Assembly (NCBI RefSeq): GCF_964204645.1
Contig: NC_134028.1
Location: forward strand, 17,677,653-17,741,652
Direction of reading: 5' to 3'
Source: Tubulanus polymorphus
Lineage: Eukaryota; Animalia; Nemertea
Length of the DNA stretch: 64,000 nt
In this document: in pieces, positions 1 to 64,000 of the stretch
Layout of the letters: every line of letters starts with the position of its first letter
How positions within the stretch are numbered: the stretch's first letter is position 1
Program-made: the position numbers and the translations under genes
Notes under the pieces: model-generated
What the model saw: only the letters and a program-made list of their open reading frames with translations
Told to the model about the DNA's origin: nothing
Databases searched by the model: none

Positions 1-7
1 ACTTATT

Positions 8-1219
8 ATGGAACTTAATCCTTCGGAACTGCTCGTTTATAAAATTCCGTCTATACGCTTGTCTTGTGATAAATCAGAAAAACAACTTAAAGGCTGCAAT
101 TTTTGTATGCTACATATTCCATGTCTGTGTCGAGTTCACACTCAGGCTTTACAACTTAGACCGCGCTTAAATGCTTGTCGTCCTAAATCTAACATAACTA
201 AGATTCATCCGATCAATTTAGCAGTCATACAATCTTTTTTCGACAAAACGCTACATCAGACTATTTATGCTAATACGCGATACGATAAACCTATGGTGTT
301 CACACCTCCCGAGTTTAATATTTACAATCATTCAATGACTTCGCTGCTAGCTAATGATAAATCTGAACACTTGAGTCTGAAACGTATAGCCAAAGCTATA
401 AACTCGGATAATAATATATACAAAACTTTAGCTGACTCCTTCGCCTCAGGTGACATTGCTATAGACATGTCTGGTCAGGGCTGGGACACTTACATCGCTT
501 CGGCAGCGCTTGGTTGCGTCGGTGTTTTATTTTTGATTGTAGTCTACCAGCAGTTCCGGTTACGATCCATGGTCACGGCCATAGCTGTTCTACAAAATTT
601 TCATTCGGCTAAAGCGGCCACAGATATTCCTGAATTTCACTTCAAAGGTCGAGTAATTGAAACCACTTCTAACACTCTTGCTATAGATGTACACACTCTT
701 GTTCAATATGCGCTTTATGGCCTGTGTGCACTTTTGCTACTGATTGGTATTATTACGGTTATTCGGAAACTGCATATGACATTTATATATAGACCTCATA
801 CTACGCTTGTCTTAGAGTTGTCAAATACGTCATCTTGTATACATATTCCTATATTGAATTTTGAACTTTGTCCTACTTTCCTACATATTACCACACCGAA
901 AATAACCGATCTAACAGTCTCTAGCGGCCCTAATTATAAACTGCTTGCGGTCTGGAGTAATTTCTTGGTACAAAACAGAATCAATGATATCGTTTACGCC
1001 GTTCCTACTAAGTTGCGCCTATCATTCTTTCAAGCCCTCCACGCGCGCCGTATCATTAATTCGAAAGTTACGTTTTCAGCTCACTTTGTCCTTATTCATC
1101 AGAATAGATCTATCCTATTATCTAGCCCTCCGCTAACAGATAAGCATGTCATATCTGAATTATGGCAGGATACCAATACACCGCGCCAGCGTCATCAAAT
1201 TTTAGGCGAAGTGGTTTAG
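8..1219 (+). CDS. Envelope-like membrane protein of an LTR retroelement (5'-partial; frame is open to the window edge)
   Basis: Intronless 403-aa ORF with a Cys cluster (CNFCMLHIPCLC) and two hydrophobic segments (ASAALGCVGVLFLIVVY; YALYGLCALLLLIGIITVI). It lies upstream of a polypurine tract and LTR, the usual env position. Confidence 0.7.
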   Translation: MELNPSELLVYKIPSIRLSCDKSEKQLKGCNFCMLHIPCLCRVHTQALQLRPRLNACRPKSNITKIHPINLAVIQSFFDKTLHQTIYANTRYDKPMVFTPPEFNIYNHSMTSLLANDKSEHLSLKRIAKAINSDNNIYKTLADSFASGDIAIDMSGQGWDTYIASAALGCVGVLFLIVVYQQFRLRSMVTAIAVLQNFHSAKAATDIPEFHFKGRVIETTSNTLAIDVHTLVQYALYGLCALLLLIGIITVIRKLHMTFIYRPHTTLVLELSNTSSCIHIPILNFELCPTFLHITTPKITDLTVSSGPNYKLLAVWSNFLVQNRINDIVYAVPTKLRLSFFQALHARRIINSKVTFSAHFVLIHQNRSILLSSPPLTDKHVISELWQDTNTPRQRHQILGEVV

Positions 1220-1957
1220 TCGAAATTTACAAGTAACATACTTAGTTGATGTATATATACTGCTCCACACGTATGTTAGATCTCATTGTTATTACTTTAT
1301 TATGACATCGTGTTATTTCAAAATTATTCTGTATGTTTATGTCAATTGATGCATGGTCCATGTACTAGAATGTTAAACGATTAATGTGACTATGGTAACG
1401 AAATGTATGACTTTGTGTTATTAAATAATAATATGTGTATTTATCTTTAGCTACAAGGTACTGAATGAAATCAAACGTATAACAAATGAATGATATACAA
1501 TAATATCTCATTATGTCAAACAGAAAAACTTCTTCTGTCAGTACAGTACTTGTAATTTCAGTATTGCGCTATTTGTTTCCGATACTGACCAAAATAATAT
1601 GCTAATTACTACGTATGTATGTTAATAGGCTCCTAAGAAGCCACGGCAACAGTATAGCCACTAGTAGCTACAATGTTTATGATATCTTGTTCATTAATAC
1701 ATGTATAAATATTAAATATGGGGTTAGTTTCTTTTAAAAAAAAAAAAATATTATATACGTCTTACGCATTATGTTATTGGCATTTTTAAATCAATTGCTT
1801 TCTTTTCACTTGTATATTTTGCATGTTTATCCTTATGGTTCTTTCATGGTATATTTGCGTTCAGCGTGTTCGCGTAATGTTGTGTTCGCTATAAACTTTT
1901 CACATATAATGTTCATTTTTTCTTCGCGCTTTCGGGGACGAAAACCAAAGATATACT

Positions 1958-2563
1958 AGGGGAGGATATAACAAGCTCAATTTTACTAATTCATTTCTAT
2001 ACGTTATTCATCAATTATATATGTTACATACATCATATTGGACATAGTTTTAATCAGCGTTAGTTCAGCTTTCTAATTATGATGACAATTTCCTTGAATT
2101 ATTATTTTTTAGAAAGTGTATTTCTTTCAAGTTACATCTAGTATAAAGCGTATATAACTTTATGACATCTGTCCTTTGTTTTAAAAGAGAGACGAACTGT
2201 CTGGACACATATTGTTCACAGCTCGACAAAACTAGTCGAGCAAATCTTTAAGACAATACGTTGATAATTACTCCAAATGTTTGGTGCTCACAAACTAACA
2301 CAACACAGATCGCCAGGGTAACGAGACCCTTAGCCAATGAGATTTTGAGTATGTGCCCTGATCCAAGGGGACGGGCCAAAACCATCAAGGTTGAGAACTG
2401 TCCGAAAATGGTCAGTTTCATCTGATGGTTCAATAAACTAACATTGCTTCTCCTCTCGGAATTTCAGGTGTTTATGTGTTTCTTTGGTTGTCGCTCTACT
2501 TAGCTAGAATTCCCCTATCACAAGTGATACTAAGAAAGTCACAAATATATTCACGACGTTACA
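1958..2563 (+). mobile_element. Polypurine tract (1958-1966) and 3' LTR (1967-2563) of the env-bearing retroelement
   Basis: AGGGGAGGA is followed directly by TATAAC...GTTACA (inverted termini, TG apparently mutated to TA). TATA-like sequence at ~2142-2157 and AATAAA at 2432. Confidence 0.7.
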
Positions 2564-3638
2564 GCAGCCACAATGCAGCAAAGTACTTACTGCTTACGAA
2601 AACTATCGCAAAGGAGACGTTTTCTTGTTACAGAACTAGATCCATTAGGTAAGCCAAACTCTGAGCAGCACTAGTCTCCTGTTTTCTACCCTGGCAGTTC
2701 TTTTATATCTCTTATATTCTCTGCATTTTCCAGCGTCAGATTCAGAGTGTCCCAGCAACAGGGAAACTGCCCAAAGCTCTAGCAATGGTATGTATGAATG
2801 TTAGTTTGTTCATGGTACATTTAGTATTCTACTGCTGTACCTGTAAATTCTGTATTCTTTTTTCAACTTTTTTTTATAGTGAGTTCAGTGAAAGACTCAG
2901 ACTTGTCACCAGACATGGGCGATGGCTTTGCTGTATTACCAAGCGATGAACCAACCTGCCAGTAAACGTTAGTGAACCTTCGATCGATGCTGTATTACTC
3001 AGTGATGCCCTGCCAGTGAACGTCAGTGAACCTTCAATCGATGCTGTATTACCAAGCGATGCCCTGCCAGTGAACGCCGTGAATTATCTACAAGTCAGTC
3101 AGTTATGTTGGAAAAAGTCGGTGGACGAGTTGAAGATATTGTTTCAAAACTTATAAATTTGGATTCGAGAATAAAAGGAAGGTGTGGTGCTGGTATTGTC
3201 TTGGTTGACAGCATTCTCGTGCGGTTTGCTGAGATGTATAACTTGAGAGTTACAGACTGTCAAAAAGCTGAAGGTAATTGATGATAAAATATTTAATAAT
3301 ACTTGTGTTAGAACTTAATCATATTTGACATAATAAAAAATTAATTTTTATGATTTAATTTATTCTTTAGAGGATAAAGGAGTGAGTGAATGTACGAGAA
3401 AGCAGACTACTGTTTCAAAAGACAAGTCTGGAGAATCTCCGACTGTTTTAAATGATGCTACTGCTAGTAAGTGCTTTGAATTCCGGATTAAATGGCTTTC
3501 CTGTGTTCATATGTAATTAGTCTCATGAATTTCATTTCAATTCCATTTAGAAACCTCTAATTTGGAGCTTAGCGATGTGAAACTTCCGCCAAGAATGCCT
3601 ACGCGTGGTAGGCCTAAAGGTGCGGTATCGACTGTAAT

Positions 3639-3852
3639 AATAATTTATTTTCGTAAACCGGTTACGAGGTGCAAGCCAACAGGCTGTACATAAAATTAAG
3701 GCGCTGGAACCTTGTGCAGAGTGCAGGGGAATGTGCAGTGATACTTATAAATAATGCTATTAATAATCTTAATGCTAACAATAATAATTATGCTAATCAA
3801 TAATAATAATAATAATAATGCTAACAATAATAATACATGTAATGCTAATCAA

Positions 3853-3888
<36 letters not shown>

Positions 3889-5073
3889 AAATTCTAATAA
3901 TGATGACAACAATAACTTATACAAATACAAATACAATGATAATCATAATTACGGCAATATACTATAACCATTAATATTTCAGTAATTTAGGTAAAGATAC
4001 TCATAATGATAATAATAATAGTAATAATAATAATAATGATAATAATAATAATAGTAATAATAATAATAATGATTGATTAATAATAATAATAATAATAATG
4101 ATTGATTACAAATATGGAGAAAGCAAATGCCACAGATAATAATGATTACAAAGATAGATAGTCTAGTATAGCGGTCTAGTCAAGTTTAGTTAAGACTAAA
4201 CACATACCAAGTTTTTCCTCAACGGGAGATGAATAATTACGCGTATTTCAGTAATATTTGTGTTTTAAATTGGAATGATAGTGAATTTATGCTGGTGGAT
4301 GAACGGATAACATTCGGAGTATTTCGCCAAATACTAGGCATCTGAGCTAAGAAAGATTTACTGGATAATTTGGATTTATGGAAAGCAGCTCTCGCATAGT
4401 TAAACTGTCTGGTATTGTGGGAGTGGAAGTTAAAATTATGATGAAATAAATTTAGCAGTGGAGATGGGAGTTATGAGTGTATTGAAATCCTAATTTGATA
4501 CTTTCCAGTTGAATCAGATCATGGAATTTAAGTATTTTATATTTTTTGAAAATAGGACCTGTTGGGGCGTTATAAGCTGAGTTTTCGATGAGTCTTAGTG
4601 CTTTTATTCTGAATAGTAAAGAGCCTTTTGGATTGACTAGATGATAACAATGGCCCCCACGCAATAAGTGCATACGTTAGGTGACTTTGGATATAGCTTA
4701 TATATAACAGTTTTTTAGTCCAGCAGGGAATGAGATTTTTTAAGCTTCTTAAAAGATATAAATTTTTGTTTAATTTGTTGATTAATTGTTTTACATGAGG
4801 TTCCCAATTTAGACGATCATCAATTAGCAAACCAAGAAATTTAGTAGAGTTTACCATTTCAAGAGAGTGTTTTCCAAATGCTATTTTGTATAATGATTTG
4901 TCAATGGTTTTATCTTTTGAAAAAAGTAAGCACTTTGTCTTATCTATGTTAAGAGTGAGTTTATTTGAGTTTTTAACCAGTCAATGATAATATTGAGATC
5001 AATTTTAGCATTATGCAATAGTGAATTCATATGTTTGTTGGAAATAAGTAAGTTAGTATCATCTGCAAAGGAA
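3639..5073 (-). mobile_element. 5'-truncated non-LTR retrotransposon (CR1/L2-group) RT C-terminus with (ATT)n-rich tail
   Basis: Minus-strand fragments SFADDTNLL, KFLGLLIDDRLNW and HLTYALIAWG, with frameshifts. (AAT)n tract at ~3750-4145 on +. Degenerate TSD candidate ACTGTAAT (3631) / ATTGTCAT (5074). Confidence 0.8.
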
Positions 5074-6319
5074 ATTGTCATTGGTCTTCCGGTGAAACCA
5101 GATAAAAAACACGTTTCTGAATGTAGCCCCATCGGACAAAGAAAAAGGTAACTGGATATTTTCCGTAAGATTTTGAAAAAATCTGCATGTTGCATGGTAT
5201 TTATTTCATTCAGCTATTTGTTTGTATCTTTTGCCGCAATTCTTGCTATGATAGTGAACGAAAACATGATCCCTAACATTATGCAAGGAAGGTTGATAAC
5301 GACAGCTGACATCGATGAAGAAAATGTGTCGTTAAAAATAACCGATGATACTGTTACTCTGTCTCGAGTTAAATGCTACTTTTAAGAACGTGCATTTGTG
5401 AAACTGTTGAAACTACAAGATAAATTGAGAAAGAAAGAAGATGAATGGTTGTGTGTCACATGTAAAAAAACTATGTGAATGAACAGTCAGTTCGTTGTGA
5501 TAGGTGTCTGGAATGGTTTCACATCTCGTGTGTTGGAATGTCTTCACTAACCAAAAAATAACTTGGATATGTCGAAGTTGTTGTGATTGAACTGTAGTAC
5601 TTAGTAATGAAAATATTATGAAAATGATGTTCGATTTCTCGATGTAAATATCTTAAGTTTGAATCTATTATCGTATAATCTATTATTACACTGTGCAATT
5701 TAGACTAAGAACTGCTGTTTTATGTTACATGTAAACATACAGTATGTATTTTGTTTCTTGAAATTAAATATTTTTTATACATATACATAATAATTTGCTG
5801 TTAACCATGCTTATACTTGAATGAGAAACATGTTTTGTAAATATTTGAGTTTTCGATGTAAATAAGTTTAATCTGCACTGTGCAATTTAGGACTGCTGTT
5901 TTATGCTATGAATTTCGTTTCTAGTATTTTGATTATTGAAATGAATTTTCTTGTCTTTAAATACACCTGCTTTCTTGAGTTTTTAGAAAATATTGAAGTT
6001 TCAATCTATTTGAAAACTGTGCAATTTAGTTTAATAACTGCTGTGTTATGCTACATGTATTTTGTCTCTTGAAATTAAATATTTTCTTTAAAACTGCTGT
6101 CCTTCACTTAATGAACAATTGTATTGAAATTAATTATCTGAGTTTTCAATGTAAATATTAAGTGTTTTTAGAGTTATATATATATATATATGTGTCAGTT
6201 TAATCTTGTCAGTCGACCTCCTCCACGGGTGCCTTCAAATACGATCTCCCTTCAAAATTAAAAATCCCTAAGCATCATCGGTTCCGTCAATATTAAGCGC
6301 TAGTCGTCAGTTAAAACAC

Positions 6320-6605
6320 GTCCGTCAGAATAGTTTAATGAACTGCCCGGACGGATCCATCAAAATAGTCACTGCTACGTATTCGTACGGAATTCGTCAG
6401 AATAGTTCGGACGGGTACGTCAGAATAGCCGCCGGTGTTATTCGTACGGCTTTTAGTCAAAACCAGTTCCGTCAGAATAGCTCGGACGGGTCCGTCAGAA
6501 TAGCCGCCGGTGTTATTTGTACGGCTTTCAGTCAAAACCAGTTCAGTCAGAATAGCTCGGACGGGTCCGTCAGAATAGCCACAGCGTTTTATTTTACCGG
6601 GTCCC
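6320..6605. repeat. Subterminal tandem repeats (~69-bp units containing CCGTCAGAATAG) at the Mutator-like end
   Basis: About seven copies of (C)GTCAGAATAG, with two near-identical longer units. Confidence 0.75.
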
Positions 6606-6860
6606 TAAACGTTAGATTGTTTGCATCTGGCCAGAAATGAGAAACGAGGTGTCTTTTTCGATCTCACTCAGTTCTTTCTAATTGGTACAATGTATCACGT
6701 TGCCCTTGTTTCTTATTTCCTTAAAGACATGTACTATTCAAGTAGCTAAAGCACATGCACCAAATAAACAAGTAAACCTATAAAGTACTATATGTTTCTT
6801 TTTCACTTTACATGCATTCTTTCTAAGCAGGTTTAGACGGCTCCTCTATGAATTTTCTCG

Positions 6861-6963
6861 TTATGATAACACGGTTGATGTAAATATATTCTGTAATATT
6901 TTTGGTAATGTCTCGGTGTCCATACAAACAAATCCCTTTCCAGACGGAAGATTCTTCACCAAA
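6861..6963 (-). CDS. VWA8: VWA8 terminal coding exon (LVKNLPSGKGFVCMDTETLPKILQNIFTSTVLS*)
   Basis: AG acceptor at 6965-6964, phase matches the previous exon, TAA stop. Resembles the VWA8 C-terminus. Confidence 0.9.
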
Positions 6964-6978
6964 CTGCAAGGAATTATG

Positions 6979-6980
<2 letters not shown>

Positions 6981-7048
<68 letters not shown>
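6981..7048. repeat. (AT)34 microsatellite
   Basis: Perfect dinucleotide run. Confidence 0.98.
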
Positions 7049-7051
<3 letters not shown>

Positions 7052-7531
7052 GTTTTGACAAAATGTTCAAATTCCAATTCATTTCACGAAAAGCTCATGA
7101 CAGGTTGGTTATACGCAGTGATTGAAAAAAAAAACAATGAAATTTACTACAGTCACCTCCTGATATACTGCCCTCCCATATACCGCCATCCCGGTCTACA
7201 GCCAGGTGTTCTCAATGTACATCTCTATACAAATACATAGGAAAACAACCCTTTTATACCGCCATACTCTCGTTCTGCACCGATGCTGGTGGTATATCAG
7301 CATAAACATTTACAATTTATAAAGATATACGCCTAATTCTTATTTCAAAGACTCTACGCACTTGCCATTAATTTTTATCACGGCGGCACTATGGAACGCC
7401 ATACTAGCAAACACTACACGTCGAATTTTAACTATGTATTCGCAGCGTTCGCAACAAAGCAAGAGTCATAATGAGATTTAGCGCTATATAAAAATTTTAT
7501 TTTATTAGTTTTATTATTATTATCAGCGTAT

Positions 7532-7715
7532 AACCAACTCACAATCTTACGAAGTTAGTTTTGAAATTCTATAACAAGATGCATTTTTCAACAGTTACTG
7601 TAAATTTTTTAGTCATGCCATCATCGTTCACAAGGTGGCGCTGAGGTGAATTATTTCTACTGAAAAACGCTTCTTGGTCAACTCAAAACTAACTTCGTAA
7701 GATTGTGAGTTGGTT
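7532..7715. mobile_element. Small MITE-like element with ~32-bp perfect inverted repeats
   Basis: AACCAACTCACAATCTTACGAAGTTAGTTTTGA ... TCAAAACTAACTTCGTAAGATTGTGAGTTGGTT. Confidence 0.7.
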
Positions 7716-8664
7716 CTATGATTCCGAAAACCTTGTTCAAATTCGATATAGAATTTTTGCCAGGATGGCATTGCATACGGTGTGCAGTTGTTACAATCAT
7801 TTAGAATGTTAGAATCATTTGCAGTTCCCAGCGAAACTTAAACTAGTGGGGCGCACTTTTCATATACATACACGTAGCTAGCACGGTGTGGAGCATTAAT
7901 ATACATAACAGCGCATGTGTTTTATTTTAACAGCGCATGTGTTAAATTTAGTTCCAACAACAAATAAATAACTAGATTAATAAATAAGCAACGCGTTCTG
8001 ATGAAATTCAATAGGGTAATAGATTTTATGACTGCATAGAATGTTTTGAAAGTTCGTACAGCAGGGTTCGTAAAGATCAGGGAAAACTGGGGAAAATCAG
8101 GGAATTCAGAATTTTTTTCCCTGCAGGGAAAATCAGGGTACCTAGGCTTTTTCCTTTGAAATCAGGGAAAAGTCAGGGAATTTCAGATTCTAAGAAATAG
8201 AAAATTTTCTGAATACCATTGCTTTGGTATCTGCTGCTATATGCTCTTAGCAGTATGCAGTGTTGCAGTGTGTTCGGTACCAGTTTACAATTATCCAGGT
8301 ATTAATGCCAGAGGTATAAATACCATAGGTAATAATGCCAGAAGTAAAAAAGGAAAAATCACGCGTAGAAATGCCAGAAGGAAATATTAGGAAAATTTAG
8401 TGAAGAATTTATTAACATCGAACCTGAAAATTCTTATTTACACTAGATTTTACGTAATGAATGCACAGTTTAGAACATATTCCGGCCTATGAAAAATAAA
8501 AAAGAGTGAATGACAAATTTGTAAAATAAAGAGAATCACAAATCTATAAAATAAAGTCTAACATAAGAAATTCATTAAAATTATTGATATTTTCATTTTG
8601 AGATCATTGGAAATTAGAAAATTAACACATATTCTTATATAATTGTAATAAAAAAGGGAACATG

Positions 8665-9009
8665 ATAAAACCTGGAAGTAAGACGGTAGACGATACCGTG
8701 GGTTCATGTGAACACCTGCTGATTTCTGCGGGCTAAGCCAATCATAGAGGAGTCTTTGCTTTCTGATTGGCTTTTCATAACCAATATTTTTGCGATCAGA
8801 TATTCCCGAAAAAGCTCATATCAAATTTAACGAGGCCCTCTTTCAAAATTCAGCTACGTAGAGTTTGGAGAATGGATAATGCTCTAATGAATGATTTGTA
8901 TGAATATATGCTCAGTTGCACAGTAAAAGAGCCTTTACTCTGGAAACCATGTCATTTCAGTTCGCTCCATTTGTATAGTAATAGGCTCAGCCTACGGCTA
9001 GCCTAAAAA
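8665..9009 (-). repeat. Dispersed Helentron/HINE-like repeat family B; other copies at ~19695-19890, 58490-58832, 59120-59190, 59840-60087
   Basis: Copies share GACGATACCG...CACCTGCTGAT...AGCCAATCA...TGATTGGCT. Complete copies end in TATAGTAATAGGCTCAGCCTACGGCT next to an A-run. Confidence 0.6.
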
Positions 9010-9439
9010 CATTTTTAAAAAGTCGGAATTCCCATTAAAGTCAGAAGATTGGGAACCCTGGTCATGAGTACATACCTTCAAGAAGACGATTAAAAATACG
9101 TGTCAAAATACATGTTTAAAATAAGTGTCAGGGCGAATTCAGGCGGCTTGAGGAGTAATAGGCAGGGCGGATACGGGTGGCTTGAATGCTAATGGGTTTG
9201 TTACGCAGTACTAGCGTGTATTTTTGACGTATTATATTTCACCGATCACAGTTTCACGGGTGATCAACCATGTATATTATTGTGTATATAAACCTTTTCC
9301 TGCAATTAAGTGGGGTTCAGTTTTCGTTTGTAGTTTTCAGTTTTCGAGTTATTTTTATGCCTTTGGAGGATCTACAGTCCCAGGTCATTTTCCGTATGAC
9401 AGGGTTAACTCACAACTGAGGAATTAGAAAATTACTTAC

Positions 9440-9678
9440 TGATTAGCTTGTTTTCCGAGGGAACCTACGAATATAACGAAAGCATTCACGTCTTCATCTG
9501 CTGTTAAAATTTGTGCGAAGTGAGTAGGTTCAATTCCATATCTGTCTAAATTTGCATCGCTGAGTACAATAACAAACTTCTCATCAGCAAATTCTTTAGA
9601 TACACTGTGAATGGCATGTTTAGTGGCATGTAGTGTATGATCACCACTCATACAGAACTGTGAATGAGCATGCATTGT
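9440..9678 (-). CDS. VWA8: VWA8 exon (TMHAHSQFCMSGDHTL...IVLSDANLDRYGI...GSLGKQAN)
   Basis: Conserved VWA8 VWA-domain peptide; AG and GT boundaries, phase 0 in and 2 out. Confidence 0.95.
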
Positions 9679-10149
9679 CTGAAAAACAGAAAAAATCTTG
9701 ACATTTAAGTTTGAATATTTTCTTGACACCAGCCATTAAGAATTTTTCAATGAATTGTTTAAAGGTTTTTTAACAAAAACAAACACCACTGCACTTTTCC
9801 AATCAGCAAAATAATTCAAATTTCAACTTAGTCAAAAACTGGACTTGCTCATCCATATAGCATACATATCACCGTGTAAATACATGTTTTGGGATAAAGG
9901 GTCACAGGGAGGAAAGTTGCCAGAGAATATAAATAAGAAAAATTAAAAATCACCACCAAAATGTATAAAAAAAATAACTTGTAGTTTTTTGTTACACGGA
10001 TCAAGATGTGTAATGATAAAGACTCCTCTGTCCTGAATTATGTTCTTTGAATTATGTTTGCGTTTATTCTGTAAGCCACCTTCATGCCTGACCAGGTGTT
10101 ATATATTGCGTATCTCGAGTCGAACTACGTGTCTGTCCCACCAATAGCA

Positions 10150-10870
10150 AGTAGGGAATGACCCCTGCAGACCCTGATCTTTGGAATCAAAAATGATGAG
10201 TTGTATCCAGGGGTAACCATACTGTGAAAAAGCATTGTCCTGCTATGAATGGTTCTTTATAAGAATTGATTTTACAAGGTTTTGGACAAAAACCTCTAGT
10301 AACCTTGACCTTTGAACTCCAATATTACTTAGGCATTTTGAGGGGTAATTATAATTGTCCAGCTTTCAATGTTTATTTATAAATCACCTTTAAAAGTTTT
10401 CTGGCAAATTACGTCAACTGACTTTGACCTTTTACCCTTCTCCCCAAAATCAATAGGGCACATCCTCTCCCTAGGGATAACACGCTATGTAATATCATTG
10501 TCCTGCTACCAACACTTCTTTTTGAATCACGTTCACAAAGTTTCATATGAATGACCTGTAGTGACCTTGACGTTCAATCCTTGGACCCCAAAATCAATAG
10601 GGCAATCCTCTCCCTGGGAGTAATCATACCATGTAATATCAATGTCCTGCAATGAATAGTTGTTCCTGAATCATGTTCACAAGTTTCACATGAATGACCT
10701 CTAGTGACCTTGACCTTTGATCCTTGGACCCCAAAATCCTCCTCTCCATCGGGTTATCAAACCATGTAATATCATTGCCGCTATCAACGGTTGTTGAAAT
10801 ATCACAAGCAGAAACAGACGGACAGATGGAGGCGGATACCAACTCTGCCGCACGGGGAACATGAATTAAG
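10150..10870 (-). repeat. Non-autonomous repeat with tandem GACCTTGACCTTTGA-containing units and a GACGGACAGA microsatellite (HINE-like family C)
   Basis: About four diverged ~135-145-bp units, then a GACG/GACA microsatellite near the end. Confidence 0.5.
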
Positions 10871-11723
10871 TTTAGATCAGTCTTATGAACATGAAATCAT
10901 ATGGGTTTATTCATCCGTGAATATATTCCTCCAGAATTCAGGAAATGGGTACCTCGAGCCAAGAACAGAACAACACCAGAGAACACTAGACAGTGATCTC
11001 AGAAATCCTACAGCAAATCCGCAGAAATTTCGGATGTTACAAACAGTGATCCCACAGGGCCTTCAGCAAATCTGCAGAAATTTCGGAGGTTACGAAAAAA
11101 TAAGTAGAAAATTGAACAAAATAGCCCCGGAATTACAGCAAAGCACCCACGAAGTGGGGGGAGCTCGGGGCGGCTGTCTCCTCTCGAAGCTAGAGAAGTT
11201 TTTTTAGAGGGTGTCACTAAACCTAAGACCCGTTAGGTCTTAGGGGATGGTATGGTAGCTTTATGGTAGCTTTAAAATTATATATAACATTATCATTCAA
11301 TATTACAAATATATGATAACATTTGTACATACAAAAAGTGATAAGAAAATAAATAATTTTGATTTTACAGCAAGGATACTTCAGAAAGCTTTAAGCTTGA
11401 AAATACGAAGCACCTTAAAAAAAGAGATAAGAAAACAAATAAATTGCCCATGGGCAAAGTTTGGTTTACCTTGAAAGCTAGAGGTTGTTTGGAGTAAGGG
11501 CATTGCTTGAAAAATCTTTTTAATTCGTGACTTCAAAGTTTCACAAGTTTATATTGTATTCTATCTTTCTTAAAGAATTATTTTGTAGTCAAATAAGACC
11601 AAAGATATACATTTGTTTGCGGTCCACGTCCAAAATTTTGTAGGGTACAAATAGGCGCAGCAGGGAAACTATTTTATATCTTCAAAAAAATATGTTTCAC
11701 AATATGAAAAAATATTCAAATAA

Positions 11724-12274
11724 GGCCATCCCAAAATAATTGTCTGTTTGCCGCAACACCGACTCAATTTTTCAGGATGAGTAGGTAGAAATTTTTTTTT
11801 GCAAAATTTTTGGGAAAAAAAACAAATTTTTCACCTTTGGGCTTTTTTACATGGAAACAATATTGCAAAAAAATCATATACGTTGTGCACGGGAAATTTG
11901 TCTAATAGCGTAGATTTCAAGAATTATTCTAAAATTATAACTTCGTCCAGAGCGTCATCTCTGTGTTAAAAATGAAACAGTACATTGAATATGTGCGCGC
12001 TTTTACGTTACCAGCTTTAATATAGTCACTATTAGAATGAATGACAGCTTATTGGAACTCGCCAGTTTCCTGGAAACTTAAACTAGGCCACATGTCAAGG
12101 CATATTTTCATACGATGCACACTAAAATTCAAACATACGTAGCTCATAGTCGGTCGGCCGTTTTTATCAAAAATAAAATTCATTTCAATGAACCCCAGAA
12201 AAAAGTTTTCACTCGGTACCTCTGAAGTTGGGTTGGTCGGGTTACGGCAAACAGACCATTATTTTGGGATGGCC
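11724..12274. mobile_element. PIF/Harbinger (Tourist-like) MITE
   Basis: TIR GGCCATCCCAAAATAAT...ATTATTTTGGGATGGCC, flanked by TAA on both sides (11721-11723 and 12275-12277). Confidence 0.85.
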
Positions 12275-12509
12275 TAAAATTCATATGATGTCACATATCA
12301 GAGGGTGGCTGAATATTGGGTCTTGGAAACCTCTTCCAATGTTGGCCACGGAAGCTAAAATACCGGTACAGAAGAAATCGGCTATTATATCGTTCTAAAT
12401 CCTGGAATTTACCACTACAATATTCAGACCTCGACAGACCTTATAGTTTGCTGCTTAGTATTATCAGGTCACAAGAAATTACAATTTATTACAAATTCTA
12501 TCGAACAGA

Positions 12510-13130
12510 AAACACAGCGCTCATCTTCTGCTACAATTATTCAGCCTATTATCATGTTAAACGTGCACGCGTTACAGCATCACCCTTAGTAGTGTACTGT
12601 ACGAGCTTGTGTGTGTGTGGTGTAGCACTCCGCGTGCATGTGGAGGCCTCGTGTAAGTGAATATTCGCTTACACCTCAATGTCAATCAGCACAATCACCG
12701 GGTATTAAAATGAAACAATACCTATGGCAGATGAGTGAAATAATTACATCCTCACCAGCAATGAGCATTCGAAATCCGCACGTATACGGCACCTAGTCCA
12801 ATGAAACGTACGCCATTCTATTTTAGTAGCACTGGAATTCCCCGTACATCCCAAAAAAGCCAATCCCATTCGCTCGTAGAGACAACGCCCCCCAATCGAG
12901 GTCATTGCAATTTTATACGCGAGAGCTAAGAATTTTCCCGCCAAAAACAGTTTTTCGTAGAATTTTAACTCAGTTGACCATGTCATCGACAGAGGTTCGC
13001 CATGTCTTCAATCGCATCGATTATACGTCGTTTAAGCCGAGAACCAATGAAACCAATACTCACATCAAAAAACGTACCGCGATTTTACATGAATTGGCTC
13101 AATGCCAACATCATATCGCTGACAAAGGTA
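12510..13130 (+). repeat. Dispersed repeat, similar copy at ~62810-63450
   Basis: Long matching blocks, including the duplicated spurious ORFs MQFYTRELRIFPPKT. 11430-11487 also matches 62750-62808. Confidence 0.85.
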
Positions 13131-14564
13131 AACCAAAAACAAATATAGCTGCAAGCAGCGATAACGGGTTTCTGCCTTTCTGGATAGAATGTCATACAGG
13201 GATGCCAGCAAAGATTTCACCCGAAATCAGTTCGTTTTATTCCGCCTTTTTGAAGGAGCGCCACACTAGGGATCAGCTCACAACATGCCTATGTTGACCC
13301 ACGAGTGCTACTGCGTGCAAAGTCCTAATGTGCCAAGTTATGGGGAAATAACATCGAGAATAACAACGCTTGGGTGTTTTAACCATTCCCTAGTGACAGT
13401 TAAAGCGCATATTCGGTTATTATCAGTTCCGACAAATAGTGATCTAAATAAGAAAACCGAATTTGGCCCAAGGCACAAATGAGGCCTATAGGGTTAACTA
13501 TGCTGGAGGGAAGGCCTAGTAAAGGAGTGACAAGTCAGTCTGACAAGTCAAGCGATCAGACGGGACTACCATTTACATATGAAATTGATGTCCAATAACC
13601 ATTATAAAAACATCACGAACGGTACCATCACTCCCCATTACTCACTGTCACTGGTTGCTGACCTGCAATCATTCTTTATCGGTGCAGTGGGTAGGTATTT
13701 TCAACTGACTTAGTTCTTCTATGACATCACCAACGCCGCTGTGTCACGGACCTCCAATTTGTAATGTATGTGATGTATAAACTGACTTTAGACCGTTTTA
13801 TATCGACGACAAAAAGTTATCACCGACGCTGACATTTTCTGACGCTTACTAGTATGACCCCCTTATGGACCGGACGATGTCAATTCAATTAAATAAACGC
13901 GTACCAGTACAATAAATAAATAAACCCTGTTGAATTTTGGTTGTATTGATATCCGCGAACAAAACAAATATTATCATAGAATGTTTAAAAGGAACTGCTT
14001 TTAATAACAGTATGAATAAACTTATTTCACAAACAAGGAAGTACATTTTTAACTTGTGAATGGTCGAACCCCAGTTATTCACAGTAACCTGTGATTTGAT
14101 ATTCTCGGAGCCTTCCTTCTTTATTTATTTATGAAATGACGTCACAAACTTTCAGATTCGCGCCAGTACGCGCGCCATGATTGATGATTGCTATTTGACC
14201 GGTGTTATCATTAATTTTTAGTAATTTTAAGTATAAAATAGGAAGCACAGTACATCCATAGAATCTACGCGCAGAAAGAGACTGTTATATTACTATCAGA
14301 GTTTAACATTTTGTTTCAAAGAAGTTAATGTTTTTATTGAAATATTTGAATAAATACATATATTGTAGTATAGATTCAATCAATAAATTATGAATTGATT
14401 TGGTCTGGGTTTCCGGCTGATGTTGATTTTGGCTTTTATGGATTACAAATTCTATAGTGATAACTAATTGATACCTGCAACATGTGTGTAAATCAAACCT
14501 ATTCCACAAGTTGCGTGTGTTTCCTAATAAACGGGAGAGTCACTCTTGATCTTGAGTTATTAGA

Positions 14565-15126
14565 ACTAGGGGTCCAGGGACACCATGCCCACTTGGGAAG
14601 TGGTTCCAAATGCTCAACAATCTAACAATTCAGGTATCAAAGGTATAAAACATCCCTTTTCAAAGAATACCCATCACAAACTGCAATGAGAAATGGCCAA
14701 CTCAGAATTCGGGCCAAAATTGACATTTTTGGACACTAAAAAAGGTCATAGGACGGCCATCTTGAGTCCGTATCCCAATTTTTGTTATGCTGATGGGCCC
14801 AGGGGGCATTCACATATATCCGAAAGATCAAGGTAATTGATCAAAGCATCTTCAAAATTTCCCTGTGTAAAAAGTGTTGATTTTGGCGAATAACACTGGC
14901 TGCCAGTCGGCCATCTTGATTCTGACAGCCAGTTTTTGGCCTGAAGATGTGTGTAGGGTAGATACATGTGTAACCCAAATATCAAGAGATTACATTGAAG
15001 GATCTTTAAAACTTCCCAAAATAACTGGATTCCGTCTACTGATGGACGAACGAACGAACGGATGGACGACGGACAAAAACTGAATGCAATAGCCCCCTGG
15101 GACTAAAGCCCCAAGTGGGCTTAAAA
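14565..15126 (-). mobile_element. Helentron/HINE (DINE-1-like) non-autonomous element family A, short copy without satellite
   Basis: Sub-terminal inverted repeat GCCCACTTG / CAAGTGGGC, hairpins near both ends, GTCC/GTTC microsatellite, and a CTAGT end on the minus strand. Confidence 0.65.
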
Positions 15127-16529
15127 TCATTCAAAAGGAAAGAAATGAGTTTGCCTGTTATACGCACCAAAAATACTTTTGAAATAACTGGAATATGTTT
15201 GTGGAAGAAAAACTAACCGACTCTGCAGTAGATCCCGCTCAAGACATTTAAATAATCGAAAGGAGACCTAGTTTCTCTCCATCACAACATTGAACGATCC
15301 TGCTCTGGTGGATAGAAAATCGATGCCGCCTAATGTTTTCTATCCACCACAGCAGACTTGTGTGTTTGTTTATTTCCGCTATGCGTACACTGTGAGATCT
15401 GTGTGACAAAAGGCAAACTATTTCCAGGTTTCCCAAATTTCCGTCATTCTAAGAAGATCGGGCAAACTGCTAGTCAAAATGCTGAAACTGTGGGCAAAGC
15501 AGCTAAAATGATAACGCTGAATGAATTTCTACATAATTTAAACATACGTGGCGCCATCCTCTGACATTTCGGCGCATGAGCTGCGGTGGGAAAACGTCTT
15601 TGAGGCATGGAATTGTCTTTTTTACTACGAAACAAAACATCTTCTTTTGGGCGGGGAATGTTGCCGATAGAGACATCACATTGAATCCGTCAAAGAAGAC
15701 AGGCTTAATTTGTGATACTGCGCAAATAATAGGAACAGGACTTTGTAATTCTAAATAGGTGTATCAGAAATTCAATTATCATGTCAAATTACTTCCAAAT
15801 ACTCGATTCTTGACTCAAATTATATCCTAGATAATTGAGTTAGAGCTGTTTTGCACTGTAAATACATAAATTCATTTTTCATTCAATGTCAATAATCACA
15901 TGTGTACTGTTTACTAATATTTTACTTATTTATCATTTATATCTAATTCTTTATTGTATAAAAGCAACAATGTTTAATGTCATTAGGAGCAATAAAGGTA
16001 TTTTTGATTTAAATTTGAATTGTCTTGGAACATCCTCACTTGCCCGGGTTTTAATGCCTCCTGCTGAAGCTCTCGCCTAAACAAAGCCTGGCCGCAGAAC
16101 CTTCATTTGTCTATTATTACACTTCCCAAGATTTCTTTCGTGGACAGTTTGCCGCTGAACAGCCACCAGTCTATGTATTAAGCCAATCACATCACATGCG
16201 TTGTTTTTCGCTGGCAGGTTCGCTCTATCAATACTAAACATCCGATTCACTAGATATAGGCTATAGTGGCAACCCGTCCACCCAGGAAATCTTAGACCCG
16301 AGTAATACAGCAATAAGGTCTGCAGCAGGGTTTGTGTTGTGTGAGCTTCGGCAGGAGGCACTTAAACCTCTGCAAGCGAGCATGCTTTAAGTTAGGGTAC
16401 AGTGCTCAAGTTAGTAAAAAGAAATGTAACAATGACAGGATAATTTGGCTATCGTATTTGAATCAACGTGTATTTTATTCATTTTATGCATTATTCATAG
16501 ACTGATGTATTTAGACCAGCGCAGCTTAC

Positions 16530-18760
16530 TGGTTCGTACGATAAACCAGGCAAAAAGTGACTTTTATAAAAGAAAGATGACTAATGTTAAAGATACTTAT
16601 CGCGTGATAAATCATTGGTGAACAAAAAGCAGTTACTGATGAACGTATGAGCCAGTTTTTTACTGAAAAGATATCAGAAATAAGAAGCAACCTTGATCAT
16701 AAGGGTGCTACATTGGATAACTCTACTTTCTATGCACTTCATCAGCCCAATGTTGTTAATACGCTCGCTGAAATACAACAAACTACTGAGTCTGTGAAGG
16801 TAGTTCACTTATTCGCTCTATGCCAGCTAAAACTTGTAAACTTGATCCGTTTCCATCTGAGTTCATAAAATCTTCTGTGCAAATGGCAACTGTTGTTAAA
16901 CTTATTACAATGATTGCTAATATGTGTATTTCGTCTGCGAATTTCCTGATATTCTGAAACATGCAATTGTTCTACCACTTTTAAAGAACCCCTCTTTAGA
17001 TAGTGAAATTTTGAAGAATTTCAGACCTGTCTCAAATCTACCATATTTATCAAAGGTCATTGAAAAGATCATTGCATCGAGAGTTGTAGATCATTTGAAC
17101 ATAGAAAATCTTTTTGAGCCATTTCAATCTGCATACAGAACATATCACAGTACTGAAACAGCTGTTTGAAGGTTGCGGATGATATCAGATGTGCTATTGA
17201 TCATGGTAACTTATTTCTCCTTGCTATGTTGGACTTAAGTTCAGCTTTTGACACAATTGACCACGACCTTTTATTAGAACGACTTAAAGGCCGAGGAGCA
17301 GTAAAAAAGCCCAATCAATGTCAAAGATGGCAGTACCCATGCAGCCATAGTGCAGTGGAGAGCTCCAACAGTTGAAGCTGGAATTTTCCTATTTTCTCTG
17401 TCAGTTATCCGATTTGGATCCTCCTTTTTGTCAGACATGTGTTTTAATGTTTAGTATATTCATTTCTGCAGTCAAAAATGTGTTTTAGGTCCTCCTCTTC
17501 GAGAAATAAAGCTTTTTAGTTGGCATTTCCTTCAAAATTTGAATCTTTGAATGACATAGAGGGAGGAGTTATCCAGTGAATTAGTGTAGCTCACAGAGCA
17601 CAGTAACAGTAATATGATACCTATAGTCATCAGTATACATAAACAAAACATGGCCTCATTCATAGTACCAAAATTTGGCAACATCAAAACTTTTTCTATG
17701 GTCAATGGATCAGTCTGAAATTTCGTACGCTTGTTTAGCTATCTACCATCAATGTTGTGTCCAAATTTCATCGAAATCGGATAAAAATTAATGATTTTCA
17801 AAAATTTGAAATGTCACTAAAATCTTTAATCTTGGCCCTATATCTACAAAAAATTATCACTAGCGTCAGATTTTCATTCCCACTATGACTAGATTAGTTA
17901 AAATTAGTTTAGAACTTCATATGAAAACTTTTATGAATATGTCAAATTTAACTGTGTGTGACCTGCAGTTTGTTGTTAGCCTTCGCTCTCTATCCTTCCA
18001 AGAGTGTAGTCAACCTTGGCATCATTTTTGATGATTCTTTTTCATTGGGTGAACAAGTAAAGAGTGTGTGTAAGAAAGCAAACTTCCATCTATATTGCCT
18101 TAGTAAGATACAACATCTTTTGGATTTTGAAACCTGTAAAACTGCAGTCAATTCGCTTGTCATTTCGAGAACTGATTATGCCAATTCTCTTTAAACTGGA
18201 TTACCTGCCTTATTACTTAATAAACTGCAGTTAGTTCAAAATAACGCTGCAAGACTTATCACTACGACGAAGCGTGGAGAACATATAACTCCGATTTTAA
18301 AACAACTCCACTGGCTTCCAGTTCATAAACGTCTTGATTTCAAAATATTGTTAATTACATACAAATAATAATAATAATATAGCACCTGAATATCTATCTG
18401 AACTTTTTACCCCATACATTCAATGCCGTCAACTACGCTCTAGCGTGGATTGGTCAATCCTCTGTAAACCAGTTCCTCGGAGGAACATTGGCTCTAAATC
18501 TTTTAGTTATGTGAGTCCTACTTTGTGGAACTCATTGCCAAAATCTATTCGTGATAGCCAGTCACTGTCAATTTTTAAAAAGAGGCTAAAAACTCACTTT
18601 TTTCAATGAAACTTATGATTGAAATGTTGTTATGGCTCTGTATCGTTTTATCGTTTTATCTCTTAATCATATTACTTATCCTGTTTTATGTAAAGCGTTA
18701 CGAGTCTGTAATGAGAATAACGCTATATAAAAATAAACATTATTATTATTATTATTTTAT
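16530..18760 (+). mobile_element. Degenerate L2/CR1-group LINE, interrupted by an unrelated insert at ~17285-17980
   Basis: FRPVSNLPYLSKVIEK, QSAYRTYHSTETA, LDLSSAFDTIDH, NLGIIFD, LHWLPV. GCTATATAAA plus (ATT)n tail at ~18720-18760. Confidence 0.85.
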
Positions 18761-20645
18761 TAGTCTAATTTGAGTGAGAACAGAATTCTGGGTGGGGTAG
18801 GTGTTCAAAAGCAGTCAAGGCACTGTTGGGAATCGACAGATTCAAAATGGCATCTCCGTGAAATATCCAATCCGTACTTATAGCGTTAACTATGCAGGAG
18901 GGAAGAAGGCCAAAGAGTAACAAGTCAGTCCAGCGAGTCATGAAATGGAAACTTCATTTCAACTCAAAGAACTTGACGTCCAATAATGATCATAAAAACA
19001 AAATCACAATGGGTACCATCACTTACTATCACTGCTGCTGCGATCAGTATTTATCGGTGCAGTGGGTAGGTATTTTCAACTGATTTTAGGCCTGTTAATA
19101 TAGGCGATGACAAGGTACCACAACGCTGACATATTCTGACGCTAATTAGAATGGCCGCATATGCGGAACATAAGCAGAACATCTACGGCCTTATGGACCG
19201 GACCAATTCAATATTAAAAAAAAAATGTGTACAATGAATAGATAAAACCTATTGAATATTCATAATATTCATATCCATGAACAAAACATTGAACTGAAGC
19301 TATTTTAAATGCATGTATCTAGCGTTTTTCAGTCGCGTGCGTACGTACGTTCCATTCTTAAGAACTGGCATTCCGTATTTAGTCTGAATACATGAATCAA
19401 TTGCTAGTCCAGATAGTGGATTTCCACCTGTTTTGACTGACAGTAAGCAATTTTAAGTTTAAATATGATGTACAGTATATACATAGAATCCGTGTGCAGA
19501 TTTGGAGCATGATACTTCTATCAGAATTCTACATTCCGCTAAGTAGCTGTTAGTTGTCGAATCCAAGAGATGAATTCTATGTGATGAAAAAAGTGGAAAA
19601 TATGTAAATAATAATAATAATCAACAGAATTACAAGAGGGTTTTCGACGAAAGTCAGAAATCAACAGAATAACAAGAGGGTTTCAGAAACCCTGATAAAA
19701 CCCGGAAGTAAAACAGTCGACGATACCACGGGTCCACGTGCACACCTGCTGATTTCTACGACTAAGCCAATCGTAGGGGAGTCTTTGCTTTCTGATTGGT
19801 TTTTTAAAACAGATATTTTTGCGTTCAGATTTTCGCGATAAAGCTCCTATAAATTCTATATGGATAATGCTTTCATGAATGATTTGTACAACAGCACAAT
19901 CAAAGGGTCTAAGGATGGCCTGAAAATTAGTCAAGATTTTTGGATACATTTTTCATGTTTTTTTTTTTGAAAATGAGAAGTAATCCATTCTCAAATTATT
20001 CATGCAAAACATATATAAGATCTGTCCTTTTTTCTATAGGAAAGTGGCCTTTTCGCGGTGAAAAAGCACCCTTTTTCTTGAAATAGAACTTCCCCAAAAA
20101 GCCCAACTCCCATCCAAAATAAGATGTTCATGATCATGGCAATTCGTTATTCATTTAAAGCAAATTCGTATATAGCTTAAGAGGTTAATATCTTAGAGGC
20201 AGGTGAGGGAAGTGAAGATAACTTACACTCCAAGATTCTGTTTGCAAGTACAACTGATCAAGATTGTCATATTGGTTATCCTAACTCAAGCGCATCACAG
20301 AAAGTGAATACAGCAAGAAAGAAATCATGTGATGAGTTCATTGTTCTTAATCTTATCTATAAGTTTGACATGGCTTTGCTATTCATCAAGCCCATCAAAA
20401 GCTTGTTATTCTTCAGCGGTACTTAAACATGAGGAAATGTGTGACTACAATGTCATAAGCCGTGGATTTTCTCAAGTAAAAGCTGTACTAAAATCAAAAT
20501 TAGTAACATCCTTATCATTTATAAATATATCAAATTTTAAAAATAGGGTTCTACACAATGTTCCATTTAGAGATTTGACCTTTAAAACAAACTTGGCTCA
20601 GTAAAGTTTCTAATGAAAAAAATGCAAAAAGCATTCAGCACAAAC

Positions 20646-20744
20646 CTTTAATACTTGCAATCTCTGTTGGTTATCAGCCGGTAACTGATCTAATTTTGAT
20701 AATTCAATATCATAATCCTCTCCCGAATGTCCAACTATATCAAC
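20646..20744 (-). CDS. VWA8: VWA8 exon (VDIVGHSGEDYDIELSKLDQLPADNQQRLQVLK)
   Basis: 99 nt, AG/GT boundaries, conserved IVGHSG motif. Confidence 0.92.
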
Positions 20745-20781
20745 CTTCAAAATAAAACATAATACTTATTTCTTACACTCT

Positions 20782-23700
20782 AAAATTACAATTCTCAGTA
20801 TGAAAATTTGTATTCCCGAGTATACTTACCTACAAAACATACTAGCCAGTAACCTTAGCTTGCTGGTATGACAGCCTGAAATTCAACTTGGCCTTCCACC
20901 ACCAGTTGGTGGCCTCACTGGATGCACGCTCATATAACTCTTGGGTAACAATTACCCCACGAGCGGGGTAAGTATACTCGGGAATACATATTTTCATACT
21001 AAAAATTGTCATATTCCCTTCATATACATTCCCTTTAAAACAAAATAGCCAGAGAGTACAAAAGACTAGGAGGAGGAACAGCCGAAGACAGACACACACC
21101 CACCAAACTATGCTCACCTTCTGAGCTGGAAGACAGCGACCCGAACGAGACCCTTTAAAGGTTAATGGAGTTACGCGGGTTGCACCCTCTCTGTTCTACA
21201 TGAGCAACAAGCCAACATCGCATACCCGAGAAAACAAAAATTACAAGGTAATTACAGTACATGTGCAAGTTTCCAACTTGTTCTGTTGTCCCGAACAGTA
21301 AATGAATGCAAACTAAGGTACACGATTCCCTGAATCCCAGGTAAATCCTATAAGTTAAAAAATCACTTATCTCCCAGACCCTGTAAAAAAGGGTCCGCTA
21401 GAATATGAGAGTCAACCGGTTTAGAAGGATGCCTAATCCCCTGAGTCATAACTACTGAACCAATGGCCGTTAACGATCCTAACTGGCCCGAAACGTCTCG
21501 GATATAGAATGACGAGAACGTGGAGGGAGAGCCCCAGAAAGCCGCTTTACAGATCTCATCAATAGAAGTGCCTGTGAAGGCGGACCAGGATGAAGCCAGG
21601 ATTCTGACCTGAGAAAGTACATTCTGGGACTCGGGGCTCCTTTATTCAAAGCCTCTATAATCCAGGTCACAATCCATCTTGCTACTGTATCCCTAGAGAT
21701 ATCTTTGACCAAATTCTCCTTAAGAGACAAAAATAACCTTTCTCTCCTCTTCCTAAAGGGTAAAGTGCACGCTAAATAAGCTTTGGTGCCCTGACTGGGC
21801 AGAGAGCACCATCTGGCCAGACATTCGAAACCAGGTAAGCTTAAGCCGGTATCTTCCATGACTTCCCTGCAGACGATGGTTTTTTGTTCTTGGCCAATTA
21901 AAAAGCCCAGGCCTGAAGGTGACCAAGTGATCGAGTGGACCAAAAAAACATGACCAGGGCTCACCAACAAGGTATGGAGCTCAGACCTCCGAGCTGCCAT
22001 AGCAAGTATTAAAGGAGAGCGGTCTTCCTGGTCAGTCTGGCCAAAGAAAGGACCTCTAACATCTCATAAGGATGCTCCATCAAGTATTTCAGAACTGCAG
22101 TCACATCCCAAGGAGGAATATCCCTTGACAACCGCAGCCGCTGAATCGAAAAACCTGCAATCAATAGGGCTATTCTAGGAGCATCTATAACAGATCGACA
22201 AAGGTGCCAACCCCCCAAAAAATGTTTAGGGAGCACAAACCAAAATTTTAAGTATTTTCGCGATTCCTGAATTTTCAAAATTTGTTGCATGTCCAAAAAT
22301 TAGAACCTGTATTTTCTAAGGAAAAAAAGGAAAAATGCCCACAAAAATCAGAAATCAAAATTATATCAAGTAGCAAATTTTAAAAGTGGCAAAACCTATA
22401 ATTTAAGTAAAATTAAATGTTTTTATTTAAACTAATACTGCAGTAATTGATTGTCATAATTGAATCATGTGGCTACACTGGCGTGCACACATATCAAAAA
22501 CTGAGACTTGATTTTGTCAAGAATGGATACACATGTTATACATAATTAACATCGTTGAATATAGTACTATAACCATGGAAATACTGCAGGACAGAATGAT
22601 TGTCACACATTTCATATCACTCTAGCTTTGATCACATTCTCTTTGTAATTGCAAAAATAACTCTTAACACAACACAACACAACAGAAAAATACCACATAA
22701 TCATATACTACTAGCTGAATACCCATCCAGTGGACGGCTTTCTCGTTGAGCCCACGTGTGTGTCGGTCGTGAGCACACCTCCTCAGTGCATAAATCCCGA
22801 ATCCTGAGGCTGATATTTTTTTGCTTATGAAATACATTCACTTTAATTGGCCGGGAAATGAATCTAAATGCTTCAAATGTTCAGGGTTCTTGGAACTTAC
22901 CCCACACATCCCCCACCCCGTCTGACCTGTCTGGTAAACAGTTAATTTTTCCCCAGCCGTTTTCAGGTCCCCCTCCCCCTTGATCGATCTTTGTACTTAT
23001 TTCATTGTCCGCACCACCCGTACGTTCATTTTGAAAGCCCCCGCCCTCCATCAACCAACGAATCGCATGATATTAAATTTGACCTACGATTAATTGAAAA
23101 ATGCCTAGATAGTCGCTAGAATTTAATGCGACAATGATATCAGGATTCTATATTTTGTATCACTGTTTGACATAATTATGATATCTCTGGTCTGTTAGGT
23201 ATATACGTACATTTTCTCGCCAAGAACCATTCTGAGAGGTTGGGTATGGTATGGGCCAGCAACACGGTCAGAACATTTGTATATCGCCAACCGATCCAAT
23301 CATATTAATTTTGATCCAAAGATTACGTAAATGAATGTCTTACCCAAAAAACCTGCAATCGCAACTGAAGTACAAATCAGTATGAGAGAACTATGTCATG
23401 TACTGTTATGATGCTGCTTTGTGTATCCTAAGTCGGTCAGTAAATTACTATAGTATTACTTCATGAGTATAATACGGTTACATAGGGTTCTGACCCAAGT
23501 GATACCCTAATTGTGAACCAAGTTTGAAAACAATCGGTCAACAATTGTGGCCTCTAGGCTGTTAACGTTGTTCTTCATGTGGGCCCCCTGGTGAAAATAA
23601 TTCGAATCGAATCAACCCAATTTCAAATAGGGTTCTGGCCGAAGTGATATCCTACTTGTGTACCAAGATTGAAATCAATCGGTCACTAATTGCAGCCTCT

Positions 23701-26319
23701 AGTCTGTTAACGTCGTTTTTCAAGTTGGTCCCCTGGTCGTTTTTAATGCCGGCCCTAGTGGCCAAAATCTGAATCGAATTGACCCAATTTTAAATAGGGT
23801 TCTGGCCCAAGTGATATCCTACTTGTGTACCAAGTTTGAAATGCATCGGTCACCAATTGGCACCACTAGGCTGTTAATGTCGTTTTTCATGTTGGCCCCT
23901 GGTGGCCATTATTTGAATCGAATCGATCCAATTTTATATAGGGTTCTGGCCTAGGTGATATCCTACTTGTGTACCAAGATTGAAATGAATCGGTCACCAA
24001 TTGCGGCCTCTAGGCTGTTAACATCGTTTTTCATATCAGCCCCCTGGTGGCCATAATGTGAATCGAATCGACCCAATTTTAAATAGGGAAGATGAAAATG
24101 ATGACTTATATGTGAAGTCAATGTATATGTTATCAATGTATATGTTATATGTAAAGTTATTTGTTTGTATAAAGTGTAACGGTAGTTGGTCGTTCTTTTG
24201 TTCGTTCGCTTGTCAGTATTCCAGTATTCTGTAGTATTGTGTTGTATTGTTGTTGTTGTCTGGTATTGTTATTTTCCCGCCTCAAAGTTTATTGGCATAT
24301 CCGTTTCCGGGTTACTCCCGCATTTTGTGTAATATTTTTGGCACTTGGTCGTTGGAGCTCCTCGGAGTATCAGTGCTTGTCTGTGTGCTTGCTATATTGG
24401 AATCTCCCTCAGTCGTCATGTAAGTTTTGTACAAGTTTATATAAATTAATTATTGTAACTGTTTAGAACATTTCCTACCCTTAATACCCTACCTGTAATA
24501 TTCGTCGTTTGTTTTTGTCGTCGTAATTTGAAAATAAACGCATCAATGAGAAGTATCGACTGACTTCGTTTGTCATTTGCAACAGTTCTGGCCAAGTGAT
24601 ATCCTACTTGTGTACCAAGTTTGAAATGAATTGGTCAACAATTCGAGCCTCTAGGCTGTTAACGTCACTTGCGGCGGTGGCATACTCGTTTTCCGAGGCA
24701 GGTACAGCTTTTACAGCTGTTACTCAGCTATCGATACTTGAAATGTTTTCCACCAAGGCGGAAAGCTGTTGTGTACAGGTAGCCATAAAGGATTTCAACT
24801 CGTCTGCACTGTGGTCATTGCGCCCCTGTGGAGGGGGAGTGGACCCGCGATTAAAGTACCACCTGTAATCTCTCGCCAGCCTAGGAGACGTGAGTCAGTT
24901 GAGGACTCTGGACGAGGTCGAGAGCATTATGGTTCTTAGAATGTACCCTATGGGCTTTCGTTGACTGGCTACTACTTGAACTCCCCGAAGAGGAATGCCT
25001 TTTCCTGGAGCTAGATGTCAAAACTCTAGCATTATGTAGCCTGCAACCGGCACGGGTACTTGCGCATGAAACCCACCGGGACCGGTACTCCCGTGACCGC
25101 GGATCCAAAAAACGTGAACGTGGATTCCGTGACTGCGTATCCAGTGAACCTGGATGACCCTGGATCCTGTGATCGTGGATCCAGTAACCGTGGGTCCCGT
25201 GACCGTGAAACTGTCCACCTTGTCCGGGACACAGTCCTTTGAACGTGCCCCCCAGAGGATGGCGGATGGCAAACAGGTTCCTAGGCATGAGCTCAGACCA
25301 GGTGCCTGGACAGGGCCGTTGGTTAGCGGTCACTTATGCCCGTGAAGCGGCTGGACAAGACCGTTCAGCTCGCTTCCACGAGGCTTCATTCCACACCGCG
25401 CAGTGAGGACACTTGAGGTGTCGACTGCAGGGCTGACCGCTGTCTGCCTTGCCGCAGACCTGATACGTACCGTGTGAGTCCCATAAACCGAATACACAGC
25501 CGCAGCCCTTGTTCAAACACCTCTTTTGCCCTTTGGGGGCTAGAGGTGAACTGGACATCCTCTAATAAAATGCAACAACTCAAAAGAGAGGGAAACGATT
25601 CTGAATATGATGCCTAAAATTAATTAATTTATCAACTGATTGAAAACGCAAGAGGGGCCGAACCGAGGGAACAACCCGATGCAATTAAACCTCTGAACTG
25701 CAAACGGTAGGTCTGCCTTGCTGCAGGCCTACTACATACCGTGTGCCTCATAAACCGAACACCCGGCCGCAGCCCTTGTTCAAACACCTCTTCTGCCCTT
25801 TGGGGGCTAGAGGTGAAATGGACATTCTCTAATAAAATGCAACATCTGAAAAGAGAGAGAAACGATTCCGAATCGCAGGCCTAAAATTAATTACTTGATC
25901 AACCGATTGAAAACGCGAACGGGGGCAAACCGAGGGAACAACCCGATGCAAAGAACATCTGAACCGGAAACAATTGAATTGAATTGAATAATGGAAAGGA
26001 ATCTTGGCAAGGAAAATCACACCGTAGTGGGACAACGCTGGGCCGATCCCTGCAATCCAAAGGTTATCCAACGTAGAACTTCCACTTCCTGATTCGTCGA
26101 AAACCACGTGCGGATGTGCCGTCTCAAACCGAGAAACACGTGATTAAACGGGCAACCAGTTCGACGACATAAACAATGCCAATGCACCAAGAATTATATG
26201 AGCGTGCTTCCGGTGGCACCACCAGCTGGTGGTAGTAGGCCAAGTTGCATTTCGGGGGTTATACCAGCAAGCTAAGGTTACTGGCTAGTATGTTTTGCAG
26301 GGAATGTATATAAAGAGAA
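20782..26319 (-). mobile_element. DIRS1-like tyrosine-recombinase retrotransposon relic (ITRs, ICR, gag and YR fragments; RT region lost)
   Basis: ITRs at 20830-20945 and 26187-26301. ICR at 20966-21033 is complementary to both termini. YR fragments (PPWDV..VL, AARRSELHTL) at 21479-22200. Cys-rich gag start at 25334-25558. Confidence 0.85.
23480..24670. repeat. Tandem ~145-170-bp satellite units (GGGTTCTGGCCCAAGTGATATCCTACTTGTGTACCAAG...), split by a ~500-bp LTR-like insert at 24089-24584
   Basis: Four units at 23484-24088 and a resumed unit from 24585. The insert has AATAAA and ends in ...GCAACA. Confidence 0.7.
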
Positions 26320-26855
26320 TACATTATTGATAGAAACCAGCAGATTCCAATATAGGGAAGATCTTTTCAAATAGAATTATCACTAAAACTCAATTTTAAC
26401 AACCATTGCAATAAAATATCAATTCAATTATCATAGCCTAAACTGGAATTACAACCCAACTCCAACACAAATCACTGAATTTTGAGTGACTCAAGTCTAT
26501 TATTGATTTTTGTCACGAAATGGGGAAACATATGTAAATGGATTCCCTATGTATACTGTATATAGCGCAAAACAAATTCTAACTTTTGGTGAGTAAATTT
26601 CAGTTACTCAGCCGAGTAAACAACTTCTTAAAATGATGCTCAGCCAAGTCGATTGATGAATTCGATTGATGAATCTTTTGCTCGGCCGAGTAAAGAAATT
26701 ACTTTACTGCCTAGTGGACCACCGAATTTAACCACTCACTCGCCGAGCAAATACCTTCTTCAATTATGCCTGGCTGAGCAAATGCCTGAGTAACTTAAAT
26801 GTGTATCTTCTTGATTGTTTCTATACTACATTACTGACTATCTGCACCAATTTAC

Positions 26856-27014
26856 CTTGATTTTATTCTGATAGCCATCAAATGCTTCTAACACCATTAA
26901 AGTAGTTTCCATTTGACGATCTAAACGGCCATCATAACCATTAAACCTATACATACTTCCAGATAGATCAACAACTAGCCGCAATCGTTTCGGTAATTCT
27001 TGAGGAGTGCCGAG
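26856..27014 (-). CDS. VWA8: VWA8 exon (LGTPQELPKRLRLVVDLSGSMYRFNGYDGRLDRQMETTLMVLEAFDGYQNKIK)
   Basis: MIDAS DxSxS motif (DLSGS), 159 nt, AG/GT boundaries. Confidence 0.95.
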
Positions 27015-29899
27015 CTATCAAAAATTGAAAAAGAAATATCCATTTTTCAATTGTTGCATCCTGATAAAATTATTGGCTAGGTATAACCATACCAGGACCT
27101 TGGGTTGAAATATGTATTTTTTCACAATATGTCCCCATTTGGCATCATAAATGGTAGATGTGGAAGCTTGCTTGGATCCAGCGATAAAAGTTGCCCTGCC
27201 ACCACAATACTGGCCCTTAGGCAGTGGCATTATATACAAAATACAATATTAAACAATATAATTTTTGATAACAAATGAAAAAATTCCGTAAATTACACGT
27301 TCTTCAGTAGAACGCAATGAAGAAAAGATGGCGGATATAATCTGTGGCGAAATGGAATACCACTATGGTCCACTCAAGACTAACTTAGCGAAGAAATCAG
27401 TGATATATTGTTGATACTTTTATCATCCAGTGCGGCAAACCGGCCACAAATTTCACTTTTGTATTTTACGACAGATATACCGTACTCATCGGTGCCATTT
27501 TTCTGATTATAATGAGAAGCACTATTAGTTCAGATGGTGTATCGGCGTTAAATCGGGATATTGTAACGCATTAGAGATACCGCTGTTCCGTATTTTGAAA
27601 AATGTTGGTGGTAAGCGAGGGGGGGCGGTATATCGAGATATGACTGTATTAGAAATTAGAAAAGAGGATTGTTACACTAGTGGCAGCGTTAATGGGATTG
27701 GAGTTGAATCGCTACCCTTTGACTTCTTGGAAGCGTGAGCGTGAGTAGTCTGTCTAACCTACTTCCATACGCCTGCGGTATCGCGGATACTCTTAAACCG
27801 TTCTTATATACGGTACTTGCTTTATAGTGGGACTAATTTCAGACACTAGCTACAGTTTAAGCACAGAGGTTGATAGGTTCTTAAATTACCTTTTGAAATT
27901 TTATTTTTATTCATTGTAATTAGTGTTCAGTATACAATATATTTACATTAAGTATTTCTCATTCTGACCCGGATGCGACCAACCGGGTACGGCCCAGGAA
28001 GGAGTCCATCCAACTGCTGGGTTGGATGACTTTTTAAGTTCAATTACCCTATGTCTCACGTAGCTAAAAAAGGGAATCCGAATCAGCATCAGGGACCAGG
28101 GAGGATGCCCGATTATAAGTCCTATGTCCCCAAATGTACAGTATGGGGCATAATTTTCCCGTCTGGGTTAGAACGTTTTGAGAGCTACTGCACATTATCC
28201 AGTGTATGTAGTAGTTTATGGGCGACAATCCCCACCAAAAAGATGATGTTTTGTTTCACATAGCGAAAAAGACAATTCCACGGCGCATAAACATTTTCGC
28301 GCTGTGAAGTCATGCACCAAAATATCAGTAGATGGTGCCAGGTACGTATAAATTATGTCTGGAAATAATTGTTTCAGCGTTATCTGTTTCAACTTTACAC
28401 CTAGCAGTTTGCACGATCTTCTTAAAATGAAGGATATTTGGGAAACCCAGAAATAATTCGTCTTTAACTGGGAGAGTGTTGTTTTCTATCGGCCACAGCA
28501 GATCTCCTCACAGCGCATGCGCGGCAGAAGTAAACAAAGGGCACACGTGTCTGCTGTGGTGGATAGAGAATAATAGGTTTAGGTGGTGTCGATTTTCTAT
28601 CCATCAGAGCAGGATCATTCAACTGCTGCGGTAGATAGAAAATAGGTTTCTTTTCGTTTTTCTATCTGTCAGAGCGCAATGGTTTAACTGTTGTGATGGA
28701 TAGAAATTAGGTTTCTTTTCGATTATCCAACCGTCCAGAACAGGATCTATAATGCAGGGCTTTCTTTTAACTTTGATCAGTTGGTTTTCGTTCGACAAAC
28801 ATATTCCAAATATTTCAAAAGTATTCTTTTGACAACCCCATTTCTTTCCTTTTGAATGATTTTCATGTTTTGGAAATTATTTCAGCGTTTCCCAGGAAGG
28901 CATCATTTACATGTACTTGGCCCCATCTACTGACGTTTCAGCGCATGACTTTGCGGCGCAGATATGTCTTTGCAGTGCGGAAACGTCTTCGGGGTGCAGA
29001 TTTGTCTTTATCGTGGCTTTATTATTCTGCGTTACTAAACAGAGTCTTTTTGTCAAGCTTCATGTCAAGCTGTTAAAAACCTTCGTCTCGCCCCATCCCT
29101 GAATTACAATAGTTTCATTGGGGAAAAAGGACCATATGTCACTGACACGGTCAGCTTCCGATTTCAAAATGATGTTAAAATCTCGGGAGCAGAAACTTCA
29201 GGAGAACATTGGGCATTATGCAGACGCTCTGACAGAACTCGCGTAGAGCGCCTACCCTGGGGTTGATTACAGCTTGCAGGCGAGTTACTAGGTACCCTCG
29301 AGTGATAGGGAGCAGTTGTACGTGGCTCAGCCACATTCCCTATTGGATGCTGTGTCATTGGCTCGTGCATTGGACTAAGAGACACGAGTCCAGACCCCAT
29401 TGTCGACATGTAAATGAGGTGAAGGCCAGTCAGACCGATGAGCTACTTTCAGAACACGTGGGCCTCATCAAGGTTCTGAATGTCCAGATGGATGGCTTGG
29501 AAGCCAGGGTAAACACTTAGGCTCAGTCTTACCCCCAGGGGAGGGAAAACACATGCTAACGGTGTCGAGAACCAGATCCTACAGCAGATACATGTTCGCA
29601 GGTTACGTGTCACACATATTCCGATAGAGGTCATTATACCAGGAACTTGCGTGGAAACAGGGAAAGGATTACAGTCGGTCCTCCAGGGGCAAGGAAATCG
29701 CTGCCAATAGAGACCCTCCATGAATTATGATGGAGAAATATCTGCCTCCACACCAAAGAATCCGGAAACATATACTCATAATTGTGTATATAAATGCCAT
29801 GTAAAATTATGATAATCATTTCACATTCTGGGATGCAATAAAGATTGTACATATGCTTGTTCCCCAGCCAGCCACTCAGCCTGCCGATATAACATTCAA

Positions 29900-31090
29900 C
29901 CGGTTATAATGGCCTCAGCCCAAACAAGATCCCCATGAAGAACTAAATGTAGATAATGTTGAGATTTCAGAGGGTTAGCAGGATGAGTTGAAGAGGGTCC
30001 TAGGGTGTATTTTCTCGGGGGGATTTTGATATTGGCAAGACACCCCTTGTTGAGTTTGAGACCGGCAGCATCAACGACGTCTGACGCCCCATGACAAGCA
30101 ATTTGTCTAGGGGTACACTGCGGAACTGCGGAACCATCCCAGATGCCTTCGGGGCTAGCCCTATTGTCTTAGCCAAGAAAAGTGATGGCAGTTTGCGCCT
30201 TTGCTGTGACTCTAGGCACTTTTAGGGATTGTCATGGTTCTCATCTCTGGATCTGACCAGTGGCTAGAAAACGCCAATTCACTCTCGCGGAATCTTAAGA
30301 GGGTCAAGCATCACAGGGATTGCCCAAGTTGCTGCATCACCAGAATCTTGTGCAAACAATTGGTAAATGGGGATGTCCTAACTCGGGGCGAGATTGGTAA
30401 TGCTCAGGATATGTATGATGACTTAAGAGTAGTCAAAGAATTAGTCTGAAAATGTTTGCAAAGCCAAATACTGATTCCCTGCGTCAGTATGGTTCGAACC
30501 CAAGGATTCTCTCAGGCGAATTTGAAAGCTTGGCTATGGTGGAAAACCTGCTTGTTTTAAAACCACTACCTGGTAGCAGATTAGCCAAAAACCGGGTAGT
30601 TCACCCAATTGTGTTATAACCTAAGGTCCTATCTTACCTCCATAATGGTTTATCTGGTAGGCACTTAGGGACAACTAAGACAGAATGTGAAATTCGCCAA
30701 CGGTTTTGGTATTTTGGACTGGCGAAGGCATTCAATAGCTTTGTCAAGCAGTTCAGTTAATGTCAGCAATGCAAACGCTCCTAAACGACCTAAAGTGCCA
30801 CTAGTACCAATGCGAACCGGTAGGAGAGGGTAAATGCTGCATATTGTCATTTTGTGGGCCGCAGTGTTGCGCGCTATTGATTGGTATATACGGCAGGGAC
30901 AATAACTCTTATTTACCGCTTGTCCTTGAAACTACCCAGGGAATGTGCGCCAATGCGTGGATGTTACCACATGTGAACCACAATTTTCAGTCGCTTGATC
31001 ACCATTAACAAGTCATATTTGGTGCTTATTTCCGCCTTCTGGGCCCCCCTCGGGTGATGCATAAGGCTGACGAGTTAAACTCACAGTTGA
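29900..31090 (+). mobile_element. Highly degenerate Gypsy/Ty3 pol remnant
   Basis: ASPIVLAKKSDGSLRLCCD (RT start, ~30154-30210) and VLSYLHNGLSGRHLGTTKT...CQQC (integrase zinc finger, ~30626-30775), with many stops and frameshifts. Confidence 0.7.
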
Positions 31091-32491
31091 TCCAAATTTA
31101 TTTATTTGAAATGTGTTTTGTTAACACACTCTGTTCTGGTTGTTGCTTTGTTATATCATGTAAGCTTATGTTGTTCTAAGCACCACTTTTGATCTATTTC
31201 TGTATATATATATATATATAAAATGTATAATGCCCCTTAACAGACAAATGGGGGGGTCAATCTATATTCCAAGAAATCAGACTTGTAGGTATTAATGTAT
31301 TATTTTGTACTATTTGGTAACAAGTTACACAAGTTACTACTTGTGCTAATAATCCAAATACTTCTATTCAGATGATTTTAATGTTTGTCGCCACCGCTAT
31401 GAGCGCTAGTGTTCGGTCACCTAGGCCAAAGGCGAAATGAGACGAAAATCGTCCGATATCGACAGTTTGAATAAAATTTAACGACATTAACGAACTATAA
31501 ATCATAAAGAGCCACCGGGCACTGAAGATTGAAGTATTTTATAATTTTTCAGTACATGAATGTACTGTTATATGCCTTTGTCTCCCAAAAAGATTACTTT
31601 CAATAAGATACATCAGCAATGCAATAACAATCGCTGCTACAGGCCCATAGATGGGAGCACTATACGGTCATTATTATCAGATATTTTTGGAAACTATCTA
31701 CCATCGTTATCTTGAAGATATAAAGGAGTTATCCATATAAGTAAGAACGATATATGATACCGATAAAACAAGAAAATTACAGAAGTATGACTGTAAAACT
31801 GTAGATGTTGAGATTCAATCACAAAGCTGCGGCAAGCGAGTATACGTGTTGCGTAGATTCTCATATGATGGATTAGACTTCTCCGATAAAATCGTCAAAA
31901 AGAGCTACAAAACCAATTCAAAATATAGTTTTGATCATCTCAAAAAGAATAAAAAACTTGGAATCTTCTACAATTTGGAGTTTGCAAGAGTAGGGGATCT
32001 CTTTTTAAATGTCAACCCAAAAGTCACCCACGTTTCAATGCATTTTGCATTTGAGGTAGGTGACCCAACACTTGCGCCGCTAACAGCGGTGGCTAACATT
32101 CAAATCATCTGAATAGAAGTATTGGACGCATTCCCTACTTTATCATTATGTACAAACCCTTTCAACTGCCGATGTTGCCAATAAGTTGAAGCTCTAACAA
32201 ATTGCAGCACAGTAGGTCGGTCATTTTTCATGAAATTGCAACTTCCAATGTTTTAGATATAGTCAAATGCTAACTCAGATAACTGTGGAACTGTGGATTC
32301 TGAGTTTCTTTCAGAATACAGTTACATACGCTAAAGTCACTACTACAGAAGCCATGTCGGTTGAGTTTTTATTTTAGAGTTTAAATGTCAAATTTGCAGT
32401 TAAATTAGGTGCACTTGGTAAGTTATCAACATAAGGATCCTCCCAGCTATGATGAATTAAGCGACGAGTTTTATGGTTTGACTGTACTAAC

Positions 32492-32617
32492 CTCAGGAGG
32501 CAATTCACCTCTACGTCTATAAATTCCCTTTTCACCTGCCAGTCCTTCTATCAATTTAGATTCATCTAACTCACCCTGCGTCTGGTGTCTTAACCACTGT
32601 CTTTCTTTTCCTTTCCT
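32492..32617 (-). CDS. VWA8: VWA8 exon (RKGKERQWLRHQTQGELDESKLIEGLAGEKGIYRRRGELPPE)
   Basis: Conserved ERQWL..Q..GELD peptide, 126 nt, AG/GT boundaries. Confidence 0.95.
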
Positions 32618-32702
32618 CTATCAAATAAAAAACATTTATTCTGAAGTTCAACATATTGCTAGTCACAATTTTCGGCATTAAGCTTTCTTAAATTTTTCTA
32701 AC

Positions 32703-32811
32703 CTGTAAATTGTCAATCATTACTCTTAATGATCTAATCTGTGTGTCAACATTAGACTTCAATTTCTCATATAACTGTGCATCATACTCTGACATCTTGA
32801 TATCTTTCAAC
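32703..32811 (-). CDS. VWA8: VWA8 exon (LKDIKMSEYDAQLYEKLKSNVDTQIRSLRVMIDNLQ)
   Basis: Phase 2 in matches the exon ending at 60595; conserved MSEYDA..Y motif. Confidence 0.93.
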
Positions 32812-33239
32812 CTGCAAAAAATCAAATGACCAAAACACTTACTGAACACAATCTGGCCCAATATGATGTGTCTATTTCACAGAAATTCTTTGACTGTCAG
32901 TTTTGTGACAACTAAAACTAGGTGTCCAGGGACACCATACCCATTAGAGAAATGGTTCAAAGTGCCCAACAAACTATGGATCCAGGGACACCATGCCCAC
33001 TTGGAAGTGGTTTCAGATGCTCAACAATCTAACAATTTCAATATTCAACGCCCCCATCCAATGCCCTTGAAAAAATTCAATGACCTTGAAACTCACCACA
33101 ATTGTAGAACATGTCAGCAGCTACGATTTTGAAATTGATTGTGCTAACAAAATATGCCAAGTTACCACTATAATATGGAAATACTAAGTTATTCTACTAT
33201 ACAACGCCCCCTGGTCATAATGGTGCGGGATCTTATAAT

Positions 33240-36200
33240 AGTTGAATAGTTAACTATTCTACTATTCTACTATTCTACTCCCCTATTCTACTATCCTTAC
33301 ATTTCTTTTAGAATAGTTAACTGTTCTTCTATTCTACTATTCTACTCCCCTATTCTACTATCCTTACGTTTCTTTTAGAATAGTTAACTATTCTACTATT
33401 CTACTATTCTACTCCCCTATTCTACTATCCTTACATTTCTTTTAGAATAGTTAACTATTCTACTATTCTACTATTCTACTCCCCTATTCTACTATCCTTA
33501 CATTTCTTTTAGAATAGTTAACTATTCTTCTATTCTACTATTCTACTCCCCTATTCTACTATCCTTTCGTTTGTTGTAGAATAGTTAACTATTCTACTAT
33601 TCTACTATTCTACTCCCCTATTCTACTATCCTTTCGTTTGTTGTAGAATAGTTAACTATTCTTCTATTCTACTATTCTACTCCCCTATTCTACTATCCTT
33701 GCATTTCTTTTAGAATAGTTAACTATTCTTCTATTCTACTATTCTACTCCCCTATTCTACTATCCTTACGTTTCTTTTAGAATAGTTAACTATTCTACTA
33801 TTCTACTATTCTACTCCCCTATTCTACTATCCTTTCGTTTCTTTAGAATAGTTAACTATTCTACTATTCTACTATTCTACTCCCCTATTCTACTATCCTT
33901 ACATTTCTTTTAGAATAGTTAACTATTCTACTATTCTACTATCCTTTCGTTTGTTGTAGAATAGTTAACTATTCTACTATTCTACTATTCTACTCACTAT
34001 TCTACTATCCTTTCGTTTGTTGTAGAATAGTTAACTATTCTACTATTCTACTATTCTACTCCCCTATTCTACTATCCTTACATTTCCTTTAGAATAGTTA
34101 ACTATTCTACTATTCTACTATTCTACTCCCCTATTCTACTATCCTTACATTTCCTTTAGAATAGTTAACTATTCTACTATTCTACTATTCTACTATTCTA
34201 CTCCCCTATTCTACTATCCTTTCGTTTGTTGTAGAATAGTTAACTATTCTACTATTCTACTATTCTACTCACTATTCTACTATCCTTTCGTTTGTTGTAG
34301 AATAGTTAACTATTCTACTATTCTACTATCCTTTCGTTTGTTGTAGAATAGTTAACTATTCTACTATTCTACTATTCTACTCCCCTATTCTACTATCCTT
34401 ACATTTCTTTTAGAATAGTTAACTATTCTACTATTCTACTATCCTTTCGTTTGTTTTAGAATAGTTAACTAACTATTCAACTATTCTACTATTCTACTCA
34501 CTATTCTACTATCCTTTCGTTTGTTGTAGAATAGTTAACTATTCTACTATTCTACTATTCTACTCCCCTATTCTACTATCCTTTCGTTTGTTGTAGAATA
34601 GTGATCCACAGCTAGATTTTCGTAGTATTTGAAAATGTTCGTAGTATTTAGAAATGTTCTTAATGTTGTTTCCGTATGCGTGGGGGTTACGTTAAAGCCG
34701 TCAGACAAGAACGTACTAGTAGTAAGAATTACGAAAGTTCTTGTTTGATGCTTTCATCTACCAACGCAAACCATAAATCAGTCTATAAACAACAATTCTT
34801 TCTCGGTTCTTCTGCTGTGAGATCTGGCAAACATTCAGAAAATCTTTATATAAAACTTTTAAATAGTTGGAACCATATTTGGTTGGGTCGGAACAATGGA
34901 GTGTATTTATAATGAGGGTCGTGAAGGGATCACGCTGATACTTGATGATATTCCCGGCTACTTTCCGTAAAAGGAAAAACCGGAAGTTTAGGAAGATGTG
35001 GTTGTTTTGCTTATCCTGTATTAAAATAGAATTAGTTAAATTGTAGATAAAATAATTAGTATAAGTATTTCAAATAATTTAAGAATTGATAATCAATCAC
35101 AATGTATTCCGAATCATAGTTAATTATAATAATTAAAAAAGAAACAATGAATTTGTACTGTAATTAGAAAAGAAAACAAAGTTTTGAAAAGATATTTAAT
35201 TTGAGTAATCTAGATGTTGTTTAAGAACAAATTGTTAATAACCGCTAATGTTTTAGAAAAATTAATTTGTGTTAAATGTTAAAACTAGCTGTCTGAAGTT
35301 TCTGTTGTCTGTATGCGCTCGTTGGTAATTCACAGACAATAGCTGCTCTCTCAACAATGACTAGCAAGGAGTGAGTAAATCACAACGCGTCATGACAGGA
35401 GGGTTGGAAGGAAAAAGTTAGTTTAGCAAATCAGTTTTGAAAATAATTTTAGATCAGCGAATCATTAAGGCCAAATTCTATATGACCAAAACAGTCATGA
35501 CAGTAAGGTTGCTGCTCCTTGCCAAAAGTCGAGTGGGAGAGTCGGTATTTTAAGAATGCCGATTCTTTCTATAAAAGGGACCCGCATCTTGAGAGAGCTG
35601 TCAATCGGGAGAATCTGTACCTTAGTAAGACGAGTGTCGACAGCAGGACAGGAGAAGCTTCGGAACGATAGGGATTCATATACAATAGGGATTAGGAAAA
35701 TCATTCTTTGTTCAAGGTAAATAAAATATATTATCTTCAATATTATCATCCGGTATTTCAATTTATTCATTCGGATTTGTGCACGGACACGTTCTCTCGC
35801 CAGGGCCTTACTCAAGTATTTTATAGATAACGATTAAAGAGAGGATTGTGACCGGTGTATCAATAGTTAACTATTCTGCTATTTTACTATTCTACTCACT
35901 ATTCTACTATCCTTTCGTTTCTTTTAGAATAGTTAACTATTCTACTATTCTACTATTCTACTCCCCTATTCTACTATCCTTACATTTCTTTTAGAATAGT
36001 TAACCATTCTACTATTCTACTATTCTACTCCCCTATTCTACTATCCTTACATTTCTTTTAGAATAGTTAACTATTCTACTATTCTACTATTCTACTCCCC
36101 TATTCTACTATCCTTACATTTCTTTTAGAATAGTTAACTATTCTACTATTCTACCATTCTACTCCCCTATTCTACTATCCTTTCGTTTGTTGTAGAATAG

Positions 36201-36292
36201 TTAACTATTCTACTATTCTACTATTCTACTCACTATTCTACTATCCTTTCGTTTGTTGTAGAATAGTTAACTATTCTACTATTCTACTATCC
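33240..36292 (+). repeat. Left subterminal array of ~67-bp units (palindrome AGAATAGTTAACTATTCT plus TATTCTAC iterations), split by a solo LTR
   Basis: GAATAGTTAAC recurs at 33311, 33378, 33445 and onward. About 20 units precede the insert and about 6 follow it. Confidence 0.95.
34602..35862 (+). mobile_element. Solo LTR (1261 bp)
   Basis: Termini TGATCCAC...GTGTATCA (7/8 inverted match), 4-bp TSD ATAG (34598-34601 and 35863-35866), TATAAAA at 35570 and AATAAA at ~35720. Confidence 0.85.
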
Positions 36293-37050
36293 TAAGGTCT
36301 AAGGTTAAAAACAGTAAGGCTTAGAGGGTTAAGTGTTCAGAGGTTTAGGGGGTTAGGGTTTAGGGGGTTAGGGTTTAGGGGGTTAGGGTTTAGTCGGTTA
36401 GGGTTTAAAATAGTTAGGATTTAGAGGGTTAGGATTTAGAGGGTTAGGATTAAGAGGGTTAGGGTTTAGAGGGTTAGGGTTCAGAGGGTTAGGGTTCAGA
36501 GGGTTAGGTTTAGAGGGTAAGGGTTTAGAGGGTTAGGATTCAGAGGGTTAGGATTCAGAGGGTTAGGGTTCAGAGGGTTAGGTTTAGAGGGTTAGGGTTT
36601 ATCGGGATAGGGTTCAGAGGGTTAGGATTTAGAGGGTTAGGATTTAGAGGGTTAGGGTTTAGAGGGTTAGGGTTTAAAATAGTTAGGTTTAGAGGGTTAG
36701 GGTTTAGCGGGATAGGGTTTAGAGGGTTAGGGTTTAAAATAGTTAGGGTTTAGGGTTTAGGGGTTAGGGTTTAGGGGGGTTAGGTTTAGAGGGCCAAGGT
36801 TCAAAATAGTTAGGGTTTAGAGGGTTAAGTGTTCAGAGGTTTAGGGTGGTTAGGGTTTAGTCGGTTAGGGTTTAAAATAGTTAGGATTTAGAGTTTTAAG
36901 TTTTTAGAGGGTTAGGTTTAGAGGGTTAGGATATAGACAGTTAGGATTTAGAGGGATAGGGTTTAGAATAGTTAGGATTTAGAGGGTTAGGGTTTAGAGG
37001 GTTAGGTTTTAGACGGTTAGGGTTTAGACGGTTCGTGGGTTATAGGGTTG
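36293..37050 (+). repeat. Telomere-like G-rich tract (TTAGGG variants, ~15-bp TTAGAGGGTTAGGGT period)
   Basis: Dozens of GGGTTAGG units visible directly. Confidence 0.95.
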
Positions 37051-37881
37051 ATGGTATATTGATCATTTATATAAAATGTATTCAAAATTTCCTTGTCAAT
37101 CTATTTTGATAACACTCATTTCCGTTAAAACTATCCGTATATTTTGTATATTGTCAGCTAAGAATCACTGGACTCTACTGCGTGGTCACGTTTATAAAAT
37201 AAATATCTGCATTTGTGAACATGTTTTCACTTCGAAAGTTACATTCAGACTAGTACTACGTTCAAAATAAATGGCTAATTGGATATATCCGATGGGCCAA
37301 GTAACGTCCATATGATGTAAAAATAAAAATACACGTAAATCATTTCGACTTCAAACCAATATTTCAATTACTTGATGTACACTTGCGATGAGGTGCATGT
37401 AGTTGAAATTGTGGCAATTTTTTGTAGTTGCGCTCTACAAAACCGGTAATGTGTGTCGTTCTAGCGGGATAGGGTTCAGAAATTATTCTAGACCGAATAG
37501 CTTGATAAATAAACAGTGCTGCACTTGCTGTTTCATTTGCACAATAAACTGTTTAACCAATGCTATTTTTACAGAAAAACATACCAACGGACTGACATAA
37601 TAGTGACGATTAAATCAAAATAACAACTTATGAATGACAAATTAACCACTGAAATGTTAAGGAAACATTTATCCGTTCTCAAAAATTTAGCCAGAATAAC
37701 GAATTGCACGTTGATTATTAAAGCGATATCGACTGTATTTCGTTGCTAAGTGTTCTCATGTTATTTAAATTTTTGTTGCTAAGTATTTTTCTCTAAAAAT
37801 CAAAATCGTTATATGTTCAGACGACATTCTACAGCTAACGACTATCACTGCAGTCACATATATTAACAGCCTCACATCACA

Positions 37882-40800
37882 ATGATTAACGTAGCAGCAA
37901 AAATTAAAGCAGCTCAAGCTGTAATCTTTCCACGAATATCCGATATTGTCTGCCAAACAGCAGAAGAATTGGTGAAATCTCATGCAGATGCAGTCGGTTG
38001 CCCAAATGAATTTTTTATGATTCCACTCCTTAGTATCACTGCAGGTAAATTCTATCTTTTTATTAATTCCTAGGCCTACAGACACAGTATAGTCTATCAC
38101 CTAACATAATCAATCATAAAAATTGGTATTGAAACTTATCAGTTAGGCCTATGATAATTACCCGCTGTTACATTATTAGAATAAAGCGTAGACATCGATC
38201 GCAAACCAAAACGCCATCTATCTGAATCAAGGCAATGAAATGTAAACCACCACGTTTGAACGCGTAACACACCTAAATCTTAAGTAGCGCCTGGTTGCTA
38301 TCAATTCCTGTCCAACGAGACGGATTCTTCCTTTACAATGAATTGAGGCCCACTTTACTCTAAATTCACATTCCTTTTTCGTTTCTACAATGGATTTTAG
38401 GTGGCTAACCTCCGACATATACACATGTTATTTAAAGTTTAATAAAATACGTTGAACATCTATTTCTACATCGGCCCCCACCATGATTTTTGTTAAAATA
38501 TGCGGAATACAATTACTTACCTCTTTATCTAATAAAGGTCTTGTAGGTGTAAATGGTATTATTAAAATACATCAGGAGTGGGAAGAGCCATTTATATTAT
38601 GGACTATCGTTTCTGCACGAAAAGGAGAGAGAAAATCTCCAGCACTTAAACGGTTGATAAAACCCCTTCAAGACATCCAAGATGAATTGATTAAAAGATG
38701 GACGTCGAAAGATGAAACCCCTAATAAGAAATGTGGAAATACAGATCAACCTCCACAATTGCTAATAGATTTGTTTAGCATGGAAGAACTGCATGGTGTT
38801 CTTAAAAGAAATAATGGTCAGGTATGTTTATGTTTTAATCATATTTTCAGTTAAGTGGAAATTTCTGGGCAAATTACGAATACATACGTGAATCAGGATA
38901 GTAATAAACCTTACTTCTCTTCACTTATATAAATTTATATGTGCTTGTTTTTTTATAACCGTTCTTTTTTAAATTCTAAAATAAAATTTTATAGGCCTGT
39001 ATCATGATAGTTAGTGCGAGAAACAATTGGTGATATAAAACAATTTCATAGTGACCTGCAGGGGATGCTGCAGGGCCGAGAAACTAATGAAAAATACCTC
39101 CGTAGGCCTGGTTAGCCTATTTATTTCATTATTTTCCGAAAATTATAGAATAGGTATTAATAGTCTCAGTTAGCGCCAAGAGGTTACTAGGCAACTATCT
39201 ACCTATGACACAGACGTCAATGTCTGTTGCATTCGAATTTCAAGATGGCTTATCGAGTGAACGTGGTTGATATTGTGAGACTTTTGAAAGCGCATATTTT
39301 ATTTCCGATAGAACAGCCACTGAGGTGGAAATATATCTCTAGATTTGTATCTTTGAGAGACTGCGCATGCGCTAACTATCGATCGCGATCGTCCTGAGCT
39401 CCGACAAAAACCAAATTTTCCGTATTACGATGGCCTCGAACTTCCAGGATCAGCATTGTATTATCGAAAAAGGGTCAATACCCATACGATCTCATAGGAA
39501 AAAGTCGCAACCGACAAGATTTAATGACTATATAACCTCCGATAAGCAATATACTCAGGTTTGTTTACAAGCCGTTGGCATGGAAACCGTCACTTCCGCC
39601 GGTGGAACGCCTACCGTTGGCAATGAATTAACGATGAACGATAGTAACATTAGCTTATCGTCGTATTAACAACCTGTCACTGATACGCAAGGTAACGATT
39701 ACATTTCAATCAATCTGAACACAGGCCTAAGAGACTCTATGGATCCATATTTACCTCAACATCCAGCGTCAATGCCATTTTCCGGCATATACCGCAATGA
39801 GAAGCAGCACTTGGTAGCAGACGATACATTAGCCATACCCATAGACAGCTTGATGCCGCATCGTATAGGGATGGCTCCGACAAATTCACCTGACACAGGT
39901 CCAGGATTACGCAATCCTCCTACCATAACAGATAATCTAAACAACGATGATTTGTCCACTTCATACTATTATGCCTATAGAGATCTCCCACCCGTTTCAT
40001 CACCAAACTCCCCTATCTCTCCAAACCCGTGTAATACTAATACATCTCAGTGTTATATCTGTACAGATACGATAGACCCTAATAAAGCAATGTTGTGTAA
40101 CCGGTGTGATAACCTTATTTGTTTAACTTGCTCTGAAACGACTATTAATGACCGTAAATATGCTATGGACAAAGGTTTCCTCTGGTTCTGCCCAAAATGT
40201 CACAAACCAGCTCTAAATGTCACCAAATCCGATTTCAAAGTTGAAAAGCAATGCGAAACGTATTTATTGTCTATGAAAAAACGATTGGAGACCATTGAAT
40301 GCAATTTAAAGGCTCATAACGAGAGATTCGAAAACTTAGAGGGTGCCATAGCTAAAAGAACCACCGTAGATGATGTCCAAAAAAAAATCCAATCCACGCT
40401 CGAATTAAATCCAAGCCAGTACATACTTCCTGAAAAAGAAGTTGTTGCATCTCTAGTTGATCAAAAACTTGAAGACCACAAAAAAGAGATCAGATCTCTA
40501 ATTTGGGATCAAGAAGAAAGGCGCAACCGTGAATTAAATTTAATTATTCACAACCTGCCCGAATCTACTCACGAAAACCGTATAAATAATCTCATGGATG
40601 ACCTGAACAATCTAAAATATATCATTGTGAAGTTTCTGAGCATACCCATACCTGAAGGATCCATCAAAGACGCTTTTAGGCTAGGTAAGATGCAGATCGG
40701 AAAACCGCGTCCCCTTAAAGTAGTTTTTAGTGGTAAAAAACTTAGGCGGGAGATCCTCATCCACTCGATTAAATTTAGGGATATAGTTCCCGACCCCACA

Positions 40801-43800
40801 GACAGTGAGTCATTAACAGCGAGTAAGCTCTATGTTAACCGAGATCTCACGCCTATGGAACAAAACGAACTCAGAGCACTTCGGAATGAATTGAAACGCA
40901 GATCGGACAACGGCGAGAAAAATCTACGTATTTACAGGGGAAAAATCATTGAGTCATCAAACTTGCTCAGAAAGCGAACTGATGACCATCAGCCCTTTCT
41001 CGCAAGCGGGAGGCCATAACCCTCCCGTTTCATACTATGCTGCCACACTCACTACTGATAAAACTGTGGCAAAACCCTTAACTACATTTTTCGCGAATAT
41101 TGAGTGTGCCTTAAATAAAAAAGAGGAGTTAATGGCCAGAACAACAATAATGGACCCAGATATAATAGGGCTGTGCGAAGTTTTTCCAAAAAATGGGTAG
41201 ACTTTTAATATAGATGCATTAGTACCATCAGATTACCTAGCCATAGAACCTCCTGCTAACGGCCCCCTCGGCGTCGCTCTGTTCATTAAGAGTTACTTGA
41301 ACCCCTTGCAAATTGTTCCAGCCAGTTCAACGCCCCTTCATGAATCAGTGTGGTGTGAACTCGACATTCCCGGCTCCAACAACAAACTGCTATGTGGATG
41401 TATATACCACAGCCCGTCGAGCTCCCCACAGAACAATCACCAATTAATTGAAGAACTGTCTATCATGTCGTCGTTAAAGTATGATAACTTTCTAGTCGTG
41501 GGAGACTTCAATTTGCGCAATATAAATTGGAGAACGTTATCAGCCCCTGACTGGGCCATCACGAACAATATAGAACAGCACGTTCAGGAACCGACACGCT
41601 TCAGAGGGTCAAACATCCCTAGTCTCCTGGACCTCGTTCTCACAAAAATCAAACCCCAAATAATCTCAACAGATATAAGACCACCCCACGGTAAAAGCGA
41701 CCATTATGTAATTGTAAATAAACTTTGTTGCTATGACTCGACCAACGAACCCTTGGAACTGTCACAGAAACCTGCTTTCAGGAGAGGGAACTATGACCAA
41801 ATCAAAAAAAACCTTCAATCCATACCCTGGGATGTCATACTAAACAAGAAAGATATACAGGAATCATGGAACGCCTTCGAGATTATCCTGCAGGCTCAAA
41901 TTGACACCAACATCCCGCTCATTCAAAATAAAGTCAATACAGGAAAAAAAGGGCTAAGTGGTTAACCAAAGAATGTGGTAACCCAATAAACAAAAAACAC
42001 AAACTATGGAAGCGATATTTACACTCTCGCAACCTGGAAGCCTATACTAGGGCAAGAAACAAGGCAACAACTAACTGTAGGAAGGCTAAAAGAAATTTGC
42101 TAGCAAAGGAAATAAAATCAGATCCCAAATCCTTTTGGAATTACGTGAGGTATAGGACATCGAAACATGACAGTATTGCGAAGCTGGAACAGGGTGATGG
42201 AAAACCCCTAGTGTCCACGGACCTTGAAAAGGCAACTGTTCTGAATAATTCCTTGGCCTCGGTCTTTAGTGTGGAAAATCTAATAGATATGCCAATACTC
42301 GATAGAGACCCAATTACTAATGTGCTCTCTGACGTGATTATCTCACATGACAAAGTAAAGAATCTCCTCTCCGATTTGGACATATCCAAAGCTGCCGGAC
42401 CAGACGGACTACACACGCTCTTCTTGTCAAAGCTAAAAGATGAACTTGCCTATCCCCTATGTCTAATTTTCCAAAAATCTATTAGGGAAATGGAACTCCC
42501 CACCCAGTGGAAACAGGCGAATGTTTGCCCCATATTCAAAAAAGGTCAACAGCACAAACCAGCAAATTACCGTCCTATATCGCTTACTTCGATTGTCAGT
42601 AAGCTGCTTGAAAAAATCATAAGAGGATCAATCACGACCCACCTTGAAATGAACAAGCTCCTATCTGAGTCTCAAGCAGGTTTTAGAGTAAAACGATCGT
42701 GCCAAACACAGCTCTTGGAGGCAATTAATGATTGGACGGAGCTCATTGACCGTGGAATCGACGTCGACGTGGCATACTTCGACTTCTCCAAAGCGTTTGA
42801 CCGGGTTCCCCATGAAAGACTTCTACACAAGATCGCATCATACCAAATAAGTGGCAACATTCTTGGCTGGATAAGATCTTTTCTTAGCAATCGTAAACAG
42901 AGGGTTATTATCAATGGTTCATCGTCGGACTGGGCAACTGTCACCAGTGGTGTACCCCAAGGAAGTGTTCTCGGCCCTACCCTATTTCTAATATATATTA
43001 ACGACTTGTCTGACAGCTTATGTTCCGACATGCTAATGTTCGCTGACGATTTAAGATTGTATAGAGGAATCCAGAACTATGATGACTACGATATATTACA
43101 GGATGACATTAGCAAGACAACCAAATGGTCAGAGACTTGGCTCATGCCTTTCAACAATTCAAAGTGCAAAACCTTACACCTTTGTAGCAAAAACATTAAA
43201 CGCCAATACTATTTAACTACCCATTCTGGAAACCTCCCCTTGTTACAGGTAACATCTGAGAAGGACCTTGGTGTTGTAATAGACGAAAAATTAAACTTCG
43301 ACATTCACATTCAAAACTGCGTAAATAAAGCCAGGTCTATGACGGGACTTGTCAAAAGAACATTTACTTTCATTAACATCACCAGTTTCATGCATTTGTA
43401 CAAATCACTAATTAGACCCCACGTTGAATATGCTTCAGTCGTTTGGAACCCTGCAACTATTAAAAACATCAAAATGTTAGAATCTGTACAAAGAAAAGCT
43501 ACTAAAATGGTCCCTGAACTAAATGACTTGTCATACTGTGAGCGCCTTAAAAGCCTATTCCTACCCACTCTGGAATTCAGAAGATTACGTTACGCAATGA
43601 TTCAGATGTATAAGCTAATCCATGACGAAAGTCGAACTAAGAAACCGTTATTCAAACTCAACAATAATCGCTATAACACCCGCGGACATCCCCTCAAATT
43701 AACTAAACCTCACTGCAATAGACTTAACATCAGGATTAACTCGTTCACAATTAGATATATTGATGAGTGGAACAGGCTGCCCGCAAGTATTGTACTTTCA

Positions 43801-46800
43801 TCCGACAGTAACTGTTTCAAAAGAGAACTTAGCCCGCTCTGGGAAAACCATCCCCTCAAATATGAGCCATCATACGGAAACTAGGATTTCGATATCCGAT
43901 ACGCGTGTAAATAGTGCTGATCAGTATGGACTGTAACATTTTATATTATCGCGAGTGTTCATTAACCTGTATACGTTTTTCTTTTTTTATTCTACTATAT
44001 GTGCAGTCTCATGTTAAACGTTCATAGTACGGATCTTATACGAACATATTTGTTCTCGCGCGATCCAGGACTAAAGTTGGAGATTAAAGTTGGAGATTTG
44101 TATCATCTCCACTGATTTCAAGACCAGAAAATGTATGTACAATAATAAGAAGCAGTTTAACAGCAAAATGCAAACTTATTGATTTCGATGCTCGTTGCGA
44201 AAAACACTGCCGCGGATTATATACGGTAATATCAGAAGAATACGCCGAATTATTATTACTTGAAGAAGATATGCAATTTGAATTCCTGTCGTCACTAAAT
44301 GCCGGCGCTAGGGACGGTTTCAAGAAAGTCATCTTAATGCCATGTTTTACACATTGCCATACATGTAAAAAGAAAATCACGATACGCATTGTCCCGTCAT
44401 TCCCAATCGTTTATACGAAAAATGGTTGTGAAGTAGGAGCAATGTACACTGGAGAATGTAAAAATGCCGAGTGTGAGAACAAAGCTGTTTTTTGCCACAA
44501 TTACTTCACTACTGAAATTGAAGGAAAGAACATACGTTATTACACTAAGAATGTCGACAATTACTTCGCCTCATCATCGAAAACGGTATTCACAATTGAT
44601 CTACTTGACAATATTTCGACTCAGATAAATCATCATGGTGCATCTTTCATGGCTATTGCAAATGCATATAACGATGAACACGATGAATCAAATGGTTTAT
44701 TGAAAAATTCGACTTATTTCGGACGGAAGAATGGTCGTGATATTTGGCATCTTAATGAATTACGCATAGAAGAGGCTTGGTTTTTATATCGTATAACACG
44801 GTTAATTCAATACCCAGTCGGGCTAACATTTAAATACACCGATGGAAATCATGTAGATTTAGAATGTGTATGCGATGAAGCACTAACGGTATGTTTATCA
44901 TTTATTATCTCTTCCATAAGACCTCTTTAATTATCAATCACTTTACCTCGATTATAGGTTTTAATCTACGCATTTATCATTATTTTAGACATTTCAAGAT
45001 ATAAATACAAGGTGGCTCAAACACAAATGCTCAAGACCAGGTTGCAGGCAAGGTTACGTTATGTTAGACGGTAATGAAAAACTTAGACGAACTATATGCG
45101 CTGCACCTAAAACCGTGATACAAAGTGATGACATACGTATGGTTGAATTTTGTCATAATGATCCACAATATGGTGGAATGCACAAGAAATCGTCCAAGTA
45201 AGTCGAGTTTACTGAGTAAGCCATATACATGTAGTATCCAGGGAAACACTAACCGTATCAAACCATTTTAATATTTACGAAATATTTCGATTCGACTACC
45301 TACATAATTGTGGGAATTTGGAATGGAATATTACTAATTATATAAATGCTGTAGTCACTATAATATCTACTTTTTAACTATGTTCTGTGTAACTTTTAAA
45401 TGTTTAAATACAATCTTTACCTACAGATTTTGTATTGAACACAGAACGTACCATACCAGTAAAGGTAACTCCAGTACAACTGATAGAAACGTCGACGAAA
45501 AAGCAATCAGATTACGACGTATACCTCCGTATTTAAAAGGTAGATGTATTAAGAAAATTCTAGTCCTTTACTAAAATGTATTACAATGATCCTAAACATA
45601 AGCATTCTTTCTTTTTTTTCAGATTATGTATTCAATGAACAAGCTATGAAACAAATTTTAGACGTAGCTGATGCAGTGCAAGGCTGTAAGGATGTAAAGA
45701 ACAACGTTAATAAATTCTATGCTACCACATCTGGAGTGCTAGCGATCATCAAACCATGTGGCATTGTAGTAAGGATGTGTGAAATGTATTCGGCTGAGAG
45801 TATTACGCAGGCATTTCTGTTTTTATACGACACATACATTTCCAGCGGTTGTGAGCAGTATCTTCGCTATGTCGGCTACGATCGTGCATGCGAATTACAC
45901 CCTTTCCTTGAGAGATTATCGAATAATGGATCCGAGAAAGCAGAAGCAGTGTTGAAAAACAGAAAATACCTGGTTGACATTTTTCATGTCGAAAAACACA
46001 CGAAGAAATGCTGCATGCCTTTGACGGACAACCCACAATGTAGATATCATCCGAAACTCGATTGTTTCGCAGAAATTCATGAAAGCAATACAGAGTCGTG
46101 CGAACAAGGTTTCAGGCGTCTGAATAGATACAAATTCAGCACACGTAACATGACAAAGAGCAAGAGGAAATTGTATTTTGAGATTGTAAACCATGACTTC
46201 AACTGCTATTTAGAAAAACGATTATTTTTGGAATGAATAAAATCATACATTTACATTGTTCGTTTAATAATCAAATACTGTATTGTATTGAAATGTGTTG
46301 CAAATTTCAAATGGTTTGTTAAATATATTCTTGATATTAATAAAATGTGTTTTTACCAGTACTCTCAACTCTCAGTATTATCTTGTCTTATTTTGAATTG
46401 GAATAGGCCCTATGTACGTATATATGTAGACTTATTTGTCTCAGACAAGGGCAGTTTCAACCAATGGTCTTGTTGCCTGAAATTTCTAAGGTGCCGCAAG
46501 TTGTTTACATATTTTTTTTAAATGCGATTTGAAAAAGAGGATTTGATCAAAATTTGACGTAGCAAGCTAACGTTAGAGGTTCAAATCAATGATTTTCTAC
46601 TGAGTAATTATGGTTCATAAACTTTCAGATATCATTTTTTTGTTTAAACTATAGGCTATCGGAATATACGAAGAACTGAAAGTGTTGCTCGAGTCATTAG
46701 ACATTTATAAAAGTGGATCGTCGATAGACCGAAAACAATTTCTAAATTTGAATGGGGGATCATCCTGGTCAAGAAATTACCGTTGCACCGGGTTTCAACA

Positions 46801-48088
46801 TATTCCTAAAACTGCGTTGAATCACACTGGTTGTATGCAGCCGAACTTACTTTGTGCAATGCTATCGAAAGATGACTACGACGGATTCAACGACAGGTAA
46901 GACATAAATTTCGTTGCGGAACCCTCGTCCACAGTTGTATATTGTGATATAGACGAACATATAGTTTCATATATATTCAATTACATTACAGATATTTGTT
47001 AAGTTGCCCTAAAGAGTGTTTTTATACGTCAGACGACTACAGAATTCCAATGCCAGACAAATTTAAAAATTACATGAAAGATTACATGTCAGTTGTAATG
47101 GCGTTACACGTAAAAACCGTAACATATACGTTCGACGAGTCGGCAAAGCAGGAATTCAATCGTTTTCACGATAATTATTATTTAGTCAAAAGGAACGAAT
47201 ATTTGGATGATGATGATCGCCGAGGCGTTGTATCAAAAGCGCTTGGGTACTGTGCTCGGCTAGCCGGAATATTGAAATGCATGAAAATATCTATGGCACT
47301 GGTGGATGGTGTGTATGAAATTTTAATTTCATTTTAAAGGAATTTTTACGCTCATTTTAACCTCATTATGCACTGTTTTCAGATGGTACGGTTTTTGATC
47401 ACACTCCTGACGTTGTAATCACAGATAACGATGTAAAACAAGCAATACTGCTTATCAAATACAATGTCGATACAAAGTTCGCATTACTTCCGGATTTCCG
47501 AAATCCGAGTGCTGGTGAGTAGGTGACTGCTATGTTCTATCATGTACTGCATTAATTTTACCCTAGTACAAACAAAATACATTCTGCTATTGTGTATAAA
47601 ATGTATTCTTTTATTTCAGTTACAGAACGAAATCCGTGCAAATTCGACGCTGATGTCAAATTCAAAAAGATACTAGAGTACACACGGGAAAATGAAACAC
47701 TCGCAACCGCTACTGCTTGCAAATACAGTTTATTTCCAAGCATTCCAAAGGAAAATCGCCGAGACGCCAAGACATCTCATTCTAAATGGGCAGCTGAATG
47801 TGTATTCCAAGAGGTAAGGAGATTATCATATTCTTCCATATTTGTTATAAGTATTAATTTCGTATATTTATCACGGTAAAATTATAGATATGCTTGTATA
47901 ACGATAATGACTATTTATGACAGTTACAAGAAAAAGGATTCGGGGATAGCGAAATTCAAGTACATAAAATCAACAAGACAAAATCTTTGGTATTCAAAAA
48001 AAGACCGTTCGCTGAACTAACATCTGAAACCAAGGACACGCTTAAAAGATTGAAGATATCTGAAGCAAGATACCGGAATGGACGCTAA
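37882..48088 (+). CDS. DUF3987/YfjI-like P-loop ATPase (putative helicase), 7 exons, 498 aa, intact
   Basis: Exons 37882-38044, 38538-38821, 46655-46896, 46992-47308, 47383-47514, 47620-47813, 47924-48088. All GT-AG with matching phases, 1497 nt, no internal stop. Walker-A-like ARKGERKS, Walker-B-like AIGIYEE, plus GCMQP and DGFNDRYL. The start codon is tentative. Confidence 0.85.
39430..41019 (+). pseudogene. LINE ORF1 with PHD finger, coiled coil and RRM-like region (one in-frame stop at 39667)
   Basis: CYIC...CNRCDNLICLTC...WFCPKC, ERRNRELNLIIHNLPE, RLGK...PRPLKV, LYVNRDLT. ORFs 39430 and 39739 share a frame. Confidence 0.85.
40949..43884 (+). pseudogene. LINE ORF2, AP-endonuclease plus reverse transcriptase (stop at 41198, frameshift near 41945)
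   Basis: DIIGLCE, VVGDFN, LDLV, SDH (endonuclease); YRPISLTS, DFSKAFD, GVPQGSVLGP, FADD, DLGV (RT). Confidence 0.95.
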
Positions 48089-48469
48089 ATTGGTTAGCAT
48101 TCGCTATCATTTTAAAGTTTTTTCCAACTACTGAATGATAAGAAAAAAACATTTAACAGCGATAAGAAGATTCATACAAATTGAATATCTACGTAAGATA
48201 TCATCTGACTCTCTTTTTTGATTTTATCTTTTCAGAAGCTGATGTGTAACCGAAATTCACACAATCAACAAAAATACGAAATATGAAATCGTAAACTGTA
48301 AAACGACTTCAAATGCTCTTTGGGAAAAAATTTGTTATTAACTGTATTGTTATTAAGGAATTACAAATATATTCTGAATATTAATCCAACGTGTTTATAA
48401 TCATATTTGAATAGTATAATGTTTATAATCATCATAGAATAACAAAATAGAACAAATAAGCATTTTGAA

Positions 48470-50120
48470 ATCCTACTATTTTGACTATCCTTTCGAATAG
48501 TAGAATAGTAACTATTCTATTACGATCGTACTCGCTCGATTGTACCGATCATTAGAATAGCGATGGTCATAATGAGAAAAATCATTGAATAGTAAAATAG
48601 TTAAGTATAAGGTTTAGAGGGTTAAGTGTTTAGAGGGTTAAGTTTAGAGGGTTAGGTGTTTAGAGGGTTGGGATTTAGAGGGTTAGGGTTTAGAGGATTA
48701 AGTGTTTAGAGGGTTAGGTTTAAAGGGTTAAGTGTTTTAAGGGTTAGGATTCAAAATATTTACGGTTAAGAGGGTTAGGTTTCAAAATAGTTAGGGTTTA
48801 GAGGGTTAGGGTTAGAATAGTAGAATAGTAACTATTCTATTAATTATTCAATTAATCTTTTATATTAATATATTATTTAATATTAATTATATTATAGATT
48901 AATTATATATAATAGAATAGCGATGGTCATAAAGAGAAAAATTGTAGAATAGTAAAATAGTTAAGCATTTTCAAGTCCAACTATTTTTACTATCCTTTAG
49001 AATAGTAGAATAGAAGAATAATAGAATAGTAACTATTCTATTACGATCGTAACGATCGTAATAGAATAGTTTATATTCTACTATTCTAACGAACGTAACG
49101 ATCGTTAGAATAGCGACGGTCATAATGAGAAAATTCATAAAAAGTAAAATAGTTAAATCCTACTATTTTGACTATCCTTTAGAATAGTAGAATAGTAACT
49201 ATTCTATTACGATCGTACTCGATCGTAACGATCGTTAGAATAGCGATGGTCATATTGAGAAAAATCGTAGAATAGTAGAATAGTAAAATCCTACTATTTT
49301 GACTATCCTTTAGAATAGTAGAATAGTGACTATTCTATTACGATCGTACTCGATTGTAACGATCGTTAGAATAGCGATGGTCATAATGAGAAAAAGCGTA
49401 GAATAGTAGAATAGTTAAATCCTACTATTTTTACTATCCTTTAGAATAGTAGAATAGTAGAATAGTAACTATTCTATTACGATCATACTCGATCGTAACG
49501 ATCGTTAGAATAGCGATGGTCATAATGAGAAAAATCGTAGAATAGTAGAATAGGAAAATCCTACTATTTTTACTATCCTTTAGAATAGTAGAATAGCAGA
49601 ATAGTGACTATTCTATTACGATCGTACTCGATCGTAACGATCGTTAGAATAGCGATGGTCATAATGAGAAAAATCATAGAATAGTAGAATAGTAAAATCC
49701 TACTATTTTTACTATCCTTTAGAATAGTAGAATAGTAACTATTCTATTACGATCGTACTCGATCGTAACGATCGTTAGAATAGCGATGGTCATAATGAGA
49801 AAGATGGTAGAATAGTAGAATAGTAAAATCCTACTATTTTTACTATCCTTTAGAATAGTAGAATAGTAGAATAGTGACTATTCTATTACGATCGTACTCA
49901 ATCGTAACGATCGTTAGAATAGCGATGGTCATAATGAGAAAAATCGTAGAATAGTAGAATAGTTAAATCCTACTATTTTTACTATCCTTTAGAATAGTAG
50001 AATAGTAGAAAAAAGTTTTGGATAGTGATAGAATAGTGACTCTTTCCGATCGTATATGATTTACATAGAAATGCATTGTAGAATAGTTTGAATAGTTATC
50101 TGCGCACTATTCTACTATTA
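48470..50120 (-). repeat. Right subterminal array of 131/139-bp units with GTAGAATA iterations and ACGATCGT palindromes
   Basis: GCGATGGTC recurs at spacings of 131 or 139 bp, differing by one 8-mer. The 8-mer is mostly inverted relative to the left array. Confidence 0.93.
48605..48815 (+). repeat. Second telomere-like G-rich tract
   Basis: TTTAGAGGGTTAGGG variants on the same strand as 36293-37050. Confidence 0.9.
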
Positions 50121-52310
50121 TTAGATCCCGCACCAATCTCCCCCTGGTGACCATATGCAAAGCCCAATGACTTTGAAACTAACCATAATCATAGAACATG
50201 TCATGAGCTACAACTTTTCAATTGCTCATGGTAACAAGATATGCCGAGGTGCCAAAATAATAAGGGAATACTTATGTTATTGTATTGTTCAACGACCCCT
50301 GGTGGCCATATACAAAAACCAATGACCTTGAATCTCACCACAATTATAGACCATGTCTGGAGCTAGAACTTTCCAATTGATTGTAGTAACAAAATATGCA
50401 TAGGTACGAATATAATATGGAAATACTAAGTTTTTGAATTGTTCAACACCCCATGGTGGCCATTGAGAAAACCTATGACCTAGAAACTCACCACAATCAT
50501 AGAACATATCAGCAGCTACGATTTTCTAATTGATTGCGGTAACAACTTATGCAAGCTATTCTAGTTATTCAATCCCCTTGGTGACCATATGCAAAGCCCA
50601 ATGACCTCGAAACTCACTCAATTCATAGAACATGTTATGAGCTACAACTTTGCAATTGAACATGGTAACAAAATATGTCTAGGAATCAATATAATAAGGA
50701 AATACTAAGCTTTTTTACTTTTCAACGCCCCCTGGTGACTATATGGAATAACTAGTGACCTTTAAACTCACCACAATCATTGGAAATATCATGAGTGACA
50801 ACTTTTCAATTGATTGTGGTAACACAATATTCATAGGTATAAATATAATATAGAAAATATTATGTTATTGCATTGTTCAATGTCCCCTGGTGGCCATAAA
50901 CAAAAACTAATGACCTTGAAACTCACCACAATCATAGAACACGTTCTGAGTTACAATTTTTCAATTGATTGTGGTGACAAAATATGCTTAGGTATCAATA
51001 TAATGCGGAAATACTTTATTTCATCTATGAATGAGTACTGATGACACCAAGATGGCCGCCAATTGCATCATAATTGGCTGATCATAAATACCTGTCTCAG
51101 GTATAAAAGATCTCTTTTCAAAGAATACCAATCACAAATAGCAATGGAAAAGGCAAACCATTAGGAAGTTGCAAGACTCAGAATTCACGCCAAAATTGAC
51201 ATTTTGGGCACAAAAAGGTCACAGGATGGCCATCTTGAGTCTGATCGACCTAATTTTTCTCATGCTGATGAGCCCTTGGGTATACAAATATGTCTAAAAG
51301 ATCAAGGTAATTGATAAAAGCGTCCTCAAAATTTCCCTCGAAAACATCAAAAATATGTAAGACGTGCTGAATTTGGCAAACAACAATGGCTGCCAGTCAG
51401 CCATCTTGAATCTGAGAGGGCCAGTTTTTAGGCTGAAGATGTGTCTAGGGTAGATACATGTATAAACCAAATATCAAGACATTACCTTGAAGTGTCTTCA
51501 AAACTTCCCAAAATAACTGGACTCCGTCTACAGACGGATGAAAAGTGAACACAATAGTTCACTGGGACTAAAGTCCCAAGTGGGTTAAAAAGGAACAAGT
51601 CCCACCTCACCGGGCAGGCTGGGTAAATGTAGTTAATCATATCAATTACAATTATAACAAATTGAACACCACTTTTGCTGAAATGTAATTTAGAATTCAA
51701 AAATGTCATAATTTGAGAGTTATGCTTGTTTTCTGGGCTTATTTTCTCAAAGATACGCTTTTCACTAGTAATTCCTTTGGAGGTTTACGTTTGATGATCT
51801 ATCCTACCATTCCAGTTTCAAACTGAACATCACCAAATACCTCTTAAAGGCAGATGAGTAACAGCCACAGCAAAAACTTCATAGAGAAGCTGAAAAGTGT
51901 TTGTCCAACTTATTCAAACTTTATTGAAAATATTTTCAAAAGTATTGCAATATAAATATCGACTTTCAATGAAAAACTTTGGTGGAGTATCGATTTCAAA
52001 GCCATTCCGAAGAAAGTGGTGTTTACTGTAGTATAGACGAATAGAAACCACTGATAGGGATTGTACATATCATTTAACATCCACATGACGAAACCTGAAA
52101 AAACAAAAAATGGACCGATTTAGTTTCTGCCTAATCAAAACACAAATAAAATGTATTCATTACACTGTTGGGGCTTGATAAATTAGGATATCAAAGGCTG
52201 GCCATGAACAACCTCATGATCCAGTTACTGTTTTCTGCATAAATATCTAGAGTGAAGAGTAAGAAAAATTGACTGACGCTCCCACCAAGCCAAGCCATGC
52301 AAATCTATGC

Positions 52311-54576
52311 GGCGTTGTCATATTGCGGAATGAAGGAATCACAAATTTATCAAAATCATGGAATTTCCACTATACAGGGGTGTTTAAAAAATGCGGAAAA
52401 ATTTGAAATAAAAGTATTGGGCTAACTAGTGCTATTACATGTATATATATTATCGATCTGTACAGTGGTTCTAGACAACAGGGGTGTTTCGCGATGATGT
52501 TGTGAAAAAGATTTCAGAGATCGTAGCACCGGTTTTATGAAACGCTTTTACTGTCTGTTCTTTAAGTATGCTATGATATAACTCTGAATTTTTCCCCAAG
52601 ACCCTAACCACCCCATCATTTTCTCAACGGATCTACATCAGCCATTGACCTCCAATGGCGGAATGAAGATTTTCATCCCTGACTATGAGTATTAACCGTG
52701 TTTTTCCACGGGATACCTCTTATTGTACAAGACAGTGGACGCATGTTTTCTTTACTGGTACCTGGTAGGCCTGATGCGATAATCTATTACTATTGTCACT
52801 CAACACATTAACGATACTTCCAAACGAGAAAATTGAGAACCTATATAGCAACTTGTTGTTTTGTGTAGGAATGTATTTGTTAGTCGTGTTTGTAAAGTAA
52901 TTAGTCATATGTTCTTTCTGTCTTTGTTTATGGCATGTTGTTCCTCAAATTGTCTACTCATTGTCTGTCACCTTTGTTTTTCATACCTAAGTTTTTGTTA
53001 CTATGCACGAATATATATATATATATAAGAGTCAGTTGAGATAGAATTAGAGACACGTCACATACTTTTAGTTGGCAGTTTGTACTGTGCAGTTGTTGCG
53101 GTTGGAAGCCGACCAAGCATTTGAATAAACGATATTTTATCAAGATGGAATTGATGACTTTGGATTTATTTTGACGAGCTAGTTCCCGAGTACACTGAAA
53201 ATGCTAGTTGTTACAATTGGTAGAGAACCCGTTGGCAAGATCTGACAGGCACTGCAGGTTCAATCTTGTGCCTAGTTTTGGATAAGTAATGGCTGTACTT
53301 CGCAAGAATTGTGGACTCTACTGTTGGAGCCGGACATGTTGTCACGCACAGGACACATGCTGCCACCGTTGCTATATCATCGGACACTTTGCCCGATGTT
53401 GATAGAACCCTGAGAAGCGAACCCGTCAAAAGTCCGCGAAGAAAATTTGAGATCTGCAGAGGCTTATGATGTTCAATAAGCGTAAACAAATTGAAAACCT
53501 CCGAATCATCAGAGAAGGTTTATGCATGAATCTGGGCGAGAATCAGTGCCCGATGATGGTTAGTTCACTAACTGACGTTGTTTTCATCTTAGATTGGGAT
53601 AATGAGCATTTGTCTATGGATATTTTACAACCGGAGCGACTAGACACATCAAAGCTACTTGAATTCATGAGTTACTCAGTTTTAAGCGTGATTGAGCTGG
53701 ATCTCAATCTCGAAAAAATCCCAAATCATGTCACTGATCAGTGCATCTTCGTAGATAATGTGTATTCTGCTGAGGAAACCGCAGCCGATATTTCTATTCT
53801 CGATGCGAAAATTCAAAATTTACGTTCCGTTTGCGATTGATTAAAAAGACATAACTTAAAAGGAATAAAAGGAATAGGAATAGTGTCCTGATTGATTTGA
53901 TGCTTATTAAACTTTTGGATACAATCGAGGCCATCTCTAAAGCGATATTGAGATGGCAAGTATGCCAGTAGATTAGTCAATATTGCAATGTCAAATGCGT
54001 TGTTTCACATGTATTGTGAAATACCACGAACCCCTTCGTCTGTTTTATTTTCATATCATATACACCTTAGATTTCTAAAACAATTTGAGCACTTATGTCT
54101 AGAATTGTGGTTTTTAGTTGATTGTGTAATTGTTTTTATGTTCATTGTGTAATTTGTCATATGTTATGTAGTACATGTTTTCTGGATAAGATGAGATTCC
54201 GAGTAATTAGGTTTTAAATGATTTTGTAACGTCGTTGGGCTTTATAGTCAACAAGTATTGTAACGGTTGAGATACGGTTTTTAAAAATGATTTTGTAACG
54301 TTGTTGGGCTTTAAAGTCAACAAGTATTGTTACGTTAGAGATATGGTATTTTTTAAAATTTTGTAACGTTGTTGCACTTGGTCAACAAGTATGGTTGGAT
54401 ACTATTGTTTTTTTTCTATTTTTTACATGATTTAACCCAATGTATTTGGTTGTCGTGTTTGTAAAGTAATTAGTTATATGTTCTTTCTGTCTTTGTGTAT
54501 GGCATGTTGTTGCTCAAATTGTCTACCCACTGTCTGTCACCTTTGTTTTTCATACATAAGTTTTTGGTACTATGCG

Positions 54577-54656
<80 letters not shown>

Positions 54657-56430
54657 TAGAGACACAACACACACTTTTAGTTGGCAGTTTGTACTGAGCA
54701 GTTGTCGCGGTCGGAGGCCGACCAATCATTTGAATAACAGATATTTTATCAAGATGGAATTGATGACTTTGGATTTATTTTGACGAGCTAGTTCCCCAGT
54801 GCACTGAAAATGCTAGTTGTTACACCTACATATGCAATTAATCTATCAACCTTTAACTAATTTGATAAATGCTGCATTGTTTAAATGGACATTAAAACGA
54901 TGGCTTATTTAGACTGCACTGTTTCACTGGCCGTATAAGACCAAAATGAGGTATGTTTTGATATGGTCAAGAGAAATATCCCGAAATGATTGATACCAGA
55001 CGACAACAGATACACATTATGCATATTCTGGCTTTGGATTTTTAATGCGTCTTGCGCATCTAAATTGCGATTTATGCGAGTGTGGTGCATCTAGAATAGA
55101 AGAGTTGATAAAAGTTGAATGATTTTAAAGATTAAATATAAAATTGTATCTTTTTTTAAGTCAGTTATTTGTGAAGAGAAAGCTGTTACTTAGTTACTTC
55201 TGCGTGTTGATTCCTTGGGTCTAAAAAATGTATCATTGGTACTAGACAGCGGTTTCAATTACAAGAGGACTTCAAAGTCCTGGGGTTCGAAGAAGCAAAG
55301 TCTGATGTACAAATTATAAATCACATAAAAGAAAGGCAAATTATGAAGAGAAATCGATATTCCATTAGAGAAGTTTGTTTAAAAAAATTCAATTTGTTTT
55401 CCATTTGCATTGCGCACGTGGTAATATTATTGTTTACATCTGACATCATCGATAAAATGAGGCGCGCAGCTGAGCCTGCCTGTCAATCAACATTATTGGT
55501 TTACACTAAAAATGCGCTTACTTGAAAAACTATGTAGTACGTATCAATCTAGAATTTTCGTCACAATATCCGATGCTAAATACCTTACTTTAAAGGTTTA
55601 TTTGGTGTAAATCAGATGGTAAATATTTCTAATATTTTGTTCTTAACTTTTGAAGTGGAAGCCGGTGTTGGCATCAACGTGTGTATGGCTGTACGTACAG
55701 GTACTGGCGCTTTAACAGGCTCAGCATTGATGGTGTATTTATGCGCGAGTAGATGTAATGATTTTTTTAACCAACCGCTAAATCGGCATTCATTACGCAT
55801 GATTTTAGAAAATGATATTATTCAGAGTATTTGAATATATCTATCATGATAATCATAATATTCTTAAGACAAGCGAATTACGTATGTGGACCTATTTCAT
55901 TGAGCCGTATCACTCAATCTGAAAAAAAAAAATCTGCCGATGCTGTGACGTTACTTCATGACTGCAACTTGACGAAAGCTTAGGTTCTCATTCTTGGAAC
56001 AAAAAATAACTTTCAAGGAACCGCGGTACATGTTTAGACGTAACACATTTCACGTTTGCAATCATCTGGAACTATGGCTGAACCTAGAGCGACCATGCTC
56101 AAATCTACTAAGATTACAAAAAGTCGATTAGCTTCGAAAAACAATGTTTGCCCTGGTGCTGATCTTTTTGTCCGACTACATTCTGACTGCTATGGCAGCT
56201 GGGAACTGGCAGCCAGTGAACGGTATCATAGAGTAATGCCAGATAAAATTGTGCACTAATAGTGTGATTCATAGCCAACTCAGTGCATCAATTGGTCCGG
56301 TGCCTTGTCCGACACAGGGTATCCTGGCAGGAAAACCCGGTCACTATTTATAGCGAAAGTGTGAAGAAATTGTGTTTTAAAAAAATTCCTAAGGATAAAA
56401 GATTCCTTCATTCTGCGATATGACAACACC
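52311..56430. mobile_element. Non-autonomous DNA element bounded by 30-bp TIRs
   Basis: GGCGTTGTCATATTGCGGAATGAAGGAATC versus GATTCCTTCATTCTGCGATATGACAACACC (27/30 complementary). TSD unclear. Confidence 0.6.
52844..54824 (+). mobile_element. Small non-autonomous LTR element (TRIM-like), LTRs 52844-53215 and ~54439-54824
   Basis: Direct repeats ending in GTTACA, PBS-like TGGTAGAG after the 5' LTR, candidate TSD CCTA (52840-52843 and 54825-54828). No pol; a 124-aa internal ORF. Confidence 0.8.
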
Positions 56431-57500
56431 AATGTCTATGACACCTGTCACAATAACTCGCCCGTCCCATATTGATATAACAGAAATACTGAAAAAAACT
56501 CACCTAAGCAGAGCTCCCCAAGCAGATATTGAGAACAATGAATCTGAAAAAAAATGGAAATATTTTCTCATTTTATAAACATAGGCCCATACATGGCAAC
56601 GAGTAGATCGTCTCCTAGGGCCCAGGCAAAATAAATTTAGTTGAAATATAAATTTGATAATCAATAATTATGGGGACACAAATGCAGCTGAAAGAAAATC
56701 ACATGCAACTAAAAATGATATGCTGGATACTTTGATATCGATAAGATGTAGCTGATTACACAATAGCCTAGGTTAATGACAGATTGTCACTAGATAAATC
56801 GATAAATGCCAACTAACGTTACAGTTGTTTACTTTTTCTAAGAATTTTGTGGGCTTAAGATATTGACAGAATAAATCCATCAGAATAAATCCATTCCATC
56901 AACATTAGACCCAACTGGGTTCTTACATTACATAATTCTATAAATTACAGCAAAAAAGATGAAATTCACTTACCTAAGACGTCAAAATGGCATATGTCCC
57001 TTGTTCATCTGAACTGGTTGTTTGGGGAATTCCCTAAATAACCAATCGGAGCGCAGCTTTCTCATAATGAGGTAAAAAGTGTGATTATGTAGGCCGCGGC
57101 CTGAACCTTTGAAGTGCAGTAATCAGCTGAAAGAGCCCACATGATCTCATGATGAAAGTATTAATATCCGGATGAAACATATTTTTGCGAAAAAATACCA
57201 AACTTTGACTGCAAATTACCTCATAACTGGATCGTTTCACGAATTCAACTTCTCACCGTTTCATCTTTGATTGATAATGTTTTAAATGGCACAACAAAAG
57301 TGTACGGTACAAAAGACGAGTTTCGATACACAGCATTTTGAGAGTAAGTTATTTCTGGACATGACTCCGTCAACATACAACGAAATCAATAAAACATGTC
57401 ATGAGCTATAAAATTGCAATTGATTGTGGTTATGAAATATGCAAGGTACCAACATAAGAATACATATTGTATATGATTCAATATTCAACTCTTAACTGGT

Positions 57501-57824
57501 GCATGGTTCCCACAGTTATATGAATTCAAAATTCCCAAGTTTTTCCAAGTATTTCATGGGTGATTTTTCAATTTTCCCAAATGCAAGAACACATCATGCT
57601 ACAGTCAACATTTTAGCGGCGACTGGTTGATAAAGGTGATTTTCAAGTGAAACTGCTGAAGAAAGTTGCCCTTGGCAAGTGCAATATGTGAAATGCAGTG
57701 AATTTCCCAAATATTTCCCTGATATGAGGAAAATTTTTCAAATTCCAAGATATTTCCAAACCCGGAATTATTATTTTAAAATTCCGAAGTTTTTCCCAAT
57801 TTCCCTGTTCTGTGGGAACCATGC
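57501..57824. mobile_element. MITE with 15-bp TIR (hAT-like); related TTCCC/GGGAA-rich fragment at ~8062-8190
   Basis: GCATGGTTCCCACAG ... CTGTGGGAACCATGC. Confidence 0.65.
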
Positions 57825-60224
57825 TCGTGGCAAAAACCATAAACCATATGGATAAAGCCATATAAAATAAATCACTTGATTCTAATCAGCGCCTGGCCTG
57901 AGTTTAGCGGCCGCATGGAGTTTTTTTAATATTATATTTATAAAAGACACTCAAGCCATGGTTTGGCGTTACACGGAAGGATGTTCCGGAGAAGAGACAT
58001 ACACATGCATACACACCGAGGTGATCCTCTGTGCATTGTAGCCTATGGTCAATATATGGACACCTTATATATCAGTGGTAACAAATATCAAATATCAAGA
58101 CTTTTCAGTTAAAACCTGTTGAAATACATTTGCACTTAACTAAAGGACAAAAGGATCTGCAGCTCTCGAATCATCAGAAAGCCTGATTTTGAAGAAATTG
58201 CGAACATTGTGAAATGACGACTTTTATTTGTGTTATAAATGATATTTATTTAAATGTTATGAAATATGTAACATTTCTGGAAAAATGTAACACCGTAATT
58301 TCACTTTCATTTACGTAACCATTGGCAGGTCTGAAGGTCATCCATCCGATTTGAAAAAAGCTATTTTCCCAGACTTAGCATAAATGTCAATGATATTTTC
58401 TGTAGTGCCAATAAAAGTATTCCTCCCAAAAACCAAGTCAATTAAAGATTTCACAGAAATCGATCTTGAAATGCAATTTTAGATCTTAAAATAAAACCCG
58501 AAGTAAAATGGTAGACGATACCGCAGGTTCACATGAACACCTGCTGATCTCTGTGGCTAAGCCAATCAAAGAGGAGACTTTGCTTTCTGATTGGCTTTTT
58601 AAAACAGATATTTTTGCATTCAGATTTTCGCAAAGATGCTCATATAAATTTTAACTAGGCCTTTTTCAAAATTCAGCTTCATAAGGGTTGGAGAATGGAT
58701 AATGCTCTAATGAATGATTTATATGAATATATGCTCAGTTGCACAGTCAAAGAGCCTTTACTCTGGAAACCATGTCATTTAAATATGCTCCATTTGTATA
58801 GTAATAGGCTCAGCCTACGGCTGCCCTAAAAAAATTGATTTGGATTTGATGTCATTTTGAAGGATAAAATATAATTGAATTGAATTTGATGTAATTTTTT
58901 TCGATAAAGTAGAATTGAATTAGATTTGATTTTATTTGCAATTCGATCACATGGCTTGTTAGCATATCAAGGTCATCCATCCCAATTTGAGAAAAAGCTA
59001 TTTTTCCCAAACCTTGCATAATTGTCAATGATGAATCTTCTGTAAGGGAAAATAATTCTTCCCAAAAACCAACTCAAGATTTCACAGAAATTGATCTTGA
59101 AATAAAATTTTTAATCTTAATATAAAACCTGGAAGTAAAATATTAGATGGTACTGCAGGTTCACATGAACATCTGCTGATATCTGCAGCTAATCCCATTC
59201 CCAAATCCAGATGGCACATGAATTGTAATCTTTTGGGAATTTTTGACAGTATGAACATGCCCTACATAGAATTTTTGGCAATATGAGCCTGCCCTTTTAA
59301 TAATATTTCACAATTGAGTCATGCCCTTAGAGGCATTTTAAGCAATTCTTCAGAATTTACTGAATTTTTGAACATCACTTCTGCACTTTCAGGATTTTTT
59401 CAGGAAGTGCTTTTATTGTATATATGTACCAATTCTTCCAAACGACGAGAAGCGCAGCAATGCCATTTTTATGACAGCACTACCACAGGTATTTCACGGA
59501 CATAATTGTTACAATATCTCAATATTGCTTATCATCATTAACTTGAGTACCAATATGTATGTACAGATGTCGACACTTATCATCCAGCTTATCATGTGAC
59601 TTTGTAGCCTATAGTTTAGTTTGAATAAATGCGTAGGCCAGGATGGCTACAGATTACTAGAAACAAATCTTATTCTTTGAGGATTTGAATCAATAATCAG
59701 ACATTTTGTGGGTGCTGCAGTGGACGGTATCTTTGCTGTTACATATTTTTATAGGGTACTAGAAAAATTGAAGGGGTCGCATGTGGCGCAGGTACAACCC
59801 TCTGTATCCGCCCCTGAATCCAATAATAGTGGAGACTGCTATCTGATCGGCTTTTTAAAACTGATACACCATGTCTTTTTACATTCAGATTTTCACGAAA
59901 AACCTCCTGTGAACTAAGCCTCTTTTGAAAATTAGGCTTCCTAAGAATTGGGAAATGGATAACGCTTAAATGCATGATTTTAATGAATATACGCTCACTT
60001 GCACAGTGCTTTTCACCTGGGAACCATATCATTTGAATTTGCTCCATTTGTATAGTAATAGGCTCAGCCTATACGGCTGGCTAAAAAGTACCCATTGGAC
60101 AGTTATAACATACATCTTATTTGGTTAAACTTAGTCATGAGCAATGAACACAATAGCTGGCTGTGACGCAAGTCTCAAGTGGGCCACAAGTGGGTCAAGT
60201 TTCCAATGTATTAACCAGAGAGTT

Positions 60225-60510
60225 ATATTTCGACTCTGGGAAGCAAAGTCATGGGTTCAAACCGCCATACTTTATTGTAGTGTCCTCGGACAGTAAAATG
60301 GGTACCTGACCAGATAGATGACTCTTGAGTGCCTGGCAGATGCTCGGATGTTACTTCTCCCCAGGGAGAGATGACTGATACACAAATAGAGTTATAGGCT
60401 GGGGAAATAATACCAAGTTTGGAGCGCATTCGAACAGACTCTATGGATACCCGTGCTATATTAATGTAAATTATTACCATCATTATGATTATTATCATCA
60501 TTATTATATT
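60225..60510 (+). mobile_element. Degenerate tRNA-derived SINE with an L2-type tail
   Basis: B-box-like GGTTCAAAC, GTGTCCT and AAATGGGTACC core motifs, GCTATATT plus (ATT/ATC)n tail. Confidence 0.5.
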
Positions 60511-60594
60511 TCAGCACAAAACTGTGGCACTGGATGGTGGTCTTAGATAAATCATGACGGGGATTTTTAGTAATAGATTCATCAATTTGAATAC

Positions 60595-60751
60595 CGTTGT
60601 TTGAATGCTTTCTGAGCCATTTCTCTTGCAGCTTGTTTCACTTCTAAAGGTATGTCATCTTTCTCAGAGTCAGGTATTTGATGCACATCATGCCCAGCAT
60701 CTAATCTGTATGGTCCGCCTTTACCTCCTAAACCAGCTGTATCACGACCTC
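60595..60751 (-). CDS. VWA8: VWA8 exon (GRDTAGLGGKGGPYRLDAGHDVHQIPDSEKDDIPLEVKQAAREMAQKAFKQR)
   Basis: Hallmark VWA8 peptide GGRDTAGLGGKGGPYRLDAGH; AG/GT boundaries. Confidence 0.96.
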
Positions 60752-61289
60752 CTGTGTTCAACGAAATCATCATAAATAATAAGCAGTTCAATCATTATTG
60801 ATACTAGTTAGTGAATCATTAATTATGTAAACCCCGGGAATCAGTTCAGATCAATGTGACTGAAAATGAATAAATAGGGGTTTGTGAAAAATTATTTTAA
60901 GAACAACAAACACAAAGTGTCTGGAATAAACTAGACTAATGCTTAAAATAGACCCCCACCCAAAACACTCTCCCCTGGAAGCCATTATCATTCATATCAT
61001 AAAAGTTTTGATGTATCATTCCACTGGCTACTTATATGCAACACATACTAATAAAGAAATCCGAAATCGACTCTTTTTCCTGTACCCAGCACACTTGGAG
61101 GCCAAATGAAAAATCGCATGACCTTGCAAATTTGCTTATCATTCCATGGGCAGCATTTGTCTTTACTCTTACATCAAATTTCATGGATATTCATCAGATA
61201 TTGCAGGACAATATAGTGCTAACAAGAAATTAACGATGGCTGCCCTGACGGCAAAATTTGATGATAACAACCCTTATTGTGACCATATA

Positions 61290-62106
61290 GAATAACTAAT
61301 GTCCTTAAAACTCACTTCAATCATAGACCACGTCATGAGCTACAACTTCGCAATTGATTGTGGTAACAAAATATGCATAGGTATAAATATTATACAGAAA
61401 TACTAAGTTATTGTATTATTCAACATCCCTTGGTGGCCATATACAAAAACCAATGACTTTGAAACTCATCAAAATTATAGAACACATTATGAGCTACAAC
61501 TTTCCAATTAATTGTGGTAACAAAATATGCTTAAGTATCAATATAATGTGGAAAATTTTATACCCACTCACGAATGAGTACTGATGACACAAAGATGGCC
61601 GCCAAATGCGTCATAATTAGCTGATTAAAAATACCTGTCTCGGGTATAAAACATCCCTTTTCAAGGAATACCTATCACAAATTGCAATGAGAAATAGCAA
61701 CCAGTAGGAAGCTACAGGACTCAGAATTCGGGCCAAAATTGACATTTTTGGGCACTAAAAAGGTCATAGGACGGCCATGTTGAATCAGATCGACCCAAAT
61801 TTTCTTGGGAGATTCAAATATATAAGAAAGATCAAAGTTATTGATCAAAGCGTCTTCAAAATTTCCCTCAAAAAGCTCAAAAATGTATAAAAAGTGCTGA
61901 TTTTTGCGAACAACAATGGCTGCCAGTCAGCCATCTTGATTCTGACAGGGCCAGGTTTTGGGCTGAAGATATGCCTAGGGTAGATACATGTGTAACCCAA
62001 CTATCAAGACATTACATTAAAGCATCTTCAAAACTTCCCAAAATAACTGGATTCCGTCTATGGACGGACAGACGCTATGACGCTTACTCCCAAGTGGGCT
62101 AAAAAA
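61290..62106 (-). mobile_element. Third, partial HINE family A copy with about two satellite units
   Basis: Matches 50800-51590 and 14640-15126; ends in CAAGTGGGCTAAAAAA. Confidence 0.75.
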
Positions 62107-62749
62107 GGTTAATTTCTATCAGTTCCCCCATCATTTGAATAAAACATATCTAGTGTCATTTACTTTTTGGCTGTTCTGGTTGTGGAGACGTTCCTTGGAC
62201 AACAACATTACGTTGGAGTAATGTTTTCTCAACGTGGAAAGGATGTTTTATGGCCAATGATTATGTTATGTGAAGGTTATAACAGGACTTAATGATGTTG
62301 GTGTAACGTTACATTTGACATTGTAAAAACTCAAGTATAAACGCAAGTGAAAAACGTTGTAAGAAGGTTATTGTAATGTTTTTTAACAGCATCACGGATG
62401 TTTAAAAAAACTTTTCACTAATGTTTCCTAAATGTTTAATTGCAACCTGGGTGTTATGCATTACATGATAAACATACATTATTTAGAAGTGCCGTGGTTC
62501 TGTGAGTACAGCGAACAAATAATGTTTATTTCATTGATTATACATAGGCTAACTCGTATTAGCGCATACACGTGCTTTTGTTGACTGTCAGATATATAAT
62601 CATGAATAGTGCCACTGCGCGCTGTAAGTGAACTACATTTACAAAAAGAAGGATAAATAGATGACTTATTTACGGCATATTAGAGATAAATTTTTCGATA
62701 AGTCAGATCTCAGGTCATTATTAAAGTTTCACCTGGTTAAGCAATCACA

Positions 62750-63450
62750 AAAAACAATAAATTGCCCATGGGCAAAGTGTGGTTTAGCAGGAAAGCTAGA
62801 GGATGTTAAACACAGCCCTCATCTTCTGCTACGATTATTCAGCCTATTTTCATGTCAAACATGCACGCGTTACAGCATCACCCTTAGTTGTGTAATGTAC
62901 GAGCTTGTGTGTCATGTAGCATTCCGCACGCACGTGGAGGCCTCGTGTAAGTGAATGTTCGCTTACACTTCAATGTCAATCAAAACAATCACCGGGTAGT
63001 TAAATGAAACAATACCTATGGCGGATGTGTGAAATAATTACATCCTCACCAGCAATGAGCATTTGAAATTTGCACGTAAACGGCACCTAGTCCAATGAAA
63101 CGTACACCATGGCTTTCCCATAATTATTTCAGTAACGCCGGAATTCCCTGTATATCCCAAAAACAGCCAATCCCACTCGCTCGAAGAGTCGACGCCCCCC
63201 CCCCCCCCCCAATCAAGGTCATTGCAATTTTATACGCGAGAGCTAAGAATTTTCCCGCCAAAAACAGTTTTACGTAGAATTTTAACTCAGTTGACCATGT
63301 CATCGGCGGAGGTTCGCCATGTCTTCAATCGCATCGATTATACGTTGTTTATGCTGAGAACCAATGAAACAAATGCTCACATAAAAAAACGTACCGCGAT
63401 TTTTACATGAATTGGCTCAATACCAGCATCAAATTGCTGACAAAGGTGAA
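62750..63450 (+). repeat. Dispersed repeat copy joining sequences seen at 11430-11487 and 12510-13130
   Basis: Direct sequence match to both segments. Confidence 0.8.
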
Positions 63451-64000
63451 CCAATAATTTTGATGGCATATGTCCTATAAGCATCAAAGAAATCAAATAT
63501 GGCCACCAGTCAACCATCTTGGCTCCAACCACAAAATGAAATGCATGTGCACAACAACATATCCAAACAGACTTATGTGTTATGTTAGCAGAAGAGCCAG
63601 TAGTTAAGGAGATATCCCGATGCATGGACAGCAGTATATCCCCCTACATTTTGATGCAGAGGTAGAATAAGTCACCAAGATATTCCAATAAGTATGAAAC
63701 GTCAGTTGTGGTTTTATCAACATTTTCAGTAATAAGGGATGTTTATTTACTGATAGTGCTTTCGGATATAATAGCAGTAGTGACATGAAAGACATGAAAT
63801 TGTTGAATATGAAACCATGAACTGGGAACCAGTAATGAACATCACATTTGTAAATAAAGGACCATGGGTCCAGTAGGATCAACTGAGTACATTTTAGTTT
63901 TGAGCACAAAAATCGATTTGTTCTTGGATTTGCAATTACGTATGAACAGCTGATGAAGATGAAATTATGGTCTTCTGTGTAGTAAGCATGTCCAACTTAT

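Follow-up and report, generated by a model that had tools for sequence, protein, structure and literature searches.

How does a transposase gene come to lie inside an intron of another gene, and do two genes arranged in this way form one mobile element? The question is raised by a locus in Tubulanus polymorphus (NC_134028.1), where the window, that is, the whole stretch of DNA analyzed, spans 64,000 nucleotides (positions 17,677,653 to 17,741,652). Here, a CxC5-KDZ transposase gene sits on the same strand (+) inside intron 2 of a DUF3987 ATPase gene, and this nesting is real. With moderate confidence, we interpret the locus as one KDZ-type transposon in which intron 2 of the element's predicted MCM-like ATPase gene houses the transposase gene; the latter gene likely moved into an existing intron in an ancestor of the lineage and likely stays a separately started gene. 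The element probably represents a rearranged form of a two-gene transposon that has received little study. Established in this interpretation are the layout, the outer ends, the pairing of the genes in relatives, and the common position of intron 2.

A single 8-bp TSD and a subterminal inverted repeat bracket both the ATPase and transposase genes:

33216..50140, unstranded: KDZ-type DNA transposon, 16.9 kb with two later insertions, with TSD and inverted repeat
33208..33215, unstranded: left TSD CCCCTGGT; the 9th base matches too
50141..50148, unstranded: right TSD CCCCTGGT, copy of the left TSD
33221..33250, + strand: left subterminal inverted repeat (TGGTGCGGGATCT...), starting 5 nt inside the end
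50106..50135, - strand: right subterminal inverted repeat, starting 5 nt inside the end
33244..37049, unstranded: left subterminal arrays, 67-bp units, then 15-bp TTAGGG-like units
48608..50010, unstranded: right subterminal arrays, 15/16-bp TTAGGG-like units, then 131/139-bp units
34602..35862, unstranded: 1261-bp TG...CA insertion inside the left array, ATAG duplicated

The TSD word CCCCTGGT recurs once per unit in a flanking repeat of ~155 bp. The 1261-bp insertion is probably solo-LTR-like, and its two longest ORFs have no Pfam match. The window contains one gene of each kind, with no second piece of either among its 2083 ORFs, and no other transposase was found in the outer element.

Several features place the element among KDZ transposons. 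The KDZ transposase domain (PF18758) scores 43.6 bits against a cutoff of 26.6. We take the CxC cluster upstream of the catalytic domain to be present; CxC5 reaches 25.5 bits against a cutoff of 26.9, with support from a relative (L003) that passes at 41.6 bits and from the top atlas matches, which are to CxC5 at 0.97. The 8-bp TSD, seen in one copy only and also readable as 9 bp, is of the kind made by Zisupton and Dileera according to the accessible part of PMC12730594, and the terminal/subterminal inverted repeats are of the Zisupton type. The Kyakuja type, which the same partial text gives as a 7-bp TSD with CA..TG ends and no TIR, does not fit an element with an 8-bp TSD, CA..TC ends, and an inverted repeat. 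The En/Spm (CACTA) type does not fit either, as the ends are not CACTA and Pfam gives KDZ only. In the accessible portions of PMC12730594, PMC12477816, and PMC9297572, KDZ elements likewise combine a KDZ domain, a CxC5-like cluster, an 8-bp TSD, and a multi-exon transposase, and they share a length of >10 kb, an accessory gene, and nested insertions of other TEs. However, the accessory gene described there is TET/JBP rather than a DUF3987 MCM-like ATPase, the transposases are about 1300-1400 aa rather than 608 aa, and the location of the transposase within an intron of the accessory gene sets the element apart from the KDZ elements of those excerpts. Our literature search found no KDZ and DUF3987 pairing or nesting; the supplements of PMC12730594, which hold element sequences, may bear on whether KDZ families with an ATPase have already been catalogued.

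The ATPase gene has 7 coding exons on the + strand and a 498-aa open frame:

37882..38044, + strand: ATPase exon 1 (ATG at 37882, donor phase 1; profile match, iE 1.9e-09)
38538..38821, + strand: ATPase exon 2 (Walker A-like ARKGERKS, donor phase 0; DUF3987, E 1.2e-09)
38822..46654, + strand: ATPase intron 2 (7833 bp; 3080 bp with the LINE subtracted)
46655..46896, + strand: ATPase exon 3 (Walker B-like IGIYEEL; profile match, iE 5.1e-27)
46992-47308, 47383-47514, 47620-47813, and 47924-48088, + strand: ATPase exons 4-7, to TAA

The original prediction had exons 2 and 3 meeting in phase 0 at 38821 and 46655, with the intron between the Walker A-like and Walker B-like motifs. Both claims are confirmed by the splice-site sequences (CAG/GTATGT and TAG/GCT), the open frame, and the positions of ARKGERKS in exon 2 and IGIYEEL in exon 3, which we take to be Walker A-like and Walker B-like. 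The exon 2-3 join shows no indel in alignment with 9/9 related-locus ORFs, the relatives being intronless there. PF13148 (DUF3987) and P-loop motifs are both present (38.3 bits for exon 2 and 111.6 bits for the L003 homologue), and the Walker B-like motif reads YEE in the window versus YDE or FDE in close relatives. No poly(A) hexamer occurs within about 500 bp 3' of the ATPase stop, and the KDZ profile detected no fused ATPase-KDZ form among 151 ATPase homologues. The ATPase is predicted to be MCM-like and helicase-like, a role extrapolated from its modelled fold and from the prediction that DUF3987 domains are helicases (PMC5862659). A PDB sequence search with the ATPase profile gave nothing significant (best E 1.5). 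For the predicted structure of the L003 homologue (pLDDT 93.7), all 40 of the 40 Foldseek matches listed are MCM helicase chains, the best E among them being 2.9e-05, with TM over the query of only 0.29-0.40 and identity of 7-12% in the listed matches.

Within intron 2, the transposase unit is compactly flanked by spacers of 423 and 418 bp:

39245..39351, + strand: transposase exon 1, 5' piece (own ATG, with an AAG before it that is in frame with ATPase exon 2)
39352..44093, + strand: LINE, presumably CR1-like (4.7 kb; PHD-finger ORF1, endonuclease, and reverse transcriptase; 13-bp 3' repeat)
44105..44888, + strand: transposase exon 1, 3' piece (CxC5, E 1.6e-05, below the Pfam cutoff; donor phase 0)
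44989..45197, + strand: transposase exon 2 (DGNEK; acceptor in frame with ATPase exon 2)
45427..45539, + strand: transposase exon 3 (placed by splice sites and frame only, with no profile match)
45623..46236, + strand: transposase exon 4 (KDZ core YDRAC, DIFHVEKH, and NTESCEQ, to TGA; KDZ, E 3.7e-11)
46236..46241, + strand: AATAAA overlapping the transposase stop; a second AATAAA at 46339

This unit had been described as a whole four-exon transposase gene. It does have its own ATG at 39245, three GT-AG introns, a stop at 46236, and the AATAAA, but it is not whole, since the LINE splits exon 1. Read from 39245 with the LINE present, the frame ends after 50 aa; with the LINE removed, 608 aa are open and catalytic-type motifs are present. 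In this copy, the full transposase from 39245 cannot be made. The LINE-free protein aligns to relatives over the LINE break in one tblastn segment (from aa 20), and exon 4 has 14 homologues at 40-58% identity. The LINE insertion accounts for 4753 of the 7833 bp of intron 2, and its target duplication AGATTTGTATC lies at 39341-39351 and 44094-44104, with a length of 6-11 bp because the LINE 3' repeat overlaps the duplication. Its endonuclease-RT frame is no longer open, with a stop near 41200 and a frameshift near 41950. Splicing of the LINE out of the transposase message (donor 39325, acceptor before 44096) was considered and rejected: the acceptor has only 6/17 pyrimidines, and such a splice would remove a W that relatives conserve. 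No LINE-skipping read was listed for sequencing run X5, a weak result with coverage of about 3-8 per bin outside the LINE. In eight sequencing runs, of which X6-X8 yielded no matching sequence, no joint spanning 38821-46655 or any modelled intron was among those listed, which counts neither for nor against splicing. Run X4 gave two exact 151-nt pieces of the ATPase 3' part, one through intron 4, which are uninformative on splicing; contigs of X1, X2, and X3 run through introns and were therefore read as DNA.

Related loci were found by a metagenome scan with the transposase profile; scans of viral_contigs and genome_contigs returned 0 loci each. The DUF3987 ATPase is present in 13 of the 29 loci, always upstream on the opposite strand (13/13), and a same-strand ATPase part lies downstream in 0/12 loci with at least 600 bp beyond the transposase match. 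The original prediction had proposed checking whether homologous elements keep the nesting: none of the 13 readable two-gene loci does, all of them being without intron 2. This count covers relatives that are 34-43% identical and lack intron 2, with the intron-sharing P0015 and P0216-P0220 standing outside it. The nesting is not family-wide, so only one copy speaks for the nested form being heritable. The head-to-head elements (L001-L007, L013, L018, and L026) encode the same two proteins, 34-43% identical over aligned residues and with matching trees, in a divergent and mostly intronless layout, whereas the genes of the window element are co-oriented and nested, with 9 introns. We found no publication on these head-to-head KDZ and DUF3987 elements in the literature searched. 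The identity to the same ten loci is alike for the two genes (36-43% and 34-42%), and the two 11-row gene trees have their main groupings in common, and in each the window forms a long branch by itself (0.80 and 0.91); in a wider transposase tree, a quick version, the position of this branch is uncertain.

The mark of an independent nested transposon would be TIRs or a TSD of its own around the transposase, which were claimed to be absent, and the spacers agree. The longest inverted match between them is 8 nt (at least 8 in 298/300 shuffles), no inner TSD is evident (10 shared direct 8-mers versus 7.9 in shuffles), and 0/4 element-end motifs are present; the same search of related loci also found 0/4. 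The absence of inner ends, the single gene of each kind, the pairing in 13/29 related loci, and the matching gene trees support the claimed native nesting over a separately inserted element, and the ATPase-transposase pairing itself appears native from these comparisons. It is very improbable, and largely disfavored, that an unrelated KDZ element entered the ATPase intron of another element long ago and then lost its ends. Because Kyakuja-type KDZ elements can lack TIRs (PMC12730594, in its accessible part), the absence of TIRs alone would be a weak argument. However, this transposase family is paired with this ATPase family in related loci, the two genes resemble the same ten loci to a similar degree, and the outer element is without another transposase.

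The nesting could instead be a one-off scar of this copy or its immediate parent, for example, a copy-into-copy insertion followed by loss of inner ends and redundant genes, and never a working design. The relatives that can be read are all head-to-head, internal deletions in three related loci (L008, L016, and L021) show rearrangement to be common in the family, this copy took two further insertions, and no second close copy is evident in contigs of the sequencing runs searched. Yet the element is intact in both reading frames, its 9 canonical introns, its two ends, and its TSD, there is no remnant of inner arrays or a second gene, and the spacers are short and similar in length; we consider a scar improbable.

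The five best exon-2 homologues (105-110 bits versus <=92 for others) and P0219 all end at Q/V, which is a reading of the phase-0 GT donor, at the same 3' border as exon 2 of the window. ATPase intron 2 is thus old, the closest exon-2 homologues (5 clusters) breaking at the same donor. Under our preferred reading of one transposon with a relocated transposase, the ancestors would have been head-to-head, the transposase unit would have been inverted and relocated into intron 2, and the element would then have transposed in nested form, as suggested by the one TSD that brackets both genes. Weighing against this reading are the lack of nesting in the 13 two-gene relatives, the poly(A) hexamers that relatives do not conserve at the stop, their absence shortly after the ATPase stop, the YEE form of the Walker B-like motif, and the uncertain position of the window's long branch.

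A heritable nested form might also be served by one promoter, with exons 1-2 joined either to exon 3 or to a transposase fusion and the two products made exclusive by intronic poly(A). In the original prediction, the choice between splicing and intronic polyadenylation might also set the ratio of the two products. ATPase exon 2 is in frame with the AAG before the transposase ATG, which would yield a 757-aa fusion if the LINE were absent, and with acceptor 44989, which would yield a 460-aa fusion bypassing the LINE and retaining DGNEK, YDRAC, and NTESCEQ but without CxC5. Each in-frame coincidence would have a prior of about one in three, more for phase 0. The 39245 acceptor ends in AAG, whereas the 9 modelled introns end in CAG, TAG, or (once) AAG, and the relatives carry the transposase as a gene of its own that begins at the corresponding N-terminus. 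The AATAAA at the stop favors the fusion and is modestly nonrandom (about 3.5% chance within 30 nt); it is one of 15 in the ATPase pre-mRNA, and the 26 stop contexts of related loci do not conserve it (nearest offset, 28 nt). On balance, we find a single promoter rather unlikely.

Two precedents lend this arrangement some plausibility. In maize En/Spm, alternative splicing gives the tnpD transcript exons in common with tnpA (PMC2613891, accessible text), and the likeness that was originally drawn holds in that transposase coding sequence lies inside an intron of the element's second gene. It is otherwise loose: the transposase here has its own ATG, three introns, and a stop, and is a separate gene in relatives. 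As far as that text goes, En/Spm pairs a CACTA transposase with a DNA-binding protein, unlike the KDZ transposase and predicted ATPase here, and its exon sharing is demonstrated, whereas the in-frame routes here are known from sequence alone. The CSB-PGBD3 exon trap (available portion of PMC2268245) similarly places a same-strand transposase in an ATPase-gene intron, with an in-frame AG just upstream of the ATG and a poly(A) signal after the stop. There, however, the transposase sits in a cellular gene, and the piggyBac keeps TIRs and a TTAA duplication of its own, while the host here is the element's own gene, without inner ends. A stronger form, in which an intron-rich animal KDZ-helicase subfamily stably moved its transposase into intron 2 and makes both products from one promoter, exon 2 splicing over or into the transposase, is unlikely; if true, animals would have arrived independently at the En/Spm design, and the 44989 route would even bypass the LINE.

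With a separately started transposase, as we prefer, the ATPase mRNA would splice from 38821 to 46655 over the whole transposase unit, with the transposase having its start in the 423-bp spacer and its end close to either AATAAA (46236 or 46339). Cutting at the element ends would fall to the transposase, and the ATPase may act as a ring-shaped DNA motor aiding excision, target capture, or repair, as its modelled fold suggests. The later LINE insertion has disabled the transposase in cis in this copy.

If the nesting is a one-off, only the pairing stays of interest. If it is heritable and spliced, the element would offer a testable case in which transposase output is tied to a partner by RNA processing. 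The pairing of KDZ and DUF3987 points to a cut-and-paste element carrying a predicted ring motor, and the pair has survived a change from a head-to-head, intronless layout to a nested, intron-rich one, which speaks for a joint requirement for both genes.

The predicted DUF3987 ATPase gene comprises seven GT-AG exons (37882-48088) that yield a 498-aa open frame, with DUF3987 itself matched by exons 2 and 4. Against a profile made solely from related loci, six of the seven exons scored at an iE of 1e-3 or better, and exon 6 scored at 0.019. The join of exons 2 and 3 (38821/46655) is in phase 0 on both sides, as originally predicted, and aligns without indels to all nine related-locus open reading frames (ORFs) in that alignment; the borders of intron 2 are therefore well predicted from sequence. 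The Walker B-like motif (46667-46675) reads YEE, where close relatives carry YDE or FDE, and this substitution may lower ATPase activity. Loose ends and a joint seen in sequencing runs X1 and X4 suggest that a small dispersed repeat (37492-37612) precedes the ATPase start codon.

ATPase intron 2 contains, on the same strand, a gene that encodes a CxC5-like cluster and a KDZ domain; this gene starts 423 bp past exon 2 and stops 418 bp ahead of exon 3. The original prediction described a whole transposase gene; in the present sequence the frame stays open for just 50 aa, and the first exon is interrupted by a 4.7-kb LINE that encodes PHD, endonuclease, and reverse transcriptase domains and is flanked by duplicated AGATTTGTATC. 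When the LINE and one duplicate are removed, the frame runs for 608 aa with no stop and aligns to relatives across the insertion break, from aa 20. Because the LINE is an insertion in transposase exon 1, the native intron 2 is 3080 bp. Additional diverged contigs and reads pile up on the LINE, which marks it as a multicopy family. The non-LINE parts lie under two long X1 contigs at a flat depth of 43.5 to 43.8, which is consistent with the absence of a second close copy, contig depth not being the same as copy number. At position 45149, the middle base of transposase codon 351 (which the window reads as TTT), the X1 contig and all five run X5 reads at that site have G; a sequence error or a second allele could explain the T of the window.

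The absence of separate terminal repeats or a target-site duplication (TSD) around the transposase was borne out, with inverted repeats not above chance, direct repeats not in excess, and zero copies of four end motifs. No second piece of either gene was found among 2083 window ORFs.

The pairing of a KDZ transposase with a DUF3987 ATPase is native. A transposase profile search of metagenome contigs gave 29 related loci, of which 13 contain ATPase sequence (ten head-to-head, from about six lineages, and three internal-deletion forms); the remaining 16 come for the most part from contigs that are short or incomplete. Gene trees of the two proteins (ten loci plus the window) share their main groupings, with the window on its own long branch in both, and a broader 33-row tree, built by a quick method, places the window transposase, unsurely, between two ATPase-bearing groups. 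For the ATPase of L003, a head-to-head relative, the predicted model (pLDDT 93.7) drew MCM helicase chains in all 40 matches listed, with modest TM-scores, a likeness that agrees with the helicase role predicted for DUF3987 domains (PMC5862659). In L008, L016, and L021, the 3' halves of the two genes abut back to back and both 5' ends are absent, as expected of putative internal-deletion derivatives of head-to-head elements. Locus L013 carries a minus-strand piece of the transposase C terminus (287-415) downstream of the ATPase, and the contig end truncates its plus-strand transposase at the corresponding point, reflecting either misassembly or a rearranged copy. Introns or insertions at sites not shared with the window (L018:1510-2152 and L020:1940-2961) suggest independent intron gains.

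That the nesting is likewise native is supported only in part. None of the 13 two-gene loci is nested; in all of them the ATPase is upstream of the transposase on the opposite strand, and none of the 12 loci whose sequence extends 600 bp or more past the transposase match has a same-strand ATPase part downstream. Intron 2 itself is older than this copy. Of the 61 homologues whose alignment reaches the exon-2 end, the five best (105 to 110 bits, 50 to 54% identical) together with P0219, making six ORFs from five clusters, diverge from the protein exactly at Q|V, which is how a phase-0 GT donor would read. In none of the other 55 is a V so clearly followed by unrelated sequence, and most run on into a Walker B-like strand. 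The match to P0015, an ATPase homologue ORF, also begins at the exon-2 start. An intron-bearing subfamily thus exists, and the intron did not arise by insertion into this copy. Scans of genome contigs and viral contigs returned no matches to intron-bearing ATPase relatives.

The 16.9-kb unit is bounded by an 8-bp duplication (33208 and 50141) and by an inverted repeat that starts 5 nt in from either terminus, and long subterminal arrays line both ends.

33062-33215 and 50141-51015: ~155-bp repeat family around the element
34602-35862: TG...CA segment of 1261 bp with ATAG (4 bp) duplicated, lying within the left subterminal array
36342-37049 and 48608-48821: telomere-like arrays of 15/16-bp TTAGGG-like units, in the same orientation in both arms, not inverted

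The element sits at the CCCCCTGGT word of the ~155-bp host repeat; there are related units at 61268-61561, and the word recurs in a ~145-bp family (23440-24048), making a target preference for it possible. The TG...CA segment looks like a solo LTR and has no other match in the window or the 29 related loci. Zisupton and Dileera make 8-bp TSDs, and Kyakuja makes 7-bp TSDs and lacks TIRs (PMC12730594).

The ancestor would have been head-to-head and gained introns, and the transposase unit would have been inverted into intron 2 of the ATPase gene. Since both genes lie within a single TSD, the element would still have moved as one piece. Splicing of the ATPase mRNA would have to bypass three acceptors of the transposase as well as several AATAAA hexamers; the pre-mRNA holds 15 such hexamers (6 inside the LINE), which makes some competition with intronic cleavage plausible, and its use as a control is hypothetical. 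Less probably, one shared promoter could serve both genes through splice fusion, as exon 2 is in frame with an AAG ahead of the transposase ATG and with an acceptor at 44989. The second of these routes would yield a fusion of 460 aa, skipping the LINE and keeping the catalytic-type motifs; such frame coincidences are common and hence weak evidence. That arrangement would resemble CSB-PGBD3 (PMC2268245) as closely as it does En/Spm, whose tnpD mRNA joins the intron-1 ORF to tnpA exons (PMC2613891). The simplest reading leaves the transposase an independent gene, which it also is in relatives.

From brown algae, giant KDZ elements have been described that carry accessory genes as well as nested insertions (PMC12477816). 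In the open-access literature searched, we found no account of such nesting or of any KDZ element that carries a DUF3987 or MCM-like ATPase, and the word "ATPase" is absent from the main text of PMC12730594. The nested layout of this two-gene KDZ element is real and unusual, and it is known from one disabled copy.
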